Shown: piece after piece, positions 1 to 64,000 of the stretch | How positions within the stretch are numbered: the stretch's first letter is position 1 | How the letters are laid out: each line of letters opens with the position of its first letter | Assembly (NCBI GenBank): GCA_947571135.1 | Contig: CANOWY010000005.1 | Coordinates: forward strand, 479-64,478 | Reading direction: 5' to 3' | Length of the DNA stretch: 64,000 bases | Source of the DNA: an uncultured Mycoplasmatota bacterium | Lineage (GTDB): Bacteria; Bacillota_I; Bacilli_A; RF39; UBA660 | The notes under the pieces: model-generated | What the model saw: the letters and a program-made list of their open reading frames with translations, nothing else | Told to the model about the DNA's origin: nothing | Database searches by the model: none | Translations under genes and position numbers: made by a program

Positions 1-377
1 TTTTTAGGTTTAATGGTGAAGAATTTGTATTTGATCCTTGTTTGAGTATATTTTGTCGGAAAGAAGTGTTTGATAAAGTTTTTGAAGTAAATGTTTTAGG
101 TGGTGCAACAGCAAAACAAGTAAGAGAATATTTGCTTCAAGAAATGGAAAAACAAAAAACTAAAGAATTAACAGAAGGAGAGAAAATAGGAAGAGAGTTT
201 TTTAATAGTATTGCACCTTCTGGGTTTGAAAGACAACAATTAGAAACAATGATTAAAGTTAAATTAGAAGATGTGAATCATCCAATGTATAGAAATTTTA
301 CGGGCTATATTGCAGAAGTGGAAGAAGGACAAATTCGAAAATTAACCGCCCATTATTATGAAAAAGGGCTATATTAA
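1..377 (+). CDS. Hypothetical protein, 5'-partial (reading frame open from window edge; listed ORF uses internal TTG at 42)
   Basis: Frame is open from nt 3 to stop at 375-377; no recognisable motif. Confidence 0.4.
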   Translation, partial: FRFNGEEFVFDPCLSIFCRKEVFDKVFEVNVLGGATAKQVREYLLQEMEKQKTKELTEGEKIGREFFNSIAPSGFERQQLETMIKVKLEDVNHPMYRNFTGYIAEVEEGQIRKLTAHYYEKGLY

Positions 378-462
378 AACTATAGAGAAAAACTTTATAG
401 ATTTTTTCTTTTTTCACTTTATTCTCACAAATTCGTTATAATATAGTTACGAGGTGAAGTAC

Positions 463-1125
463 ATGAAAGTTTTAATTGTGGATGATGAAGCGTTAATCCG
501 CGATGTTATAAAAGAATATCTGAAGTTAGAAAATATGGATTATTTAGAAGCAAATGATGGGTATGAAGCCATTGATTTAGTGAAGAACAATGATTTTGAT
601 GTTGTGATTATGGATATCATGATGCCTAAAATGGATGGTTATACAGCCGTAAAGGAAATTCGCAAATTTAGCGATGTTCCTTTTATTATGTTGTCTGCTA
701 GAAGTGAAGAATACGATAAACTTACCTGTTTTGATATTGGTGCAGATGATTATGTGACAAAGCCTTTTAGTCCAAGAGAGTTAATTGCTCGTATTAAAGC
801 AGTGACGAAACGTAATCAAAGTACAAATTCTATGTATAAGTTTAAGGGATTAGAAATTGATTGTAATGCTCATGAAGTCTATGTAGATGGAGAGTCTATT
901 TATTTAACCCCAAAAGAATATGATTTACTCATTTACTTAATTGAAAATAAAAATATTGCTTTATCTCGTGAAAATTTACTTGAAAATATTTGGGGATATG
1001 ATTTTTATGGCGATGATAGAACAGTAGATACTCATGTGAAAACACTTAGAAATAATTTAGGAAAGTATCGTGATTTTATTGTAACGATTAGGAAAGTAGG
1101 GTATAAGTTTGAATATAAAGAGTAA
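463..1125 (+). CDS. Two-component response regulator, OmpR family (receiver + winged-helix)
   Basis: MKVLIVDDE receiver N-terminus, phospho-acceptor D in VIMDIMMP, C-terminal winged-helix (TVDTHVKTLRNNL); RBS GAGGTGA at 451-457 precedes ATG 463 (ORF track used GTG 454). Confidence 0.9.
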   Translation: MKVLIVDDEALIRDVIKEYLKLENMDYLEANDGYEAIDLVKNNDFDVVIMDIMMPKMDGYTAVKEIRKFSDVPFIMLSARSEEYDKLTCFDIGADDYVTKPFSPRELIARIKAVTKRNQSTNSMYKFKGLEIDCNAHEVYVDGESIYLTPKEYDLLIYLIENKNIALSRENLLENIWGYDFYGDDRTVDTHVKTLRNNLGKYRDFIVTIRKVGYKFEYKE

Positions 1126-2530
1126 AGGACAAGAACTGTTTAATCGCTTTAAAATAAGAAAGAATAGTCTAAATCTAAAGACACTATTTTATCTTATTTT
1201 ATTTAGTTTAGGAATTATTGTTTTTTTATGGTTATTTCAAGTTTTATTTTTACAATTTAGTTATGAACATTATCAAATTAAAAAAATGAATGCTTTGGTT
1301 AATCAAATTGATAGTACGAGTTTAGATAGTTTAGATAGTGTACTTACGACACTTGCTTATCAAAATGAAGTTTGTATAGAGTATGAATCCAATTATGGAA
1401 ATACATATACGTATAACACTTTGCAAGTTGGTTGTGGTCTTGATAAAAATATTAGTAGTATTAATAGGATTAAGAATAGTTTAAAGGAAAAAACGAGTAA
1501 AAAAAATGCTGTGAAGTTAATTCATCCAACATATAAGTCAAAAGCGTATTTGTATAGTATTAATATCGATATTGGCTATATTTTTGTGTATAGTAGTTTA
1601 GAAGATATCGATTCTACCAGTGTCATTTTAAAAGGACAATTAATTTATATTATGTTTTTGGTGCTTGTTTTTGCTTGTTTTATCGCTTACTTTTTATCTA
1701 AGAAGATTACGAAACCAATTATCAACATTACGAAAAAAGCAAGAGAAATGGGTCGTGGTAATTATGATGTAGTATTCCAAGAAAATGGAACTTTAGAAAT
1801 TGATGAACTTGCCAGTACTTTAAATAATGCGTGTAGTGATATGAAAAAAATTGATGAGTTAAGACGCGATTTACTTGCAAATGTCAGTCATGATTTAAAA
1901 ACACCACTTACGATGATTAAAGCCTATGCTGAAATGGTGCGTGATATTTCGTATAAAGATAAAGACAAAAGAAACAAAGACTTAAATATTATTATTGAGG
2001 AGACAGATAGGTTGAATACTTTAGTAAATGATTTATTAGATTTATCGAAATTAGAAGCAAATAGTGAAAGATTAAATATTACAGAATATGATTTAGTAGA
2101 ACAAGTTAAAACTGTTTTAAATCGTTATGATATTATGAAAGAAACAGAAAATTACCATTTTGTTTTGGAATTACCTGAAGTGGCCATGGTACATGCTGAT
2201 CAAAATAAAATCAATCAAGTCATTTATAATTTAATGAACAATGCGATTAATTATACTGGAAAAGATAAAAAGATAGTGATTCGCATTATCGAGAAAAAAG
2301 AAAGTTATTTAGTTGAAATTATGGATACAGGAAAAGGAATTAAAAGTGCAGATCTTCCTTATATTTGGGATAAGTATTATAAAAATGACAAGAATCACAA
2401 GCGTAATGTTGTAGGAACGGGGATAGGATTATCGATTGTTCGTAATATTTTAGAAATGCATAAATTTAAGTATGGGGTGCATAGTAAAAAAAGCCATGGA
2501 ACTACCTTTTATTTTGAAATTGTAAAATAA
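1109..2530 (+). CDS. Sensor histidine kinase (2 TM, HAMP-like, HisKA + HATPase_c)
   Basis: H-box LANVSHDLKTPLT, N-box NLMNNAINYT, G-boxes DTGKGI / GTGIGLSIV; 17-nt overlap with upstream response regulator. Confidence 0.9.
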   Translation: MNIKSKGQELFNRFKIRKNSLNLKTLFYLILFSLGIIVFLWLFQVLFLQFSYEHYQIKKMNALVNQIDSTSLDSLDSVLTTLAYQNEVCIEYESNYGNTYTYNTLQVGCGLDKNISSINRIKNSLKEKTSKKNAVKLIHPTYKSKAYLYSINIDIGYIFVYSSLEDIDSTSVILKGQLIYIMFLVLVFACFIAYFLSKKITKPIINITKKAREMGRGNYDVVFQENGTLEIDELASTLNNACSDMKKIDELRRDLLANVSHDLKTPLTMIKAYAEMVRDISYKDKDKRNKDLNIIIEETDRLNTLVNDLLDLSKLEANSERLNITEYDLVEQVKTVLNRYDIMKETENYHFVLELPEVAMVHADQNKINQVIYNLMNNAINYTGKDKKIVIRIIEKKESYLVEIMDTGKGIKSADLPYIWDKYYKNDKNHKRNVVGTGIGLSIVRNILEMHKFKYGVHSKKSHGTTFYFEIVK

Positions 2531-2694
2531 TGGAAGTTTCACTTAGACTTCACCATTTCTTCATATTCCTTTGGTATGATTAGTTCATAGAAAGGAAGGG
2601 ATGTGTATAGTATAAAAGAAGCAGTAAAAATATATAAATAAACGATAACTCTATACAATTTTAAATAACATATAAACTCAAACTCACACTTTTT

Positions 2695-2730
2695 AAAGAA
2701 CACGAACCTCTTGTGTTCTTTTCTTTTTTT
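2695..2730 (+). terminator. Rho-independent terminator after the two-component operon
   Basis: Inverted repeat AGAACACG...TGTGTTCT followed by T-run. Confidence 0.5.
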
Positions 2731-2750
2731 GAATTTTTTATAAAAAGTAG

Positions 2751-2779
2751 TTGACAAATTTGTTTGTTTTTAATATATT
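2751..2779 (+). promoter_or_regulatory. Sigma-A-like promoter of the pncA-pncB-nudix-nadE operon
   Basis: TTGACA (2751-2756), 17-nt spacer, TATATT (2774-2779). Confidence 0.4.
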
Positions 2780-2789
2780 GTTAATAACA
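2779..2789. promoter_or_regulatory. Palindrome TGTTA-A-TAACA overlapping the -10/+1 region; candidate NrtR operator
   Basis: Perfect 5-bp arms; the reverse-complementary version TGTTA-T-TAACA recurs at 2877-2887 in the same leader. Confidence 0.35.
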
Positions 2790-2876
2790 GGTGAAAAAAC
2801 TTGTTAAAATTTTACAGTTTGTTTTTAACATTTTATTAATAACTGTTCTTAGAAAAGAGCATATTATTTTAAATTG

Positions 2877-2887
2877 TGTTATTAACA
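2877..2887. promoter_or_regulatory. Second copy of TGTTAnTAACA palindrome close to the pncA RBS; candidate NrtR operator
   Basis: Perfect palindrome 30 nt upstream of pncA start. Confidence 0.35.
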
Positions 2888-2915
2888 AAATGATAATAAG
2901 AAAGAGGAGAAGAAA

Positions 2916-3599
2916 ATGAAAAATATGGAAATGGAAAGAAAAGGGTTAAGACAAGTGAGAGAAAGAATGGAAAGAAAAAAGAACTTAAATGAAATGAAGA
3001 AAGCATTATATGTGATTGATATGAATAATGGTTTTGTTAATTTTGGACCAATGGCTAATACTAGTTATTTAAACTTGGTTCCAGAGCAACAAAAATTAAT
3101 TGAGAAATTTAGAAGTGAAAAAGAACAAGTTAATTTTGTGTTAGAAGGTCATAATGAAAATGCTACAGAGTTTAAAAAATATCCTAGTCATTGTATTAAA
3201 GGAACAGAGGAAGCGGAATTGATACCAGAGTTTCAAAATGAAATTCTGTTACCTCAAACAAATATTTATGAAAAGAACTCTACAATGGGAATGTTTAATC
3301 AGGAATTACAACAAGATATGAAGCAAATGACTAATTTAAAAGAAGCGGTATTTTGTGGGGTGTGTGCGGATTTGTGTGTTATGGATTTTGCAAGACCTTA
3401 TGCAAGATTTTTAGATGAAATCAATAAAGAAGCAGTTTTATTTGCAGTAAAAAGTGCTATCGATACTTTTGATAGTCCTGGGCATAACCGCGAAGAATGG
3501 TTAAACATCGCTTATAAAGTGATGGAACAAGCCGGAATTATAACGGTAGAAAATTTTGAAGAATTAGAAGAATATGAAAGAAAACTAGGGTTAAAGTAG
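2916..3599 (+). CDS. pncA: Isochorismatase-family cysteine hydrolase, probable nicotinamidase
   Basis: ALYVIDMNNGF and catalytic-Cys region GVCADLCV typical of isochorismatase/nicotinamidase fold; immediately upstream of pncB. Confidence 0.7.
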   Translation: MKNMEMERKGLRQVRERMERKKNLNEMKKALYVIDMNNGFVNFGPMANTSYLNLVPEQQKLIEKFRSEKEQVNFVLEGHNENATEFKKYPSHCIKGTEEAELIPEFQNEILLPQTNIYEKNSTMGMFNQELQQDMKQMTNLKEAVFCGVCADLCVMDFARPYARFLDEINKEAVLFAVKSAIDTFDSPGHNREEWLNIAYKVMEQAGIITVENFEELEEYERKLGLK

Positions 3600-3612
3600 G
3601 AGGAGAAAAGTA

Positions 3613-5082
3613 ATGAAAATATACAATGGACATGAAAGATTACCAAGAAATTATACGATGATGAGTGATGCTTATGAATTTACAATGAGTACGGCTTATT
3701 TACTTAAGAACAAACAAAATGAAGAAGCGGTGTTTGATGTCTTCTTTAGAAAAGTTCCTAATAATGGTGGTTATGCAGTGATGGCAGGACTTGACCAAAT
3801 TATTCCTTATATTGAAAATTTAAAATTTAGAGAACAAGATTTAGATTTTTTTAGGAGAAATCATTATCCAGAAGAATTTATTACATATTTAAAAAACTTT
3901 AAGTTTACGGGTAGTATTTATGCTATTCCAGATGGGACACCAGTATTTCCAAATGAACCTTTAATTACTGTGAAAGCCCCTTTAATTGAAGCCCAAATTG
4001 TTGAGACGGCTATTTTATCTATTATTAATGGTTCTATGGAACATGCAACAGGTGCAAGAAAGATTATTGAAGCAACACCAAGAGGCGTTGGAGTTATGGA
4101 ATTTGGTTCTAGACGCGCTGCTGGAGTGGAAGATGCGATTAATTCTTCTATTTATGGAATTATGGCAGGTTGTATTGGCACAAGTAATGTAATGGCAGCC
4201 GATATGTTAAATATTCCAGGTATGGGTACAATGGCCCATAGTTATATTGAGTCATTTCCAAGTGAATATGAGGCATTCTTACATTATGCTTTAACTTATC
4301 CTAATAACTGTATGTTACTTGTTGATACAATTGATACTTTAAAAAGTGGTGTACCTAATGCGATTCGTGTATTTGATTATATGAAAGAAAAAGGGATTTC
4401 TACTGAACACATAGGAATTCGTATTGACTCTGGGGATTTGGCTTATCTTTCAAAAGAGGCAAGAAAAATGCTTAATCAAGCAGGGTATCCTAATGCTAAA
4501 ATTTGTTTAAGTAATGGACTTGATGATGAAAAGATTGAAAACTTATTAATACAAGGAGCAGAATTTGATAGTTTAGGTGTTGGAGATAATATTTCTAGAC
4601 CAAATGGTAGAATGGGTTGTGTTTATAAAGAAGTGGCTTTAAAAGAAAATGGCATATGGATACCTAAAATTAAAATAAGCAATACAACTGCTAAGATTAT
4701 CAATCCTGACTATAAAAAATTGTATCGTGTTTATGATAAAGAAACTGGTTTTGCCTTAGCAGATGTGATGACAAGAAGAAATGAAACAATGAAAAGAGAA
4801 GATTTAATTATTGTAAATCCGAATGATTTTACAAAAAGAAAAAATTTAAACAATTTTGAATTAAGAGAATTACAACAACCAATTTTTATAGAGGGACGTT
4901 TGGTGTATGATGACCCAGAAATTATGGAAAAACAAAAGTATTGTGAAAATGAAATGCATTCGTTATATCCTGAGGTTAAAAGAAGAGTAAATCCTCAAGA
5001 ATACTATGTAGATGGTACAGAAGATTACGTAGAGTTTAGAACAGAAATGATAGAAAATGCCAGAAAGTTGGTTCTTAAATAA
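3613..5082 (+). CDS. pncB: Nicotinate phosphoribosyltransferase
   Basis: 489 aa, conserved NAPRTase motifs (GTMAHSYIESF, RIDSGD). Confidence 0.9.
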   Translation: MKIYNGHERLPRNYTMMSDAYEFTMSTAYLLKNKQNEEAVFDVFFRKVPNNGGYAVMAGLDQIIPYIENLKFREQDLDFFRRNHYPEEFITYLKNFKFTGSIYAIPDGTPVFPNEPLITVKAPLIEAQIVETAILSIINGSMEHATGARKIIEATPRGVGVMEFGSRRAAGVEDAINSSIYGIMAGCIGTSNVMAADMLNIPGMGTMAHSYIESFPSEYEAFLHYALTYPNNCMLLVDTIDTLKSGVPNAIRVFDYMKEKGISTEHIGIRIDSGDLAYLSKEARKMLNQAGYPNAKICLSNGLDDEKIENLLIQGAEFDSLGVGDNISRPNGRMGCVYKEVALKENGIWIPKIKISNTTAKIINPDYKKLYRVYDKETGFALADVMTRRNETMKREDLIIVNPNDFTKRKNLNNFELRELQQPIFIEGRLVYDDPEIMEKQKYCENEMHSLYPEVKRRVNPQEYYVDGTEDYVEFRTEMIENARKLVLK

Positions 5083-5083
5083 A

Positions 5084-5683
5084 ATGGAAAAACTAGAAGA
5101 AATTCGTAAAATATATGAAGAGTTAAAAACGGTTCAAATGGTCAAAAAAAGAGAGTGCCTTTTTCGGAGAAAAAGCTTTTTACAACTAGAAAAGTATAAA
5201 TGTTTATTACATAATGGGAAAACAATTTTTAGAGAAAAAATATTAAAAAATCATAAAGAGGGAAATGCCGCCATTATACTTCCTATTACAGAGAATGGTG
5301 AATATATTTTGGCTATTGAACCAAGGGTATTTACAAAAGATACTGTGGATATTGGTTTTCCTGCTGGATATATAGAAGAAGATGAAAATCCTCGTAGAGC
5401 GGCTATTCGTGAACTTGAAGAAGAAACGGGTTATCAACCAGAAAGTTTAGAGTTTGTTGGATCTTACTATCCAGATCAAGGTTGTTCAGGTGCTTGTAAT
5501 TATTATTATATTGCAAGAAATTGTAAAAAGATTGGGACTCAACATTTAGATGAAGGGGAATTTATTAAATATGTTTTGGTAACAGAGGAAGAACTAGAAA
5601 AGATAGTAAATCTTGGAATGATAAAGGGATTAAATTCTGCTTATTTACTGGAAAGAGTTAAAAATAGAAAGGAAAAGAGGTAA
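5084..5683 (+). CDS. Nudix hydrolase (ADP-ribose pyrophosphatase-like)
   Basis: Nudix box GYIEEDENPRRAAIRELEEETGY; ORF opens at 5057 overlapping pncB, ATG 5084 immediately after pncB stop preferred. Confidence 0.75.
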   Translation: MEKLEEIRKIYEELKTVQMVKKRECLFRRKSFLQLEKYKCLLHNGKTIFREKILKNHKEGNAAIILPITENGEYILAIEPRVFTKDTVDIGFPAGYIEEDENPRRAAIRELEEETGYQPESLEFVGSYYPDQGCSGACNYYYIARNCKKIGTQHLDEGEFIKYVLVTEEELEKIVNLGMIKGLNSAYLLERVKNRKEKR

Positions 5684-5687
5684 AGAA

Positions 5688-7607
5688 ATGCATCGTTTTG
5701 GATTTGTTAAAGTAGGGGCATGTGTTCCTGAACTTAAAGTAGCAGATGTAAAGTTTAATACAGAAGAAATTAAAAAACAAATAGAAGGGGCAATAGAAAA
5801 AAATGTTGGTGTGTTAGTATTTCCAGAATTATGTTTAACTGGTTATACTTGTGCAGATTTATTTCAACAAGATGTATTATTACAAAAATGTGAAGAGGCT
5901 ATAGAAGATTTACTTGCTTTTTCTAAAAATAAAAATATTGTATTTATTGCTGGGACACCTATTTTTTGTGATAATGCTTTATTTAATTCTGCTATTGTTA
6001 TACAGAATGGTAAAATTTTGGGTATTATTCCAAAAACTTATATTCCAAATTATAATGAATTTTATGAGAAACGTTGGTTTGCTAGTAGTGAGCATTTAGT
6101 TTCTAAAGAAATTCATTTGTTTCATCAAAATATACCAATAGGGGTGGATTTATTATTTACTTGTGAGAATAGGAAGGGGTTTACTTTTGGGGTTGAGATT
6201 TGTGAAGATGTATGGAGTATAAATCCTAAAAGTAATGATTTAAGTATAGGTGGTGCTAATGTTATTTTTAATTTATCTGCAAGTAATGAAACAATTGGTA
6301 AGTATGAATATCGCAAAAATTTAATCAAAATGCAATCTGCTAAAACAATGACTGGATATGTTTATGTTTCAGCGGGTGTGAATGAAAGTACAACGGATTT
6401 GTTATTTTCTGGGTCAAGTATGATTTATGAAAATGGAACACTTTTAAGTGAAAATGAGCGTTTTGATTTTAAGAGTAATCTTATTTATAACGATATTGAT
6501 GTGTCAAAACTTAATAATGACCGTATAAAAAATACCAGTTTTCAATTAGATAAAAGTAAAGATTATCGTAAAATTGGTTTTCAAGTAGAAGAAAATCCTA
6601 TCTTAGATAGAACTTATACAAAAACACCATTTGTTCCTAGTAATCCATTAAAAAGAAAAGAAAGATGTGAAGAAATCATTCATATTCAAAGTTGTGCTCT
6701 TGCTAAGAGACTTAAACATACGAATATCAAAAAATGTATTTTGGGGATTTCTGGGGGGCTTGATTCTACTTTAGCATTTTTAATTATAGTAGAAGCCAAT
6801 AAAAAACTAGGAATTGCAAATGAAAATATTATGGCTATTACAATGCCTGGGTTTGGTACTACCAATAGGACGTATAAAAATGCGGTGGCATTAGTAAAAA
6901 AATATGGGGCTACTTTAAGAGAAGTGGATATTAAAAAATCTTGTATTCAACATTTTAAAGATATAGAACATGATATTGAAAACCATAATATTACGTATGA
7001 AAATGGGCAAGCAAGAGAACGTACACAAATATTAATGGATATCGCTAATCAAGAAAATGGTCTTGTAATTGGTACAGGAGATCTATCCGAACTTGCTCTT
7101 GGTTGGTGTACTTATAATGGAGACCAGATGAGTATGTATGCCGTAAATACAAGTATTCCAAAAACTCTTGTAAAATACTTAGTAGAATTTTTAGCAGAAA
7201 ATGAAAGTCCTGCTAAAGAAATCTTACTTGATATTTTAGATACACCAATTTCTCCAGAATTATTGCCACCAAGCAAAGAAGACAAAATAAAGCAAATTAC
7301 AGAAGATAACGTAGGACCTTATGTATTGCATGATTTTTACTTATATCATTTCTTGCGTTATGGTGCTTCTCCTAAGAAAATAGTTACCTTAGCATATCGT
7401 ACTTTTCAAGATGACTTTACTAAAGAGGAAATCTTAAAATGGTTAAAGGTATTTTTAAAAAGATTTTTTACTCAACAATTTAAAAGAAGTTGTATGCCAG
7501 ATGGAGTGAAGGTTGGAAGTATTAGTTTATCACCAAGAGGGGACATGCGTATGCCAAGTGATGCTTCTTATACTATGTGGTTAGAGGAATTAGAAAGTGA
7601 AGAGTAG
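5688..7607 (+). CDS. nadE: Glutamine-dependent NAD+ synthetase (CN-hydrolase + NAD synthase domains)
   Basis: N-terminal nitrilase-like domain, C-terminal PP-loop GISGGLDST. Confidence 0.9.
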   Translation: MHRFGFVKVGACVPELKVADVKFNTEEIKKQIEGAIEKNVGVLVFPELCLTGYTCADLFQQDVLLQKCEEAIEDLLAFSKNKNIVFIAGTPIFCDNALFNSAIVIQNGKILGIIPKTYIPNYNEFYEKRWFASSEHLVSKEIHLFHQNIPIGVDLLFTCENRKGFTFGVEICEDVWSINPKSNDLSIGGANVIFNLSASNETIGKYEYRKNLIKMQSAKTMTGYVYVSAGVNESTTDLLFSGSSMIYENGTLLSENERFDFKSNLIYNDIDVSKLNNDRIKNTSFQLDKSKDYRKIGFQVEENPILDRTYTKTPFVPSNPLKRKERCEEIIHIQSCALAKRLKHTNIKKCILGISGGLDSTLAFLIIVEANKKLGIANENIMAITMPGFGTTNRTYKNAVALVKKYGATLREVDIKKSCIQHFKDIEHDIENHNITYENGQARERTQILMDIANQENGLVIGTGDLSELALGWCTYNGDQMSMYAVNTSIPKTLVKYLVEFLAENESPAKEILLDILDTPISPELLPPSKEDKIKQITEDNVGPYVLHDFYLYHFLRYGASPKKIVTLAYRTFQDDFTKEEILKWLKVFLKRFFTQQFKRSCMPDGVKVGSISLSPRGDMRMPSDASYTMWLEELESEE

Positions 7608-7609
7608 TT

Positions 7610-7741
7610 ATGCATTATAAAATTTTTTCTAGTAGTGAAGGAAATGTTTGGACTTTTGATCCAGCAGGCCAAGATGATACTGGTGGGGGTTGTGGACAAC
7701 TGTGGTATGTGCAAAATTGTTTAAGAGAGTATAAAAAATAA
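7610..7741 (+). CDS. Small Cys/Gly-containing ORF (43 aa) between nadE and prs; may be non-coding
   Basis: ATG directly after nadE stop; locally GC-rich; no RBS. Confidence 0.2.
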   Translation: MHYKIFSSSEGNVWTFDPAGQDDTGGGCGQLWYVQNCLREYKK

Positions 7742-7758
7742 GAAATGGAGTGTTACTT

Positions 7759-8829
7759 ATGAATGATTTAAAATTAATTGTTTTAGATAATATAGAAGAT
7801 TTAGGCGGAAAAGTAGATGAATGCTTGCAGAAAAATATGGGGAGTAAAGAAACTTTTTTAGTCCCTATTACAAGAGATCGTTTTAGTAATGGAGAAGGAA
7901 AGATTAAAATTAATGCTTCGGTACGTGATAAAGATATTTATATACTAAGTGATGTAGGCAATTATAATATTACTTATTCGATGCATGGTTATACACATCA
8001 TTACTCACCTGATGAACATTTTCAAGATATTAAGAGAGTGATTTCTGCTCTTTCTGGCTATGCCGCCAAAATTACATTAGTTATGCCTTTGCTTTATGAA
8101 TCACGTCAACACAAGAGAAAAGGAAGAGAGTCCTTAGATTGCGCGATTGCATTAAAAGAACTAGAAACACTAGGTGTAGATCATATTGTAACTTTTGATG
8201 CACACGATCCTAATGTATCAAATGCTATTCCTACTCTTCCTTTTGAAAATTTCTTTGTTGCTCATGATATTTTAAATCAAATTGTAAAAAAAGAAAATAT
8301 TAGTAATTTACTTGTAATTAGTCCAGATATGGGGGCTATGGAACGTGCAAGATACTATGCCGAGATTTTAAATAGTGATGTAGGTGTTTTTTATAAAAGA
8401 AGAGATTTAAGTAAAGTGATTGACGGAAAAAATCCGATTGTAGAACATGTTTATTTAGGCACTTCTGTTAGGGGTAAGGATATTATTGTTGTAGATGATA
8501 TGATTGCAACAGGTTCTTCCATGATTGAGGTAGCCACTTATTTAAAAGAACATGGGGCTAGAAAAGTTTATTTGGTTTCTACTTTTGCTCTTTTAACCGA
8601 AGGACCTTCCGTTTTTATAGAAGCCTACCAAAAAGGATTATTTGCTAAATTATATTCTACTAATCTTTCTTATGTTTCAGAAGTCATAAAGGAAGAGGAA
8701 TGGTATGAAGAGGTAGATTGCTCTAAAAGACTTTCTTGTATTATTGAAAAATTACATAATAAGGAGTCTTTAAAAACAATCTATAATGATGTCGAAGAGG
8801 TATTAAAAAATGTAGAGAGGAAAAAATGA
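7759..8829 (+). CDS. prs: Ribose-phosphate pyrophosphokinase (PRPP synthetase) family, divergent
   Basis: FSNGE, RQHKRKGRES (RQDRK region), DAHD, PRPP-binding IIVVDDMIATGSS; RBS GGAG 7747-7750 before ATG 7759 (ORF track used GTG 7750). Confidence 0.8.
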   Translation: MNDLKLIVLDNIEDLGGKVDECLQKNMGSKETFLVPITRDRFSNGEGKIKINASVRDKDIYILSDVGNYNITYSMHGYTHHYSPDEHFQDIKRVISALSGYAAKITLVMPLLYESRQHKRKGRESLDCAIALKELETLGVDHIVTFDAHDPNVSNAIPTLPFENFFVAHDILNQIVKKENISNLLVISPDMGAMERARYYAEILNSDVGVFYKRRDLSKVIDGKNPIVEHVYLGTSVRGKDIIVVDDMIATGSSMIEVATYLKEHGARKVYLVSTFALLTEGPSVFIEAYQKGLFAKLYSTNLSYVSEVIKEEEWYEEVDCSKRLSCIIEKLHNKESLKTIYNDVEEVLKNVERKK

Positions 8830-9407
8830 TGAGAATTGGTATATATGGTGGTTCTTTTAATCCACCACATCGATTACATAAGAAAATTGCTACTTTTTTA
8901 CTTGAGAATGATTATTTAGATAAAGTTATTTTTGTACCAACAGGAAATCGGTATCCTAAAGGGGAGTTGCTAGAAAGTCAGTATCGTTGTCATATGGTAG
9001 AAAACATGATTAAGGATTCAAAAAATATGGAACTTTCTACTTATGAACTTAAAAATACTCTTACGTATACTTATCAAACTTTAAATTATTTTCAGGAAAA
9101 ATATCCAGAAGATGAAATTTATTTTATAACGGGAGCAGATAATATAAAACAAATTAGAACTTGGAAAAATTATACTTATATTTTAGAAAATTTTAAAATT
9201 TATGTGTTGCCAAGAGAAAATCAAAATATAAATAAAGTTTTAAACGATATACCTAGTGAAAATATTTTTCTTTTGGATTTTCCAACAGAAGATGTTTCCT
9301 CTACTATGATTCGAACGTTAATAAAAGAACATCGTGAAGAAGATTTAGATTTTTATTTGGATAGAAATGTTTTAGAATATATAAAGAAAGAAGGTTTATA
9401 TAAATGA
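8826..9407 (+). CDS. nadD: Nicotinate-nucleotide adenylyltransferase
   Basis: IGIYGGSFNPPHRLH (H/TxGH) motif; overlaps prs stop by 4 nt. Confidence 0.9.
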   Translation: MMRIGIYGGSFNPPHRLHKKIATFLLENDYLDKVIFVPTGNRYPKGELLESQYRCHMVENMIKDSKNMELSTYELKNTLTYTYQTLNYFQEKYPEDEIYFITGADNIKQIRTWKNYTYILENFKIYVLPRENQNINKVLNDIPSENIFLLDFPTEDVSSTMIRTLIKEHREEDLDFYLDRNVLEYIKKEGLYK

Positions 9408-9877
9408 TGAAGGAAGTTGTAGAAAAATTAGTGCAGATGAAAAAAACAATTAGTACTATGGAGTCTTGTACGGGAGGATATATAGCAAGTGCAATTACGG
9501 ATAATGAGAATGCTAGTAAAGTTCTTTCTTTTAGCGTAGTGACGTATTCAAATGAGGCAAAAATCAAAATGGGTGTAGAGGAAGATGTTATTAAAACCTA
9601 TTCTGTGTATAGTATGGAAGCAGCAGATGAGATGAGTAAAAATAGTAGTCGTTTGGCAAATTCTAGTTTTGGTGTTGGAATTACGGGGCAAATTAATCGT
9701 AAAGATGAAAAAAATCCAACGAATGAACATGATAAGGTTTATATTAGTATTTATGATGCTGAAAAGGATTTTTATTATAGAGAAACTTTTCAAACTGTTT
9801 CCGAGCCAAGACGTAAAAATAAAGAACTTATTTGTAGAAAAGTAGAAGAAATGTTTTTACATATTTTATCGCTATAA
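9404..9877 (+). CDS. pncC: CinA C-terminal-domain protein / NMN amidohydrolase
   Basis: ESCTGG motif characteristic of CinA_C/PncC; 4-nt overlap with nadD. Confidence 0.8.
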   Translation: MMKEVVEKLVQMKKTISTMESCTGGYIASAITDNENASKVLSFSVVTYSNEAKIKMGVEEDVIKTYSVYSMEAADEMSKNSSRLANSSFGVGITGQINRKDEKNPTNEHDKVYISIYDAEKDFYYRETFQTVSEPRRKNKELICRKVEEMFLHILSL

Positions 9878-9925
9878 TTTTAAAATCGTTTGTGTTATAA
9901 TCAAATTGTAAGTAAGAGGTAAACA

Positions 9926-10648
9926 ATGAAAAGAAGAATTAATCGTATTCGTTTATTTTCGAATCATAATGAAAAAGCCAAAATGATTGAAGAGCAAGTG
10001 AAAAATCAACTAGAAGAAAAAGAGTTTTTAGTGGTGGAGAAAGATTACGATATGGGACTTGCTATTGGTGGAGATGGTTCCTTTCTAAGAATGGTAAAGC
10101 AAACTGAATTTTAACCTAATCTTTACTATGCGGGAATTAACGCAGGAACACTCGGTTTTTTACAAGAAATTAAAATAGAAGGAATTGTTGATTTTATTGA
10201 GAAATTAAATCATAATGAATTTAAAATAGATGAGGCAAGTGTACAAGAAACAAATGTTATCACAAAGAGTGATTCTAAAAGTATTTGTCTTTGCATGAAT
10301 TCGTTGTTCGAGATAAGTACCTAAATACTACAATTTTGAAAGTATATGTGAATGGGGAATTGTTGGAAAGATTTGTTGGTGATGGAATTTTAATTTCTAC
10401 TTCAACTGGCTCTACTGCTTATAATTAAAGTTTTGGAGGTTCAATAGTATAGGAAAGTTTGCATACTTTACAAATCGCTTTGATTGCCACTTAATAATAA
10501 ATCTTATCGAAATTTGTTAAATGCAGTAGTTGTTCCAGAAAATGCTAAAATTACGTTAGTACCAGATAAAGAAAAAATGGATTTAGTGATTAGTGTAGAT
10601 GGTGAAAATGAAGAGCATAATAAAGTAGAAAAACTAAAATTATGGTAA
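9926..10648 (+). pseudogene. nadK: NAD kinase pseudogene (multiple in-frame stops and frameshifts)
   Basis: N-terminal GGDGSFLR motif ends at TAA 10112; downstream frames still encode GINAGTLGFLQEI, DGILISTSTGSTAYN*SFGG (stop inside the NDGxxxSTPTGSTAY motif) and C-terminal VVVPENAKITLVPDKE..DGENE. Confidence 0.75.
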
Positions 10649-10683
10649 GAAATAAAAAAATAAATTGTTTAAGATGTATGATT

Positions 10684-10702
10684 ATGATTTTACAAAAATC
10701 AT
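10684..10702. promoter_or_regulatory. 19-bp inverted repeat ATGATTTT-ACA-AAAATCAT 37 nt upstream of nrtR start
   Basis: Perfect 8-bp arms; position consistent with (auto)regulatory operator. Confidence 0.3.
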
Positions 10703-10738
10703 TCATGAAAAGTTTTTAAAATAAAATGAGGTGTAGAC

Positions 10739-11566
10739 ATGAAAGAATATAAAACGGAAGAAGAATTTTTACGTGATTATGATGCTTCTCAATTTGATCC
10801 GTTCTCTTTAACAAGTGATATTTTAATTTTTAGTGTTTCTGATGAGTTACAAGAAAATTATCGAAAGTTAAATAAAAAATATTTTAGTATATTGCTTGTA
10901 AAAAGAAATACCTATCCTTATAAGGATAAATGGTGTTTGCCAGGTGGTTTTGTAAAAATTGATGAAGACATTGAAGAGGCTGCTGAAAGAATTTTAAAAG
11001 TAGAAACTAATATTGAGGATATTTATTTAGAACAACTTTATACATACGGTAATCCTAAAAGAGATCCAAGAATGCGTGTTATTTCTACTTCTTATATGGC
11101 CTTAATTGATAAAAACAGACTAAATGTAGATGTAACAAAAAATGCTTCATGGTTTAATGTCATGATTTTAGAGGATGAAAGAAGAACAGATGTTACACTT
11201 GATAATGGAAATGAAATTATACGATTTAAAATTAAGAAAACGCTTAAAGAAAAAACAACAGATCGTTATAAATATGAAATTATTGAGAATGAAAAACTTG
11301 CATTTGATCACCCTCTTGTGATAGTAAGTGGAATTTCAAGATTAAAAAATAAATTAGAATATACAGATATTGTCTTTAACATGATGCCTACTTATTTTAC
11401 TTTAGGGGAACTACAACAAGTTTATGAGGTTATTCTTGGTAAGAAATTGTTAGATCCTGCTTTTCGTCGTATTATCAAAGATAAAGTTGAAAAAACAGAT
11501 AAAATGCAAACTGGTGGAGGCCATAGACCTTCTGCATTATTTCGATATAAGTCATTTAGGGAATAA
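10739..11566 (+). CDS. nrtR: NrtR-family Nudix-related transcriptional regulator of NAD metabolism
   Basis: N-terminal Nudix-like domain (degenerate Nudix box GGFVKIDEDIEEAAERILKVET) plus C-terminal winged-helix domain; located in NAD gene cluster. Confidence 0.8.
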   Translation: MKEYKTEEEFLRDYDASQFDPFSLTSDILIFSVSDELQENYRKLNKKYFSILLVKRNTYPYKDKWCLPGGFVKIDEDIEEAAERILKVETNIEDIYLEQLYTYGNPKRDPRMRVISTSYMALIDKNRLNVDVTKNASWFNVMILEDERRTDVTLDNGNEIIRFKIKKTLKEKTTDRYKYEIIENEKLAFDHPLVIVSGISRLKNKLEYTDIVFNMMPTYFTLGELQQVYEVILGKKLLDPAFRRIIKDKVEKTDKMQTGGGHRPSALFRYKSFRE

Positions 11567-11839
11567 GCCTAATGGCTTTTTTAATTTTTCTAAAGAAAAA
11601 TTCGTATATTTTACTATATCTATCTAATGAGGAAGTTTATAAGTAAAGTGATTTTTAAATGTTATGTTTAATTAAGGAGGCCATAAGTCCTTTTTTTATT
11701 GCTAGTAAAAACATCTAATTCTTTTCTTTAAAATATTCTATATTTCTTTTTGCAAAAGGCAATAGTAAAAAAGTAGAATATGTGGTAAAATGGTAATAAT
11801 AGATGGGGTTTTTGATTAAGATTTAAGAGGTGAATGTGT

Positions 11840-12352
11840 ATGACACAAAAGTTAGCCAATTTTATAGTAGGTTTGTTTAGTGGGATTGCAGGAAGTTTAT
11901 TTGGAAAATACTTGGTTATTTTTATTATTAGTATGGTTCCAATATTAGAATTACGTGGTGGTTTAATTGCTGCTAGTTTATTTAATCTTCCCATGTGGCA
12001 AAGTTTTTTTCTTTGTTTTATAGGGAATATTATACCTATCCCTTTTATATTATGGTTGATTAATCCGATATTTCGCAAAATGAGAGAGTGGAAACATTTA
12101 GGGAAATTGGTTCTTTGGTGTGAAGAAAAGGCACATTCTAAACAAGAGAAAATCGAGAATTTAAAGTATTTAGGCTTATTTTTATTTGTTGGGATTCCAG
12201 TACCAGGTACTGGTGCTTGGATGGGGTGCTTAATTGCTGCACTTCTTGATATGGATAAGAAAAAGTCTTTGGTAGCAGCGCTTCTTGGTGTTGTTCTTGC
12301 AGGTATTATTATGCTTATTTTTTCTTATGGTGTTTTAGGAAGGATTTTTTAA
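11840..12352 (+). CDS. Small multi-pass membrane protein (putative small multidrug-export/COG2426-like)
   Basis: PILELRGG motif and 4-5 hydrophobic helices; RBS AGAGGTG precedes ATG 11840. Confidence 0.55.
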   Translation: MTQKLANFIVGLFSGIAGSLFGKYLVIFIISMVPILELRGGLIAASLFNLPMWQSFFLCFIGNIIPIPFILWLINPIFRKMREWKHLGKLVLWCEEKAHSKQEKIENLKYLGLFLFVGIPVPGTGAWMGCLIAALLDMDKKKSLVAALLGVVLAGIIMLIFSYGVLGRIF

Positions 12353-12970
12353 ATGAAACATTTATATTTTGTAAGTAATAATTTGGTTAGTAAATTAAAT
12401 GTTATTCACTCAAAGGAAACAACTTTTAAAAGTGCTAGAAAGAAAACAATGTTAAGCAAAAAAGGGGAAGAACTGGCTATTTCTTTAATTAAAATGCAGG
12501 TTTTGGAGAATGTTGAAGTTGTATATACTTCTGAGTATTTTGGAGCAATGAATACCGGAAAATATCTAGCAGAGGATAAAAGAATTGATTTAGTTGTCGA
12601 TAAAAGATTGAATGAGCGTGTCGTAGGAGAACTTGGTACAAATGAATTTCGATATTTAAAAGGAATGCAGGAGCATGACTTTAATTTTAAATTAGAAAAT
12701 GGGGAATCTATTTTAGATGTTCAAAAGCGAATGGAAGATTTTTTGTTGGATGCTCTTATTGGGCCTGAAAAAAATATGTTAATTGTTACGCATAATATTG
12801 CTCTTATGAGTTTACTTGCTAAGTATTGCAATAAAGGATATAATCTATATGATCATCTTATTTTGGATTATCATGATGAAGTAATGTTTGATGGTACTTT
12901 TCATGAGATGGACTTAATTGAATTTGTGTATGATGAAGATAAATGTGTTGGATTTAGAAGGATATTATGA
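12353..12970 (+). CDS. Histidine-phosphatase (phosphoglycerate-mutase-like) family protein with degenerate active site
   Basis: LYFVSNN in place of the canonical LYxxRHG phosphohistidine motif; second region IVTHNIALMSLL. Confidence 0.5.
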   Translation: MKHLYFVSNNLVSKLNVIHSKETTFKSARKKTMLSKKGEELAISLIKMQVLENVEVVYTSEYFGAMNTGKYLAEDKRIDLVVDKRLNERVVGELGTNEFRYLKGMQEHDFNFKLENGESILDVQKRMEDFLLDALIGPEKNMLIVTHNIALMSLLAKYCNKGYNLYDHLILDYHDEVMFDGTFHEMDLIEFVYDEDKCVGFRRIL

Positions 12971-13048
12971 TGAAAATTAAAGTATGGCAAGCCCTATGTA
13001 TCAGTATTTTGTGTTTGTTATTTGTTGTAGAAGTTATGTTGCTTCTAT

Positions 13049-13312
13049 TTGCAGGGTGTTAATATGAATAAAGAGATTTCTTTAAAAAAGTTTTTAATTT
13101 GCTTGAGCGTATTTTTGTTCATTGTGATGATTGTTTTATATTTTTACATTACCAAAACAAAGCCTTTTTGTAAAAAGGATAGTCATCCTTGTTATGAAGC
13201 AATTTGTAATTCTTGTACAGTACAAGATAATAAAAAAGTTTGTAGTGATTGCAGTGTATTTAATGAAAAAAATGAAAGAGTTTGGACGGGAGGGTGTATA
13301 TTTGACCGTTAG
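13049..13312 (+). CDS. Small membrane-anchored Cys-rich protein (hypothetical)
   Basis: N-terminal TM helix then 8 Cys in 45 aa. Confidence 0.3.
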   Translation: MQGVNMNKEISLKKFLICLSVFLFIVMIVLYFYITKTKPFCKKDSHPCYEAICNSCTVQDNKKVCSDCSVFNEKNERVWTGGCIFDR

Positions 13313-13347
13313 ACTCTTTTTGTTTGTCATAAAAATATACTATATTG

Positions 13348-13605
13348 CTATAGTATATTTTCAAAATCATAGTAACCATCAGCTTTGGCACTTTTTAATT
13401 CTTCTTTAGGTTCTTCTATTTTATTATTTTTTTCTACTCTGCTTGGAGTAAAAGGTAATGCTTGGTTTCTTACGCATTGCGCTAAAAACATATTTAAGGC
13501 AACGCTTGTATTTAGTCCAAGTTCTCTAAATAATGTATCTGCTTGTTTTTTTAGTTCTTTATCTACACGAAAACTCATGTTGATTGCTTCGTTAATTTTT
13601 GCCAA
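13348..13605 (-). CDS. RelB/DinJ-family antitoxin-like ribbon-helix-helix protein
   Basis: MSFRVDKELKKQADTLFRELGLNTSVALNMFLAQCVRNQALPF matches DinJ consensus; no RelE/YafQ-like partner detectable on either side. Confidence 0.7.
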   Translation of the reverse strand: MAKINEAINMSFRVDKELKKQADTLFRELGLNTSVALNMFLAQCVRNQALPFTPSRVEKNNKIEEPKEELKSAKADGYYDFENIL

Positions 13606-13694
13606 TGTATATCAACCTACTTTCTATTTAAAGAATACTATTTTTTAGGATTAAAGTCAATAAAAGTTCAATATACATTCAATATGGTTATGTA

Positions 13695-13931
13695 TTAATC
13701 TTCGTTTTTGCAATTTTTAGGATAGGATTTACGTTCATTAGTTAGTCCAACTAGATAGTCAATACTAGTATTGTAAAAGTTAGCAAGTGTAGCATATTTT
13801 TCAATTGGCATTGCTACAATTCCGAGTTCATAACGTGAATAGTTTTGCTGGGGAATGTTTAGAACTTTGGCTATATCTTTTTGGTATAAATCTTTGTCTT
13901 CTCTAATTTCCTTTAATCTTTCTATATTCAT
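13695..13931 (-). CDS. XRE-family HTH transcriptional regulator
   Basis: HTH_3 pattern LYQKDIAKVLNIPQQNYSRYE; RBS AGAGGTG before ATG at 13931. Confidence 0.7.
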   Translation of the reverse strand: MNIERLKEIREDKDLYQKDIAKVLNIPQQNYSRYELGIVAMPIEKYATLANFYNTSIDYLVGLTNERKSYPKNCKNED

Positions 13932-14051
13932 GTGCACCTCTGCTGTCATTTTCTCATACACCAAAAAATATGTATTGAAACAAAACCAAATATGGTGTAT
14001 GATTATTAAAAATACATCATATGTGATGTATACGGTGTAAGAGAGGAAAAT

Positions 14052-15590
14052 ATGAAAAAAGTAAATTTAAGAAAAAGTGAAAAGAAAATACTCATAATAA
14101 GTAGTATAGGAATACTACTCACAATCATAATAGGAATCAGTTATGCCTATATAGCGTATAGTACAAGACAAGAAGGAATCAATGTCATAGAAACCGATTG
14201 TATTAATATAACTATGGAAGAACTCACGAATGCAATCCATTTAACAAATGCACATCCTATAACGGATGAAGTAGGAAATACTCTAAAACCATTTCGCTTT
14301 AAACTCACAAATACTTGTGGAGTCGGAGTAGACTATAACGTAAACTTAGAAGTAATGGAAACAGAATCTCGAATAGCAAGTAAGAACATAGCAACAAAAG
14401 TAGATGAGAACACTAAAAGTATTTTAAGTAATAATCCAACTGCCCCTATAACCTACCAAGAAAGCGATTATACCGCAGTAGAAGCGTATACGATACATAG
14501 TGGAAGTATAGAACCCTATGGAAGTGTCGAACATGAGGTAAGAATATGGTTAGATGAAAGTGCAGGAAATGATTCACAAAACGGAACATTCTATAGTAAA
14601 GTTGTAATTGACGCTAGACAAAATCAAACAATTGCTATTAACTTTAATGAATATATAATAAACCAGGTGGAAGACAATCCATCTATAGAAGAGTTTAGTC
14701 ATGAAGCAACAAATCAGACAGTTGCACTAAAAGATTATCGTTATGTAGGAAGTGATCCTAATAACTATGTATGTTTAAGTGAAGAAGAGGTATGTTCAAA
14801 AGATAACCTATATCGAATCATAGGAGTAATACCAACACAAAGTGAAGTTGGTGGAGAGTATGAAAACCGTATTAAACTCATAAAAAACACTAGTTATGTT
14901 GGGCAAACTATTCGTAGTGGGGTTCCTTATGGTGAAAATCAAAGAGGATATACATTTTCTTCAACTAATAGTGCTGATTGGAATTCAGTTAGTTTAAGTG
15001 CAACTTTAAATGGGGAATACTATAATACATTAGGTAAATATCAAAATTACATCGAAGCAAGTGTATGGTATTTAGGTTCAATTGGAACAACATTGGCATT
15101 GACAGTGCAAAGTGCTGCTTATCCAGGAAATAAATTTACACCAGAGAATTTTTACGTAGCAGAAAGAACAGGAAGTACAAGTACAATTAAAAATATAGGC
15201 TTAATGTATACAAGTGATTATGGATATTCTATAGGAAGTGAGTATAGTGCTAAAGTTATAAATAGCAATACAAGTGCATACCAAACTTTAGCCTGGTTAC
15301 TTTATAAACCTGAAACAAATTCTCATGAATGGACTATTTCGCCATCTTCTAGTTATTCTAATTGTTTGGGGCCTTTTGCAAATATTATCCAATATAATGG
15401 AGTTGTTTATGATAGCAGTACTAAGACATCTGTATCTGTTAATTCCTGTTTTTTAGGAGATAAAATTGATCCTGATCGTAGTTATGGGGCTCTTAACGTA
15501 CGTCCAACATTTTATTTAAAAAATAATGTTGTTAAGATAAAAGGAAATGGTACAGAAGAAGATCCATACCGAATTGGTATTGATGAATAG
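14052..15590 (+). CDS. Membrane-anchored large exported protein (hypothetical, Ser/Thr/Asn/Tyr-rich)
   Basis: N-terminal signal-anchor KKILIISSIGILLTIIIGISYAYIAY; 512 aa; flanked by divergent and downstream XRE regulators. Confidence 0.65.
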   Translation: MKKVNLRKSEKKILIISSIGILLTIIIGISYAYIAYSTRQEGINVIETDCINITMEELTNAIHLTNAHPITDEVGNTLKPFRFKLTNTCGVGVDYNVNLEVMETESRIASKNIATKVDENTKSILSNNPTAPITYQESDYTAVEAYTIHSGSIEPYGSVEHEVRIWLDESAGNDSQNGTFYSKVVIDARQNQTIAINFNEYIINQVEDNPSIEEFSHEATNQTVALKDYRYVGSDPNNYVCLSEEEVCSKDNLYRIIGVIPTQSEVGGEYENRIKLIKNTSYVGQTIRSGVPYGENQRGYTFSSTNSADWNSVSLSATLNGEYYNTLGKYQNYIEASVWYLGSIGTTLALTVQSAAYPGNKFTPENFYVAERTGSTSTIKNIGLMYTSDYGYSIGSEYSAKVINSNTSAYQTLAWLLYKPETNSHEWTISPSSSYSNCLGPFANIIQYNGVVYDSSTKTSVSVNSCFLGDKIDPDRSYGALNVRPTFYLKNNVVKIKGNGTEEDPYRIGIDE

Positions 15591-15774
15591 CATTAATTTA
15601 AAAAGCATTAGAAAAAATGCTGGTTTTAGTCAACAGGAACTAGCGAATTTACTAGGAATTAAGCAACAACAATATTCAAGATACGAAACAAAGGCTAATC
15701 AAATTTCTTTAGGGATATTTTTAAAAATATTGACTGTTTGCAATTTAGAAATAAAAATAGAGACTAAAAAATGA
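15583..15774 (+). CDS. XRE-family HTH transcriptional regulator
   Basis: SQQELANLLGIKQQQYSRYE HTH; ATG overlaps upstream gene stop by 8 nt. Confidence 0.6.
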   Translation: MNSINLKSIRKNAGFSQQELANLLGIKQQQYSRYETKANQISLGIFLKILTVCNLEIKIETKK

Positions 15775-15786
15775 TGTTAGTCTCTT

Positions 15787-15987
15787 TTATGATTCTTTTT
15801 CGTTTGGATCAATACATTTCCAATTTACAGTGCCACAAGTTGTACAAATATAAGGTACTAATGTTTTTTTATCTTGTGGTTTTTCATATTTTTCGACAAT
15901 TTCAACACAAAGTAAGCCTGTTTCTTTATCCATATAGGCTTTACCTTGCTTTGAATCTTTACAATCTCCACAATTTTGATTTTTCAT
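15787..15987 (-). CDS. Small zinc-ribbon protein (CxxC...CxxC)
   Basis: CGDC...CTTC pairs; strong RBS AAGGAGG upstream on minus strand. Confidence 0.55.
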   Translation of the reverse strand: MKNQNCGDCKDSKQGKAYMDKETGLLCVEIVEKYEKPQDKKTLVPYICTTCGTVNWKCIDPNEKES

Positions 15988-16049
15988 AATTTTCCTCCTT
16001 GTTATTTAATATGGCTATTATTTATGATAAAATACAAGTAGGTGAAAAT

Positions 16050-16493
16050 ATGAAGGCAATTACCATTAAACAACCTTTTGCTACGTTGATTGCAAAAGGG
16101 TTTAAGGAATATGAATTTCGCACTTGGAGAACTAAGTATAGAGGAGAAATTTTAATTCATGCCGGAAAAGGAATAGATAAAAAGGCCATGGAACGATTTA
16201 AACATTTTAACTTAGAATATCCAACTGGTTGTATAATTGCTAAGGCAAAACTAGTTGATTGTGTGTATATAGATGATGATAAGGTGGATTTATTGCGTAA
16301 AAAAAATCCTTTAGTATATTATGGAATTATTCACAAAGAAGATTATAAAGACCGTTATAATAAAACGTGGGATGGCTATGGATTTAAATTAGAAAATCTT
16401 GTAGAAGTAGAACCAATTTATATAAATGGTAAATTAAGTTTATGGGATTATGAAGGTGAGATTCATGAAAAAGTTAGTAAAAGTGGGAATTAG
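16050..16493 (+). CDS. ASCH-domain (PUA-like) protein
   Basis: MKAITIKQPFATLIAKGFKEYEFR matches ASCH N-terminal consensus; RBS AGGTGA. Confidence 0.7.
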   Translation: MKAITIKQPFATLIAKGFKEYEFRTWRTKYRGEILIHAGKGIDKKAMERFKHFNLEYPTGCIIAKAKLVDCVYIDDDKVDLLRKKNPLVYYGIIHKEDYKDRYNKTWDGYGFKLENLVEVEPIYINGKLSLWDYEGEIHEKVSKSGN

Positions 16494-17028
16494 TAATCGT
16501 CATGTACATTTGACGAAAGAGGTTTATAAAACGTTATTTTCAAGTGAGTTGACTAAGAAAAAGGATTTAACTCAAATTGGTGATTTTGCTGCAAATGAAA
16601 CACTTACTTTAAAAACAGAAAAAGGTATGATAGAGAATGTTCGAATTATTGGACCCTATCGAAATTATAATCAAGTAGAGATTTCAAAAAGTGATGCGAG
16701 AAAGTTAGGTTTAAACCCTCCTGTTCGTAAGAGTGGAGATTTAGAAAACAGTGAGACTATAACGATAATAGGGGAAAAGGGAGAAATTACTCTAGAGAAT
16801 GTTTGTATTTTAGCAGAACGTCATATTCATTTGAATCCTAGTGATGCTCTAAATTGGCAAGTAAAAGATGGAGATATGGTATCTGTTTCGGTAAAGGGAG
16901 ACAAATCTTGTCTTTTAAATGCACATATTAAAGTAAGTGAAAATGGAGTGCCAGCCTTTCATATAGATACGGACGATGCGAATGCCGCACTTCTTAATAA
17001 TGATGAGGAAGTGGAAGTCCTTCTATGA
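16465..17028 (+). CDS. pduL: PduL-family phosphate acyltransferase
   Basis: Two PduL repeats with GISNRHVHL and AERHIHL motifs. Confidence 0.75.
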   Translation: MKKLVKVGISNRHVHLTKEVYKTLFSSELTKKKDLTQIGDFAANETLTLKTEKGMIENVRIIGPYRNYNQVEISKSDARKLGLNPPVRKSGDLENSETITIIGEKGEITLENVCILAERHIHLNPSDALNWQVKDGDMVSVSVKGDKSCLLNAHIKVSENGVPAFHIDTDDANAALLNNDEEVEVLL

Positions 17029-17651
17029 AAACTATTCGAATAGAAGATGTAGATTTAAATAGGACATTTTTTCATTTTACAGATAAAGAAAATTTAGAGA
17101 GTATTAAAATGTATGGCTTAGTTGCTAAATGTGGAGATTCTTCTCTTTTGGTTAATGATAAATCAAGAGTTTGTTTATCTCAAGGTGGAAAAGGATTATT
17201 AGGGATAAAAAATTCATTTTTATATACTTTTAAACATACTCGAATTTGTGATATACCATATTCTTTTAGAAAATATTTTTCAATTATGGATTTTACTAGT
17301 GAGGATTACCCTTTAGAAAATCAAGTCAATGAGGCGATGATAAAAAAGTTTTTGGATGAAATTTATTTTGTTGTTGATGCTGTTTTAGGAGAAGATTATT
17401 TAAAAGAGGAAATGCATGGTTTTACTACTTCCTTTGACATTAAGGGAATTGAAAATCATGATATAGATGTATCTAAATTATCTTTAGTAATGAGTAGTGA
17501 AGGATTTAGTGCCCTCGATATTATGAGATATGTTTATAAAAGATTGCAACAAGTATTTTCGGATGAAATGATAAAAGACATGTTAAGTGATTTATATGAT
17601 TTTTTTGTATTTGTTGATAACTATGAATATGCTAATCAAAAAAGTAGATAG
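17025..17651 (+). CDS. Hypothetical protein
   Basis: 208-aa ORF overlapping pduL stop by 4 nt; N-terminal FFHFTDKENLESIKMYGL is at most a weak DarT/DUF4433-like resemblance, no assigned domain. Confidence 0.45.
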   Translation: MKTIRIEDVDLNRTFFHFTDKENLESIKMYGLVAKCGDSSLLVNDKSRVCLSQGGKGLLGIKNSFLYTFKHTRICDIPYSFRKYFSIMDFTSEDYPLENQVNEAMIKKFLDEIYFVVDAVLGEDYLKEEMHGFTTSFDIKGIENHDIDVSKLSLVMSSEGFSALDIMRYVYKRLQQVFSDEMIKDMLSDLYDFFVFVDNYEYANQKSR

Positions 17652-17757
17652 TTTGTCATTATTGTTTACAATTTAAAGTTTTAATAAGAATTGGCCTCCC
17701 AAAAAAAGGAAATATCAAATTTACGGTGTATATATAAGAGCATAGGAGGTATTTTAG

Positions 17758-18621
17758 ATGGAACTTAGATTTTTAAATGATAAGGTTATTAAAAAGGTTT
17801 TATCTTTTGAAAACCAAGATATTCGAAATTATATTGCCAGAATTATAGCCCATACTACAAATATTCCTTATGAATGTTTAAAGGATAATTTAGTTCCTGT
17901 TCATCCCGAGTTTGGAAGTAATGCTCATATTGTGAATTCTACTGGGGATTTACCATTTTTTGATGGAAATGTTTATTTTGGAATAGAAGTGAATTATAGT
18001 AGAAGTCATACTACAAAAAGAAAAAGCCTTACGTATGGGTATCAATTGACATTACGACAACTTGCAAATTCTGAAAATTATAAAGATTTAAAACCGATTA
18101 CCATTATTAATATTAATGCTCGAGATGGAGTGTATGGCTTAGGAAAATTTGTTTATGAAACGATTTTAATGGAAAAGAAATATCATAAAGAATATACAGA
18201 TTTAATTAAAATTTATGATATTAATCTTTCTTATTTTAAAAAAGTTGATTATAATAGGATTAATGATGGATTATTAAAAGATTTGGCTTTATTTGTAATA
18301 GAAGATGAGAAAATTTTAAAGAGAATCTATGAAGGAGATCGAGAGGTTAAAATGGTAAAGAAAAATTTAGAAAACTTTGTGAAACAATTTGATGAGGCTT
18401 TTTATTGTAGTGAAGAAGAATTACAAAGACAAATTGATGAAGAAATGAAGGAAGAGGGTTTTAACGAAGGCTATAATGATGGATTCAATAATGGGTTTGA
18501 TAAAGGCTCAAAAGAAGAAAAAATTCATATTGCAAAATCGTTATTAAAGATGGAAGGAATATCTAAAGAGCAAATAAGCAAAGCAACAGGGCTTAAAATA
18601 GAAGAAATTAGTGAATTGTAG
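17758..18621 (+). CDS. Rpn-family recombination-promoting nuclease / PD-(D/E)XK putative transposase
   Basis: C-terminal IAKSLLKMEGISKEQISKATGLKIEEISEL tail and N-terminal nuclease-like core typical of Rpn/YhgA-like proteins. Confidence 0.65.
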   Translation: MELRFLNDKVIKKVLSFENQDIRNYIARIIAHTTNIPYECLKDNLVPVHPEFGSNAHIVNSTGDLPFFDGNVYFGIEVNYSRSHTTKRKSLTYGYQLTLRQLANSENYKDLKPITIININARDGVYGLGKFVYETILMEKKYHKEYTDLIKIYDINLSYFKKVDYNRINDGLLKDLALFVIEDEKILKRIYEGDREVKMVKKNLENFVKQFDEAFYCSEEELQRQIDEEMKEEGFNEGYNDGFNNGFDKGSKEEKIHIAKSLLKMEGISKEQISKATGLKIEEISEL

Positions 18622-18715
18622 GAGATTTTTTAAAACTTAATTTGTTAATTAAATATCTTTATTATTGGCATTATATTAGTATAAATAAAAATAACAAAAT
18701 GTAAGGGTGGTAAAA

Positions 18716-19705
18716 ATGTCTTGGAAAATAGGGAATGTTGAAATAAAAAATCGAATTGTAATGGCTCCTATGGCTGGTTTTTCCAATACTAGTTTTCGTA
18801 AAATTATTAAAGAGATGGGTGTAGGACTTATTTATGCTGAGATGGTAAGTGACAAGGCTCTTGTTTACGAAAGTAAAAAAACTTTGGAAATGCTTAAAAT
18901 GGATGAAGAAGAAAGACCTATCGCCCAACAAATTTTTGGTAGTGATGTAGAAAGTTTTGTTACTGCTGCAAAAATTGTAGAGGAGATTATGAAACCTGAT
19001 ATTATTGATATTAATATGGGTTGTCCTGTTCCTAAAGTAGCAATAAAAAATCAAGCAGGTAGTGCACTTTTGAAAAATCCAGAAAAAATTTATGAAATTG
19101 TTTCCTCCGTAGTGAAAGCCGTAAATGTTCCAGTAACTGTTAAGATTAGAAGTGGTTGGGATGAGGCAAGTATCAATGCAGTAGAAGTTGCAAAAGTAAT
19201 TGAAAGTGCTGGAGCAAGTGCTATTACTGTTCACGCTAGAACTAGAAGTCAAGGGTATACTGGTGTTGCAGATTGGAATATTATTAAACAAGTAAAGGAG
19301 AGTGTATCGATTCCTGTTATTGGGAATGGAGATGTAACAAGTTCTTTGCTTGCTAAAAAAATGTTAGAAGAAACTGGGTGTGATGCTGTGATGATAGGAA
19401 GAGGGATTTTAGGGAACCCTTGGCTTGTTCGAGAGTGTGTCGCTTATATTGAAGAAGGAAAACTTATAGATTTACCAAATCCTTTAGAAAAAGTAGCAAT
19501 GATGAAGCGTCATTTTAATATTTTAAAAGAGGATAAAAATGAACATGTGGCTGTTCTTGAAATTCGAACAAATCTTTTATATTATTTGAAAAGTATGCCC
19601 AAAAGTAAAGAAATGAAGCAACAAGTTTGCTCTTGTAAGACAAGTGATGAACTCATATCCATTTTAAATACTTATGAACAAGAACTTAAAGAAAATGATT
19701 TATAA
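18716..19705 (+). CDS. dusB: tRNA-dihydrouridine synthase
   Basis: RIVMAPMAGFSNTSFR, TIM-barrel Dus motifs, catalytic Cys in INMGCP. Confidence 0.85.
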   Translation: MSWKIGNVEIKNRIVMAPMAGFSNTSFRKIIKEMGVGLIYAEMVSDKALVYESKKTLEMLKMDEEERPIAQQIFGSDVESFVTAAKIVEEIMKPDIIDINMGCPVPKVAIKNQAGSALLKNPEKIYEIVSSVVKAVNVPVTVKIRSGWDEASINAVEVAKVIESAGASAITVHARTRSQGYTGVADWNIIKQVKESVSIPVIGNGDVTSSLLAKKMLEETGCDAVMIGRGILGNPWLVRECVAYIEEGKLIDLPNPLEKVAMMKRHFNILKEDKNEHVAVLEIRTNLLYYLKSMPKSKEMKQQVCSCKTSDELISILNTYEQELKENDL

Positions 19706-30703: not shown

Positions 30704-31363
30704 ATGTCATTAGTAAGTTCAGGAACAGGATATAATCAAGGAATAGTTCACGAATCCATTGGTAAGGTGAAAAATGCGTATGAAGAGTTGATTAATGCAA
30801 TTGGTAATCAGATGCAAAATGATTTTGTAGGAGGAATGTCTGACAAATGGGCTTGTCCAGATGCACAAAATTTTTTTAATACTTCTTTTAAACCTACTGT
30901 TGATCAATTGATTAAGGGTTCTAATACTACTTTTGATACGGTTGTTCGTTCCATGAATTCTGCAGGTTCTGCTTGGGCTGCTACTGTAGGTGGTACTTAT
31001 GATACTGTAACTTTTTCAACAATTAATAAAGAAATGGAGACAAGTTCTATTTTAGAAAATATTAATGGTATTCAAGGAATTGATGAAGTGGATACACCAA
31101 CTGTATTAAATCAGTTACCAGTCATTGCAGAGAATGCTAAAGTTGCTTTGGGAAATGCAGTGAGTGCTGTTCAAACAAGTGGATTTTTGGATTATGCAAA
31201 TATTCAGGCTGAAAATTTAATCAATTCATTAAATCAAATTAAAAATAATATTGATTCTGCAGTACAAACCATTACTACTGATTCTGATAGAGCCATTAAA
31301 AATACTATCGAAAGATATGGCGATACTAAAGGTAGAATTGCTGCTGCTTTTGCAGGAAATTAA
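30704..31363 (+). CDS. WXG100-like helical protein (W-x-C variant), possible T7SS substrate
   Basis: DKWACPDAQNFFNTSF parallels EsxA W-x-G...F...F core; strong RBS; followed by strong terminator. Confidence 0.4.
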   Translation: MSLVSSGTGYNQGIVHESIGKVKNAYEELINAIGNQMQNDFVGGMSDKWACPDAQNFFNTSFKPTVDQLIKGSNTTFDTVVRSMNSAGSAWAATVGGTYDTVTFSTINKEMETSSILENINGIQGIDEVDTPTVLNQLPVIAENAKVALGNAVSAVQTSGFLDYANIQAENLINSLNQIKNNIDSAVQTITTDSDRAIKNTIERYGDTKGRIAAAFAGN

Positions 31364-31389
31364 TTTAAGAAAAAATAATTTTTTCTTAA

Positions 31390-31420
31390 TATATGAAAAA
31401 TACGGATTTTCGTATTTTTT
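31390..31420 (+). terminator. Rho-independent terminator
   Basis: AAAATACG-GATT-TTCGTATTTTTT hairpin plus T-run. Confidence 0.55.
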
Positions 31421-31442
31421 ATATATTAGGGAAAATTGAGTG

Positions 31443-32012
31443 ATGGCTATGCAAATAAAAGTAAATCATTTAAAAACTTATTTAGATATGATTTCTAAAA
31501 AGTTAAAAAACTATGAAGAAGATTGTCGAAATTTTTATAATGAATTAAATAATATTTCTTCTTATTGGCAAGATAATCATGCAGAGAGATTTTTTGATAA
31601 TGTTTTGATAGAAAAAAACAAAATAGATACTATGCAAAATGAAATACTTTCTATAAAAGATGTATATAAATATATGGTAGAAAGTTATGAAAAAATTGGG
31701 AATAAGTTAGAATTTAATTTAGATTTAAAAGAAGATACTTTGTATCATATAGATACTTATATTGCTAAATTAGAAAATGTTATTTCTTCTTATAATCGTT
31801 TAAATTTAAGTTTCTGTCCGAAAGAAAAACAAATTTTAGAAAATCATAGACAAGAATTAATAAGGGAAGTAGAGTATGTACAAAAAGTAAAGGAAAATTT
31901 AAAGAAGATATTTGGCCAAATAGAAGAAATTGAAAAAAATATTCAATATAAACTTTCTAAGTTGAATTTAGAAGTAATAAAAGAAACGGATATTAGTGAA
32001 TTTATTGGGTGA
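31443..32012 (+). CDS. Helical WXG-like/Lap-like protein (hypothetical)
   Basis: SYWQDNHAERFFDNV motif analogous to WXG; coiled-coil rich. Confidence 0.35.
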   Translation: MAMQIKVNHLKTYLDMISKKLKNYEEDCRNFYNELNNISSYWQDNHAERFFDNVLIEKNKIDTMQNEILSIKDVYKYMVESYEKIGNKLEFNLDLKEDTLYHIDTYIAKLENVISSYNRLNLSFCPKEKQILENHRQELIREVEYVQKVKENLKKIFGQIEEIEKNIQYKLSKLNLEVIKETDISEFIG

Positions 32013-32016
32013 TAAT

Positions 32017-32325
32017 ATGAATTTTATTGATGAGGTACAATTAGAAGATAGTATAAAGAAACTTGTTATGTATAAAAATAATATCGATTTATCTTTTGAT
32101 GAAGTAAAGATAGTCTTAGGAAAAATGAATGATACTTTTGAAACTGGGAATAAGAAGGTATTTTTAGAACTTACAGATGATTTAGTACAGAAAAAAAGGA
32201 TTGTAACTAAAATACATAATGATAATTTATATGTATTAGAGAAAAATTTAGATAATTATCGTAGAACGGCAAAGGAAGTTTCTCATATATTTAATAATAT
32301 AGAGGAAAAAACGAAGGGATTATGA
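32017..32325 (+). CDS. Small helical protein (T7SS accessory candidate)
   Basis: Coupled to neighbours; no motif. Confidence 0.3.
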   Translation: MNFIDEVQLEDSIKKLVMYKNNIDLSFDEVKIVLGKMNDTFETGNKKVFLELTDDLVQKKRIVTKIHNDNLYVLEKNLDNYRRTAKEVSHIFNNIEEKTKGL

Positions 32326-32567
32326 TGGAAGACGAAATGAGAAGACAAAGATATCGGATTTTAAGAAAAAAGTTATATGGAATAAAAGAAGAAATAGAAG
32401 AATTAAATGAGACTTATGAAGAAGTTATAAGTTCTATGAAAAAAAGTTTACTTATTGATGATAAAATAGTAGAAGAAAGCACTATGGAAACTGTGAACAA
32501 AACTAATCATTCTATTTTAAATGATTTATCTATTAATATAATTCCATTGGTAAGTAGAAATTGTTAA
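32322..32567 (+). CDS. Small helical protein (T7SS accessory candidate)
   Basis: 4-nt overlap with upstream gene. Confidence 0.3.
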   Translation: MMEDEMRRQRYRILRKKLYGIKEEIEELNETYEEVISSMKKSLLIDDKIVEESTMETVNKTNHSILNDLSINIIPLVSRNC

Positions 32568-32622
32568 GTATTGATTTTTTATTAAAAAATCAGTACAATA
32601 TGCTTTGAAAAGAGGTTATTTT

Positions 32623-33306
32623 ATGGATAAAAAGAAAGTAATGCGTGCATTAATGCTTTCTCTTTGTATAGTCGCAGTAAATCCTAGTGAAGTTGAGGCT
32701 AAAGAAGAGAATACAAGCGGTTATTCTACGGAAGATTTGAAAGACAAAGCAAAAAGTTTTTTTAAGTGGACTGTTAATACTGCGGATGATATTAATAATA
32801 AGATTAATTCTAAATTAGATGAAGTTTCTTTATATAAAGAAGAATCTTTATGGTTAATTACAGATATGCCAAATGTAGATCCAAGTGAGGAACGTCATTA
32901 TTATTTTGTAGACAAATCAACTAAGTCCATTGTAAAAACGTTCTTTTATGATAAAAATGGTAATAAAGTGGAGAAAAATTCTTCAAAAGCAGTTCGTAAA
33001 GTAGAAACTCAAACGTATATGTATACTACTGTGAGTCATGGTGTAGAAGAAGAATTTGTGATTCAATTTGATTATGATTTGATACATAATACTTTTACGA
33101 CTAATTTTGTTGATTTTGGTGAAGATTATTTATGGGATCCAGACCTTACTGTAGAGTATGGAAGATTTGAAGATATATCTATGATTATTCCGGAAGATAT
33201 GCGTCTTCCTAAATATAGTGATGTAGATTTAGAAAATATTTTGGGAGTTATTAATGATTGCGATTATGAATTATTTCCTTCCAATTTAAAATTAGAATTG
33301 AAGTAG
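32623..33306 (+). CDS. Secreted protein with signal peptide (hypothetical)
   Basis: Signal peptide MRALMLSLCIVAVNPSEVEA; RBS AAGAGG. Confidence 0.5.
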   Translation: MDKKKVMRALMLSLCIVAVNPSEVEAKEENTSGYSTEDLKDKAKSFFKWTVNTADDINNKINSKLDEVSLYKEESLWLITDMPNVDPSEERHYYFVDKSTKSIVKTFFYDKNGNKVEKNSSKAVRKVETQTYMYTTVSHGVEEEFVIQFDYDLIHNTFTTNFVDFGEDYLWDPDLTVEYGRFEDISMIIPEDMRLPKYSDVDLENILGVINDCDYELFPSNLKLELK

Positions 33307-33387
33307 ATTTTTTTGAACAATTTCTATAAAAAATGGTATAAATTGGTTGACATTGGATATATATATAATATATAATCTAAATGTACT

Positions 33388-33463
33388 GCCCGATTAGCTC
33401 AGTCGGTAGAGCGCACGGCTGTTAACCGTTAGGTCGTAGGTTCGAGTCCTACATCGGGCGCCA
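33388..33463 (+). tRNA. tRNA-Asn (GTT), CCA encoded
   Basis: Cloverleaf: acceptor GCCCGAT/ATCGGGC, anticodon loop CTGTTAA, T-loop GGTTCGAGTCC. Confidence 0.9.
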
Positions 33464-33471
33464 TTAGAAAA

Positions 33472-33498
33472 TAAACTCCCTATTTTAGGGAGTTTTAT
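33472..33498 (+). terminator. Rho-independent terminator after tRNA-Asn
   Basis: AAACTCCCT-ATTTT-AGGGAGTTT hairpin + T. Confidence 0.6.
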
Positions 33499-33666
33499 TG
33501 TTATAAGTAACTCCTCTTAGATAGCGAAGTGATATGGTAAATGTAGATATGAAGAAACTCTTGTCTACTTTTTCTATGCTAGAATTAAATAAGTAGGGAT
33601 AAAATTACAAAAGTATTATAAAAACGTATAAATATATGCTATCCTATATTTAGAGAGTGAGATTTT

Positions 33667-34095
33667 ATGAAAAAAATTTTTATAATAGTTGGTATCTTAT
33701 TTTGCGTTATTATTGGGTGTGTAGTAATTAAAGAAATCATTAATTCAAATTTAAAATATTCACAAGAATATATTGTAGGAAAAGGCAATATTAAAGGTAA
33801 TGTTGCTATTGAATTCTTTACAAGCAAAAGTTTGGATTTTGATATTGGAGCCAATAAATATGGTTATGCCGTTTTTAAAAATCCAAGTAGGGCATTTAAA
33901 AAATTAAAGGAAGAGTATTCTACAGGAATAAAACTAATTCAAAAAGAATTTAAGTTATTTTCTTTAAATAATTTGAATTATAAAAAATATGGAATATATG
34001 GTTGGCAAGTAACAACAGGTACAGAGGAAGAGCAAGAACAAGCAAGATTTGTTTCATCATTTATGGATATTTATGAAAATAGTTTTAGTAAATAG
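33667..34095 (+). CDS. Small lipoprotein/signal-anchored protein (hypothetical)
   Basis: IFIIVGILFCVIIGC lipobox-like. Confidence 0.45.
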   Translation: MKKIFIIVGILFCVIIGCVVIKEIINSNLKYSQEYIVGKGNIKGNVAIEFFTSKSLDFDIGANKYGYAVFKNPSRAFKKLKEEYSTGIKLIQKEFKLFSLNNLNYKKYGIYGWQVTTGTEEEQEQARFVSSFMDIYENSFSK

Positions 34096-34117
34096 GTAAG
34101 TTGGAAGAACAGAATTT

Positions 34118-34206
34118 ATGAACAAGAAAATATTAGGTATTTTGATTTGTTAGGTTATGCTTTTAGGAGTGACTGGGTGTGGAAACAAAATAAAACAAAA
34201 GAAATG
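34118..34206 (+). pseudogene. Disrupted lipoprotein N-terminal remnant
   Basis: MNKKILGILIC then stop; next frame continues LLGVTGCGNK lipobox. Confidence 0.3.
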
Positions 34207-34336
34207 AATGAATTAGAAAAAGATATTCTACTAGGAGAATATGAAGAGAAAATAATCAATTTATGTTAACAATCGTTTAATAAGTTTCGAAGGTTTTTTT
34301 GTGTAAAAAAGAATCCTTAAAAGGATTCCGCTTGTT

Positions 34337-35074
34337 TTAGTCTTCTTTGAATATGAATTTATCTACAAGTGTTAAAAATCCAACTGAGAGTGCAAAGAAT
34401 AAAACGGTAGAAGCACCAAATTTTATAAAAAATAGTTTTGTAGCATTATTTTTTGACCACTCGTCATCAATAGTATATAAAACATAAGTATCTGATATAT
34501 TTTTTTCTTCTATTATAGTAGAAAGCATATTTTTGGCAGTACTAGATAATCCTGTTTTTCTTCCAAGTGGAAGCGTTATTGTTTCACCTTTTGCAATTTT
34601 ATTTGCAATTCCTCGATTCATTTGAGCAAGTATATTTGTTCCATCTTCTAGTTCGATAACATAATATCTTCTATAATTATCATCGTAATCAAATAACTCT
34701 GTTTGAACAGAGCGTCTTTTTCTACCAGCACCACCAGTACGACGTTTGGTATAATGATCTGCCCAATTGGCAAGACTATAAACGTTTGTTTTGGTAATAT
34801 TTACAGGAGTTACAGTTATGTATTCTGTTACATAAGTGTTTTCCCATTCTTCTTTAGTAGTAACATTTTTAATTCCTTCTCCTGCCTTTTTTCCAGAATA
34901 ATCTAGTGCTCTATTTGTTTCTATATCTGTTTGGGTAATGGTTTTGATTTGTTTTTCATAAAAAATATTTTCTAAGTCAAATTTGTAATAAAATATAATT
35001 GCAATTAACAGAAATAATACAATTAAAGTACCTTCTACGATTTTTTTAACTAAACTTTCTTCCATATTTATCAA
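34337..35074 (-). CDS. Membrane protein with N- and C-terminal TM helices (hypothetical)
   Basis: 245 aa; GGAGRKRR basic patch; bidirectional hairpin terminator at 34298-34335. Confidence 0.5.
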   Translation of the reverse strand: MINMEESLVKKIVEGTLIVLFLLIAIIFYYKFDLENIFYEKQIKTITQTDIETNRALDYSGKKAGEGIKNVTTKEEWENTYVTEYITVTPVNITKTNVYSLANWADHYTKRRTGGAGRKRRSVQTELFDYDDNYRRYYVIELEDGTNILAQMNRGIANKIAKGETITLPLGRKTGLSSTAKNMLSTIIEEKNISDTYVLYTIDDEWSKNNATKLFFIKFGASTVLFFALSVGFLTLVDKFIFKED

Positions 35075-35389
35075 ACTCTCTTTCTTTTTACAGTATAGAT
35101 TATAGCATGTCTATTTTGGACTGTAAATTTTTCTGGAAAGGATTTGATAAAAATTTTTTCTTTTGGGTACTATTTTTTTTATTCAATCTCTTTTTTCACT
35201 GGTGTAAAAATTATAAAAAAATTACTTTTCGAGATTTCGTTTAAGAAATTTTACTATTTCTTCTAGGAAAATTTTGCTTTTTTTCCTAGGGTAATTTTCT
35301 ATTTTCGTGATTTGCATTTTAAAAAAATAGGTGTATAATGGAAGGCAATCGGCATAAATATGTAATAGTCGTCGAAAAAGGAGAGACAA

Positions 35390-37699
35390 ATGTTAGAATT
35401 AAAAGAGATTAAAAAAAGTTATACAACAGGTGATTTTACGCAGCAAGCATTGAAAGGCGTAAATCTAAAGTTTCGTAAAAATGAGTTTGTTGCGATTTTA
35501 GGCCCAAGTGGTAGTGGAAAAACGACTCTTTTAAATATTGTAGGTGGTTTGGATCGTTATGATTCTGGAGATTTAATTATTAATGCTCATTCTACAAAAA
35601 AGTTTAAGGATCAAACTTGGGACGCTTATCGAAATAATTGTATTGGTTTTATTTTTCAAAGTTATAATTTAATTCCTCATATTAGTATTTTAGCCAATGT
35701 GGAAATGGGAATGACTTTGAGTGGCATTTCTAAAAAGAAAAGACATAATAAAGCAAAAAAAGTATTAGAACGTGTTGGACTTAAAGAGCATATTCATAAA
35801 AAGCCAAATCAATTATCTGGGGGGCAAATGCAGCGTGTTGCTATTGCAAGAGCACTTGCAAATGATCCTGATATTATTTTGGCAGATGAACCTACTGGCG
35901 CTCTCGATACTAAAACTAGTGTTCAAATTATGGAACTCATTAAAGAGATTGCTAAAGATAAATTAGTGATTATGGTTACACATAATCCAGATCTTGCCAA
36001 AAGTTATGCTAATCGTGTAATTGAAATGCGTGATGGAGAAGTTTTAAATGATTCTAATCCGATAAAAGAAAAAGAACGTGACGATAAGGAATATAAAATT
36101 AAACGTACTTCTATGAAATTTTTATCAGCATTAAATTTGAGTTTAAATAATATCAAAACAAAAAAAGGGCGTACTATTTTAACTGCATTTGCATCTAGTA
36201 TTGGAATTATTGGTATTGCTTCTATTTTAAGTTTATCTAATGGTTTTGATCGCCAAATTGATATTTTTGAGAGAAATACACTTTCTTCTATGCCTATTAT
36301 TATAAGTAGTCAAGCCATGAATTTAGATGAAGAAACTATGAATGATATGCAAAATTCTGTGAAAACGACAGATGAAGATTATCCAAGCGTTGATTATGTG
36401 ATTCCAGATAAAACTATGGAAGAGACGTTTACTCATAAAAATAATATTACAAAAGAGTATGTGGAATATATTGAAGCATCAGATTCTAATATCGTGAGTG
36501 GGATTTCTTATAATCGTTACATAGGGCTTAATTTGATTAATAAGATTGATGGAAAAGTAAAAATGCTTTCTATTGGAAACAATATGGGTAGTGTGCCAAA
36601 AAGTTTGAATACGGATAGAGAAAGTGTAATTGCTGAAAAATACGATATATTAGCAGGGAAAGAAGCAACTGAAAAAGAAGAACTTGTTTTAATTGTGGAT
36701 AGTAAGAACCATGTGACAGAAGATATTCTAGAGGCATTAGGACTTGATAAAACAAAAGAAAATATAAGTTTTGAAGATATTTTAAATAGTGAAATAAAAT
36801 TAGTCTTAAACGACAACTACTATGTAAAGGTTGGAGATTACTTTACGATAAATTCTGATTTAGACAAACTCTATACAGATAAAGATACAATGACTTTAAA
36901 GGTAGTGGGAATCGTACGTTTAAAAGATGATTTTCCAAGTTATGTACAATCTTCTGCTTTGACTTATACAGAGAAACTAATTGATTATATTATATCTGTA
37001 AATAAAGAGTCGAAAATTGTCAAGGCACAATCAAATGCTAAGTATAATGTGTTAACGGGAGAAACATTTGATTTAGCAACAGAAGAAGGGCAAGAATTAA
37101 AAACAAAGACACTTGCGTATTTAGGAGATGAAGCAGTTCCCTTTATGATTCAAGTGTATCCAAGAGATTTTAATGCGAAAGAAGATTTGCTTGCTTATTT
37201 AGATAAATATAATGAAGGAAAGTCAGTAGAAGAACAAGTTGTTTATACAGACCAAGCCGAAATTATTTCTTCTTTGTCTGGAAGTATTATGGATGCCATT
37301 ACAATAGTTTTAATTGCTTTTAGTGCCATTAGTTTAATTGTTTCTTCTATTATGATTGGAATTATTATGTATATTTCTGTTTTAGAAAGAACAAAAGAAA
37401 TTGGTATCTTAAGGAGTTTAGGGGCTCGTAAAAAGGATATTTCTCGTGTATTTAATGCAGAGACCTTTATTATTGGTATGTCTAGTGGTATTTTAGGAAT
37501 TGTGATTACGAGACTCTTGTTAATTCCTGCCAACCAAGTTCTATATAACTTAACAGATTTAAAAAATGTAGCGGTTTTAAATCCGGTGCATGCAATTATA
37601 TTAATTATGGTTAGTTTAGTTTTAACTTTAATTGGAGGAGCGTTGCCTGCTAAAATAGCAAGTAAGAAAGACCCAGTTATTGCGCTTAGAACAGAATAG
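35390..37699 (+). CDS. ABC transporter, fused ATP-binding and FtsX-type permease (MacB-like)
   Basis: Walker [10 protein letters not shown], signature [15 protein letters not shown], Walker [12 protein letters not shown]; C-terminal FtsX TM bundle; extended -10 TGTGTATAAT upstream. Confidence 0.9.
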
Positions 37700-37923
37700 G
37701 AAGTGAAGGTCACTTTCTTTTTTTCTTTATGGAGAATATCCAATTATAGGATAAACAATAAAATATAGGTTTAAGTTTAAAAAAGGCGATACTGTCTTAT
37801 AAACTTTTTCTTTTCTAGTAATTAGCAACCAATATTAAAAAGAGTTGTTTTTAATTGCTAAAATATTAGTTTTTATTTAGTACTTGACATAACATAGTAC
37901 TGGTTGTAATATAATGCTATGAG

Positions 37924-38256
37924 GTGATGTTTATAAATACTCAATTTAAAAAGGGTGTTTTGGAACTACTCGTGCTTTTAATTGTTGAAAAGAAGGATAA
38001 ATATGGTTATGAACTTGTTGAAGAAGTAAGTAAAATTGTAGATGTAAACGAAGGCACTATCTATCCGATTTTAAAACGATTAACGAATGAAGGTTATTTT
38101 GAAACGTATTTGGAAGAATCGAAGGAAGGACCTATACGAAAATACTATCATATAACAGCACTTGGGAAGAAACGCTCGAAAGAACAAAAGAAAGAATGGA
38201 ATAATTTTGCAAGTAGTGTAAATGATTTTATTAAAGGGAGTGAGAAAAATGAGTAA
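37924..38256 (+). CDS. PadR-family transcriptional regulator
   Basis: [12 protein letters not shown]...EGTIYPILKRLTNEGY PadR signature. Confidence 0.8.
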   Translation: MMFINTQFKKGVLELLVLLIVEKKDKYGYELVEEVSKIVDVNEGTIYPILKRLTNEGYFETYLEESKEGPIRKYYHITALGKKRSKEQKKEWNNFASSVNDFIKGSEKNE

Positions 38257-39751
38257 AGAAAAGTTTTTGGAGAGTTTGCGTAAGAAATTATCTATTTTAG
38301 AAGAAAGTGAAATAGAAGATATTTTAAGTGAATATGAAGGTTACATTGAAGAAAAAATTAAAAAAGGCTCTAGTGAAGAAGAGGCCGTAAAATCTATGGG
38401 AAATATTGATGAGTTAGCAAGAGACTTATTGAGTGCTTATAAAATTAAAAATCCTAATGGAAAAGAGCATGATGGAATTAGTAGTTTAGTAGATAGTTTT
38501 ATAAATATATTTGATAGAATTATTTCTGTGTTTGCACATAAAAGTTTTAATGAAATTGTCAAATTTGTTATAGAATTGATTTTTATCTTTTTAATTATTG
38601 CAGTATGTAAAATTCCTTTTGAAATTATTGGAAGTATGGGAAGAGGCATTTTTTCTTCTTTTGGGAATACTAGTTTTCATATATTGTTTGGTGTGTGGAA
38701 TTTTATTTTGGAATGTGCTTATTTAATCTTTGCTATTCTGTTGTTTATTAAAATTTTTGAAAGCCGTTATTTGAATGGAGAATACGAGAGTATATTTACA
38801 TCTGAAGAAAAGGAAGATTCTAAGAAGGAAAATAAAGAAGAAAGTAAACAGGTGAATAAAGAAGAAAAAAAAGGTAAAGAAAAAATTGTTTATAAAGAAA
38901 AGAGAGAACGTCAAAATTGGGGGATTATTGATGCCTTAACAAAAGTCTGCATTTGGTTTATGAAATTTATTTTGTTATTTTTCTTATTTGGTATTGCTTG
39001 TTTTGTTATTGGTATGGCTATGACACTTGGAATTGCTGCTTATTTCTTTATTAAAGGAGTGTTCTATTTTGGAATTTATCTTATTTTAATTGCTTTATTT
39101 GTTATTGGGATTATTGCTTTTATTTTCTTATTTAACTTTATTTTTGATCATAAAAATAAGGTAGGAATTTTACTCATTGTCTCTTTAGTCAGTTTTGTGT
39201 TGTTGGGAATCGGTACAGGAATTTGTGCTTTGGAATTTGCGAGTACTACAATTGTTTACAATGAAAATAGTGATAAAAATGCAACGGCTTCTTATACCTA
39301 TGAAATGCAAGATAATTTGGTTCTTGAATGGAATTTAGAAAGAGATGAAATACAAATTGATGATACTTTAGGAAATAAGATTTATTTTGAATACAAATAC
39401 AATGATTCTTATTATCAAATAGAGGCCAATAAAAATATAAATCATCGTCATGGTTATGAAGTGCTATATTATTGGTATTATGTAAAAAGATTTACCTATA
39501 AAAAGGATTATTTTGAAAAGTTTTTACAAGATTTGAGAGATAAAACCATCTATGTTAATGGAGATAATGTTGGGATTGTTTTACATATGAGTAAAAAAAC
39601 GTATGATAAATTATTAGAGAATAAAAAGAAGTATGATAATTATGTCGAATTTAAAAATATGGATTTAGAGGATGTATGTGAAGAATTACATGATAAAGGG
39701 TATGCATTACCCAACTACTGTACAGAACTAGATGACTATCAAAGAATGTAA
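38249..39751 (+). CDS. PadR-associated DUF1700 (HAAS) membrane sensor protein with large C-terminal extracytoplasmic domain
   Basis: N-terminal [38 protein letters not shown]1700 pattern, polytopic middle; overlaps padR by 8 nt. Confidence 0.65.
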
Positions 39752-39822
39752 AATTTAAGGAAAAAGAAGAATTATTTTTGTTCTTCTTTTTTGGTTATGA
39801 TACAATAATTATGGTGAATACT

Positions 39823-40755
39823 ATGAATGAAGAAAAAATTAGTATGATAGAACGATATGGGGAGAATTTTACTAAAAAAGAATTTATTACGGATCCCGCG
39901 ATAGCAAGAGAGGATGAGATAAAGCAATGTATGCTTATATTACTTACTCCTGAAAAAAGTGCTCTTTTAGTAGGAAAACCTGGTATAGGTAAAACGGCGA
40001 TTGTTGAGGGAATTGCTTATCGTATTCAAAAGGGTTTGGTTCCAGATGTCTTAAAGGATTGGGAACTAATTAAAATTAATATTACCTCTTTACTTGGTTC
40101 TAGTATTAGTGAAGGACAAGTAGAGAATAGAATTGATTTACTAGTAAAAGAGTTAGAAACTCGTGATAAGACAATTTTGTTTATTGATGAAACACATGTT
40201 TTGGTAAATAAAAATACAGCCCAGAATGGTGGAATTGACTTTGCTAATATGTTGAAATCTGGACTTGATCGTGGTGCTATTAAAATGGTAGGGGCAACAA
40301 CTACAGAAGAATATGAACAATATATTTTACGTGATAGGGCTTTCTTACGTCGTTTCCAAAAGGTAGATGTAATGGAAAGTGATCAGCCAACTACTGTCAA
40401 AATTTTAATGGGAACTTATCCAAAACTAGAGAAAAAAATTGGCGTGAAACTAAATTATACCGATTTCATTAAAGAAAAGATTATGGCTTTTATTGTAGAG
40501 ATGACTGATGAATATAAACGTGTATATGAAGTAGCAGCAAGGTATCCCGATATTTGTTTAACAATATTACAAAACGCATTCAGTTATGCACTTTTTGATA
40601 ATGAAAGTGAAGTAAAAATAAAGCACGTGTATAAAGCAGTTTGTAATGCTAGAAATATATATGAAGATGCAAAAGTGAAAGAAATTGCTAGATTTAAGGA
40701 AGTATTTGCAGATTTAATACGGGAAGAAAACGTAGATTTAGAGGATACAGATTAG
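39823..40755 (+). CDS. Stand-alone Clp/Hsp100 D1-like AAA+ ATPase domain protein
   Basis: Walker [21 protein letters not shown], Walker B ILFIDETH, sensor [27 protein letters not shown] identical in layout to ClpA/B D1; no N-domain or D2; upstream hairpin terminator 39763-39795 overlaps the longer ORF so ATG 39823 chosen. Confidence 0.65.
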
Positions 40756-40764
40756 GAGGTATTT

Positions 40765-41085
40765 ATGAAGGTTATAACCGTTTGTGGGAGTTTAAGATTT
40801 CAAAGGGAAATGGAAGAAATTGCACTTAAATTAGAACTTGAAGGAAATTGTGTTTTATTACCTATATTTCCTATTAATGGAGATAAAGATAATTATACAG
40901 AAGAAGAAATGAACATACTTGGTAAAATGCATTATGAAAGGATTAAAATTTCGGATGCAATTCTAGTTGTCAATGTAGATAACTATATAGGAAGTAGTAC
41001 AAAAAGTGAAATTGAATATGCTAAAAGTTTAAATAAAGAAATTATGTATTATATGGATTTTTCAAATAATACTAATGATAAGTAA
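40765..41085 (+). CDS. DNPH1/Rcl-like nucleoside 2-deoxyribosyltransferase-family protein
   Basis: N-terminal VITVCGSLRF (cf. YFCGSIRGG) and C-terminal ILVVNVDNYIGSSTKSEIEYAKSLNKEI (D..GT.FE.G.A..GKP pattern); strong RBS AGGAGG. Confidence 0.55.
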   Translation: MKVITVCGSLRFQREMEEIALKLELEGNCVLLPIFPINGDKDNYTEEEMNILGKMHYERIKISDAILVVNVDNYIGSSTKSEIEYAKSLNKEIMYYMDFSNNTNDK

Positions 41086-41499
41086 ATGGGTACAAGTATG
41101 AAAAAAGTAGTAATTGCTGGGAGTGCTAAACTTCAAAAAGAAGTGAATAAATGGATAGACTTTTTTGAAAGTAAGAACTATGAAGTATTAGATTATCCAA
41201 AAACGATTGAAGTTTCAAGATTTATGGAATTATACCCAAATGTACATACTGAATTTTTAGAAAACATCACCAAAACAGATATGTTATTTATAATGAATGA
41301 AGATAAGAATGGAAAACTAGGATATATTGGATATGAGGCATATGCAGAATTGCTTTTTGGACTATCTCAAAAATTGGTTTATAAAAAAGATATTGAACTA
41401 GTAATTTTAAAAATGCCAAGTACTGATGTAGGATGTTATGAAGAACTAGATTTATGGTTAAAACTTGGATGGATAAAATTATATGAGGAGGAAACCTAG
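41086..41499 (+). CDS. Second NDT/DNPH1-like small protein (divergent)
   Basis: VVIAGSAKLQ N-terminus and LFIMNEDKNGKLGYIGYEAYAELLFG; starts at nt after upstream stop. Confidence 0.4.
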   Translation: MGTSMKKVVIAGSAKLQKEVNKWIDFFESKNYEVLDYPKTIEVSRFMELYPNVHTEFLENITKTDMLFIMNEDKNGKLGYIGYEAYAELLFGLSQKLVYKKDIELVILKMPSTDVGCYEELDLWLKLGWIKLYEEET

Positions 41500-42059
41500 T
41501 GAATTTAAGAGAACAAATAGTAAATTATGTACCTTTTGATGAAGAGGAAGTAAAAATCAAAGAGTATTTATTAAAATGGATTGATAGATTTGATGATGTT
41601 TTGACTCGAGAAAATGAATTTGGACATTTTGCTTCTTCTGCTTTTGTAGTAAATAAAGATAGAACTAAAATGCTTGTTGTATATCATAATATTTATGACG
41701 CTTGGATTTTTCCGGGTGGCCACGCAGATGGTGAAGAAAATCTTTTATCGGTTGCAGTTCGCGAAGTAGAAGAAGAAACTGGTCAAAAAACCAAAGTTTT
41801 AGACGATTCTATTTTTGCCATTTCTGCTTCTCCAATTGTTGGGCATGTGAAAAGAGGAAAGTATATACCAGCCCATACGCATTTAGATGTTGTATATTTG
41901 TTAGAGGCTGATGATGAAATGCCTTTAGTTTATAGAGAAGATGAAAGTAAAGGCGTAAAGTGGATTACTTTTGAAGAAGCAATAGGAAATGATATTGTGT
42001 ACTTTATAAGACCTGTTCATAAAAGGTTGATAAAAAAAATTGGGTATGATAATAAATAA
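41499..42059 (+). CDS. Nudix hydrolase
   Basis: Nudix box GGHADGEENLLSVAVREVEEETGQ; GTG start with strong RBS GAGGAGG. Confidence 0.8.
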   Translation: MNLREQIVNYVPFDEEEVKIKEYLLKWIDRFDDVLTRENEFGHFASSAFVVNKDRTKMLVVYHNIYDAWIFPGGHADGEENLLSVAVREVEEETGQKTKVLDDSIFAISASPIVGHVKRGKYIPAHTHLDVVYLLEADDEMPLVYREDESKGVKWITFEEAIGNDIVYFIRPVHKRLIKKIGYDNK

Positions 42060-42165
42060 TGTTGTTAAAATAGGTTAGATGTTTAAATAAGGAAATAATT
42101 TATTATACAGATTTACAAAATGAAAATAATTGATAAAATTATAGAATAGAGAGGGATATGAAAAT

Positions 42166-43248
42166 ATGGAAAGAAAAATTAGAGTAGCCCAAATTGGGTG
42201 TGGTAAGATGTCTAAGTACACAATGCGTTATGCAATTGAGAAAGGAGCAGAAGTCGTTCTTGCCTTTGATGTTTCTAAAGAAGTAATTGGCAGTGATATT
42301 GGTTCTATTATGGAAACTACAAATCGAAATATTAAAGTCGAAGACATTGCTACTTTAGAAGAACGTTTAATGGAAGTAAAACCTGATATTGCAATTGTTA
42401 CGACTATGAGTTTATTAAATGATTTAGGAGATGTTTTGCGTATTGTTGCAAAGTGTCATGTAAATGCTATTACAACTTGTGAAGAAGCATTTTTTGCAAG
42501 TAATTCTAATCCTACTTTATTTAAAGAATTAGATAGTTTAGCAAAAGCAGGAGGAATTACGATTACAGGTTGTGGTTATCAAGATATTTTTTGGGGCAGT
42601 TTAATTAGCAACTTAGCCTCTTCTACTCATAGAATCATAAAAATAAAAGGAAGTAGTTCTTATAATGTAGAGGATTATGGAATCGCTCTTGCTCGTGCGC
42701 ATGGTGCAGGTCTTAATCTAGAAGAGTTTAATCGTGATGTTTCTAGCGCAGATAATATAAGTGAAGCAGAAAGACAAAAGTTAATAGAAACGCGTGAGTT
42801 TGCTCCAAGTTATATGTGGAATGTAGCAGGTTGGCTAATTGATAAGTTAGGGCTTCATTTAACTTCGATAAGTCAAAAATGTGTACCACAAACAAACGAT
42901 GAAGATATTGAATCAAGTACTCTTGATATGACTATTAAGGCAGGAGATGCAACAGGAATGAGTGCTGTTGTTACCGCAACAACAAAAGAAGGAATTACGA
43001 TAGAAGCAGAATGCATTGGTAAGGTTTACAATAGTGAAGAGTTTGATGTCAATGCTTGGACGATTGAGGGAGAACCAAATACAACGATGATTATAAATAA
43101 GCCTTGTACTGTAGAACTTACTTGTGCAGATATTGTAAATCGTATTCCCGATGTAATCAATTCTCGTAGTGGCTTTGTTTCAACAAGTGAAATGCCTGAG
43201 TTACAATATCGCGTTAAACCATTAAACGAGTATATAGAAAAAGAATAG
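42166..43248 (+). CDS. NAD(P)-binding oxidoreductase, DapB-N/2,4-diaminopentanoate dehydrogenase-like
   Basis: Rossmann IRVAQIGCGKMSKYTMRY N-terminus. Confidence 0.5.
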   Translation: MERKIRVAQIGCGKMSKYTMRYAIEKGAEVVLAFDVSKEVIGSDIGSIMETTNRNIKVEDIATLEERLMEVKPDIAIVTTMSLLNDLGDVLRIVAKCHVNAITTCEEAFFASNSNPTLFKELDSLAKAGGITITGCGYQDIFWGSLISNLASSTHRIIKIKGSSSYNVEDYGIALARAHGAGLNLEEFNRDVSSADNISEAERQKLIETREFAPSYMWNVAGWLIDKLGLHLTSISQKCVPQTNDEDIESSTLDMTIKAGDATGMSAVVTATTKEGITIEAECIGKVYNSEEFDVNAWTIEGEPNTTMIINKPCTVELTCADIVNRIPDVINSRSGFVSTSEMPELQYRVKPLNEYIEKE

Positions 43249-43266
43249 CGTTGGCTTGCTATTCTT

Positions 43267-43521
43267 TTATCTTTTGTTAATAACGGCTCTAAAAACGAGT
43301 GTCGCTAAGAAAGCGGCGATTAGAATGCCAAATATTAAAATGATATCGTCACTTAGGAATCTATTTAAAAAAGTATGTGTATCCGAAAATAAATTACCAA
43401 AAAAAGTGGTTACATCTTCTATAAAATTCATTAGTTGTCTTGCAAAAGTCATGATAATATCCAGGGTTATCATTATATCACTCCTAGAATACATTATAAT
43501 ATAGACTTGCAATTTAAGCAA
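43267..43521 (-). CDS. Small C-terminally membrane-anchored protein (hypothetical)
   Basis: 84 aa with C-terminal TM IILIFGILIAAFLATLVF; mutually exclusive with antisense ORF 43256..43504. Confidence 0.3.
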   Translation of the reverse strand: MLKLQVYIIMYSRSDIMITLDIIMTFARQLMNFIEDVTTFFGNLFSDTHTFLNRFLSDDIILIFGILIAAFLATLVFRAVINKR

Positions 43522-43547
43522 ATATTTGTTATTCTATTACTACAAAT

Positions 43548-43624
43548 GGCGGAATTGGTGAAGTGGTTAACACGCCGGATTGTGGCTCCGGTATGCATGG
43601 GTTCGATCCCCATATTTCGCCCCA
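43548..43624 (+). tRNA. tRNA-His (GTG) with G-1 and encoded CCA
   Basis: Extra 5' G pairing with discriminator C, anticodon loop TTGTGGC, T-arm ATGGGTTCGATCCCCAT. Confidence 0.85.
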
Positions 43625-43723
43625 TATTGAATTTTACGCACACCTTTGTGCGAGAGATTAGTAAAAGTTCGTAATACTTGATATTATGGACTTTTTTCTT
43701 TGCAAAGGTGGTGAGTATATATA

Positions 43724-44023
43724 ATGAATGTGTCCATAGAAATTTTAGAATTTCCTTTGTGTATAAAAAATAAGATATTAAGAATTAAAAATATTACCAA
43801 ACTAAATATAGAATATGTTGCAGGAAAGAATATCGTCTTTAATAACTCTAATTTAGGATTAAATGAACCACATAAGATTATCATTAGTAATAATACCCAA
43901 GGTATAGTTCTACTTTGTTATTATAATGATTCAAATCTATATAATGAAGATTTATCAGATACTATTACAATAACTGAACTAACTAAAATTATAAATACAT
44001 TGTTAGAAGAAATATCAAATTAA
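43724..44023 (+). CDS. Hypothetical protein
   Basis: 99-aa ORF only. Confidence 0.25.
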   Translation: MNVSIEILEFPLCIKNKILRIKNITKLNIEYVAGKNIVFNNSNLGLNEPHKIIISNNTQGIVLLCYYNDSNLYNEDLSDTITITELTKIINTLLEEISN

Positions 44024-44053
44024 TGGTATAATTGTCATAAGGAGTGATTATTT

Positions 44054-44398
44054 ATGAGAAATCATGATATGAGATTAAATGAAGAACCTTTTGATATGAT
44101 TGCAAATGATATTAAAGATATTGAATATAGGTTAAATGATGAAAAGCGTAAACAAATACAAATTGGGGATACAATTACTTTTTATAAGCGACCATTAGAG
44201 AAAGAGATAATCAAAGTATTAGTAACTGATTTAAAATATTATAAAACTTTATTGGAAATGTATTCTGCTACTTTTGAAAAAGATTTTAAAGATAGATATG
44301 ATAGTCCACAAGCTGTTGTAGATGATACACCATACTATACAAATGAAGAAGTAGAAAAATATGGATGTGTAGCAATCTACTTTAAAAAAATTAGATAA
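44054..44398 (+). CDS. ASCH/PUA-like domain protein
   Basis: EPFDMIANDIKDIEYRLNDEKRKQIQIGDTITF pattern. Confidence 0.45.
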   Translation: MRNHDMRLNEEPFDMIANDIKDIEYRLNDEKRKQIQIGDTITFYKRPLEKEIIKVLVTDLKYYKTLLEMYSATFEKDFKDRYDSPQAVVDDTPYYTNEEVEKYGCVAIYFKKIR

Positions 44399-44545
44399 TA
44401 GTGCTGTTTTTAAACTATTAAACAAAAAAATTAAAATTTGTTTTTTTCCTTTATTCATAAGGGGTAAATAGTTATTTTTAGATATAATTTTCAAATTGTG
44501 TGTGCGATTAAGATAGAAGTGTGACAAAGGAGAAAAAATCGCACA

Positions 44546-45585
44546 GTGTAGGTTTGTCAAACCCAACCAACAAAATTTTTGGAAAGGATTGATAAACTGT
44601 GAGTAAATCAAAAATTACTCAGCAAATGAGATACCGAGAGTCTCTCATTAAATACGCCGATCAACATGGCGTATCAAAAGCGTCTCGTGTTTATAACACA
44701 AATAGACAATATATCTATCGTTGGAAGAATCGATACGATGGTAATATTCGTTCTCTGGAAAATAAGAGTAAAAGACCGAAAAGTCATCCGAATCAACATA
44801 CCCAAGATGAGATAAAACTCATCAAAGATATGTTTAAGAAAAATAAGGATACAGGTTTAGTTGTTCTTTGGGTGAAATTAAAACAAAAAGGATATACAAG
44901 AAGTTGTTCTTCTCTGTATCATCAATTAAAAAAACTAGAACTTAAATTTAATACCCCAAAGAAAAAGAAGAAACGAAAGTCTAAACCTTATGTACAGATG
45001 ACTTTTCCTGGAGAACGAATACAGATAGATGTGAAAACCGTTCCTACAAGATGTATAGTAGGTCAGTTCAAATTGTACCAATATACAGCAATCGACGAAT
45101 TCAGTCGGGTTCGTTATCTAAAAATTTATGGAGAAAAATCTACTTATACTTCTTACAAATTCTTGCAAGAAGTCATAAAAAGATTTCCTTTTAAAATTTA
45201 TACGATAAGAACAGATAATGGTCCTGAATTCACCAAAAGATTGCTAAGTAAAGATCCAAATGATAAGACAATATTTGAACATGGCCTAGAAAAAGCAGGT
45301 ATCCATCATGACATCATTAAACCTTACACCCCTAAACACAATGGTAAGGTAGAACGAAGTCATAGAAAGGATAATGAACGTTTTTATTTGTCTCATCGCT
45401 TTTATTCCTTAGAAGATGCCAATAAACAGTTGCAAGTTTATTTAAATCAATATAATAATTTTCCCATGCAACCTTTAAATTGGAAATCTCCTAAGGAATG
45501 GCTTCGTGATTATTTTAATAACTTAAAATAATCTTATCGTTGGTTTGTCGTTACCTTTGTAACTTTTGTTTGACAAACCTACATT
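44546..45585 (+). mobile_element. IS481-like insertion sequence with perfect 16-bp terminal inverted repeats TGTAGGTTTGTCAAAC
   Basis: IRL 44546-44561, IRR 45570-45585 (exact reverse complement); single DDE transposase inside. Confidence 0.75.
44599..45531 (+). CDS. DDE transposase (rve integrase-core, IS481-like)
   Basis: N-terminal HTH, TDNGPEF and PYTPKHNGKVERSHR motifs. Confidence 0.85.
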   Translation: MSKSKITQQMRYRESLIKYADQHGVSKASRVYNTNRQYIYRWKNRYDGNIRSLENKSKRPKSHPNQHTQDEIKLIKDMFKKNKDTGLVVLWVKLKQKGYTRSCSSLYHQLKKLELKFNTPKKKKKRKSKPYVQMTFPGERIQIDVKTVPTRCIVGQFKLYQYTAIDEFSRVRYLKIYGEKSTYTSYKFLQEVIKRFPFKIYTIRTDNGPEFTKRLLSKDPNDKTIFEHGLEKAGIHHDIIKPYTPKHNGKVERSHRKDNERFYLSHRFYSLEDANKQLQVYLNQYNNFPMQPLNWKSPKEWLRDYFNNLK

Positions 45586-45743
45586 TTTAGATATAATTTT
45601 CAAATTGTGTCCGTTGCATGTCCTAAAAAAATGTGGTATTATGGTAATATACGAAAATTCTAGATAATCGTATATTTGAATTATTTTGAAGTTCTTAACA
45701 CAAGGGAAATTCTTCCTTGTTTTTTTGTCGTTAAAAATTATAG

Positions 45744-47495
<1,752 letters not shown>

Positions 47496-47530
47496 ATATA
47501 GTATAATTATATTAGATGTAAAACTGATAA

Positions 47531-48094
47531 ATGAAAGGAGAATTTATGGATAATAATTTAAATTTTGAACAAATAGAAGAAAATAAAGATTTAATTGCTG
47601 AAATTACTTATAATTGTATAAAAAGCGTATTTTCTAAAGAAGATCAAAAGAATATTTTAGTCGCTGAAATAGATCCAAAATATATGGATGGTATTAAATT
47701 ATGTGAGCATTACAATATTGATACAAAAACCGGTGCTAATTGTTTAGTGTGTGAATGCAAGAGAGGAGAAAATAAAAGTTATGTCGCCCTTCTTGTACCA
47801 ACTGGATATAAGTATAATATGTCATCTACAGTTAGAAAATATACAAATTCACGAATGGTATCAGTCGCTCCATTAGAATATGTTTTAGAAAAAACTAAAA
47901 TGGAATATGGTAGTATAAATCCTATTGGATTACCTCAAGAATGGAAGATTTTTATTGATCCTAAGGTAATGGAAGTAGATAGAATTATTTGTGGAAGTGG
48001 ATTACAAAAGTCAAAAATTTCATTGCCAAGTAAATATTTATTAAAGTTAAATAATGTAGAAATTTTAGAAAATTTAGCAAAGGAGGTAGATTAA
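47531..48094 (+). CDS. YbaK/ProX-like aminoacyl-tRNA deacylase domain protein
   Basis: GSINPIGLP and overall YbaK-like pattern. Confidence 0.55.
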   Translation: MKGEFMDNNLNFEQIEENKDLIAEITYNCIKSVFSKEDQKNILVAEIDPKYMDGIKLCEHYNIDTKTGANCLVCECKRGENKSYVALLVPTGYKYNMSSTVRKYTNSRMVSVAPLEYVLEKTKMEYGSINPIGLPQEWKIFIDPKVMEVDRIICGSGLQKSKISLPSKYLLKLNNVEILENLAKEVD

Positions 48095-49467
48095 TGAAAA
48101 ACACTTTAGAATATTTTGAAGAAATTATGAAGATTCCAAGAGAATCTGGAAAAGAAGATAAAATAGCTGCTTATTTAGTCAATTACGCCAAAGAAAATAA
48201 TATTGAATATAGTTTGGGAAAGTATAATACAGTGTTTCTAAAGAAGAATAATAATTCTGATAAAACAATTATTTTACAAGCACATTCAGATATGGTTTGT
48301 GTGTCAACAGATGATTATGATTTTGATAACAAAGGAGTACCTTTTTATATTGAAGATGATTATTATAAATCAAAGAATACTTCGCTAGGAGCAGATGATG
48401 GGATTGGAATTGCAATTATTCTTGCAGTTCTACAAGAAAATGAAAATATGCCAAATATTGAAGTAATGATCACTACACAAGAAGAAACAACTATGCTAGG
48501 TGCTAGTAACTTTGATTATTCTTTATTAACTGGTAAAACTTTAATTAGTTTGGATGGTATAAAAGAAGCAGATATTGAGTCTTCAAGTGCAGGTATGTGC
48601 TCTATGACATTAAATAAAAAAATAAATTATGAAACTGAAAATTGTAATGTTTATAAACTATCAATAAGTGGTTTAAAGGGTGGACATTCTGGAGATGATA
48701 TTGATAAAAATAGATGTAATGCAATAAAGTTGGCTATAAAATTATTAAATGAATTAGATTATAAAGAAATAGCGGATATTCAATTTGGTAAACGTGATAA
48801 TGTAATACCAAGTGAAGGTTATGTTATATTTACTTCTAATGAAAATATAGAATTATTACAGAAAAAACTAGATGACATTGAATTAGATTTAAGTGAAGAA
48901 GATTCTAATATAATATTAAATTTAGAAAAAAGTGAATCAACAAAATTTATCAAAGAAAGTAAAGATATAATTCAGTTTGTATCTAAAATAAAAGATGGTT
49001 TATTAGAAACTTATCAAGATGACAATTTCCCTTTATTATCAGCAAATATTGGTAAAATATCTATTTTAAATGATATTCTAGAAATAAAATATAGTATTAG
49101 AAGTTCTGATTTATCAAAAGAGGAAATGTTACTAAATGAAGTAAAATTACTTGCTAATCAATATGCATTTGAGATGATTATTGATGCAAAAAAACCATTT
49201 TTTCCATTTAAAGAAAATTCAATGATAAGAAAAATTTTAGCTGATAATTATAAAAAATTGTATGGAAAAGAAACGATTGTTAAAAAAGTTCATGCTTGTA
49301 TGGAGGGTGGAATTTTATCAAATAATATTGCTGATTTAGATATATGTACAATTGCTCCTTCTATAGATAATTGTCATTCAATCAATGAGCGTGTAAGTAT
49401 ATCTTCTACCAAAAGAGTATACGATTGGTTAAAAGAAACCTTAATTGAATATAATAAAATCAAATAG
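48094..49467 (+). CDS. pepD: M20-family Xaa-His dipeptidase (PepD-like)
   Basis: HSDMV and GADDGIGIA metal-binding motifs, TQEETTMLGA. Confidence 0.75.
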   Translation: MKNTLEYFEEIMKIPRESGKEDKIAAYLVNYAKENNIEYSLGKYNTVFLKKNNNSDKTIILQAHSDMVCVSTDDYDFDNKGVPFYIEDDYYKSKNTSLGADDGIGIAIILAVLQENENMPNIEVMITTQEETTMLGASNFDYSLLTGKTLISLDGIKEADIESSSAGMCSMTLNKKINYETENCNVYKLSISGLKGGHSGDDIDKNRCNAIKLAIKLLNELDYKEIADIQFGKRDNVIPSEGYVIFTSNENIELLQKKLDDIELDLSEEDSNIILNLEKSESTKFIKESKDIIQFVSKIKDGLLETYQDDNFPLLSANIGKISILNDILEIKYSIRSSDLSKEEMLLNEVKLLANQYAFEMIIDAKKPFFPFKENSMIRKILADNYKKLYGKETIVKKVHACMEGGILSNNIADLDICTIAPSIDNCHSINERVSISSTKRVYDWLKETLIEYNKIK

Positions 49468-49856
49468 TTAAAAAATTTAAATATCATAATAATTTGAGCG
49501 AGAAATCGCTCTTTTTTGTTGTCTAAATTTAGAAAGGAGATGAGTTTTATTAATTATTTCTTTGAAATAGTCGTGCCACAATTATTAGAGTATTTTAAAC
49601 AAAATGCAAAGGATGTTCCTTATTCTTTGCTATTTGAAGTATTAATTAATAATAAGAACTATGAAAAAGAAGTAAAAGAAATGATTGAAAAATCTAATGA
49701 AATTAGTAAAAAATATGAAGAAAAAAAGTAAACTGTCGGAGACTATATTAGTAGGTCTTAGGGATATTCCCTAACAAGTAGATGGGTGTGTATACACCAT
49801 GCTTGATATATTGAATTTTTATATTACGTTACCCGTTCCCTACTTTTTGAAAGGAG

Positions 49857-50411
49857 ATGTATATGAATCAAGAATGGATAGATAGAAAAGATGTTCAAAA
49901 GATGTTTTCATTAACAACAAAACAATTTGGAAGAGTTATGAGAAATATAAAACGAAGACACGAACATGATTATCATTTATGGATAAGAAGAGATAAATAT
50001 AAGAAAACACAAATGTATATAAGTAAAGAATGTGTTGATTGGTTAAAAGAAGTTTATTTTAACAAAGAAGACCATTACTTAACTTCTGAAATAAGATTTT
50101 ATAAAAAGAAGATTTTTTATTTAGAAAATGAATTAGGAATAGATCATAAAAGAAAAAAATATCAATCTTTTTCATTAAGATTTTTGCCTTACTTGTTTGG
50201 TAAAAGTATAAGTGCTATTCATGTAGCACTTCATAGGATGAAAAAAGTATTTCCCTATCCTATAACTTTTGAAGATGATGGCGTTATATGTGTAAAGGAA
50301 GAAGGAGTTAGATGGTTGTATGAAAATTATTTTAAGAGAGATTATTTAAAAGAATTAGAAGAATATAAATGGGAATTAGAAATTAGAAAAAATATAATAG
50401 TTAGAAATTAG
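49857..50411 (+). CDS. Hypothetical protein with internal duplication
   Basis: Repeated ISKECVDWLKEVYFNKEDHY / VKEEGVRWLYENYFKRDY modules. Confidence 0.4.
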   Translation: MYMNQEWIDRKDVQKMFSLTTKQFGRVMRNIKRRHEHDYHLWIRRDKYKKTQMYISKECVDWLKEVYFNKEDHYLTSEIRFYKKKIFYLENELGIDHKRKKYQSFSLRFLPYLFGKSISAIHVALHRMKKVFPYPITFEDDGVICVKEEGVRWLYENYFKRDYLKELEEYKWELEIRKNIIVRN

Positions 50412-50477
50412 TAAAATTTTTAATAACTACTTTGATAAATAATCTTTTTGCAGTATAATATTCTTAGGAGGTAAGCT

Positions 50478-50672
50478 ATGGAAATGAAAGAAATAATAAC
50501 ATTTATCTGTACTATATTATCTGCTTTATTTGCGGGAGCGAGTTTTACTTTTTATAAAAAAAATTTAAAGATAAGTGGAGATTATAAAGAAACAAAAAAT
50601 AAATATAAGAATATAAATCAACAATCTGGTAAAGATGGAAAAAATATTATTGGGGATAATAACAAATTTTAG
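50478..50672 (+). CDS. Small single-TM protein
   Basis: N-terminal TM ITFICTILSALFAGASFTFY; RBS AGGAGG. Confidence 0.4.
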   Translation: MEMKEIITFICTILSALFAGASFTFYKKNLKISGDYKETKNKYKNINQQSGKDGKNIIGDNNKF

Positions 50673-50683
50673 GGGGAATTGTA

Positions 50684-51208
50684 GTGGGAGATGCAGTAAA
50701 ACAAATAACTGGTGATGGTGGAATAAATATTGATGGAAATAATAATACTCTTAATTTATATAAGCAACCTATAAAATATGATTTATTATCTAAACTATGT
50801 AAAGATTTAATAGATAGTGATTTAAACTTCAATGAAGATATGAATATAAATGAGTTACCAGTAGAATTGCTAGAAAAAATAGAATATAACCATTTAACTG
50901 CTCATAAAGAATTATATGAGGAATTTGGAATGTATTTTTTAGATATAGATGGAGTAGTAAAAAAATCTTTGGGTGATAATTCTATAAAATTAGTTCGAAT
51001 TATTAAAACTTTATATCTTGAAATTTTGGCTAATGACCCTAATCAAACTGCGGATCAAATATTGTTTAATATTGAAAATAAATTAATGAATTATACAAGT
51101 TTAATTGATTCAACAGAATATTTAAATGAAGATGTTAGATATTCTATAAGTCAAATTGTATTGTATGTTTTTGAAAAATGTCAGATTCTAAAAAAACCAA
51201 AAAAATAA
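50684..51208 (+). CDS. Hypothetical protein (candidate effector/partner of downstream ABC ATPase)
   Basis: GTG start with RBS GGGGGAA. Confidence 0.35.
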   Translation: MGDAVKQITGDGGINIDGNNNTLNLYKQPIKYDLLSKLCKDLIDSDLNFNEDMNINELPVELLEKIEYNHLTAHKELYEEFGMYFLDIDGVVKKSLGDNSIKLVRIIKTLYLEILANDPNQTADQILFNIENKLMNYTSLIDSTEYLNEDVRYSISQIVLYVFEKCQILKKPKK

Positions 51209-51224
51209 AAAGAAAGGTGGAAGT

Positions 51225-51452
51225 GTGATGCAACTAATTAATAAGAATATTAGTCCAGATAAGACAATATATTATATATCAGTTATTATATATAAAGAAT
51301 TAAAGGAAGCCACCTACTCTGTAAAAAAATTATATGAAAATTTGGAAGAAAAAAGCGAAGATATTGATTACAGCAGTTATCTGTATGCTTTAAACTTTTT
51401 ATATTTAATAGAAAAAATTACTTTAGACAAGGATGTGATTAAATTATGTTAA
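51225..51452 (+). CDS. Small helical protein (candidate middle component)
   Basis: RBS AAAGGTGG; 7-nt overlap with downstream ATPase. Confidence 0.4.
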   Translation: MMQLINKNISPDKTIYYISVIIYKELKEATYSVKKLYENLEEKSEDIDYSSYLYALNFLYLIEKITLDKDVIKLC

Positions 51453-53128
51453 TTGAAAGATTAGTTATTAAGGAATCATTTCCAAGTGAAAGTATAATAC
51501 GTGATATAAAATTTAATTTGGATGGTTTAAATTTAATTGTAGATGAAGGAAATAGAAAAAGAGGAAATGGAGTTGGCAAAACAACTTTTTTAAGACTAAT
51601 AGATATTGCCTTTGGCGCTAAAGATCGTAAAGCATTATATGTTGATCCAGAAACATCTTCCATAAATGAGAAGTTAAAAAATTATATTGAAACATCTAAG
51701 GTATTCATAGAGTTATCAATAATTAATCAATCGACAAATATAAAAACATTGTTGATGGTAGAATTATTTCCAAGCGGAATTAGAAAAATTAATAATGAGA
51801 AATATAATTATAATGAATACAAAGAAAAATTAAATGAAATTGTTTTTGGAAATGCAGATAAGGTTCCAACCTTTCGTAATCTCATTGGTAAATTTATCAG
51901 AGTAAATATGAATGGCGATAATAATAGTTTCTTATATTTTAATAGCGATCATTGCTCAAATGCAGAATATCAAAATATCTATAACTATCTTTTTAAATTT
52001 AAAAATTCAGAGATTGAAAACATTATTTTATCTTTGAGAGAAAAAATTTCTGATTTAGAAAAACAATATAAAATGGTAAAAACAAGTTTAAAATATGATA
52101 GTATAGGTCAAATTGATGCAAAAATAAACATTATTGAAACTAAAGTGAAGGAATTAGAAAATAAACAAAAAACGTATATTGATGAGAAAATTGTTTTAGA
52201 TGAAAAAAAGATAATGGAGAATAGAAAAGAATATTCCTTATTAAATCGTGAATGTGAAAAATTATTATTTGATATTAAAATATTAGAAGATAATATAAAA
52301 AAAGAATCATCTACTCGACAAAATATTGATGAAAAAGCTTTAAAGAATTTCTATGATGATGTTCAATTAAATATTTCTGCTTTAAGCAAAACATTTGCAG
52401 AATTAGTTGCTTTTAATAATCAATTGAACCAAAATCAGATAGATACTTATAATAAAATGCTAAAGGCTAAAAAACAAAAGTTAGATGAAATTAATATAAA
52501 AAAAGACAGATTTTATAATGATAACAAAGGTTATATGTTTTTGGTTGAAAATGGTAGTTTAGAGGAATATCTTAATTTACAAGAAAATTTAAGCAATTAT
52601 CAAACCGGATTAGGTGAATGCTATAATGCTAGAGATATATATGATGATTATGATCGAAAAATTTCTAATGCTCAGATAGAACTAAATGAGCAAGTAGAAA
52701 AAAATAAAATTAATCAAGTTGATGAAAATTTAAATAAATTTAATACAATATTTACAAACTTTTCAAAGAAAACTGTAGATGCAGAATATTTCTTGTATTA
52801 TAATGAATCTGGATTTCCTTTATCAATTTCAAATGTAGATGGAAGCTTTAGTACAGGAACAAGAAAGACTGCTATTATAGCGTTTGATTTAGCGTATTTA
52901 AAATATTCAAGAGATTTAAAAATTAAGTGCCCTAAATTTGTTATTCATGATGTTTTAGAAAACATCCATCAAAATGATTTTTATCAAACTATTGATCTTA
53001 TTAAAAATCAAAAATTTCAATATATTGCTGCTATTTTAAAACAAAGTATTGATATGCACGATAATATCGATAAAGATAAAGATATTATTTTAACTCTTTC
53101 AGAAGATGAAAAACTTTTTCTAATTTAA
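51446..53128 (+). CDS. SMC/Rad50-like ABC ATPase with central coiled coil (DUF2326/Lamassu LmuB/ABC-3C-like)
   Basis: N-terminal Walker A GNGVGKTTFLRLIDIAFG, long coiled coil, C-terminal Walker B/D-loop AIIAFDLAYL and H-loop FVIHDVLENIH. Confidence 0.65.
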   Translation: MLIERLVIKESFPSESIIRDIKFNLDGLNLIVDEGNRKRGNGVGKTTFLRLIDIAFGAKDRKALYVDPETSSINEKLKNYIETSKVFIELSIINQSTNIKTLLMVELFPSGIRKINNEKYNYNEYKEKLNEIVFGNADKVPTFRNLIGKFIRVNMNGDNNSFLYFNSDHCSNAEYQNIYNYLFKFKNSEIENIILSLREKISDLEKQYKMVKTSLKYDSIGQIDAKINIIETKVKELENKQKTYIDEKIVLDEKKIMENRKEYSLLNRECEKLLFDIKILEDNIKKESSTRQNIDEKALKNFYDDVQLNISALSKTFAELVAFNNQLNQNQIDTYNKMLKAKKQKLDEINIKKDRFYNDNKGYMFLVENGSLEEYLNLQENLSNYQTGLGECYNARDIYDDYDRKISNAQIELNEQVEKNKINQVDENLNKFNTIFTNFSKKTVDAEYFLYYNESGFPLSISNVDGSFSTGTRKTAIIAFDLAYLKYSRDLKIKCPKFVIHDVLENIHQNDFYQTIDLIKNQKFQYIAAILKQSIDMHDNIDKDKDIILTLSEDEKLFLI

Positions 53129-53337
53129 TATATATGAATTCTATTTTAATTGATAAAATTTACTTCTTGCACAAATGGATATATAAGTGCTATAATTAAT
53201 TCATCAAGTATTAATTAAATACTTTTACTACTTGGGTGCAAAACTCGTTTACTTATTGCCCCATAATTTTGATTAAAACATAAAAAATGTGTTTTAATAT
53301 ATAAGTTTATAAAGTTTTTTATATGTGTGTGGAAACC

Positions 53338-53652
53338 TTAAATAAACTTATTTGTAAATGGAATACGGAAACGTGTTCTTTTTTCTTGATGTAAATAAGT
53401 ATCTAAAGTCATTGAAATACGACTATGACCCATACTTCTAGATACATAATCAATAGGCATTTTTTCGTGTATCATACGTGTTGCGTAACTATGCCTAAAT
53501 TCATGTTGCGTTATTTCGTATATATTAGCCTTTTCACACGCTTTTTTCTTGTGGCGGTCAATTGTACTGCTAGCAAGTGGTTTTATACCACCAAATACGA
53601 AATAATCACTTTTAAATACACGATATTGTTTTGTATAATATTTTAATTTCCA
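53338..53652 (-). pseudogene. Tyrosine recombinase/integrase C-terminal fragment
   Basis: minus-strand frame encodes HEFRHSYATRMIHEKMPIDYVSRSMGHSRISMTLDTYLH (R-H-R-Y catalytic region) with no N-terminal domain. Confidence 0.6.
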
Positions 53653-53737
53653 TATTTATGTTTTAAGATGTACTATTTTTGTTAAATTATTTTTGCTTTT
53701 TTAGATATTTATCCAAGAGTTTAAATGCTTTCTTTTC

Positions 53738-53908
53738 TTAATTGAAATGTTTTAGTTCTTTGTAGGTGATTTCGTCAAAATGTAATGAATTATTTATACA
53801 TTTTACATGTATTTTAATATTATTTTTTTCCATTCTACATATTTCTAAGGAATCGCCATCTTCCAAAAAGATAGTCGTTAATTTTTCAGATTCTTTTATT
53901 TGTTTCAT
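53738..53908 (-). CDS. Small 56-aa protein divergent from XRE regulator (paralog of frameshifted copy at ~59100-59265)
   Basis: MKQIKESEKLTTIFLEDGDSLEICRMEKNNIKIHVKCINNSLHFDEITYKELKHFN; conserved upstream sequence shared with second copy. Confidence 0.35.
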   Translation of the reverse strand: MKQIKESEKLTTIFLEDGDSLEICRMEKNNIKIHVKCINNSLHFDEITYKELKHFN

Positions 53909-54057
53909 ACGTTTCTACCTCATGAAAATAATAACATAAAAGTTGTATAGTATGCCACTAAATTTTACATAATAAAATGAGAAAATTGGTTTAGTGAATG
54001 GATATGAGAAGAAAGTATAACTTAAAAATAGATATAAAAAAGAATATTTGTCAAAAT

Positions 54058-54267
54058 ATGAAAATCGCTAGAAAATTAAGTGGTTACAGTGTAGATGAGG
54101 CTTCTGAACTATTGGATATAACAAATGAGCATTTAAAAAGAATAGAAGCGCCGAATGTTCCAAATTATATTTCGTTTGAATTACTTTATATTGCTATGGG
54201 TGTGTATAAGAAAGATGCAAATTTTTTCTTTAATAGCCCTAGTGAAAATGAAAAACTTTTAAAATAA
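54058..54267 (+). CDS. XRE-family HTH regulator
   Basis: MKIARKLSGYSVDEASELLDITNEHLKRIE HTH. Confidence 0.5.
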   Translation: MKIARKLSGYSVDEASELLDITNEHLKRIEAPNVPNYISFELLYIAMGVYKKDANFFFNSPSENEKLLK

Positions 54268-54356
54268 AATAGATGTTAAAAATTTCCATAGCAAAATAGC
54301 GAACAAAGGTTTGATTTTGTTTAAAGTTTAAGTTATACTATTCTTGGTGAAGTGTT

Positions 54357-55571
54357 ATGGAATTAAAAGATAAGTTGAAAATTCTTGCAGATAGCGCTAA
54401 ATATGACGCTTCTTGTTCTTCTAGTGGAAGTACAAGGAAAAATAAAAGTGGTTTTGGTAATGTTGCTTTTTCTGGAATTTGTCATTCTTTTGCTTCAGAT
54501 GGAAGATGTATTTCTCTTTTAAAAATTCTTATGACTAATTGTTGTATTTTTGATTGTAAATACTGTTTGAATCGAAAAAGTAATGATATACAAAGGGCAA
54601 TTTTTACTCCTGAAGAAGTGTGTCAAATCACAATGAATTTTTACAGAAGAAATTATATAGAAGGATTATTTTTAAGTTCGGGGATAATAAAAAGTCCTGA
54701 TTATACAATGGAACTTTTAATTCAAACCATTTCTCTTTTACGTAAAAAGTATCATTTTGGGGGATATATTCATGCAAAAGCCATTCCAGGAGCAAGTGAA
54801 AAATTATTAAAAGATTTAGGACTTTTGGTGGATAGGTTGAGTGCTAATGTAGAATTGCCTACCGAAAATGGTTTAAAACTTTTAGCACCAAATAAAAAAG
54901 AAAGTAATGTTTCTAAAATCATGCATTATGTAAATACAAATCAATCTAAAAAATATGTACCTGCTGGACAGAGTACGCAAATGATTATTGGAGCAACCAA
55001 AGAAAGTGATTTAGAAATTATGGAAAAGAGTGCAAATCTATATAGCAACTACCAATTAAAAAGAGTTTTTTATTCTGCTTATATTCCAGTAAATCAAGAT
55101 TCTTTACTTCCTACTTTAGAACATCCTCCCTTAAAGAGAGAAAATCGTCTTTATCAAGCCGACTGGTTGCTTCGTTTTTATAATTTTAAAGTGAAAGACT
55201 TATTAGATGAGAAGAATCCTAATTTTAATATTTTAATTGATCCCAAAGCCGATTGGGCTTTACGCCATTTGAATGAATTTCCAAAAGAAATTAGTAAATG
55301 CTCTTATTATGATTTATTAAAAATTCCTGGTATTGGTGTAAAATCTGCTAAAAGAATTTTATCTTCTCGTCGTGTGTTTAAAATTTCTTTTGAGGACTTA
55401 AAAAAAATGGGTGTTGTTTTAAAAAGAGCCAAGTATTTCATAACTTGCAATGGAAAATATTTTATGAATTACGCTTTTTTTCAAAAGGAATTTATTGAGA
55501 GAAATTTAGTATTAGAAGAAAAAATACCTTTAAATAAAATACATGAACAATTGAGGTTTTTTAATGAATAA
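54357..55571 (+). CDS. Radical-SAM protein with C-terminal helix-hairpin-helix (putative DNA modification/repair rSAM, TIGR03916-like)
   Basis: CIFDCKYC (Cx3Cx2C) cluster, C-terminal LLKIPGIGVKSAKRIL HhH. Confidence 0.8.
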   Translation: MELKDKLKILADSAKYDASCSSSGSTRKNKSGFGNVAFSGICHSFASDGRCISLLKILMTNCCIFDCKYCLNRKSNDIQRAIFTPEEVCQITMNFYRRNYIEGLFLSSGIIKSPDYTMELLIQTISLLRKKYHFGGYIHAKAIPGASEKLLKDLGLLVDRLSANVELPTENGLKLLAPNKKESNVSKIMHYVNTNQSKKYVPAGQSTQMIIGATKESDLEIMEKSANLYSNYQLKRVFYSAYIPVNQDSLLPTLEHPPLKRENRLYQADWLLRFYNFKVKDLLDEKNPNFNILIDPKADWALRHLNEFPKEISKCSYYDLLKIPGIGVKSAKRILSSRRVFKISFEDLKKMGVVLKRAKYFITCNGKYFMNYAFFQKEFIERNLVLEEKIPLNKIHEQLRFFNE

Positions 55572-56313
55572 TGGTTGTTTTATTTATGAGGATACTTTTG
55601 TACATCTTTTGAATTTGATTTTTTATTTAATTCAAAATCATCTAAAGCCCGAGAACATTAAAAATACGATGTATACTCCTAATTTACTCGATCATGTCAT
55701 TGTTTTAAAGATAGAAAAGAATCCAGAAATTATTAGTAAAATTATCACAAGTATGGGCAGTTTTACGTTTCGATCTATTTATTATGTTTTTTTATCCGAT
55801 GTTGATAACAAAGAACTTATTATTTATTATTTGCTTTTAAATGGAGTGAAGTACAAGGAAAAAGTTTTATACCATCGTAATTTAAAGTGTGTTGAAAAAA
55901 CAATAAATATTTCACGTTATGTCCTTCATGAAGTACATAAATATAAAGGATTTCTACGTTTTAAAGAATTAGAAAATCATATTTTATATGCGGAAATAGA
56001 ACCAGAAAATGATATTTTATTTATGGTTTCTCATCATTTTCAAAGAAGACTAAAAAATGAATATTGGATTATTAAAGATGTCAAAAGAAAAATAGTAAGT
56101 ATTTATGATAAGAAAAAATATTATTTAGTTTCAGAGGAAAATTTTAGTTTAGAAACAACAAAATTAAGCCAAAAGGAGATAGAAATGGGAGAGTTGTGGA
56201 AAACTTTTTACAAAACGATTGGGATTAAGGAAAGAAAAAATGACCGTTGTCGAATGAATTTTATGCCGAAGAAATATTGGAAATATATGGTTGAAATGGA
56301 GGATATTTTATGA
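55564..56313 (+). CDS. DUF4130/TIGR03915-like partner of DNA-modification radical-SAM protein
   Basis: 8-nt overlap with rSAM gene; size and composition typical of the conserved partner. Confidence 0.6.
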   Translation: MNNGCFIYEDTFVHLLNLIFYLIQNHLKPENIKNTMYTPNLLDHVIVLKIEKNPEIISKIITSMGSFTFRSIYYVFLSDVDNKELIIYYLLLNGVKYKEKVLYHRNLKCVEKTINISRYVLHEVHKYKGFLRFKELENHILYAEIEPENDILFMVSHHFQRRLKNEYWIIKDVKRKIVSIYDKKKYYLVSEENFSLETTKLSQKEIEMGELWKTFYKTIGIKERKNDRCRMNFMPKKYWKYMVEMEDIL

Positions 56314-57863
56314 AAAAAGTAGTAAGTGGCAAAGAATTACGAGAAAAAATGAAGGAAAGTATAAATTATTTATGTGATATTGTTAGTAATACTTTAGGAC
56401 CAAAAGGAAGTAATGTGATTATTGATCATTCTCTATTTAGTCCTTTTATTACAAACGATGGAGCGACTATTGCGAAAAATATAGAAAGTGAAGATGAAGT
56501 GGTCAATACCATTTTGGAAATTGCAAAAGAAGCCTCTTTAAAAACAAATGTAATTGTTGGAGATGGAACTACAACCACTTTAGTTCTTTTAGAGAGTATT
56601 TTTAATTCAAGTTTGCAATCTATAGAAGATGGGAAGAATCCTATGGTTTTGAAAAGGGAATTAGATGTTTGTTTAGATTTTGTTTTAAAAAATTTAGAGA
56701 AAGAAAAAAGAATACCCAATAAAGAGGATTTTTTCCGTATTGCTTCCATTGCTGCCAATGATGAAAATTTGGGAAAATTAGCGAGTGAGGCTTTTTTAGT
56801 TGTCAAAAATAAAAATGCTATTACCATAGAAGAAATAGAAGAAAATAAATTGAATATTCAGTTTATTAACGGATATAACATTGATACGCAACTTGCAAGT
56901 GATTATTTTTTAAAAGAACAGAAGAGTATAAATTTTTTGCAAGCGAGTGTTTTGATTATTCATGATTATATGAATAGTTTAGAAAATATTGGCTTTGTTT
57001 TAAATGATTGTATGCAAACAAAGAAAAGTTTAATCATTTTTGCAAATGAATATGACGAAAATGTTATAAGAGAAATTGTTTCATTAACTTTGGAGGGTGA
57101 ACTGCATTGTTGTGTTTTAAAATTATCTGAATATGGTATGCACCAAAGAAAGTTAGAAAAAGATTTAGAAGTTCTTACTCATGCAAAAATTATTGAAAAT
57201 TACGAGTATATAACACCAGAAAATATTGGTTTTGCTAAAAATATTTTGGTTACTAATGATTCTGTTCGATTGGATTTTATAAAAGATAGTAATATAAAAA
57301 AATATATATCTTTATTAGAAAGCGAAAGTAAAGAATGTAAAGAGGAATATGAAAAAAATTTTTATCAAAAAAGATTGGCTATGTTTCAGACAGGTCTTGC
57401 AAAAATTGAAATAGGAGCCCCAACGAAAACGGAATGTCATGAAAAGAAAATGCGTTTGGAAGACGCTCTTTGTGCTTTAGAAAGTTGTAAACAGGGGGTT
57501 ATTTTGGGAGGTGGAGTAACACTTTTAAAAATTGCTTCTGACTTAGAAGAACAGTCGGACGTTTCTGGTATTTTTAAAAATGCTTTGAAAGAACCTTTTG
57601 CTAAAATCCTAAGTAATGCAGGTCTTGATTTTTCTTCTATTCAAGAAGATATAAAACAAGCAAATTATCAAAAAATATATAATGTAAAAAAGGAACAATT
57701 AGAAGACATTCAAGATACTTTTGTTTTGGATTCTTTAAAGGTAGTTGCCTCTTCTTTAATAAATGCAACTTCTATTGCTACCATGCTTCTTACTACGACA
57801 AGTTTAGTTATTAATGAATATCAAAATAACATGAGTAAATCAAATGAATATACAGAGATTTAA
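56310..57863 (+). CDS. Divergent GroEL/Cpn60-family chaperonin-like ATPase (no GGM tail)
   Basis: TLGPKGSNVI, ITNDGATIAK, GDGTTTTLVL, RLEDALCAL, VILGGGVTLL match GroEL equatorial/ATP motifs; ATG overlaps upstream stop (ATGA). Confidence 0.8.
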   Translation: MKKVVSGKELREKMKESINYLCDIVSNTLGPKGSNVIIDHSLFSPFITNDGATIAKNIESEDEVVNTILEIAKEASLKTNVIVGDGTTTTLVLLESIFNSSLQSIEDGKNPMVLKRELDVCLDFVLKNLEKEKRIPNKEDFFRIASIAANDENLGKLASEAFLVVKNKNAITIEEIEENKLNIQFINGYNIDTQLASDYFLKEQKSINFLQASVLIIHDYMNSLENIGFVLNDCMQTKKSLIIFANEYDENVIREIVSLTLEGELHCCVLKLSEYGMHQRKLEKDLEVLTHAKIIENYEYITPENIGFAKNILVTNDSVRLDFIKDSNIKKYISLLESESKECKEEYEKNFYQKRLAMFQTGLAKIEIGAPTKTECHEKKMRLEDALCALESCKQGVILGGGVTLLKIASDLEEQSDVSGIFKNALKEPFAKILSNAGLDFSSIQEDIKQANYQKIYNVKKEQLEDIQDTFVLDSLKVVASSLINATSIATMLLTTTSLVINEYQNNMSKSNEYTEI

Positions 57864-57999
57864 GTTTTTATTAATATAATTTTACCATCTCATTGTATGG
57901 GTTGTTTTAATTATTATAAAGCCGAACTTAGTAAAAAATATTTGATGAAATTATATAGATTAAAGTATAATACTTTTATAAATAGTTTAGGTGATTTGA

Positions 58000-58872
58000 A
58001 TGAATGTCAATTTTATTAATAATGTGTTTACCAAAGATGGTTTAAAACTACCAATGGTGCATTTTGAAAGTGAAGCAAAGGACCTATGTGTTATTTGTAT
58101 TCATGGTATGTGTGGAACAATAATTGATAATTATTTTGCAACTGTATGGGGTAAATTTTTAGCAGAAAAAAATATTGGTTTTCTTTATGAGCACAATCGA
58201 GGTCATTCTATTGAAAATGATATTGTAATGAAAGATAGTTCTTTTAAAAGATGTGGGTGTATGTATGAAATTTTTGAAGATTGTTTGCTTGATATTGATT
58301 TAGCAATAGAAACTGCTAGAGAGTTAGGATATAAGAAAATTATTTTACTTGGACACAGTTTTGGGTGTAATAAAGTAATTTATTATTACTATAAAAGGAA
58401 GCCTGATATTTTAGGAATAGTATTAGCAAGTGCTCCCGATATGGTCGGAATCCATATTTCTGTTCAACCAGATTATAAAGAATTACTTAAAGAAGCAAAA
58501 GAAAACATTGATAACAATAAATCAACAAAACTACTACATAAAATGATTGAAGATGATTATATGTATATGAGTTCTGGAACTTATTATAATTGGTATAATG
58601 AAAATTCTATGCTCAATAATTTGCCTGTTATTTCTAATCCAAAACACTGGGAACAATTTGAAAGTATTGATGTACCTATTTTTTCTTTTTCTGGTGGAGA
58701 TGAAGAAGAGTATTATAAACAATTTGAATTGTTAAAAAGGAAAGCCATTTCTTGTCCAACTTTTGAATATAAAATTATACAAAGTACAGGTCATACTTAT
58801 AATTTTAAAGAAAAAGAGATTGGTTCTTTAATTTATAATTGGATTAAGAAAAATTTTATTGATAAGCCATAA
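58000..58872 (+). CDS. Alpha/beta-hydrolase fold protein
   Basis: Nucleophile elbow LLGHSFGCN, C-terminal STGHTY. Confidence 0.6.
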   Translation: MNVNFINNVFTKDGLKLPMVHFESEAKDLCVICIHGMCGTIIDNYFATVWGKFLAEKNIGFLYEHNRGHSIENDIVMKDSSFKRCGCMYEIFEDCLLDIDLAIETARELGYKKIILLGHSFGCNKVIYYYYKRKPDILGIVLASAPDMVGIHISVQPDYKELLKEAKENIDNNKSTKLLHKMIEDDYMYMSSGTYYNWYNENSMLNNLPVISNPKHWEQFESIDVPIFSFSGGDEEEYYKQFELLKRKAISCPTFEYKIIQSTGHTYNFKEKEIGSLIYNWIKKNFIDKP

Positions 58873-59372
58873 TAAATATCCATTCAAAGGATTTAGTGAT
58901 GATTTTATACAAGCAAGAATTATTTTCATTTCTGTATTTATTAAAGAAAATGTATGAAAAAATTTTAAGATTTCTTCCATTTATAATAGAAATAAATACA
59001 TGTGCATTATATGAAATTTTGTCTGCTAATCAGTAGACTTTTTTATTTTGTTATATGTTTTAAGTATTCATTTAAGGATTCTAAGGCTTTTCTTTCGTGG
59101 TTTAATTTTTTTAATTCATGATAAGTTAATTCATCAATAAGAAGAGTATTATGTAGGCATTTTATTTGCATTTTGTTTGTTTTTCTGCCATTTTACACAC
59201 TTCGATAATGTCACCGTCTTCTAAGACAATAGTAGTTAATTTTTCATTTTCTTTATTTGTTTCATATGTTTATACCTCATAAAGATTGTAACATAATTTT
59301 TATTTTTTTATACTCAATTGAAGTACATATTTTTGATATTTTTATTGGAATAATAAATACAGGTGATATGTA

Positions 59373-59615
59373 ATGAACAATAATAAAAATAGTGATGATT
59401 ATTGTTACTATGTAGTACGTGTAAATATTAAAAAGTACCGAAAGTTAGCAAAAATAACATCTCAAGAATTAGCAGACAAAAGTGGCTTTTCTCATCAGTT
59501 TATCAGAAATTTAGAATCTTTAAAATCAGTTTCAAGACCAAGATTAGATACATTAGGTCGAATAGCAAACGCTTTAGAAATAGACATAAGACAATTGTTT
59601 GATGAAATAGAGTAA
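59373..59615 (+). CDS. XRE-family HTH regulator
   Basis: ITSQELADKSGFSHQFIRNLE HTH. Confidence 0.55.
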   Translation: MNNNKNSDDYCYYVVRVNIKKYRKLAKITSQELADKSGFSHQFIRNLESLKSVSRPRLDTLGRIANALEIDIRQLFDEIE

Positions 59616-59775
59616 TTATAAAAAATTTAGACGAAAAAAGTCTTCTTTAAATCAATAACTCTTTTATGGGAAATAATATGCTGTTAAAATTAAAAATTAA
59701 AAAAAGTTTTTGCTTATTTACTTGTTAAAACGAATACACTTATTAAGAAGTATGAAAAAGTAGAGGTTGTGATCC

Positions 59776-60483
59776 ATGATTGATTTTTATGAGTTATTAG
59801 GAATTAAAAAAAGTTCTTCTAAAGAAGAGATAAAAGAAGCGTATCGAAAAATGGTAAAAAAATACCATCCAGATGTGAATAAAAGTGAGGAAGCCAATAA
59901 AATAATTATTAGTTTAAATGAAGCAAAAGAAGTACTTTTAGATGATGAAAAGAGAGTTCATTATGACGAGATGTTAAATTCGATAGAACGTTCTAAACAA
60001 TTTTCGAATGATAAAAAGGAAACTTATAGTGAAAAAACAAGAGAATATAAAGAAACATATGCAGACGTTTATGTTACGAAATGGGAGTTTTTTTTCAATT
60101 ATTTAAAAAATGGGCTTGATAGTGTTTTGAAAAAATATATTAAATCTGTTTTGATCTGTTTTAATTTGTTTGTCTTTACTTGTTTAAAAGGAATTGGGTT
60201 TGGAATTATTTTTTTGCTTACACTTCTTAGTGGTTTAATTGATTACGTCGCTGGTTTTTTTATGATTATGGCTATTTTGTCTTTATTTGTTTTGGCAGGG
60301 CAGACTGGTCTTGATTATATTCCTTTTGTTCCTGCGAATGTAGAGAGTTTTATGTTAATGTCGATAGTTGCTATGGTTATTGAAATGCTAAAAGTATTTA
60401 TTGTTAAGAAATCCTATAATTTATTTGCGATTTTACAAAATATAGAAGATAAGATTTTTATATTTATTTTAATGAAGTTATAA
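59776..60483 (+). CDS. J-domain (DnaJ-like) membrane protein
   Basis: DFYELLGIKKSSSKEEIKEAYRKMVKKYHPDVN with HPD; 3-4 C-terminal TM helices. Confidence 0.7.
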   Translation: MIDFYELLGIKKSSSKEEIKEAYRKMVKKYHPDVNKSEEANKIIISLNEAKEVLLDDEKRVHYDEMLNSIERSKQFSNDKKETYSEKTREYKETYADVYVTKWEFFFNYLKNGLDSVLKKYIKSVLICFNLFVFTCLKGIGFGIIFLLTLLSGLIDYVAGFFMIMAILSLFVLAGQTGLDYIPFVPANVESFMLMSIVAMVIEMLKVFIVKKSYNLFAILQNIEDKIFIFILMKL

Positions 60484-60533
60484 TTAGTAAGGTTTGCTAT
60501 GTTATAATGTTAAATAAGAAAGCGAGTGAAAAA

Positions 60534-61181
60534 ATGAAAATAATCAAATATCCTCAATCTTGTTTGATGGTGGAAACAAAGGGTAAGAAAATTTTAGTAG
60601 ATGCAGGTGGTCTGAAATACCAGACTCATTTTTTAGAAGAGTGGAAAACTGCTGATATTATTTTAATAACACACAAACATGGAGATCATATTAAAAGTGA
60701 TGTTTTAAAAGATTTAGATATTTCAATGTATTCTACTTTAGAAGTGCAAAATGCTTATCCAGAGTTGAGATTTACCATTGTAAAAGAAAATGATTGTATT
60801 CCTTTAGGAGATATAAAAATAGAAGTAGTGAAAGCCATACATGGTTATAATCCTAATCTTAAAAATGGTGGGGAAGTTTTAGAAAATGTAGACTATATTA
60901 TAGATGATGGTGAGCATAGGCTTTACATAACAAGTGATACGATTTGTTTTCCTAATGATTATAAAGCAGATATAGTTGCCCTTCCTGTAACTGCTTATGG
61001 CCTTACGATGTCTTCTTATGAAGCAGCACTATATACAAAAGAATTGGGAGCAAAGTTAGTTTTGCCAATACACATGGATAATGAAAAATATCCAACTGAT
61101 ATAAATTATATGAAAGAAAATTTTGCTAAATTTGATATCAATTACAAAGTTTTAAAGATAGAAGAAACCTTAGAAGTGTAA
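60534..61181 (+). CDS. MBL-fold metallo-hydrolase
   Basis: ITHKHGDHIK (HxHxDH). Confidence 0.7.
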   Translation: MKIIKYPQSCLMVETKGKKILVDAGGLKYQTHFLEEWKTADIILITHKHGDHIKSDVLKDLDISMYSTLEVQNAYPELRFTIVKENDCIPLGDIKIEVVKAIHGYNPNLKNGGEVLENVDYIIDDGEHRLYITSDTICFPNDYKADIVALPVTAYGLTMSSYEAALYTKELGAKLVLPIHMDNEKYPTDINYMKENFAKFDINYKVLKIEETLEV

Positions 61182-61332
61182 TTTATTTGGAGCAAAAAAG
61201 TTGTGAATAGAAAACACAACTTTTTTAATGTTTAAAACAATCGCTGTAAAATTATATTGTAATAGAAAGTATTGTTGATTTTATAAAGCAAATAAAAAAA
61301 ACATCAGTAAAATGCTACTAATGTTTAAATTA

Positions 61333-61791
61333 TTAATTACAAGTATAACCTTCTAGATTTTCATTTTTAAATTCTTCTACTGTCTTATCTTTTGCAGAAT
61401 AAAAAGATTCATCTGTTAAATCGCTACCGAACGCTTCTTTTAATTTATCCATATCAAGTTTAGCGAAATCAACACTCATCGTAAGTTTTATACTTGTTTC
61501 AGATTCTTTAGAATACTTCATATCCATTCCATCAATTTCATTGAATGCAGAACTAAACGTTTCACCAAAAGATATTGTTGAGTCTACTAAATCGGCTTCC
61601 ATTTCTTGTATACTGGTTTGTTCCACTTTAGATACTTTATCGTTTTTAGAAGTAACAATGATAGTTTCTGTTGTTTTATACCCTTCATCATCTGTTTCCG
61701 TTTTAGTACAATTTAAAGTTTTAGTTTTTTCACATCCTGTTGTAAACAACATAACTCCTATAGCACACATTAAAATAACATATTTTTTCAT
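61333..61791 (-). CDS. Lipoprotein
   Basis: Lipobox MLFTTGC after signal peptide. Confidence 0.7.
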   Translation of the reverse strand: MKKYVILMCAIGVMLFTTGCEKTKTLNCTKTETDDEGYKTTETIIVTSKNDKVSKVEQTSIQEMEADLVDSTISFGETFSSAFNEIDGMDMKYSKESETSIKLTMSVDFAKLDMDKLKEAFGSDLTDESFYSAKDKTVEEFKNENLEGYTCN

Positions 61792-62003
61792 AACTCTACT
61801 TCACACCTCCTTTGCTACCTATTTATTAAAACACTATTTTGCTTTAATCTTATAAACTCTAAATCCGCAATGATTTGTTAATTTCATTATATAATATTAA
61901 AAAATTTTGTCAAATAAATAAAATAATTCTATGAAATGAATTCTATTGAAAGAAAGCATAAAAGTGAAAAATAAAGGAAAACTAATGCATATGAGGTATT
62001 ACG

Positions 62004-63416
62004 ATGAACCATTTAAAAAAATATAATGAAAAAAGAAATTTTAATAAAACAAAAGAACCGATCGGAAAGATAGAAACTTCTCCTAATAAGTTAAGATTTT
62101 GCGTGCAACACCATATGGCAAGACGAGAACACTACGATTTTCGACTTGAATGGAAGGGAACTTTAAAAAGTTGGGCAGTACCCAAAGGACCATCTTATAA
62201 TACGATGGACAAGCGCCTTGCTGTTGAAGTAGAAGACCATCCTTTGTCTTATCGTAATTTTGAAGGAACTATTCCAAAAGGAGAATATGGTGGAGGAATA
62301 GTTATGTTATGGGATGAAGGTTTTTGGGAACCCCTTGGAAATCCAACAAAAGACTTTCAAAATGGTTCTATTAAATTTGTCTTATATGGTAGTCGTTTAA
62401 GGGGACGTTGGACCTTAGTTAGATATAAAGAAGATAATTGGTTATTGATTAAAGAAAAAGATAATGTCTTTCTATATAATAATATTGAGGAATACACGAC
62501 GAGTATTAAAACAGGTAGAACGATGGAAGAAATAACAAATGGTACAAAACCAATTCCTAAAAATTCTAAAAAGTTGGGAATTGTAGAGGGTGTGAAAATA
62601 TCAAGTCCAGATAAAGTGATTTTTAAAAATCCGAAAATAACGAAAATGGATATTGTAATGTATTATAAAAAAGTGGCGAAGAGAATGCTTTTTTATACGG
62701 AAAAGAGAATTATAAGTACAATACGTGCTCCAGAGGGTATAAAGGGGGAAATATTTTTTAAGAAACATTTCGAAACCAAAAGTAGTGGATTAGGGAATAT
62801 CACGATTCCAAGTCATAAAGGAAAAAAAGAAGATTATTACTTTTTAAAAGATCTTTCGGGAATTATTAATGAAGTGCAAATGAATAGTTATGAATTTCAT
62901 GTTTGGGGCAGTCGTGTTCCTGCGTATAATAAACCAGATGTTTTGGTATTTGATTTGGATCCCGATAAAGGAATGTCTTTAAAAAAGATTCGTGAAGGAG
63001 TAAAAGATTTAAAAAGTATTTTGGATGAAATTGGGTTGGTTTCCTTTTTGAAAACAAGTGGAGGCAAAGGATACCATGTTGTGGTACCAACACATAAATT
63101 AAAGACATGGGAGAATGCGCGAGATTTTTCTCAAAATATTGCAAAGTTAATGGAAGTTAAATGGCCTGATAAGTATACAAGCAATATAAGAAAAGAAGCA
63201 CGTAAAGGGAAAATTTTTATTGATTGGATTCGTAATACAAAAGGAGCAACAAGTGTTGCACCCTATTCTTTACGTGTTAGAGAAAAATCAAGAATTTCAA
63301 TGCCAATCAAATGGAGTGAACTTGATAAAGTAAAACCAGATGGTATTACGATGGATATGGCGATAAAAAGATTAAAAAGAAAAGATCCTTGGGAAGGATT
63401 TTATGATGTGAATTAA
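62004..63416 (+). CDS. LigD-type 3'-phosphoesterase + primase/polymerase domain protein (no ligase domain)
   Basis: PE domain HYDFRLE...SWAVPKGPS; Pol domain VLVFDLDPD...KTSGGKGYHVVVP. Confidence 0.7.
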   Translation: MNHLKKYNEKRNFNKTKEPIGKIETSPNKLRFCVQHHMARREHYDFRLEWKGTLKSWAVPKGPSYNTMDKRLAVEVEDHPLSYRNFEGTIPKGEYGGGIVMLWDEGFWEPLGNPTKDFQNGSIKFVLYGSRLRGRWTLVRYKEDNWLLIKEKDNVFLYNNIEEYTTSIKTGRTMEEITNGTKPIPKNSKKLGIVEGVKISSPDKVIFKNPKITKMDIVMYYKKVAKRMLFYTEKRIISTIRAPEGIKGEIFFKKHFETKSSGLGNITIPSHKGKKEDYYFLKDLSGIINEVQMNSYEFHVWGSRVPAYNKPDVLVFDLDPDKGMSLKKIREGVKDLKSILDEIGLVSFLKTSGGKGYHVVVPTHKLKTWENARDFSQNIAKLMEVKWPDKYTSNIRKEARKGKIFIDWIRNTKGATSVAPYSLRVREKSRISMPIKWSELDKVKPDGITMDMAIKRLKRKDPWEGFYDVN

Positions 63417-63578
63417 ATTATCTAAATATTGTGCCTTGTAAATCTTCAAAATTATCATCGAAAGTATCTTGGTCTTTATTTTCAGGATGAACTGCATAGT
63501 ATTCTTGCTTTATTTTTTCTAGTTTTTGATTTAATTATAAAGAAAATGCTATAATAGAAAAAATGTTGGTGGTAGCAA

Positions 63579-64000: not shown

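Follow-up and report, generated by a model that had tools for sequence, protein, structure and literature searches.

The window analysed here is a stretch of 64,000 nucleotides from an uncultured Mycoplasmatota bacterium. Between positions 39823 and 42059 it carries four open reading frames on the plus strand, encoding a AAA+ ATPase, two small proteins here called S106 and S137, and a Nudix hydrolase. The gaps between them measure 9, 0 and -1 nt, as an earlier sequence-only reading had given them, the 0-nt value hinging on the start codon chosen for S137. A PadR-HAAS gene pair precedes the four genes and an oxidoreductase gene follows them (Table 1).

Table 1. Genes and features of the locus, in positions of the window
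Feature	Position	Strand	Evidence or remark
PadR-family winged-helix regulator	37924..38256	+	PF03551 70.4 bits; backbone gene 1
HAAS-domain membrane protein, sensor partner of PadR	38222..39751	+	PF22564 HAAS 45.1 bits
ClpA/B D1-like stand-alone AAA+ ATPase, 310 aa	39823..40755	+	D1 alignment
S106, minimal NDT-superfamily protein, 106 aa	40765..41085	+	fold match
S137, NDT-fold protein, 137 aa (probably 133)	41086..41499	+	fold match
Nudix hydrolase, 186 aa, GTG start	41499..42059	+	PF00293 51.1 bits; PDB 3fcm 9e-51
DAP_DH_C / DapB-like oxidoreductase	42166..43248	+	last gene of conserved backbone
Terminator-like hairpin, 12-bp stem and T-run	43239..43268	+	consensus scan

Database homologues of high identity are numerous for S137 (405), S106 (1223) and the AAA+ protein (>7900), so that these are real genes and not chance reading frames. 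The ATG at 39823 agrees with the lengths of the AAA+ homologues (309-314 aa), an AGGAGG at 40754-40759 lies 5' of the S106 ATG, and a GAGGAGG at 41485-41491 lies 5' of the Nudix GTG, which shares 1 nt with the stop codon of S137. Most S137 homologues begin, with the motif MKK[IV]VIAGS, at what is here the fifth codon, and for this reason the ATG at 41098 appears the more likely start, giving a protein of 133 aa and a gap of 12 nt to S106. The PadR and HAAS genes overlap in the window, and the HAAS protein probably starts at ATG 38249, with 500 aa, the length called in loci L001-L007. In a consensus scan, the hairpin at the end of the oxidoreductase gene was the first terminator-like one 3' of the PadR promoter-like site; judged from these letters, the transcription unit likely ends there, and everything from the PadR promoter region to this hairpin, the four genes included, is probably co-transcribed. 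Promoter-like sites were no commoner in the same scan than shuffling of the sequence would give (25, with 33 expected), which argues neither for nor against internal promoters. Searches with Rfam, which covered the whole window at gathering thresholds, the region from 37.5 to 43.7 kb at permissive ones and 11 S106 loci whose upstream gaps are long, returned only tRNAs and no riboswitch hinting at a ligand.

The AAA+ protein matches residues 162-411 of ClpA at 5e-52, as well as the D1 domains of ClpB and ClpV, and was aligned on D1 of the ClpB, ClpC1 and ClpA structures; its likeness to the Clp/Hsp100 D1 ring (ClpA, ClpB, ClpC, ClpV) extends, at 1e-35 to 1e-41, over the full length of the D1 large domain. 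As expected of that group, 121 homologues show no variation in Walker A, Walker B, sensor 1 or the two arginine fingers. The 310 residues nevertheless hold a single AAA domain, which differs from Clp/Hsp100 proteins in having no N-domain, M-domain, D2 or D2-borne ClpP loop. The earlier description of a stand-alone ClpA/B D1-type module devoid of N-domain, D2 and ClpP loop is thus borne out by the matches and the single domain alike. A further difference concerns pore loop 1, where Ser96 aligns with the tyrosine of ClpB1 and where all 121 homologues have Ser, Thr or Asn; because this tyrosine is missing, the protein would act by ATP-dependent remodelling instead of threading. Finally, and again unlike in Clp/Hsp100, the gene always comes after a PadR-HAAS pair.

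This last point changes how the locus has to be divided. Wherever a locus with the AAA+ gene extends far enough upstream, PadR lies directly 5' of HAAS and AAA+ (one further locus, L022, ends inside HAAS). Relatives with a 79-80% identical AAA+ protein have the order PadR-HAAS-AAA-DAP_DH-like, with the oxidoreductase gene 13 nt behind the AAA+ gene and none of the three nucleotide genes; this backbone is uninterrupted in six loci. The AAA+ gene thus belongs with the PadR-HAAS pair, and the earlier notion of an operon lying merely downstream of that pair does not hold. The HAAS-PadR dyad has been described as an envelope-stress signalling pair and proposed as an alternative to two-component sensing of such stress (PMC11237479), and the arrangement given there, a standalone PadR winged-helix gene followed by an overlapping gene for a membrane protein whose N-terminal domain is HAAS, is also the one in the window. 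The passages of that paper on AAA+ proteins deal with PspF, Vps4-like and PspA-associated ATPases, and in 12 of 19 matching passages no D1-like AAA+ gene is tied to the dyad. PadR, HAAS, AAA+ and oxidoreductase genes together form a conserved backbone, probably an envelope- or membrane-stress-type regulon. The ectodomain of the HAAS sensor is hypervariable here.

Synteny was counted around the S106 gene, which served as anchor in 69 evaluable loci at species level. The AAA+ gene adjoins S106 upstream in eight of them, 2-17 nt apart, S137 adjoins it downstream in five, and only one, that of the window's own species, has the four genes side by side. Synteny in other genomes had been set beforehand as one point on which the four-gene operon should stand or fall, and essentially none of the four genes together was found beyond this species. 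S106 is the sole insert in the backbone in six other loci, and in one more (L079) the backbone contains S106 while an NDT-S137-Nudix cassette sits 5 kb away between serine recombinase genes, a position equally compatible with metabolism and with an accessory role, possibly one in conflict. The 2-17 nt spacing between AAA+ and S106 in eight species could reflect a functional link within that clade. Tight spacing in these compact genomes does not establish a functional system; small nucleotide-housekeeping genes enter unrelated operons.

As regards the two small proteins, both have a flavodoxin-like alpha/beta fold superposable on solved structures of nucleoside 2'-deoxyribosyltransferases (NDTs) and of DNPH1; NDT-family structures rank first, with the short type II NDTs 6evs and 7o62 as best matches. 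Sequence signals are fainter. S106 stays below the Pfam thresholds (PF05014, 16.0 bits against 28.8; DUF4406, 15.5 against 22), and among 30 relatives 25 match PF05014, at 4e-4 or weaker only, 12 match DUF4406 and five weakly match SLOG cluster 4. S137 has no Pfam match, no Pfam model exists for its family, and a single one of 48 relatives gives a match, at 3e-4. Neither small protein thus reaches the gathering threshold of PF05014, PF14359 or PF15891. Against PDB sequences, the S106 profile and the S137 profiles, including the divergent one built from 48 sequences, returned only noise (E > 0.1). Of the motifs by which both proteins had been assigned to the NDT/DNPH1 family, the N-terminal CGS(I/L)R type occurs in S106 as CGSLRF and is replaced in S137 by AGSAKL, and the literal D..G..E.G.A..GK pattern is found in neither. 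The NDT/DNPH1-like assignment therefore stands on the fold, its motifs being loose, and in the proposed Pfam check the Nudix protein passed its cutoff while the two small proteins did not. An EF-hand-like reading of the NEDKNG...GYIGYE loop of S137 was discarded, since loop position 6 is not Gly and the centrin matches (E ~0.3) are not significant.

A glutamate that opens the helix following strand 3, E82 in S106 and E88 in S137, is invariant, and the two align with each other and with the Glu found in the motif GRGTHIELG of a bona fide PF05014 protein, at the position of the catalytic residue; E88 and N71 of S137 are invariant in 48 S137 proteins, down to 28% identity with the window protein. 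An aspartate before strand 3 (D64 and D65), kept in at least 90% of members, aligns with the Asp of 'SD' in the PF05014 protein, with modest significance (E 0.007 and 8e-5). Known NDTs complete the triad with a tyrosine where strand 1 ends, which positions the Glu and excludes ribose. This residue is absent here: S106 has Thr5 at this place, according to the alignment and to placement by eye, and S137 has Val9, aligned with the PF05014 Tyr. Sugar specificity, and even activity, are for this reason uncertain in both proteins. To judge from the title of a work cited elsewhere (ref. 39 in PMC12884076), MilB carries Phe instead of this Tyr and takes ribonucleotides. Placement by eye also locates a Gly six residues before the Glu (G76 in S106, G82 in S137), compatible with a phosphate pocket, and a transferase-like invariant Asn ending strand 3 (N70 and N71). 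In N-glycosidases of the DNPH1 type, such a pocket has small uncharged residues where an Asp/Asn would otherwise bind the 5'-OH, and the water-excluding Pro is absent. An invariant Pro just after strand 2 (P33 and P38) may be, again by eye, the water-excluding Pro of transferases (PMC12884076), and from such residues transfer instead of hydrolysis appears possible. Both small families are best described as uncharacterised members of the known NDT superfamily.

The fourth gene encodes, as had been claimed, a canonical Nudix hydrolase, with 51.1 bits for PF00293 against a cutoff of 21.1 and a Nudix box that reads GHADGEENLLSVAVREVEEETGQ in the translation (consensus GX5EX7REUXEEXGU); its closest counterpart of solved structure, the uncharacterised structural-genomics entry 3fcm, aligns over ~180 residues at 9e-51 and shares the N-terminal helical extension as well as the box. 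The link between this enzyme and S137 recurs. A Nudix gene of the same type lies directly 3' of S137 in eight other loci, three of which repeat the 1-nt overlap. Single-polypeptide fusions of S137 and Nudix occur (P0264, P0267), S137 is fused to an HD domain in P0281 and in L144-L146, and the structural matches in BFVD include proteins of fusion-like length, one of 412 aa under the name Nudix hydrolase and one of 462 aa whose name refers to a dATP/dGTP diphosphohydrolase domain. On the other side, the gene directly 5' of S137 has the NDT fold in 13 of the 14 gut-clade loci with a readable upstream flank. It is S106 in the window and in seven other loci, and a PF05014-type NDT in five (against the cutoff of 28.8 bits, L108 scores 32.1 and L079 28.7, just under). 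Nudix and NDT neighbours are both missing from most environmental S137 loci (50-60% identity), which indicates that the coupling is restricted to a clade.

S106 is widespread. Its family forms over 1200 clusters at 90% identity, which bear only the name 'hypothetical protein' among the matches listed, and its phage relatives are distant (31-38% identity), one of them being annotated as a deoxyribosyltransferase. A raw listing of its neighbours elsewhere includes dUTPase, ITPase-like NTPase_I-T, UDG, ASCH, Q_salvage, NT5C-like, HAD and MazG genes, and MazG adjoins the S106-S137 pair itself in L011/L030. In a single metagenome-assembled genome (L056) S106 and S137 form one in-frame ORF, a fusion that could be an assembly error. 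The literature on DUF4406, on YtoQ and on NDTs with Nudix partners yielded nothing on either family.

These data bear directly on the proposal that the four genes constitute one system, in which the AAA+ protein would drive or regulate N-glycosidase-type and pyrophosphatase effectors as an anti-phage defence or an ATP-dependent sanitation machine. Same-strand spacing in the window and the 2-17 nt AAA-S106 gaps speak for it, and so do the occurrence of NDT-like and Nudix domains in defence, such as the NDT-like effector of retron Ec86 (PMC13276650), a Lamassu/ABC-3C-like pair in a variable island ~8 kb downstream, and the recombinase genes that flank the L079 cassette. Nevertheless, contiguity is limited to one species, the AAA+ gene keeps to PadR-HAAS and the oxidoreductase even where the nucleotide genes are missing, and most S106 and S137-Nudix loci are without an AAA+ gene, so that the coupling of an ATPase to the other enzymes is not supported. 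Matches in PADLOC were marginal, generic or absent (none for S137; ThsB at 1e-3, 16 bits, for S106; PDC-S07 at 1e-3 for Nudix; TRIP13 and IetA for the AAA+ protein), with no partner genes nearby, and on both grounds membership in retron, Thoeris or CBASS systems is out. No S137 relative was found in viral contigs or by tblastn in the phage collection. With S106 standing elsewhere among housekeeping nucleotide-cleaning genes, the defence reading receives no direct support, and a single four-gene system is the most improbable of the explanations considered here.

Two others concern the small proteins alone. They might be true nucleoside 2'-deoxyribosyltransferases that interconvert salvaged deoxynucleosides, next to an unrelated housekeeping Nudix gene. 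Lactobacilli possess a pair of NDT enzymes, one purine-specific and one general, which interconvert deoxynucleosides, and the adjacent paralogues S106 and S137 recall this pair; moreover, the top structural matches are short type II NDTs, the invariant Asn and Pro look transferase-like by eye in the light of PMC12884076, and a bona fide PF05014 protein can stand in for S106 upstream of S137. However, those NDTs, from Bacillus psychrosaccharolyticus (6evs) and Desulfotalea psychrophila (7o62), differ from S106 and S137 in that the latter fall below the PF05014 threshold and lack the Tyr enforcing 2'-deoxy specificity. The repeated coupling and fusion of S137 to Nudix and HD enzymes, which produce 5'-monophosphates, and MazG beside the S106-S137 pair point instead to 5'-phosphorylated substrates, which leaves action on free nucleosides plausible but unlikely. 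Much less probable still is a TIR-like or SLOG-like nature of S106 and perhaps of S137, as domains that process NAD+ or ADP-ribose or act in signalling, with the Nudix protein as an ADP-ribose or NADH pyrophosphatase. The ThsB match, the weak SLOG cluster 4 matches and a weak resemblance of the Nudix protein to the NadM-Nudix ADP-ribose pyrophosphatases of NCBIfam would suit such a role, yet NDT-family structures rank first for both proteins, sequence signals in the S106 family favour PF05014 and DUF4406, the conserved Glu aligns with the NDT nucleophile, and signalling partners such as Thoeris ThsA or a CD-NTase are missing from the neighbourhood.

The stretch is thus read, with moderate confidence, as a composite of three units with separate evolutionary histories and not as a new ATPase-driven system. 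The first would be the D1-like AAA+ gene of the PadR-HAAS-AAA-oxidoreductase backbone; the second S106, a widespread free-standing gene presumably inserted between the AAA+ and oxidoreductase genes; the third S137 and Nudix, which would form a translationally coupled two-enzyme cassette. Nucleotide sanitation or salvage by S137-Nudix belongs to the same reading, and the sanitation role suggested earlier is in this form the best supported one for the small proteins and the Nudix enzyme, the ATPase probably having no part in it. In the best reading, a cassette of pyrophosphatase and N-glycosidase (or transferase) has been put into an envelope-stress-type operon. In a first step, the Nudix enzyme would cut a derivative of a nucleoside di- or triphosphate, most likely non-canonical or modified, down to its 5'-monophosphate. 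Next, S137 would break the N-glycosidic bond, with Glu88 forming a covalent intermediate and Asp65 assisting, and either free the base and (deoxy)ribose 5-phosphate or move the phosphosugar onto another base, placing the compound beyond re-phosphorylation and incorporation. S106, with Glu82 as its catalytic residue, might perform the same chemistry on a different class of bases or form a heterodimer with S137. Of this picture the folds, the conserved Glu and Asp, the gene orders and the fusions are observed; the substrates, the choice between hydrolysis and transfer, and the heteromers are predicted.

Precedents exist for such a two-step logic. DNPH1/Rcl is a 2'-deoxynucleoside 5'-phosphate N-hydrolase and MilB/BlsM are N-glycosidases of CMP and hydroxymethyl-CMP, all from the hydrolase branch of the NDT superfamily. 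S106 and S137 share with them the Glu that opens the helix following strand 3, the Asp before strand 3 and the presumed action after an NTP pyrophosphatase, and the CGSLRF N-terminus of S106 presumably resembles that of DNPH1. They are, however, much smaller (about 100 and 133 aa), have Thr or Val instead of the triad Tyr (Phe in MilB), are without significant sequence match to any PDB entry and, in S137, contain a family-specific MNEDKNG...GYIG hairpin insert. Another parallel is found in Z-genome phages, where the gene of DmtZ, an NDT-family dAMP hydrolase/phosphodeoxyribosyl transferase, adjoins or fuses with that of the dNTP pyrophosphatase DutZ (PMC12884076). There as in S137-Nudix, both adjacent genes and fusions occur, and a pyrophosphatase yields a dNMP whose base an NDT-fold enzyme removes or exchanges, an activity that is predicted here. 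Differences are that the partner is Nudix (or HD, or MazG nearby) and not dUTPase-like, that S137-Nudix is cellular, in chromosomes of gut Bacilli and not in phage, that no PurZ/Z-base context is present, and that DmtZ retains the triad Tyr.

Two bolder possibilities deserve mention. An NDT-fold partner (S106 or PF05014-type), S137 and Nudix could make up a mobile, partner-swapping cassette whose heteromeric enzyme destroys or base-exchanges one non-canonical nucleotide, drawn from hypermodified phage DNA precursors or from modified nucleotides scavenged in the gut, and which would be an uncatalogued immunity or detoxification module; this we regard as quite unlikely. Independently, a D1-only, pore-loop-less AAA+ protein as dedicated output of the HAAS-PadR envelope sensor would be a second novelty. 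If the enzymology holds, S137-Nudix, together with S106, would represent in bacteria what the route from NTP pyrophosphatase to DNPH1 is in animals and DutZ-DmtZ in phages, its hosts being reduced-genome gut Bacilli that must live on scavenged nucleotides. The S137 and S106 families would thereby gain a function, and such short NDT-fold proteins might serve as biocatalysts for nucleoside and nucleotide analogues.

The four ORFs that fill 39823-42059 lie on the same strand of a window with about 29% G+C, and the spacings of 9, 0 and -1 nt first read from the sequence agree with their coordinates, the GTG start of the Nudix gene having one base in common with the TAG stop of S137 (the 137-aa protein). 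Shine-Dalgarno motifs precede S106, the 106-aa protein (AGGAGG), and the Nudix gene (GAGGAGG). In the family alignment the majority of S137 homologues begin at the fifth codon of the window protein, so that the true start is probably ATG 41098, which would set the gap between S106 and S137 at 12 nt, not 0. All four ORFs are real genes; database homologues number 405 for S137, 1223 for S106 and >7900 for the AAA+ protein, and most of these, among the matches listed, are 70-99% identical. A scan for promoters and terminators found a promoter-like site with 10/12 matches ahead of the PadR gene and the first terminator-like hairpin 3' of it at 43239-43268, and it is plausible that the whole block forms one transcript.

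Features of the window in and around the gene block
Feature	Position	Strand	Remark
ABC ATPase-FtsX permease	35390-37699		fused, 769 aa
PadR regulator	37924-38256	+	
HAAS membrane protein	38222-39751	+	
AAA+ protein	39823-40755	+	310 aa
Shine-Dalgarno	40754-40759		ahead of S106
S106	40765-41085	+	106 aa
S137	41086-41499	+	137 aa
Shine-Dalgarno	41485-41491		ahead of Nudix gene
Nudix hydrolase	41499-42059	+	GTG start
DAP_DH-like oxidoreductase	42166-43248	+	
Terminator-like hairpin	43239-43268		
tRNA gene	43549-43621		
Strain-variable island	43700-54300		lower G+C
99-aa ORF			in island
ASCH gene	44054-44398		in island
rve-type IS transposase	44599-45531		in island
Large serine recombinase	45759-47495		in island
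tRNA_edit protein, M20 peptidase			in island
174-aa protein	50684-51208		in island
560-aa protein	51446-53128		in island
Radical-SAM protein with HhH motif, then DUF4130 protein	54357-56313		just beyond island

The sequence-only reading had joined the AAA+ protein, the two proteins resembling nucleoside 2'-deoxyribosyltransferases (NDT) or DNPH1 and the Nudix hydrolase into a single nucleotide-sanitation or defence operon; its observations were largely correct, but their unification is not supported. With one genome per GTDB species and S106 as the anchor, 80 loci were obtained, 69 of which had enough flank on both sides to be evaluated. The AAA gene is directly upstream of S106 in eight of these 69 and S137 directly downstream in five, and all four genes are contiguous in just one, L019, a mouse-gut MAG of the window's own species ('uncultured Bacilli bacterium MGBC143693'), whose S106 is 100% identical and whose neighbouring proteins are 92-98% identical, except for the HAAS sensor (66%). 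How the block was assembled is shown by the variants of the locus. In L099-L104 the order is ABC/FtsX exporter, PadR, HAAS, AAA (79-80% identical) and DAP_DH-like oxidoreductase, with 13 nt between the last two and none of the S106, S137 or Nudix genes at the locus. In closer relatives (L020, L021, L022, L025, L051 and L063) this junction holds S106 alone, and in the window and L019 it holds S106, S137 and the Nudix gene. L079 carries S106 at the junction and, at a distance of 5 kb, a separate NDT-S137-Nudix cassette with a serine recombinase gene on either side.

In every AAA-bearing locus in which the flank is present, the AAA gene lies 3' of PadR-HAAS and 5' of the oxidoreductase, and it therefore belongs to that backbone. 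As the sequence had indicated, its product lacks an N-domain, a D2 module and a ClpP loop: the 310 residues contain a single AAA module, which matches ClpA (residues 162-411, 5e-52), ClpB and ClpV in their D1 regions, and the first ~210 residues align with D1 in the solved structures of ClpB, ClpC1 and ClpA. Across 121 homologues there is no variation in Walker A, Walker B (DE), sensor 1 or either of the arginine fingers. Unlike ClpA/B/C, which have a tyrosine in pore loop 1, the family has S, T or N at this position in the same 121 homologues (Ser96 in the window, aligned with the ClpB tyrosine), and because of this replacement the protein, by its motifs an active ATPase, probably does not pull substrates through its pore in the classical manner. 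PMC11237479 describes the HAAS-PadR dyad as an alternative to two-component systems for the signalling of envelope stress.

Within this backbone the AAA+ protein is strongly conserved (79-98% identity) compared with the oxidoreductase (62-92%) and the HAAS protein (37-66%). Relative to L019, the HAAS and transmembrane regions are ~68-92% identical in 40-residue blocks, the C-terminal, presumably extracytoplasmic domain (residues ~345-509) just ~33-53%, and the products of the flanking PadR and AAA genes 98%. Such local hypervariability of a sensor ectodomain suggests recombination or diversifying selection. The fused exporter directly upstream of PadR belongs to the same conserved neighbourhood, with a MarR gene ahead of it in L099-L104, and may be what the HAAS-PadR regulator controls.

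S106 and S137 belong to the NDT superfamily, in which they are divergent and uncharacterised. S106 has sub-threshold Pfam matches to PF05014 and DUF4406, which recur in 25/30 and 12/30 family members, respectively, and S137 has no match in Pfam, NCBIfam, PHROGs or PADLOC; its family, which has no Pfam model, is small, as 1.84 billion proteins yielded 180 representative clusters of it. When profiles were compared, the two families matched each other (E 2.6e-5) as well as a bona fide PF05014 protein, and in comparisons of structure models MilB, Rcl/DNPH1 and YtoQ come close behind the best matches, with TIR domains slightly lower. The NDT/DNPH1 assignment made from the sequence is thus upheld for the fold, but the literal sequence patterns then quoted are present only loosely. 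In profile alignments the catalytic glutamate corresponds to the invariant E82 of S106 and E88 of S137, and the triad aspartate to D64 and D65, respectively. In place of the triad tyrosine S137 has Val9, by the alignment with the PF05014 protein, and S106 has Thr5, a position assigned by eye in the alignment of its family. Both proteins have the fold, the Glu and the Asp of the superfamily, and neither has the Tyr or reaches a Pfam threshold. With this tyrosine lost, the sugar may be ribose or deoxyribose; MilB, with Phe at that position, accepts ribonucleotides, according to the title of a reference within PMC12884076. Each protein also has a proline behind strand 2 and an Asn behind strand 3 that do not vary in its family; both were placed by eye and could be transferase-like features, so that S106 and S137 may be hydrolases or transferases.

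Elsewhere S106 keeps varied company. The protein is 60-75% identical across MAGs labelled Bacilli, Clostridia, Lachnospiraceae, Oscillospiraceae, Erysipelotrichales, Tissierella and Neglectibacter, and no single neighbour family is common to more than ~12 of the 80 loci. Directly upstream are found a dUTPase (L057, L059) or NTPase_I-T (L054, L060, and nearby in L045 and L070), and other neighbours comprise UDG-superfamily genes (L062, L064, L083, L094), ASCH (L064, L075, L094), a queuosine-salvage protein (L049, L075, L082, L085), MazG (L011/L030, L032) and recurring NT5C-like and HAD phosphatases; L011 also has MutY, exonuclease III, CYTH and NT5C near S106. Counted from cluster membership, one or more such nucleotide-cleaning genes occur within 2.5 kb in ~24 of the 80 loci, a share judged to exceed by far an assumed chance rate of a few percent.

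The genuine linkage in the block is that of S137 to the Nudix gene and to a second NDT-fold gene. The Nudix hydrolase proved to be canonical, as first read (51 bits, above threshold, with a canonical Nudix box), its nearest solved relative being 3fcm (9e-51), an entry without assigned function. The same Nudix type lies directly 3' of S137 in L019, L031, L052, L056, L106, L108, L111 and L125, all loci anchored on S137 or S106, and the 1-nt overlap is kept in L106, L108 and L111; in L128 and L132 a different Nudix is found just upstream. P0264 and P0267 are single-chain S137-Nudix fusions, and the Nudix part of P0267 is of the window's type, N-terminal extension included; in P0292 the Nudix box is degenerate, and P0281 and L144-L146 are S137-HD fusions. 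Viral NDTs make up most of the structural matches of S137 in BFVD. Two of the matches bear the names of a Nudix hydrolase (412 aa) and of a dATP/dGTP diphosphohydrolase domain (462 aa), and they are long enough to suggest that an NDT-like fold is fused to such enzymes. Among the 14 gut-clade S137 loci with a readable upstream flank, the gene directly 5' is NDT-fold in 13: S106 in the window, L019, L030, L031, L032, L052, L056 and L106, and a PF05014-type NDT in L107, L108, L110, L111 and L079 (32.1 bits in L108, above the cutoff of 28.8, and 28.7 in L079, just short of it). In a single MAG, L056, the frame of S106 runs on into S137 without an intervening stop codon, giving one 252-aa ORF (3044-3802) that may be a true fusion or may result from misassembly. 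The metagenome contigs L106 and L107 have flanking gene families in common, between which lie S106-S137-Nudix-ACT in the former and NDT(PF05014)-S137-PNPOx-like in the latter, and partners have therefore been swapped around a constant S137 at one chromosomal site. Most of the more distant S137 genes, which are environmental (50-60% identity), have no such partners.

In L079 (12458-17634) the cassette comprises the PF05014-type NDT (15327-15716), S137 (15727-16128) and a Nudix that is shortened at its N-terminus (16210-16695). One of the flanking recombinase genes is nearly identical to that of the window, and the cassette can therefore sit on or beside a mobile element. In the window, the recombinase belongs to the island that follows the tRNA gene, where G+C falls to 22-25% from about 47 kb. 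Strain L001 lacks the island and has in its place a 211-aa gene and a second Nudix, and it conserves the radical-SAM and DUF4130 genes beyond. The 174-aa island protein matches ABC-three-component CTD10 at 26.7 bits (cutoff 28.1), and its 560-aa neighbour matches the Lamassu LmuB model from end to end (PADLOC 1e-7); the two are probably a defence pair of Lamassu/ABC-3C-like type.

Two NDT-fold proteins with conserved Glu and Asp accompany a canonical Nudix; S137 is translationally coupled and fused with Nudix and HD enzymes, and S106 has a house-cleaning neighbourhood. In the mechanism we propose, the substrate of the Nudix hydrolase would be a derivative, probably non-canonical, of a nucleoside di- or triphosphate, and its product the 5'-monophosphate, whose N-glycosidic bond S137 would cut through a Glu88-sugar intermediate, yielding the base and (deoxy)ribose-5-phosphate or, alternatively, transferring the phosphosugar. 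S106 might carry out like chemistry on another base class or form a heteromer with S137. The same logic is known for DNPH1, which acts after NTP pyrophosphatases, and for the phage pair DutZ-DmtZ, likewise adjacent or fused (PMC12884076). A role purely in salvage by nucleoside transfer would agree with the best structural matches, but seems unlikely, as it leaves the fusions to monophosphate-producing enzymes unexplained. Far less credible is a four-gene ATPase-coupled system or a defence function, which the synteny data contradict and to which PADLOC and viral searches give no support; what keeps a conflict-related reading alive, at low probability, is the position of the L079 cassette between recombinase genes and the Lamassu/ABC-3C-like pair in the variable island ~8 kb downstream. 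A nucleotide sanitation or salvage cassette is the plausible reading that remains. Its design would be an already known one, in which an NTP pyrophosphatase is paired with an N-glycosidase or transferase of the NDT fold. A separate matter is the AAA+ protein that is attached to a HAAS-PadR dyad and consists of D1 alone, with no tyrosine in the pore loop.

Follow-up and report, generated by a model that had tools for sequence, protein, structure and literature searches.

Organization of the Locus and Its Mobile Island

The window (the whole stretch of DNA analyzed here, 64,000 nucleotides from an uncultured Mycoplasmatota bacterium) contains four confirmed open reading frames, all on the + strand, at positions 50478-50672, 50684-51208, 51225-51452, and 51446-53128. 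In this order, they encode a small single-pass membrane protein of 64 aa, which is the proposed effector; an LmuA-like adaptor of 174 aa that begins at a GTG and has no enzymatic domain; an ABC-3C middle component of the MC6 type (LmuC-like); and a 560-aa SMC/Rad50-like ABC ATPase. The four ORFs form one operon and occupy the distal end of a serine-recombinase island. A sequence-only reading of this region had proposed a Lamassu/ABC-3C-like cluster of four same-strand ORFs in which the third gene overlaps the ATPase gene by 7 nt, and both parts of that proposal hold: the layout is as described (the overlap spans 51446-51452), and the classification is supported by the middle component (55.8 bits to MC6), by the presence of the ABC-3C CTD10 domain in the adaptor family, and by a DUF2326 ATPase that is close to YydD and LmuB.

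The system is cargo of a serine-recombinase island of ~9.7 kb in tRNA-His. The 3′ end of the tRNA-His gene (43549..43624, + strand) is the left island junction, and in the right end, TTATTGCCCCAT (53253..53264, + strand), the GCCCCAT from the 3′ end of tRNA-His recurs. Beyond 53264-53270 the homology with other copies of the island is lost, and the island flanks differ from genome to genome. A large serine recombinase of 578 aa, with Resolvase and Recombinase domains, is encoded at 45759..47495 (+ strand), and cargo genes fill the space between it and the four-gene system, in agreement with the earlier placement of the cluster downstream of serine-recombinase cargo. An upstream ORF of 184 aa (49857-50411) was considered as a fifth component of the system and rejected: only close relatives (L009 and L017) keep this ORF and distant loci are without it, and because of this restricted conservation it is treated as island cargo.

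A promoter-like site (TTGATA-16 nt-TATAAT; 50432..50459, + strand) is located in the intergenic region ahead of the small membrane protein gene; it matches the consensus at 11/12 positions and has an AGGAGG ribosome binding site (RBS) downstream. Judging from the consensus match, this site is likely the operon promoter; promoter-like sites as a whole are no more frequent here than chance predicts, and this site is one of the two best. The adaptor gene has an AGGGGGA Shine-Dalgarno sequence 7 nt ahead of its GTG start.

A 12-sequence alignment (A2) retrieved related loci. The small ORFs are kept together with the ATPase down to ~30% ATPase identity and across two phyla, which disposes of the possibility that the neighboring small ORFs are not conserved with it. 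Given that the cluster is carried on a mobile island with a recombinase, and that DNA maintenance is also a role of SMC-like ATPases, the four genes could instead be a maintenance/addiction or DNA-handling module of the island, concerned with segregation or the exclusion of competing elements rather than with immunity. We consider this highly unlikely. Away from this island, the four-gene block is found in many unrelated settings, for example beside AbiE (L009) and in an integrase/prophage-like region (L015), its component families are defined as parts of conflict systems, and the sister form with an HNH nuclease is a PADLOC phage-defense candidate (PDC-M68). Anti-plasmid activity, moreover, is already a known function of Lamassu.

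The Middle Component and the ATPase

The middle component (51228..51452, + strand) matches the Pfam family PF20293 (MC6) with an E-value of 4.5e-15, and its 55.8 bits exceed the cutoff of 27.2. Its ORF opens at a GTG at 51225 and was previously taken as a 75-aa gene; the ORF itself stands, but the start is most likely the ATG at 51228, giving a product of 74 aa, because public gene calls use this ATG and an RBS (AAGGTGGA) stands ahead of it.

The ATPase (51446..53128, + strand) is short and LmuB-like, of the DUF2326/YydD type, as assigned from its family (PF10088) and from structure matches. Its Lamassu affinity also appears in PADLOC: the LmuB model matches at 1e-7 over residues 1-527 (reported as full length), while the adaptor and the small membrane protein are without a significant match there. 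No NCBIfam equivalog matches the ATPase, and a sequence search against the PDB returned a single spurious coiled-coil match (E 0.98). In the AlphaFold2 model (pLDDT 84.5) the head is in two halves, one at each terminus, and residues 188-444 form long helices; the long central coiled coil recognized earlier is thus present, at ~188-444, and has no CxxC zinc hook. In Foldseek comparisons YydD is closest (1.6e-19), LmuB structures are also matched (9hqu_A, 2.9e-12, as well as 9hqx_B and 9nyg_B), and RecN (4ad8) appears just at rank 48 (E 1.3e-5). With RecN ranked this low and the locus on a mobile island, the ATPase is not a housekeeping RecN or SbcC, the alternative identity that had been raised for this protein.

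The nucleotide-binding motifs required some reassignment. The Walker A motif was correctly located in the sequence GNGVGKTTF, at residues 40-47 (xGNxxGKTT in the family, RGNGVGKT in the window; N41, K45, and T47 are invariant), but R39 stands where the first canonical glycine belongs. The segment 'AIIAFDLAYL', previously read as the Walker B/D-loop, falls inside a helix (470-490) of the AlphaFold2 model that follows a signature-like S-T-G at residues 469-471, and is not Walker B. The segment 'HDVLENIH', previously read as the H-loop, is the Walker B and D-loop region instead, because in the model and the alignment the Walker B motif (FVIHD, 498-502) consists of a strand at 498-501 (FVIH) and the invariant D502. 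Haudiquet et al. give Gx4GK[S/T] as the Walker A motif and, for short LmuB proteins, hhhhD[Q/S/T/E] as Walker B; the family studied here differs in that D502 is followed by Val, or by Lys in some relatives, with an invariant glutamate (E505) three residues on from the aspartate.

The LmuA-Like Adaptor and the Small Membrane Protein

The adaptor (50684..51208, + strand) was characterized by Pfam CTD10, alignment, profiles, and AlphaFold2. It begins with a disordered, G/N-rich segment (residues 1-28), and the remainder (residues ~30-174) is an ABC-3C CTD10 domain made up entirely of helices; the AlphaFold2 model has a pLDDT of 70, with residues 1-28 below 50. The window's adaptor scores 26.7 bits against Pfam CTD10, just under the cutoff of 28.1, and its aligned relatives score 31.6-46 bits, above the cutoff. 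In the adaptor family alignment (A3), K65, N69, C166, and L169 are invariant, and a search with the profile from this alignment finds a protein that shares 99% identity with the window's adaptor at an E-value of 1.7e-35. Relatives carry the NCBI name 'ABC-three component system protein.' ABC-3C was defined in the 2020 paper of Krishnan and colleagues, which is reportedly also the source of the CTD10 and MC6 families, and the present architecture may already be described there.

The N-terminus of the adaptor has no enzymatic domain match in Pfam, NCBIfam, or PADLOC. Among the best 150 of 664 representative adaptor clusters, nearly all members are 170-210 aa in length, and, rare HNH forms aside, no member begins with a TM segment or an enzymatic domain. 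Comparison of the CTD10 structure with the LmuA C-terminal domain (CTD) was not significant (best E 1.3, to YydB; LmuA at rank 3, probability 0.11), so the transfer of a sequestration and oligomerization mechanism to this adaptor rests on its family classification. Lamassu systems occur in roughly 10-15% of prokaryotic genomes, and the effectors listed for them are enzymes joined to LmuA by fusion. Haudiquet et al. describe an unexplained 'Clade O' of short Lamassu in which the LmuA effector domain is "seemingly lost," and their text on this clade does not mention a membrane protein; the adaptor from this locus, judged by its sequence, is consistent with Clade O.

The small membrane protein (50478..50672, + strand), recognized from its ORF and a homologous family, had earlier been called a single-TM protein, and it does have one hydrophobic helix (residues ~6-26), which is striped with Ser and Ala. 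In the 64-residue chain, Glu2 is followed by the TM helix, then by a linker of basic character, and at the C-terminus by a G/N-rich motif. The family consensus is ME..l.iLSIIASilSII, and an acidic residue occupies position 2 in 17/22 family members; the N-termini of Bell, HeLo, and MLKL likewise have an acidic residue near the start (position 2 or 3 of the hydrophobic helix in Bell/HeLo-type bundles). The tail of the protein is predicted to be cytoplasmic because the net charge across the family rises from -0.6 ahead of the helix to +2.4 behind it. The protein has no match in Pfam, NCBIfam, or PADLOC, including Pfam HeLo, HeLo-like, and SesA, and it contains just the helix, linker, and motif, with no helical bundle.

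Because the predicted topology is N-out/C-in and single-pass, and there is no globular domain, the small protein may reside permanently in the membrane. Both points weigh against the effector reading, as a protein already in the membrane would have to be kept harmless until activation.

A Motif Shared by the Membrane Protein Tail and the Adaptor N-Terminus

The tail of the membrane protein and the N-terminus of the adaptor carry the same motif inside each locus, and this motif changes between loci. In the window, the effector-side copy is encoded at 50613..50663 (+ strand; membrane protein residues 46-62, INQQSGKDGKNIIGDNN) and the adaptor-side copy at 50696..50746 (+ strand; adaptor residues 5-21, VKQITGDGGINIDGNNN). 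When the two copies are aligned, the invariant adaptor glycines G10 and G18 fall opposite G51 and G59 in the membrane protein, and G59 is >90% conserved in the membrane protein family. No other feature of the locus is as informative as this co-evolving shared motif.

We compared motif pairs among 22 lineages with <60% ATPase identity. The mean pair score is 50.8 for partners from the same locus and 27.5 across loci, and the observed sum was reached in 0 of 100,000 permutations (z = 12). In 13/22 and 15/22 comparisons, the top-ranked candidate is the true partner. Pairs from 14 of the 22 lineages have an alignment of ≥15 aa and a score of ≥40, the BASS-pair criterion of Dyrka et al. (2020; BLOSUM62, gaps 14/4), with scores of up to 82, and the window's own pair (17 aa, score 39) is just under the threshold of 40. 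Gene conversion was rejected as the cause of this likeness, as identical codons occur at 109/211 matching residues against 105.7 expected (p = 0.35).

A gap of 11 nt separates the two motif-bearing ORFs, which lie in different frames with a copy of the motif on each side of the junction, and such a configuration could also arise if they were halves of one gene (through mutation, sequencing error, or programmed frameshift), in which case the motif would be an internal tandem repeat. We rejected this reading and accord it almost no probability. Three-frame translation across the junction indicates that the stop codon separating the genes is real, and the split is kept in all 40 unique loci, at spacings of -35 to +21 nt and in varying frames, with a separate start codon and RBS for each gene. 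Identical copies occur in at least 22 independent contigs, 0 fused forms were found among 140 full-length representatives, and the motif copies are without excess codon identity.

The composition of the motif resembles that of bacterial amyloid signaling (BASS) motifs, which are ~25 aa, rich in N/G/Q (and V/I), and poor in P/L. Asparagine accounts for 20-21% of residues (2.7-2.9x enrichment) and glycine for 11-13% (3.5-4.1x), and Gln is enriched 1.7-2.6x; Leu (0.06-0.43x), Pro (0-0.41x), and Glu are depleted, Val and Ile are neutral, and Lys is not depleted on the membrane protein side. The sequence-only reading contained no mention of a shared, co-evolving motif.

A pair of this kind could be a plain one-to-one beta-strand zipper within a stable four-protein complex, with no templating, and the membrane protein might still act as an effector in that case, for example when released or rearranged. 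The motifs are short enough for it (17 aa in the window, and an alignment of only 10-14 aa in some lineages), lineage-specific co-variation is expected of any specific interface, and AlphaFold2 gives the isolated motif no structure. We nonetheless regard a plain zipper as improbable, since an N/G/Q-rich and L/P-poor composition, a variable repeat number, and terminal placement are a better fit to amyloid signaling motifs. The partners, furthermore, bear one and the same sequence rather than complementary ones, and this sameness suggests in-register homotypic stacking.

Distribution and Comparison With Related Systems

The membrane protein gene accompanies the short-form adaptor in 40/41 unique loci (from Bacillota and Actinomycetota) and is found in 0/3 loci of the HNH-nuclease form. 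In the lone short-form locus without it, a small upstream ORF still bears the shared motif, and has an amphipathic helix where the TM helix would be. The HNH-CTD10/MC6/DUF2326 systems (PADLOC candidate PDC-M68) are a direct sister architecture with the same CTD10, MC6, and ATPase families, and examples include those of Proteus columbae (L088), Tenacibaculum (L092), and Arenibacter (L093). These differ from the locus described here in having three genes, with a 274-276-aa effector that has an N-terminal HNH nuclease and no small membrane protein gene; the window's ATPase does not reach the PDC-M68B model in PADLOC.

The membrane protein could alternatively be an anchor, with the motif permanently tethering the adaptor/ATPase complex to the inner membrane face, for example to survey injected DNA. 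Growth arrest would then have another cause, for example DNA clamping by the SMC-like complex, oligomers of the adaptor, or some factor of the host. An ordinary single-pass topology with no regulatory globular domain is what an anchor would have, and the shared motif indicates pairing, not the direction of a signal. An anchor would leave the system with no toxic or nucleolytic component, however, whereas every characterized Lamassu has an effector module. The short motif sits exactly where the sister systems bear the HNH nuclease, a position that points to replacement of the effector, and the amphipathic helix of the exceptional locus would make a poor static anchor; on these grounds we judge a purely anchoring role unlikely. 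The sequence and distribution data suggest instead that the effector has not been lost and has moved to a separate membrane protein of ~60 aa, kept in register with the adaptor by the sequence tag common to both. The earlier proposal of an effector with no recognizable enzyme, possibly targeting the membrane, agrees with this: the adaptor lacks an enzymatic domain, and the membrane role is here proposed for the 64-aa protein.

The short Lamassu/ABC-3C systems (DdmABC of V. cholerae; LmuACB, Cap4-CTD7-MC3, of Salmonella), Clade O among them, share the gene order of effector-side protein, middle component, and ABC ATPase, as well as a Pfam-defined MC and CTD and a mobile or defense context. As in Vc-Cap4, the ATPase is short (~560-600 aa), its coiled coil is folded, and the zinc hook is absent. 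The LmuA-like adaptor in the window lacks an enzymatic N-terminal domain, and the present locus further differs in its fourth gene, which encodes a single-pass membrane protein, and in the motif common to the membrane protein tail and the adaptor. A Lamassu from the lactococcal plasmidome was considered as a relative and rejected, being a standard long Cap4 system that is unrelated.

The closest ATPase structure is from the YydB-YydC-YydD system of Bacillus subtilis (PDB integrative model 9a6c), which has a DUF2326 ATPase and a three-component layout. The YydB chain in this model is 481 aa, and we take it to be a large enzymatic effector. We know of no TM partner or shared motif in YydB-YydC-YydD.

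A Proposed Motif-Coupled Membrane Effector

We propose, as the probable reading, that the locus encodes a four-gene abortive-infection Lamassu/ABC-3C system of the CTD10-MC6 subfamily, carried as island cargo, with a DUF2326-type short LmuB and a membrane effector coupled through the shared motif. In Lamassu activation, LmuA is released and then oligomerizes through its CTD, and the sensing and activation logic here is probably the same as in short Lamassu, with the CTD sequestered, released, and oligomerized. Extrapolating from solved Lamassu complexes, the ATPase dimer and MC6 would keep the CTD10 of the adaptor sequestered. When aberrant or phage DNA is sensed, for instance as ends or replication intermediates, the adaptor would, as in Lamassu, be freed and would oligomerize via its CTD. 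The clustered G/N-rich motifs of the adaptor would then pair with, or template, the matching motif in the membrane protein's cytoplasmic tail; of this step, we observe the shared, co-evolving motif and infer the manner of pairing. By analogy with Bab/Agp, HET-S/NWD2, and Bell/NLR, the Ser/Ala-striped TM helices would cluster and damage the membrane, and the infected cell would be killed or arrested. If this is correct, apparently incomplete Lamassu systems would be explained, and Lamassu would gain a membrane-targeting output. The locus would also offer a compact, easily tested model of how bacterial immune systems pass a signal through a motif, possibly by amyloid, and the many natural variants of the motif could serve as orthogonal pairs. 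The adaptor and the membrane protein are both missed by defense-annotation models, which is a practical gap.

More tentatively, though still as a serious possibility, a large clade (probably Clade O) may use amyloid-like (prion-type) templating, in which a domain-less LmuA, once released and oligomerized, nucleates a cross-beta fold in its N-terminal motif that is passed to the matching tail of a minimal 'mini-Bell' membrane protein, which then kills the cell. Such templating would constitute a second bacterial immune system with amyloid signaling, and the first tied to an SMC-like DNA sensor, and would extend amyloid signaling to unicellular gut Bacillota and Coriobacteriia. The amyloid-signaling Abi system Bab/Agp (E. 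coli ECOR25; BASS11) has been demonstrated by experiments with peptides and cells, including motif-GFP reporters that gather into foci upon infection. As in Bab/Agp, Bell/NLR (BASS1-10), and HET-S/NWD2, the genes of the pair are adjacent and collinear in the window, and the layout is that of amyloid pairs, in which the effector ends with the motif and the sensor-side protein carries it at the N-terminus. The outcome proposed for the present system, membrane damage with abortive infection, would likewise be of the Bab/Agp type. On the sensor side, the adaptor of an SMC-like ABC ATPase complex takes the place of the NLR or TPR-GreAB-PIN protein of BASS systems; on the effector side, a TM helix and tail are present without the Bell or 'Babybell' helical bundle. 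The hosts of the system are mostly unicellular Bacillota and Coriobacteriia, in which Bell/NLR pairs are reported to be rare or absent.

Operon Organization and Component Families

The sequence-only reading had proposed a one-strand, four-gene Lamassu/ABC-3C-like cluster, and all four genes are present on the forward strand of the window: a small transmembrane (TM) protein (50478-50672, +; 64 aa), an adaptor with a GTG start (50684-51208, +; 174 aa), a third gene of 75 aa (51225-51452, +), more likely 74 aa from the ATG at 51228, and an ATPase (51446-53128, +; 560 aa) that overlaps the preceding gene by 7 nt. Of the promoter-like sites in intergenic DNA, the best (TTGATA-16-TATAAT, 50432-50459) lies upstream of the first gene; an AGGAGG ribosome-binding site precedes the TM gene, and an AGGGGGA Shine-Dalgarno sequence is located 7 nt 5' of the adaptor's GTG. 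The stop codon at the junction of the 64-aa and 174-aa genes is real, and the four-gene layout is kept at 78%, 46%, and 33% ATPase identity.

The third gene encodes the ABC-3C middle component MC6 (Pfam; E 4.5e-15, 55.8 bits against a cutoff of 27.2). Residues 46-170 of the adaptor align with ABC-3C CTD10 at 26.7 bits, slightly below the Pfam cutoff of 28.1, and its aligned relatives, which NCBI labels "ABC-three component system protein", score between 31.6 and 46 bits; a profile of 25 adaptor family members recovers a 99%-identical protein (E 1.7e-35). The ATPase is a DUF2326 protein matched over its full length by the PADLOC LmuB model (1e-7). The structure nearest to its AlphaFold2 model (pLDDT 84.5) is Bacillus subtilis YydD (9a6c_A, E 1.6e-19), followed by the LmuB chains of solved Lamassu complexes (9hqu_A, 2.9e-12; 9hqx_B; 9nyg_B), then by Rad50 and SMC heads, with RecN at rank 48. 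Because reviews place ABC-3C and Lamassu in a single superfamily, in which LmuA comprises an effector and a C-terminal domain (CTD), LmuC is the middle component, and LmuB is the SMC-like ATPase, the MC6, CTD10, and DUF2326 assignments, together with these structural matches, uphold the proposed family. The ATPase motifs given in that reading require correction: the segment AIIAFDLAYL, taken for the Walker B motif, lies inside the helix that follows the signature-like S-T-G471. Walker B is instead the strand at residues 498-501 (FVIH) with the invariant D502; E505 is likewise invariant, and the ATPase has no zinc hook.

A Small Membrane Protein Gene Accompanies the Short Form

Scanning one genome per species yielded 80 loci, distributed across Bacillota, Actinomycetota (Collinsella, Lancefieldella, Bifidobacterium, Arthrobacter), Bacteroidota, and Proteus; with additional contigs included, 83 loci contain both a middle component and a CTD10 protein. 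Among the 41 unique loci of the short form, in which the CTD10 protein is 171-220 aa long and carries no enzymatic domain, 40 have an ORF of 52-86 aa with a single N-terminal TM helix directly 5' of the CTD10 gene, at a distance of -35 to +21 nt and in varying reading frames. The sole exception (L065:1284-2049, Candidatus Dwaynia gallinarum) has a 60-aa upstream ORF in which an amphipathic N-terminal helix, MLKKIWNFIKSIF, replaces the TM helix, and its tail (VQNINVGG) still matches the N-terminus of its partner (TQNINIGT). The small TM gene is absent from all three loci whose CTD10 protein (274-276 aa) bears an N-terminal HNH nuclease (Proteus, Tenacibaculum, and Arenibacter), an architecture corresponding to the PADLOC candidate PDC-M68. 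The short N-terminus of the adaptor thus takes the position of the nuclease.

An exhaustive profile search for the adaptor returned 664 representative clusters at 50% identity, 245 of them at E ≤ 1e-10. Nearly all of the best 150 of these 664 are 170-210 aa long, and none has a TM N-terminus; in 110 of the 140 full-length members, G, N, D, S, T, or Q account for 50% or more of the first 30 residues.

The TM proteins belong to a single family (consensus ME..l.iLSIIASilSII), with Asp or Glu at position 2 in 17 of 22 members. Their net charge is -0.6 ahead of the helix and +2.4 behind it, indicating a cytoplasmic tail. The Bell, HeLo, MLKL, and RPW8 cell-death domains are reported to have in common a hydrophobic helix at the N-terminus and an acidic residue at position 2 or 3. 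Unlike these domains, the TM protein has no helical bundle, and no homology between it and them is detectable.

Several loci differ in their surroundings or preservation. In several Bacillales loci (L021:4630-4938, L022:4608-4964, and L023:4492-4941), an XRE-type helix-turn-helix gene, which may be a dedicated operon repressor, lies immediately 5' of the small TM gene and in the same orientation. The copy in Schleiferilactobacillus perolens (L057:4951-6972) looks decayed: its adaptor gene is broken into two ORFs (82 and 106 aa) and its ATPase ORF is truncated to 333 aa, while the small TM gene is intact. Just 3' of the system in the 78%-identical relative L009 (9676-11198) are an AbiEi/AbiEii toxin-antitoxin pair and a LigD primase-polymerase gene, neighbors consistent with a defense-island setting.

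A Motif Shared by the Membrane Protein Tail and the Adaptor

At each locus the TM protein, in its C-terminal tail, and the adaptor, at its N-terminus, have one short motif in common; the two copies co-evolve, and the motif varies between loci. In the window the tail reads INQQSGKDGKNIIGDNN and the adaptor N-terminus VKQITGDGGINIDGNNN; the adaptor's two invariant glycines, G10 and G18, line up with G51 and G59 in the tail. The corresponding pairs are RGNIQSKGSNSINNTGNNN and RGNIESTGLNSVNNTGNGN in locus L024, SQTATGKVATNVVGSNNS and SQSAIGKVATNITGDSNS in L026, and DEFNIKQVETFDN and DIFNIEKIDKFFN in L079, where the motif is not G/N-rich. We compared both regions in 22 lineage representatives (<60% ATPase identity), with alignment parameters taken from Dyrka et al. 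Same-locus pairs have a mean score of 50.8, against 27.5 for cross-locus pairs and 24.3 for shuffled tails; none of 100,000 partner permutations attains the observed sum (z = 12), and the true partner ranks first for 13 of the 22 TM proteins and 15 of the 22 adaptors. The published criterion for bacterial amyloid-signaling (BASS) pairs, a score ≥40 over ≥15 aa, is reached by 14 of the 22 lineage pairs; the window's own pair, 17 aa long, scores 39 against that threshold of 40. Both regions are rich in N (20-21%) and G (11-13%), with Q, S, and T also high and L, P, and E low, a composition resembling that reported for BASS.

Recent gene conversion is rejected as the source of the similarity, as identical codons are used at 109 of the 211 matching residues, against 105.7 expected from codon usage (p = 0.35). 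This codon-identity test, the conservation of separate ORFs across loci, and the survey of full-length adaptors exclude a split pseudogene as an explanation for the 64-aa and 174-aa ORFs.

The co-variation of the two motifs is also compatible with a simple one-to-one beta-zipper between them, which could form the pair, but this is a poorer fit to a motif that is homotypic, repeat-like, and N/G-rich. Alternatively, the TM protein could be a static anchor for the adaptor and not a killer; against this, the motif occupies the exact site of the HNH nuclease in the sister systems, and an anchor would leave the system without any toxic activity.

A Possible Route to Membrane Damage

In the two solved Lamassu systems, the LmuA CTD is an oligomerization domain sequestered by LmuB2-LmuC, and DNA-end sensing frees LmuA to form an active tetramer. 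A structural match of CTD10 to this LmuA domain is not significant. The N-terminal effector of LmuA makes no contacts in the resting complex, so Lamassu effectors can be freely swapped. In the amyloid-signaling pair Bab/Agp (BASS11), the outcome is membrane alteration and abortive infection, abolished by beta-breaker mutations on either side. With these precedents, the best-supported model for the operon is a putative defense pathway of three steps. The DUF2326-MC6 complex, which would hold the CTD10 adaptor at rest, would sense DNA and free it; oligomerization through the CTD would then gather the adaptor N-terminal motifs; and these would pair with the membrane-protein tails or act as templates for them, after which the TM helices, striped with small residues (Ser/Ala), would assemble and breach the membrane. 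The signal would thus pass from adaptor to membrane protein, possibly in an amyloid-like manner.

The component families (MC6, CTD10, and DUF2326), the Lamassu framework, and an "effector-less" clade are already known. The short-form clade is probably Clade O of Haudiquet et al., a short Lamassu that seemingly lost the LmuA effector domain; their text makes no mention of a membrane protein, and where Lamassu papers refer to transmembrane proteins, the context is a different one. In the literature searched, the ABC-3C-defining study aside, neither the conserved gene for the small membrane protein, nor its motif in common with the adaptor, nor the motif-based, possibly amyloid-like output that this implies is reported, and we found no paper combining amyloid signaling with Lamassu, ABC-3C, DUF2326, or CTD10. 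The PADLOC models recognize neither the adaptor nor the TM protein.

Integrative Island and Genomic Context

The source organism belongs to a gut lineage of low-GC Bacilli; the mouse-gut MAG MGBC156923 matches at 100%, and "Mycoplasma sp. CAG:776" is the relative at 78%. Homology to other island copies starts at the 3' end of tRNA-His (43549-43624) and stops at 53264-53270; there, TTATTGCCCCAT contains a second copy of the GCCCCAT found at the tRNA-His end. This places the system, as cargo, at the distal end of an integrative island of ~9.7 kb (43549-53264), which has GCCCCAT at each junction and, near its left end, a 578-aa large serine recombinase. Islands in tRNA genes more commonly use a tyrosine integrase than a serine recombinase.

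An identical block (a 182/184-aa ORF, then genes of 64, 174, 74, and 560 aa) occurs on at least 22 contigs, always behind the same recombinase, with differing cargo and variable downstream flanks. Between recombinase and operon, the swappable cargo is a tRNA_edit protein and an M20 peptidase in the window and in locus L003, and a 210-aa protein and a Ham1p-like NTP pyrophosphatase in L001 and L002. A role for the operon in island maintenance is unlikely, because the four-gene block is found in many unrelated contexts.

The 184-aa ORF directly 5' of the operon (49857-50411) has no family match and may be an island regulator or DNA-binding protein; L009 and L017, close relatives at ~80% nucleotide identity, keep it with the operon (as a split ORF in L017), and distant loci lack it. 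Relative to other island copies, the window has an insertion (44013-45582) containing an ASCH-domain ORF (44054-44398) and an insertion sequence with a 310-aa rve-family transposase (44599-45531), imperfect terminal inverted repeats of 37 nt (44538-44574 and 45556-45592), and a perfect flanking direct repeat of 28 nt (44474-44501 and 45583-45610). Just beyond the right end of the island, a 45-aa remnant of a tyrosine (phage-type) integrase C-terminus (53338-53475, -; Pfam Phage_integrase positions 140-170) points to an earlier element, now decayed, at this site. Further downstream (54357-57863), genes with overlapping starts and stops encode a radical-SAM and helix-hairpin-helix protein (404 aa), a DUF4130 protein (249 aa), and a 517-aa Cpn60_TCP1-family chaperonin, and the DUF4130-chaperonin pair is also found next to the related systems of L009 and L010. 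For a bacterium, a TCP-1/thermosome-type chaperonin beside a putative DNA-repair pair is unusual.

What the first reader, a model, noticed from the sequence alone, without database searches (positions are those of the whole stretch)
54357..57863. Translationally coupled radical-SAM / DUF4130 / divergent GroEL-like chaperonin operon on a mobile region
The radical-SAM gene (Cx3Cx2C cluster, C-terminal HhH) and its small partner look like the conserved putative DNA modification/repair radical-SAM plus DUF4130 pair. Here a full-length but divergent Cpn60/GroEL homolog is fused into the same operon: its start overlaps the partner's stop by 4 nt (ATGA) and the partner overlaps the radical-SAM gene by 8 nt. 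The GroEL ATP-binding and hydrolysis motifs are retained (GDGTTT, EDAL, GGGV), but the GGM tail is absent and no groES lies adjacent. The operon sits beside an XRE regulator within an integrase/IS-rich region, not at the housekeeping groESL locus. I do not know of a described three-gene module that couples a dedicated chaperonin to a DNA-acting radical-SAM enzyme; it could be a new defence or DNA-modification system.
Basis: partly seen in the sequence, partly recalled or inferred. Interest (0 to 1): 0.8.

Follow-up and report, generated by a model that had tools for sequence, protein, structure and literature searches.

The report
Radical-SAM repair operon with private chaperonin
A group of uncultured gut bacteria has welded a fast-evolving, GroES-less copy of the GroEL chaperonin onto a widespread but uncharacterised two-gene radical-SAM "DNA repair" operon, giving a rare case of a chaperonin that looks dedicated to one enzyme.

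Summary
Three translationally coupled genes sit at 54357-57863: a TIGR03916 radical-SAM protein, a TIGR03915/DUF4130 partner and a full-length but divergent group I chaperonin.

Near-identical strains lack the neighbouring ABC-3C island, and their homology to the window starts at 54263. So the 89-aa HTH gene belongs to the island, while the triad and its promoter lie outside it.

The triad is a clade-wide core operon. The same order and abutting genes occur in every related locus that could be read (about 90; one has a truncated rSAM gene), and at least 591 species-level gut "Tenericutes/Bacilli" MAGs carry the chaperonin. None was found in phage, plasmid or defence-system collections.

All 72 promoters read carry a palindrome, C[A/G]AAC-N4-GTTT[G/A], over the -35 box. 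It resembles the Firmicutes LexA box. NHEJ genes are the commonest neighbours.

The chaperonin keeps every ATP-site residue and the GroEL fold (TM 0.90). Its apical groove is remodelled, the GGM tail is replaced, no GroES gene lies nearby, and it evolves faster than its partners.

Best reading: a DNA-damage-responsive radical-SAM module with a dedicated chaperonin. Whether a canonical groESL coexists in these genomes could not be tested. New variant of a known kind.

The parts
54278..54288 (+). Conserved upstream element AAAAATTTCCA (family form AAAAATTnCCA); function unknown
   Evidence: It lies 10-11 nt 5' of the operator in 31 of 70 distinct triad promoters. Window sequence read.
54300..54313 (.). 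Operator-like palindrome CGAACAAAGGTTTG (family consensus CAAACAAATGTTTG); resembles the Firmicutes LexA box GAAC-N4-GTTC
   Evidence: Found in 72 of 72 promoters within 2 mismatches of C[AG]AAC-N4-GTTTG; 71 lie 55-59 nt before the rSAM ATG and one at -39. It is the only site of at least 14 bits in the 64-kb window. About 70 of 74 such sites in 986 kb of related DNA lie at triad promoters.
54311..54339 (+). Promoter: -35 TTGATT, 17-nt spacer, -10 TATACT; the -35 box overlaps the right half of the palindrome
   Evidence: Consensus scan. A TAYAMT -10-like box occurs in 70 of 70 distinct promoters at the same place.
54346..54350 (+). Ribosome-binding site GGTGA
   Evidence: GGTG lies 6-14 nt before the ATG in 70 of 70 distinct promoters.
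54357..55571 (+). Radical-SAM protein, TIGR03916 family (Cx3Cx2C at residues 63-70, C-terminal helix-hairpin-helix)
   Evidence: TIGR03916 616.7 bits against a cut-off of 343.5. Radical_SAM, Fer4_12 and HHH Pfam hits. 70-87% identical across related loci.
55564..56313 (+). DUF4130 / TIGR03915 partner protein, without a UDG domain
   Evidence: TIGR03915 218.7 bits against 112.25, covering residues 6-245 of 249. PF13566 153.7 bits. It overlaps the rSAM gene by 8 nt.
56310..57863 (+). Divergent group I chaperonin (Cpn60/GroEL-like), 517 aa, with a conserved INEYxNNxNKxNEYxE tail in place of the GGM tail
   Evidence: PF00118 168 bits; TIGR02348 334 against a cut-off of 582; NF009487 361 against 352. 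AF2 model pLDDT 89.9, TM 0.90 to GroES-bound GroEL/Hsp60 subunits. ATP-site residues invariant in 48 homologues. ATGA overlap with the DUF4130 gene.

Best explanation
This is a chromosomal, vertically inherited three-gene operon of a large clade of uncultured, AT-rich gut bacteria. Depositors label them Tenericutes, Bacilli or Mycoplasma sp.; they are probably GTDB order RF39, which is my inference from memory.

The first two genes are the widespread TIGR03916 radical-SAM / TIGR03915 (DUF4130) pair. Its chemistry is unknown. It is predicted to form a heterodimer acting on single-stranded nucleic acid, and in other phyla it belongs to the DNA-damage regulon.

In this clade the pair has acquired a third, translationally coupled gene: a GroEL paralogue. 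It keeps an intact ATPase site and the full three-domain fold. Its apical GroES/substrate groove is remodelled, the R197-E386 and inter-ring contact residues are changed, and the GGM tail is replaced by a conserved acidic-aromatic tail.

Proposed working. A repressor sits on the palindrome over the -35 box; it is most likely LexA-like, because the site is a one- to two-base variant of GAAC-N4-GTTC. DNA damage lifts repression. The three proteins are then made in fixed proportion by coupled translation. The chaperonin, acting without GroES, uses ATP to fold, assemble or hold the Fe-S radical-SAM/DUF4130 complex as its dedicated client.

Shown: the gene anatomy, family membership, clade-wide linkage, conserved operator, conservation of the ATP site and the fold. 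Inferred: the identity of the repressor, damage induction, and the client relationship.
For: Linkage. rSAM-DUF4130-Cpn60 occur in the same order and abutting in all 85 loci first fetched, wherever upstream DNA exists. The same holds for chaperonins only 33-36% identical to the window copy. At least 591 species-level genomes match family-specific peptide patterns. Only these three genes are conserved in the neighbourhood. Gene junctions are -8/-4/-1/0 nt for rSAM-DUF4130 and mostly -4 nt for DUF4130-Cpn60.

Not mobile. The island edge is at 54263. Relatives L004 and L005 carry the triad beside the same chromosomal genes as window 35-43 kb. No family member was found in IMG/VR, phage or plasmid collections.

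Regulation and repair context. The palindrome is present in 72 of 72 promoters and overlaps the -35 box. The Firmicutes LexA motif is GAAC-N4-GTTC, and the TIGR03916/03915 operon is LexA-regulated in Verrucomicrobia (PMC4951493). The pair is also part of the DNA-damage regulon in Acinetobacter (PMC12392091) and is SOS-linked by neighbourhood analysis (PMC3765255). LigD, ATP-dependent ligase and Ku are the most frequent neighbours (15, 8 and 6 loci). In L020 the Ku-ligase-LigD operon diverges from the operator-bearing region. No CIRCE element was found.

Chaperonin. T30, L31, G32, P33, D52, D87-T90, D398, G414, G416, N479 and D495 are invariant in 48 homologues; T91 (44/48) and G415 (35/48) are nearly so. 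L234 is replaced by S/A/G, V264 by S, Y199 by L, R197 by T/I/S and E386 by K. The apical domain is the least conserved and is 21% identical to E. coli GroEL. The fold matches GroEL at TM 0.90. No GroES-like ORF lies within 6 kb in 85 loci.

Rate. In the same genome pairs CysRS is 82% identical, rSAM 81%, DUF4130 61% and Cpn60 57%. That is unlike a generalist GroEL.

An AF3 prediction supports a DUF4130-rSAM heterodimer (bioRxiv 10.64898/2026.08.19.745780).
Against: - No lexA, recA or uvr promoter of this clade could be fetched, so the LexA assignment rests on motif resemblance alone.
- In about 1 Mb of related DNA, essentially no other gene carries the site. That would also fit a dedicated regulator.
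- Many Mollicutes lack LexA (general knowledge).
- The client relationship is inferred only from operon structure. No interaction was modelled or measured.
- Coexistence with a canonical groESL in the same genome was not shown.
- The fast rate may partly reflect a lineage-wide acceleration. GroES-linked GroELs on similarly AT-rich contigs are also divergent (40-44% identical to E. coli) and also lack GGM tails.
- In one MAG (L022) the radical-SAM core is replaced by an unrelated N-terminal part, while DUF4130 and Cpn60 stay intact.
Confidence: 0.5

Rival explanations
1. Stable holoenzyme or reaction chamber. The chaperonin-like ring is not a transient foldase. It is a permanent ATP-driven subunit that encloses or remodels the rSAM/DUF4130 complex, or its nucleic-acid substrate. 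It might shield radical chemistry or load the enzyme onto damaged DNA.
For: Strict 1:1:1 coupled translation holds in every locus. A family-specific C-terminal tail is conserved, and the apical groove is remodelled yet conserved (S at positions 234 and 264). Chaperonin divergence tracks DUF4130 divergence (r 0.73). Precedent from general knowledge: M. tuberculosis GroEL1 has been reported to bind DNA.
Against: No known GroEL homologue is a stoichiometric enzyme subunit. The correlation in divergence is expected from shared phylogeny alone. No DNA-binding motif was seen in the chaperonin. Nothing here separates this reading from a dedicated foldase.
Confidence: 0.2
2. Housekeeping copy. The clade has lost canonical groESL, as many Mollicutes have. 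This gene is then its only, general chaperonin, and it merely resides in the repair operon.
For: The gene is near-universal in the clade: at least 591 species genomes. No second GroEL or GroES lies within 6 kb in 85 loci or in the 64-kb window. NF009487 'chaperonin GroEL' is just passed, at 361 against 352 bits. Loss of GroEL in Mollicutes is documented (general knowledge). My attempts to show a second groEL in the same genomes failed.
Against: - It is never found outside the triad.
- It evolves faster than CysRS, LigD and its own operon partners. Reps are 38.6% identical on average, against 54% among canonical GroELs from several phyla.
- Residues needed for polypeptide and GroES binding in E. 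coli are replaced. V264S and a polar residue at L234 are loss-of-function changes there (Fenton et al. 1994, from memory).
- There is no CIRCE element; the promoter carries a repressor palindrome typical of damage regulons.
- GroES-linked GroELs in housekeeping contexts exist on equally AT-rich contigs.
Confidence: 0.15
3. Anti-phage defence or DNA-modification system carried on a mobile island.
For: In the window it lies next to an ABC-3C-type conflict system, an IS and a serine recombinase. Radical-SAM enzymes do occur in defence systems (general knowledge). An AIPR abortive-infection gene follows the triad in L005.
Against: The island boundary excludes the triad. There are no PADLOC matches. 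No copies were found in 2.9 million viral contigs, 50,697 phage records or 72,556 plasmids. The operon is present with the same promoter in essentially every member of the clade examined, not patchily. Flanks vary and are dominated by housekeeping and NHEJ genes.
Confidence: 0.06

Closest known systems
TIGR03916 / TIGR03915 (DUF4130) 'putative DNA modification/repair radical SAM' gene pair
   Same: Genes 1 and 2 are full-length members, well above the curated cut-offs, and are adjacent and overlapping as in other bacteria. The pair is LexA-regulated in Verrucomicrobia and DNA-damage-regulated in Acinetobacter (PMC4951493, PMC12392091). It is predicted to form a heterodimer (bioRxiv 10.64898/2026.08.19.745780).
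   Different: The pair is described as a two-gene operon, often with a UDG domain fused to the second protein. Here there is no UDG domain, and a chaperonin gene is translationally coupled as a third cistron.
Specialised GroEL paralogues (Chlamydia GroEL2/GroEL3, Mycobacterium GroEL1/Cpn60.1, rhizobial and Myxococcus extra GroELs)
   Same: These are divergent extra copies of a group I chaperonin. They often lack the GGM tail and an adjacent groES, and are thought to serve a narrow client set.
   Different: This protein is not a member of those families: NF038370 and NF038369 score 97 and 82 bits against cut-offs of 600. Those paralogues are not translationally coupled to a candidate client enzyme. 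Coexistence with a housekeeping copy is shown for them but not here.
Phage-encoded GroEL-like chaperonins that work without a co-chaperonin (e.g. Pseudomonas phage EL gp146; general knowledge)
   Same: A GroEL homologue with no GroES partner, a divergent apical domain and presumably few clients.
   Different: No phage or viral-contig member of this family exists in the collections searched; the best matches are 31-33% identical, the level of ordinary GroEL. This family is chromosomal and clade-wide.
GroEL/GroES requirement for UmuC (Pol V) function in the E. coli SOS response (Donnelly and Walker; general knowledge)
   Same: A chaperonin is needed for a damage-induced DNA-transaction enzyme.
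   Different: In E. coli the general GroESL does the job and is not encoded with umuDC. Here a private paralogue is built into the operon.

Membership tests
TIGR03916 radical-SAM (rSAM_link_UDG) | Score above the curated NCBIfam cut-off over the full length | tested here: met
   616.7 bits against 343.5; residues 3-391 match model positions 1-402 of 415.
TIGR03916 radical-SAM (rSAM_link_UDG) | Cx3Cx2C cluster motif and C-terminal helix-hairpin-helix | tested here: met
   CIFDCKYC at residues 63-70. The HHH hits at residues 315-337 are below Pfam gathering scores (19.6 and 18.2 bits). The same architecture is described for the family.
TIGR03916 radical-SAM (rSAM_link_UDG) | Adjacent TIGR03915 partner in the same operon | tested here: met
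   8-nt overlap in the window. Adjacent in all loci that have upstream DNA.
TIGR03916 radical-SAM (rSAM_link_UDG) | Actual radical-SAM chemistry on DNA or RNA | not testable with these tools
   No solved structure or characterised homologue. The function is unknown in the literature.
TIGR03915 / DUF4130 | Score above the curated cut-offs | tested here: met
   TIGR03915 218.7 against 112.25; PF13566 153.7 against 27.
TIGR03915 / DUF4130 | Fused uracil-DNA-glycosylase domain (present in part of the family only) | tested here: not met
   The protein is 249 aa and the model covers residues 6-245, so there is no extra domain. This feature is optional and does not exclude membership.
Group I chaperonin (Cpn60/GroEL superfamily) | Pfam Cpn60_TCP1 over the full length and a three-domain GroEL fold | tested here: met
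   168.2 bits against 34.3, residues 23-500. AF2 pLDDT 89.9; Foldseek TM 0.90 and rmsd 2.6 A to 1aon_A.
Group I chaperonin (Cpn60/GroEL superfamily) | ATP-binding and hydrolysis residues (T30-P33, D52, D87-T91, D398, G414-G416, N479, D495) | tested here: met
   The window protein keeps all of them. Invariant in 48 family members except T91 (44/48), G415 (35/48) and L31 (47/48). K51 is N in all 48.
Canonical housekeeping GroEL (TIGR02348 equivalog) | Score above the equivalog cut-off | tested here: not met
   334 bits against 582.1. Only the subfamily model NF009487 is narrowly passed, at 361.1 against 352.
Canonical housekeeping GroEL (TIGR02348 equivalog) | Adjacent groES (Cpn10) gene | tested here: not met
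   No GroES-like sequence in the window or within 6 kb in 85 loci. The nearest non-triad relatives do follow a Cpn10 gene.
Canonical housekeeping GroEL (TIGR02348 equivalog) | Hydrophobic apical groove (Y199, Y203, F204, L234, L237, L259, V263, V264) and GGM tail | tested here: not met
   Y199 is L, L234 is S/A/G and V264 is S; the others are kept or conservatively replaced. The GGM tail is replaced by INEYxNNxNKxNEYxE.
Canonical housekeeping GroEL (TIGR02348 equivalog) | Heat-shock control (CIRCE/HrcA in Firmicutes) | tested here: not met
   No CIRCE-like sequence in the 300 nt upstream of the operon in any of 72 loci.
Canonical housekeeping GroEL (TIGR02348 equivalog) | Being the only, or the main, chaperonin of the genome | not testable with these tools
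   Whole MAGs cannot be read. Indirect attempts failed.
Anti-phage defence system | Match to known or candidate defence protein models | tested here: not met
   No PADLOC hit for any of the three proteins.
Anti-phage defence system | Location in variable islands or mobile elements with patchy distribution | tested here: not met
   The island edge is at 54263, outside the operon. The triad is present in every related locus and absent from viral, phage and plasmid collections.
SOS (LexA) regulon member | LexA-binding site in the promoter | tested here: inconclusive
   The palindrome C[AG]AAC-N4-GTTT[GA] over the -35 box is present in 72 of 72 promoters. The Firmicutes motif is GAAC-N4-GTTC. No lexA or recA promoter of the clade was available for comparison. 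The metagenome scan for the site was uninformative.

The most novel reading that the evidence does not exclude
A GroEL-type ring that works without GroES has become an obligatory, client-dedicated component of a DNA-damage-inducible radical-SAM nucleic-acid repair machine. It is encoded in the operon and made in fixed stoichiometry with its client. That would be the first bacterial enzyme-specific chaperonin fixed across a whole order-level clade. It may also be the only chaperonin these reduced genomes retain.
Probability: 0.35. Interest if true: 0.75.

Novelty: new variant of a known kind. Interest (0 to 1): 0.6.

Why it matters
The TIGR03916/TIGR03915 pair occurs in roughly a fifth of bacterial genomes (PMC4951493). 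It is damage-regulated in at least two phyla, yet its chemistry is unknown.

A lineage in which the pair has recruited its own chaperonin suggests that the complex is hard to fold or assemble. That may explain why it has resisted biochemistry, and co-expression with this chaperonin offers a practical route to soluble enzyme.

For the chaperonin field it is a natural experiment. It shows what a GroEL looks like after it narrows to one client and drops GroES. The ATP site is frozen. The apical groove, the allosteric salt bridge, the inter-ring contacts and the C-terminal tail are all rewritten.

It also supplies a well-defined operator and promoter for studying damage responses in an abundant but uncultured gut clade.

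Tried and rejected
1. Canonical groESL in the same genomes. I took an AT-rich ordinary GroEL from viral-contig locus L096 as a seed, but it belongs to Clostridium sp. CAG:343. Flanks of the 80 viral-contig GroEL loci share nothing with the clade. The nearest non-triad relatives (P0299, P0303, P0392) are GroES-linked.

2. LexA test. tblastn with B. subtilis LexA (sequence from memory) found nothing in the held loci. A PWM scan found no other regulon member.

3. CIRCE: none found.

4. Defence reading: PADLOC was negative.

5. Phage or plasmid origin: negative.

6. The 89-aa HTH as operon regulator: rejected. It is absent next to the triad in all relatives and in near-identical strains.

7. The alpha/beta hydrolase (58000-58872) and the DnaJ-domain membrane protein (59776-60483) as operon members: rejected, because neither is conserved next to the triad.

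8. PDB relatives of the rSAM and DUF4130 proteins: none.

9. Literature on a chaperonin linked to this pair: none found.


Full report
**1. The observation**

They are the radical-SAM protein at 54357-55571 (404 aa), its partner at 55564-56313 (249 aa) and the chaperonin-like protein at 56310-57863 (517 aa).

The junctions read ATGAATAA (8-nt overlap) and ATGA (4-nt overlap). A GGAGGA lies before the third start.

Curated models confirm the families:
- TIGR03916: 616.7 bits (cut-off 343.5).
- TIGR03915: 218.7 bits (cut-off 112.25); PF13566 DUF4130: 153.7 bits.
- PF00118 Cpn60_TCP1: 168.2 bits.

The chaperonin misses the GroEL equivalog cut-off (334 against 582). It narrowly passes one GroEL subfamily model (361 against 352). 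It scores far below the Chlamydia GroEL2/3 models. It is about 30% identical to E. coli GroEL.

**2. Not on the mobile region**

Upstream of the triad lie tRNA-His (43549), an rve transposase, a serine recombinase and an ABC-3C-type set (CTD10, MC6, a DUF2326/LmuB-like ATPase). An 89-aa HTH gene follows. This stretch has lower G+C.

Metagenome contigs carrying the identical chaperonin come in two forms. L167 matches the window. L166 and L169 are 99.3-99.6% identical from window 54263 onward, but have a NUDIX gene directly upstream instead.

The island therefore ends at about 54262. It includes the HTH gene. The triad promoter and genes lie outside it.

In relatives L004 and L005 the triad lies near the same chromosomal genes (ABC transporter, PadR, HAAS, AAA, DAP_DH_C) that occupy window 35-43 kb.

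**3. A clade-wide, strictly linked module**

A protein search found more than 120 clusters of about 517-aa homologues at 46-99% identity. A scan of one genome per species found at least 591 genomes matching family-specific peptides. The best 80 are all uncultured gut MAGs (mouse, rabbit, goat, human) labelled Tenericutes, Bacilli or Mycoplasma sp..

In all 85 loci first fetched, the rSAM and DUF4130 genes precede the chaperonin gene in the same order and abutting, wherever the contig extends that far. Junctions are -8/-4/-1/0 nt, and mostly -4 nt for the third gene.

An exhaustive search of 1.84 billion cluster representatives gave about 60 representatives of the family. Three of the most distant, at 33-36% identity to the window protein, were looked up. 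All are again preceded by DUF4130, and by the rSAM gene where the contig allows.

The next-best proteins at similar scores (P0299, P0303) instead follow a Cpn10 gene in housekeeping surroundings. Gene context, not score, marks the family boundary. In a neighbour-joining tree all 54 family sequences (53 representatives plus the window protein) group together, and P0307 (at first filed as unclassified, later found in a triad) falls within them.

Clustering of all flanking ORFs shows that only the three genes are conserved. The next most frequent neighbours are LigD phosphoesterase/Prim-Pol (15 loci, including window 62004-63416), an ATP-dependent ligase (8) and Ku (6). Together these are the NHEJ machinery.

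There is one exception to the intact triad. In L022 the radical-SAM core is replaced by an unrelated N-terminal part.

**4. Promoter and operator**

All 70 distinct promoters share a -10 box, a GGTG ribosome-binding site and a 14-bp palindrome. The palindrome is C[A/G]AAC-N4-GTTT[G/A], with consensus CAAACAAATGTTTG. It lies 55-59 nt before the ATG in all but one promoter and overlaps the -35 box. In the window it is CGAACAAAGGTTTG at 54300-54313.

In 986 kb of related DNA, about 70 of 74 strong sites are at triad promoters. The window has only this one.

The site is a one- to two-base variant of the Firmicutes/Actinobacteria LexA box GAAC-N4-GTTC (PMC4951493). The same paper reports LexA control of the TIGR03916/TIGR03915 operon in Verrucomicrobia. 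In Acinetobacter both genes belong to the DdaA damage regulon. Aravind and colleagues linked DUF4130 to SOS-associated neighbourhoods.

In L020 a Ku-ligase-LigD operon is transcribed divergently from the same operator-bearing region. No CIRCE element is present.

I could not obtain lexA or recA promoters of this clade. The LexA assignment therefore remains an inference.

**5. The chaperonin**

The AlphaFold2 model is confident (pLDDT 89.9, pTM 0.82). It superposes on GroES-bound GroEL/Hsp60 subunits at TM 0.90, and only the last 14 residues are disordered.

Conserved features in 48 family members:
- The nucleotide-pocket residues are invariant, apart from T91 (44/48), G415 (35/48) and L31 (47/48).
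- K51 is N in all 48.

Changed features:
- Apical groove: Y199 is L, L234 is S/A/G and V264 is S. From memory of Fenton et al. 1994, V264S and a polar substitution at L234 abolish polypeptide and GroES binding in E. coli.
- The R197-E386 salt-bridge residues become T/I/S and K.
- Inter-ring residues R452, E461, V464 and A109 are not conserved.
- The GGM tail is replaced by a conserved INEYxNNxNKxNEYxE tail.
- The apical domain is the most diverged part: 21% identical to E. coli, against 32% for the equatorial domain.

No GroES-like ORF lies nearby.

The protein evolves faster than everything it was compared with in the same genome pairs. CysRS is 82% identical, rSAM 81%, DUF4130 61% and the chaperonin 57%. 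LigD is 65% against 50% for the chaperonin. The all-loci means are 74.8, 53.2 and 46.5%.

Frozen catalytic residues together with a fast-drifting surface fit a narrow-client chaperonin better than a generalist.

**6. What it most likely is**

It is a damage-responsive radical-SAM/DUF4130 nucleic-acid repair or modification module that has recruited a private, GroES-independent chaperonin in this clade. The chaperonin would fold, assemble or hold the complex (confidence about 0.5).

Rival readings:
- A permanent holoenzyme or chamber role for the ring (0.2).
- The clade's only, general chaperonin that merely sits in the operon (0.15).
- A defence system (0.06). This is disfavoured by negative PADLOC, viral, phage and plasmid searches and by core-like inheritance.

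The main open point is whether a canonical groESL coexists in these genomes. GroES-linked, tail-less GroELs do exist on equally AT-rich contigs. I could not place one in a triad-bearing assembly.

**7. Novelty**

The two-gene pair and its damage regulation are known. Specialised GroEL paralogues are known. I found no description of a chaperonin coupled to this pair.

I rate it a new variant of a known kind, with interest 0.6.

Noticed in passing
window 50478-53128 (with 53998-54267): An ABC-3C-type conflict system: a 64-aa membrane ORF, a CTD10 protein (174 aa), an MC6 protein (75 aa) and a DUF2326/LmuB-like ATPase (560 aa), plus an 89-aa HTH gene. It lies in a low-G+C island that is present in the window and L167 but absent from the 99%-identical strains L166 and L169.
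   Followed up: partly
window 44474-44501 and 45583-45610: A 28-nt perfect direct repeat brackets the rve-family transposase gene (44599-45531), just after tRNA-His (43549-43624) and before a serine recombinase gene (45759-47495).
   Followed up: no
window 54278-54288; same place in 31 of 70 related promoters: A second conserved promoter element, AAAAATTnCCA, lies 10-11 nt upstream of the operator palindrome. In some loci it is part of a GGAAA-N3-TTTCC or TGG-N9-CCA symmetry. Its function is unknown.
   Followed up: partly
L022 3936-5258 (MAG MGBC100111, 638-kb contig): The radical-SAM gene is a chimera. About 340 aa of a membrane/zinc-ribbon protein are fused in frame to the last ~93 aa (helix-hairpin-helix part) of the rSAM. 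The DUF4130 and chaperonin genes downstream are intact. It could be real gene decay or an assembly artefact.
   Followed up: partly
L177 4040-9246 (JGI 3300046467, 64% G+C): P0300 is a 1081-aa protein with two Cpn60 stretches in tandem. Its gene is divergent from a 536-aa Cpn60 gene and lies next to a glycyl-radical enzyme gene (PFL-like plus Gly_radical) and a Rieske protein gene. P0302 (1078 aa) is similar. This is another chaperonin homologue beside a radical enzyme.
   Followed up: no
L174/L179 (P0299), L176 (P0303), L178 (P0392): These are 512-524-aa GroELs without a GGM tail, only 40-44% identical to E. coli GroEL. Each follows a Cpn10 gene on a 27-32% G+C contig. P0299 lies near gidA-gidB-parA-parB. 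They are the closest non-triad relatives of the family and are candidate housekeeping chaperonins of related AT-rich lineages.
   Followed up: partly
L189 2808-4694: An HtpG (HSP90) gene lies directly downstream of the triad chaperonin gene in one distant member of the family.
   Followed up: no
window 59776-60483: A 235-aa protein has an N-terminal DnaJ (J) domain and a hydrophobic C-terminal half. It lies 2 kb downstream of the triad. It is conserved only in near-identical strains and is not linked to the triad elsewhere.
   Followed up: partly
window 21820-29199: A 1318-aa FtsK/SpoIIIE-family ATPase gene is followed by a 1053-aa ORF with no Pfam match. This may be a secretion or DNA-translocation module.
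   Followed up: no
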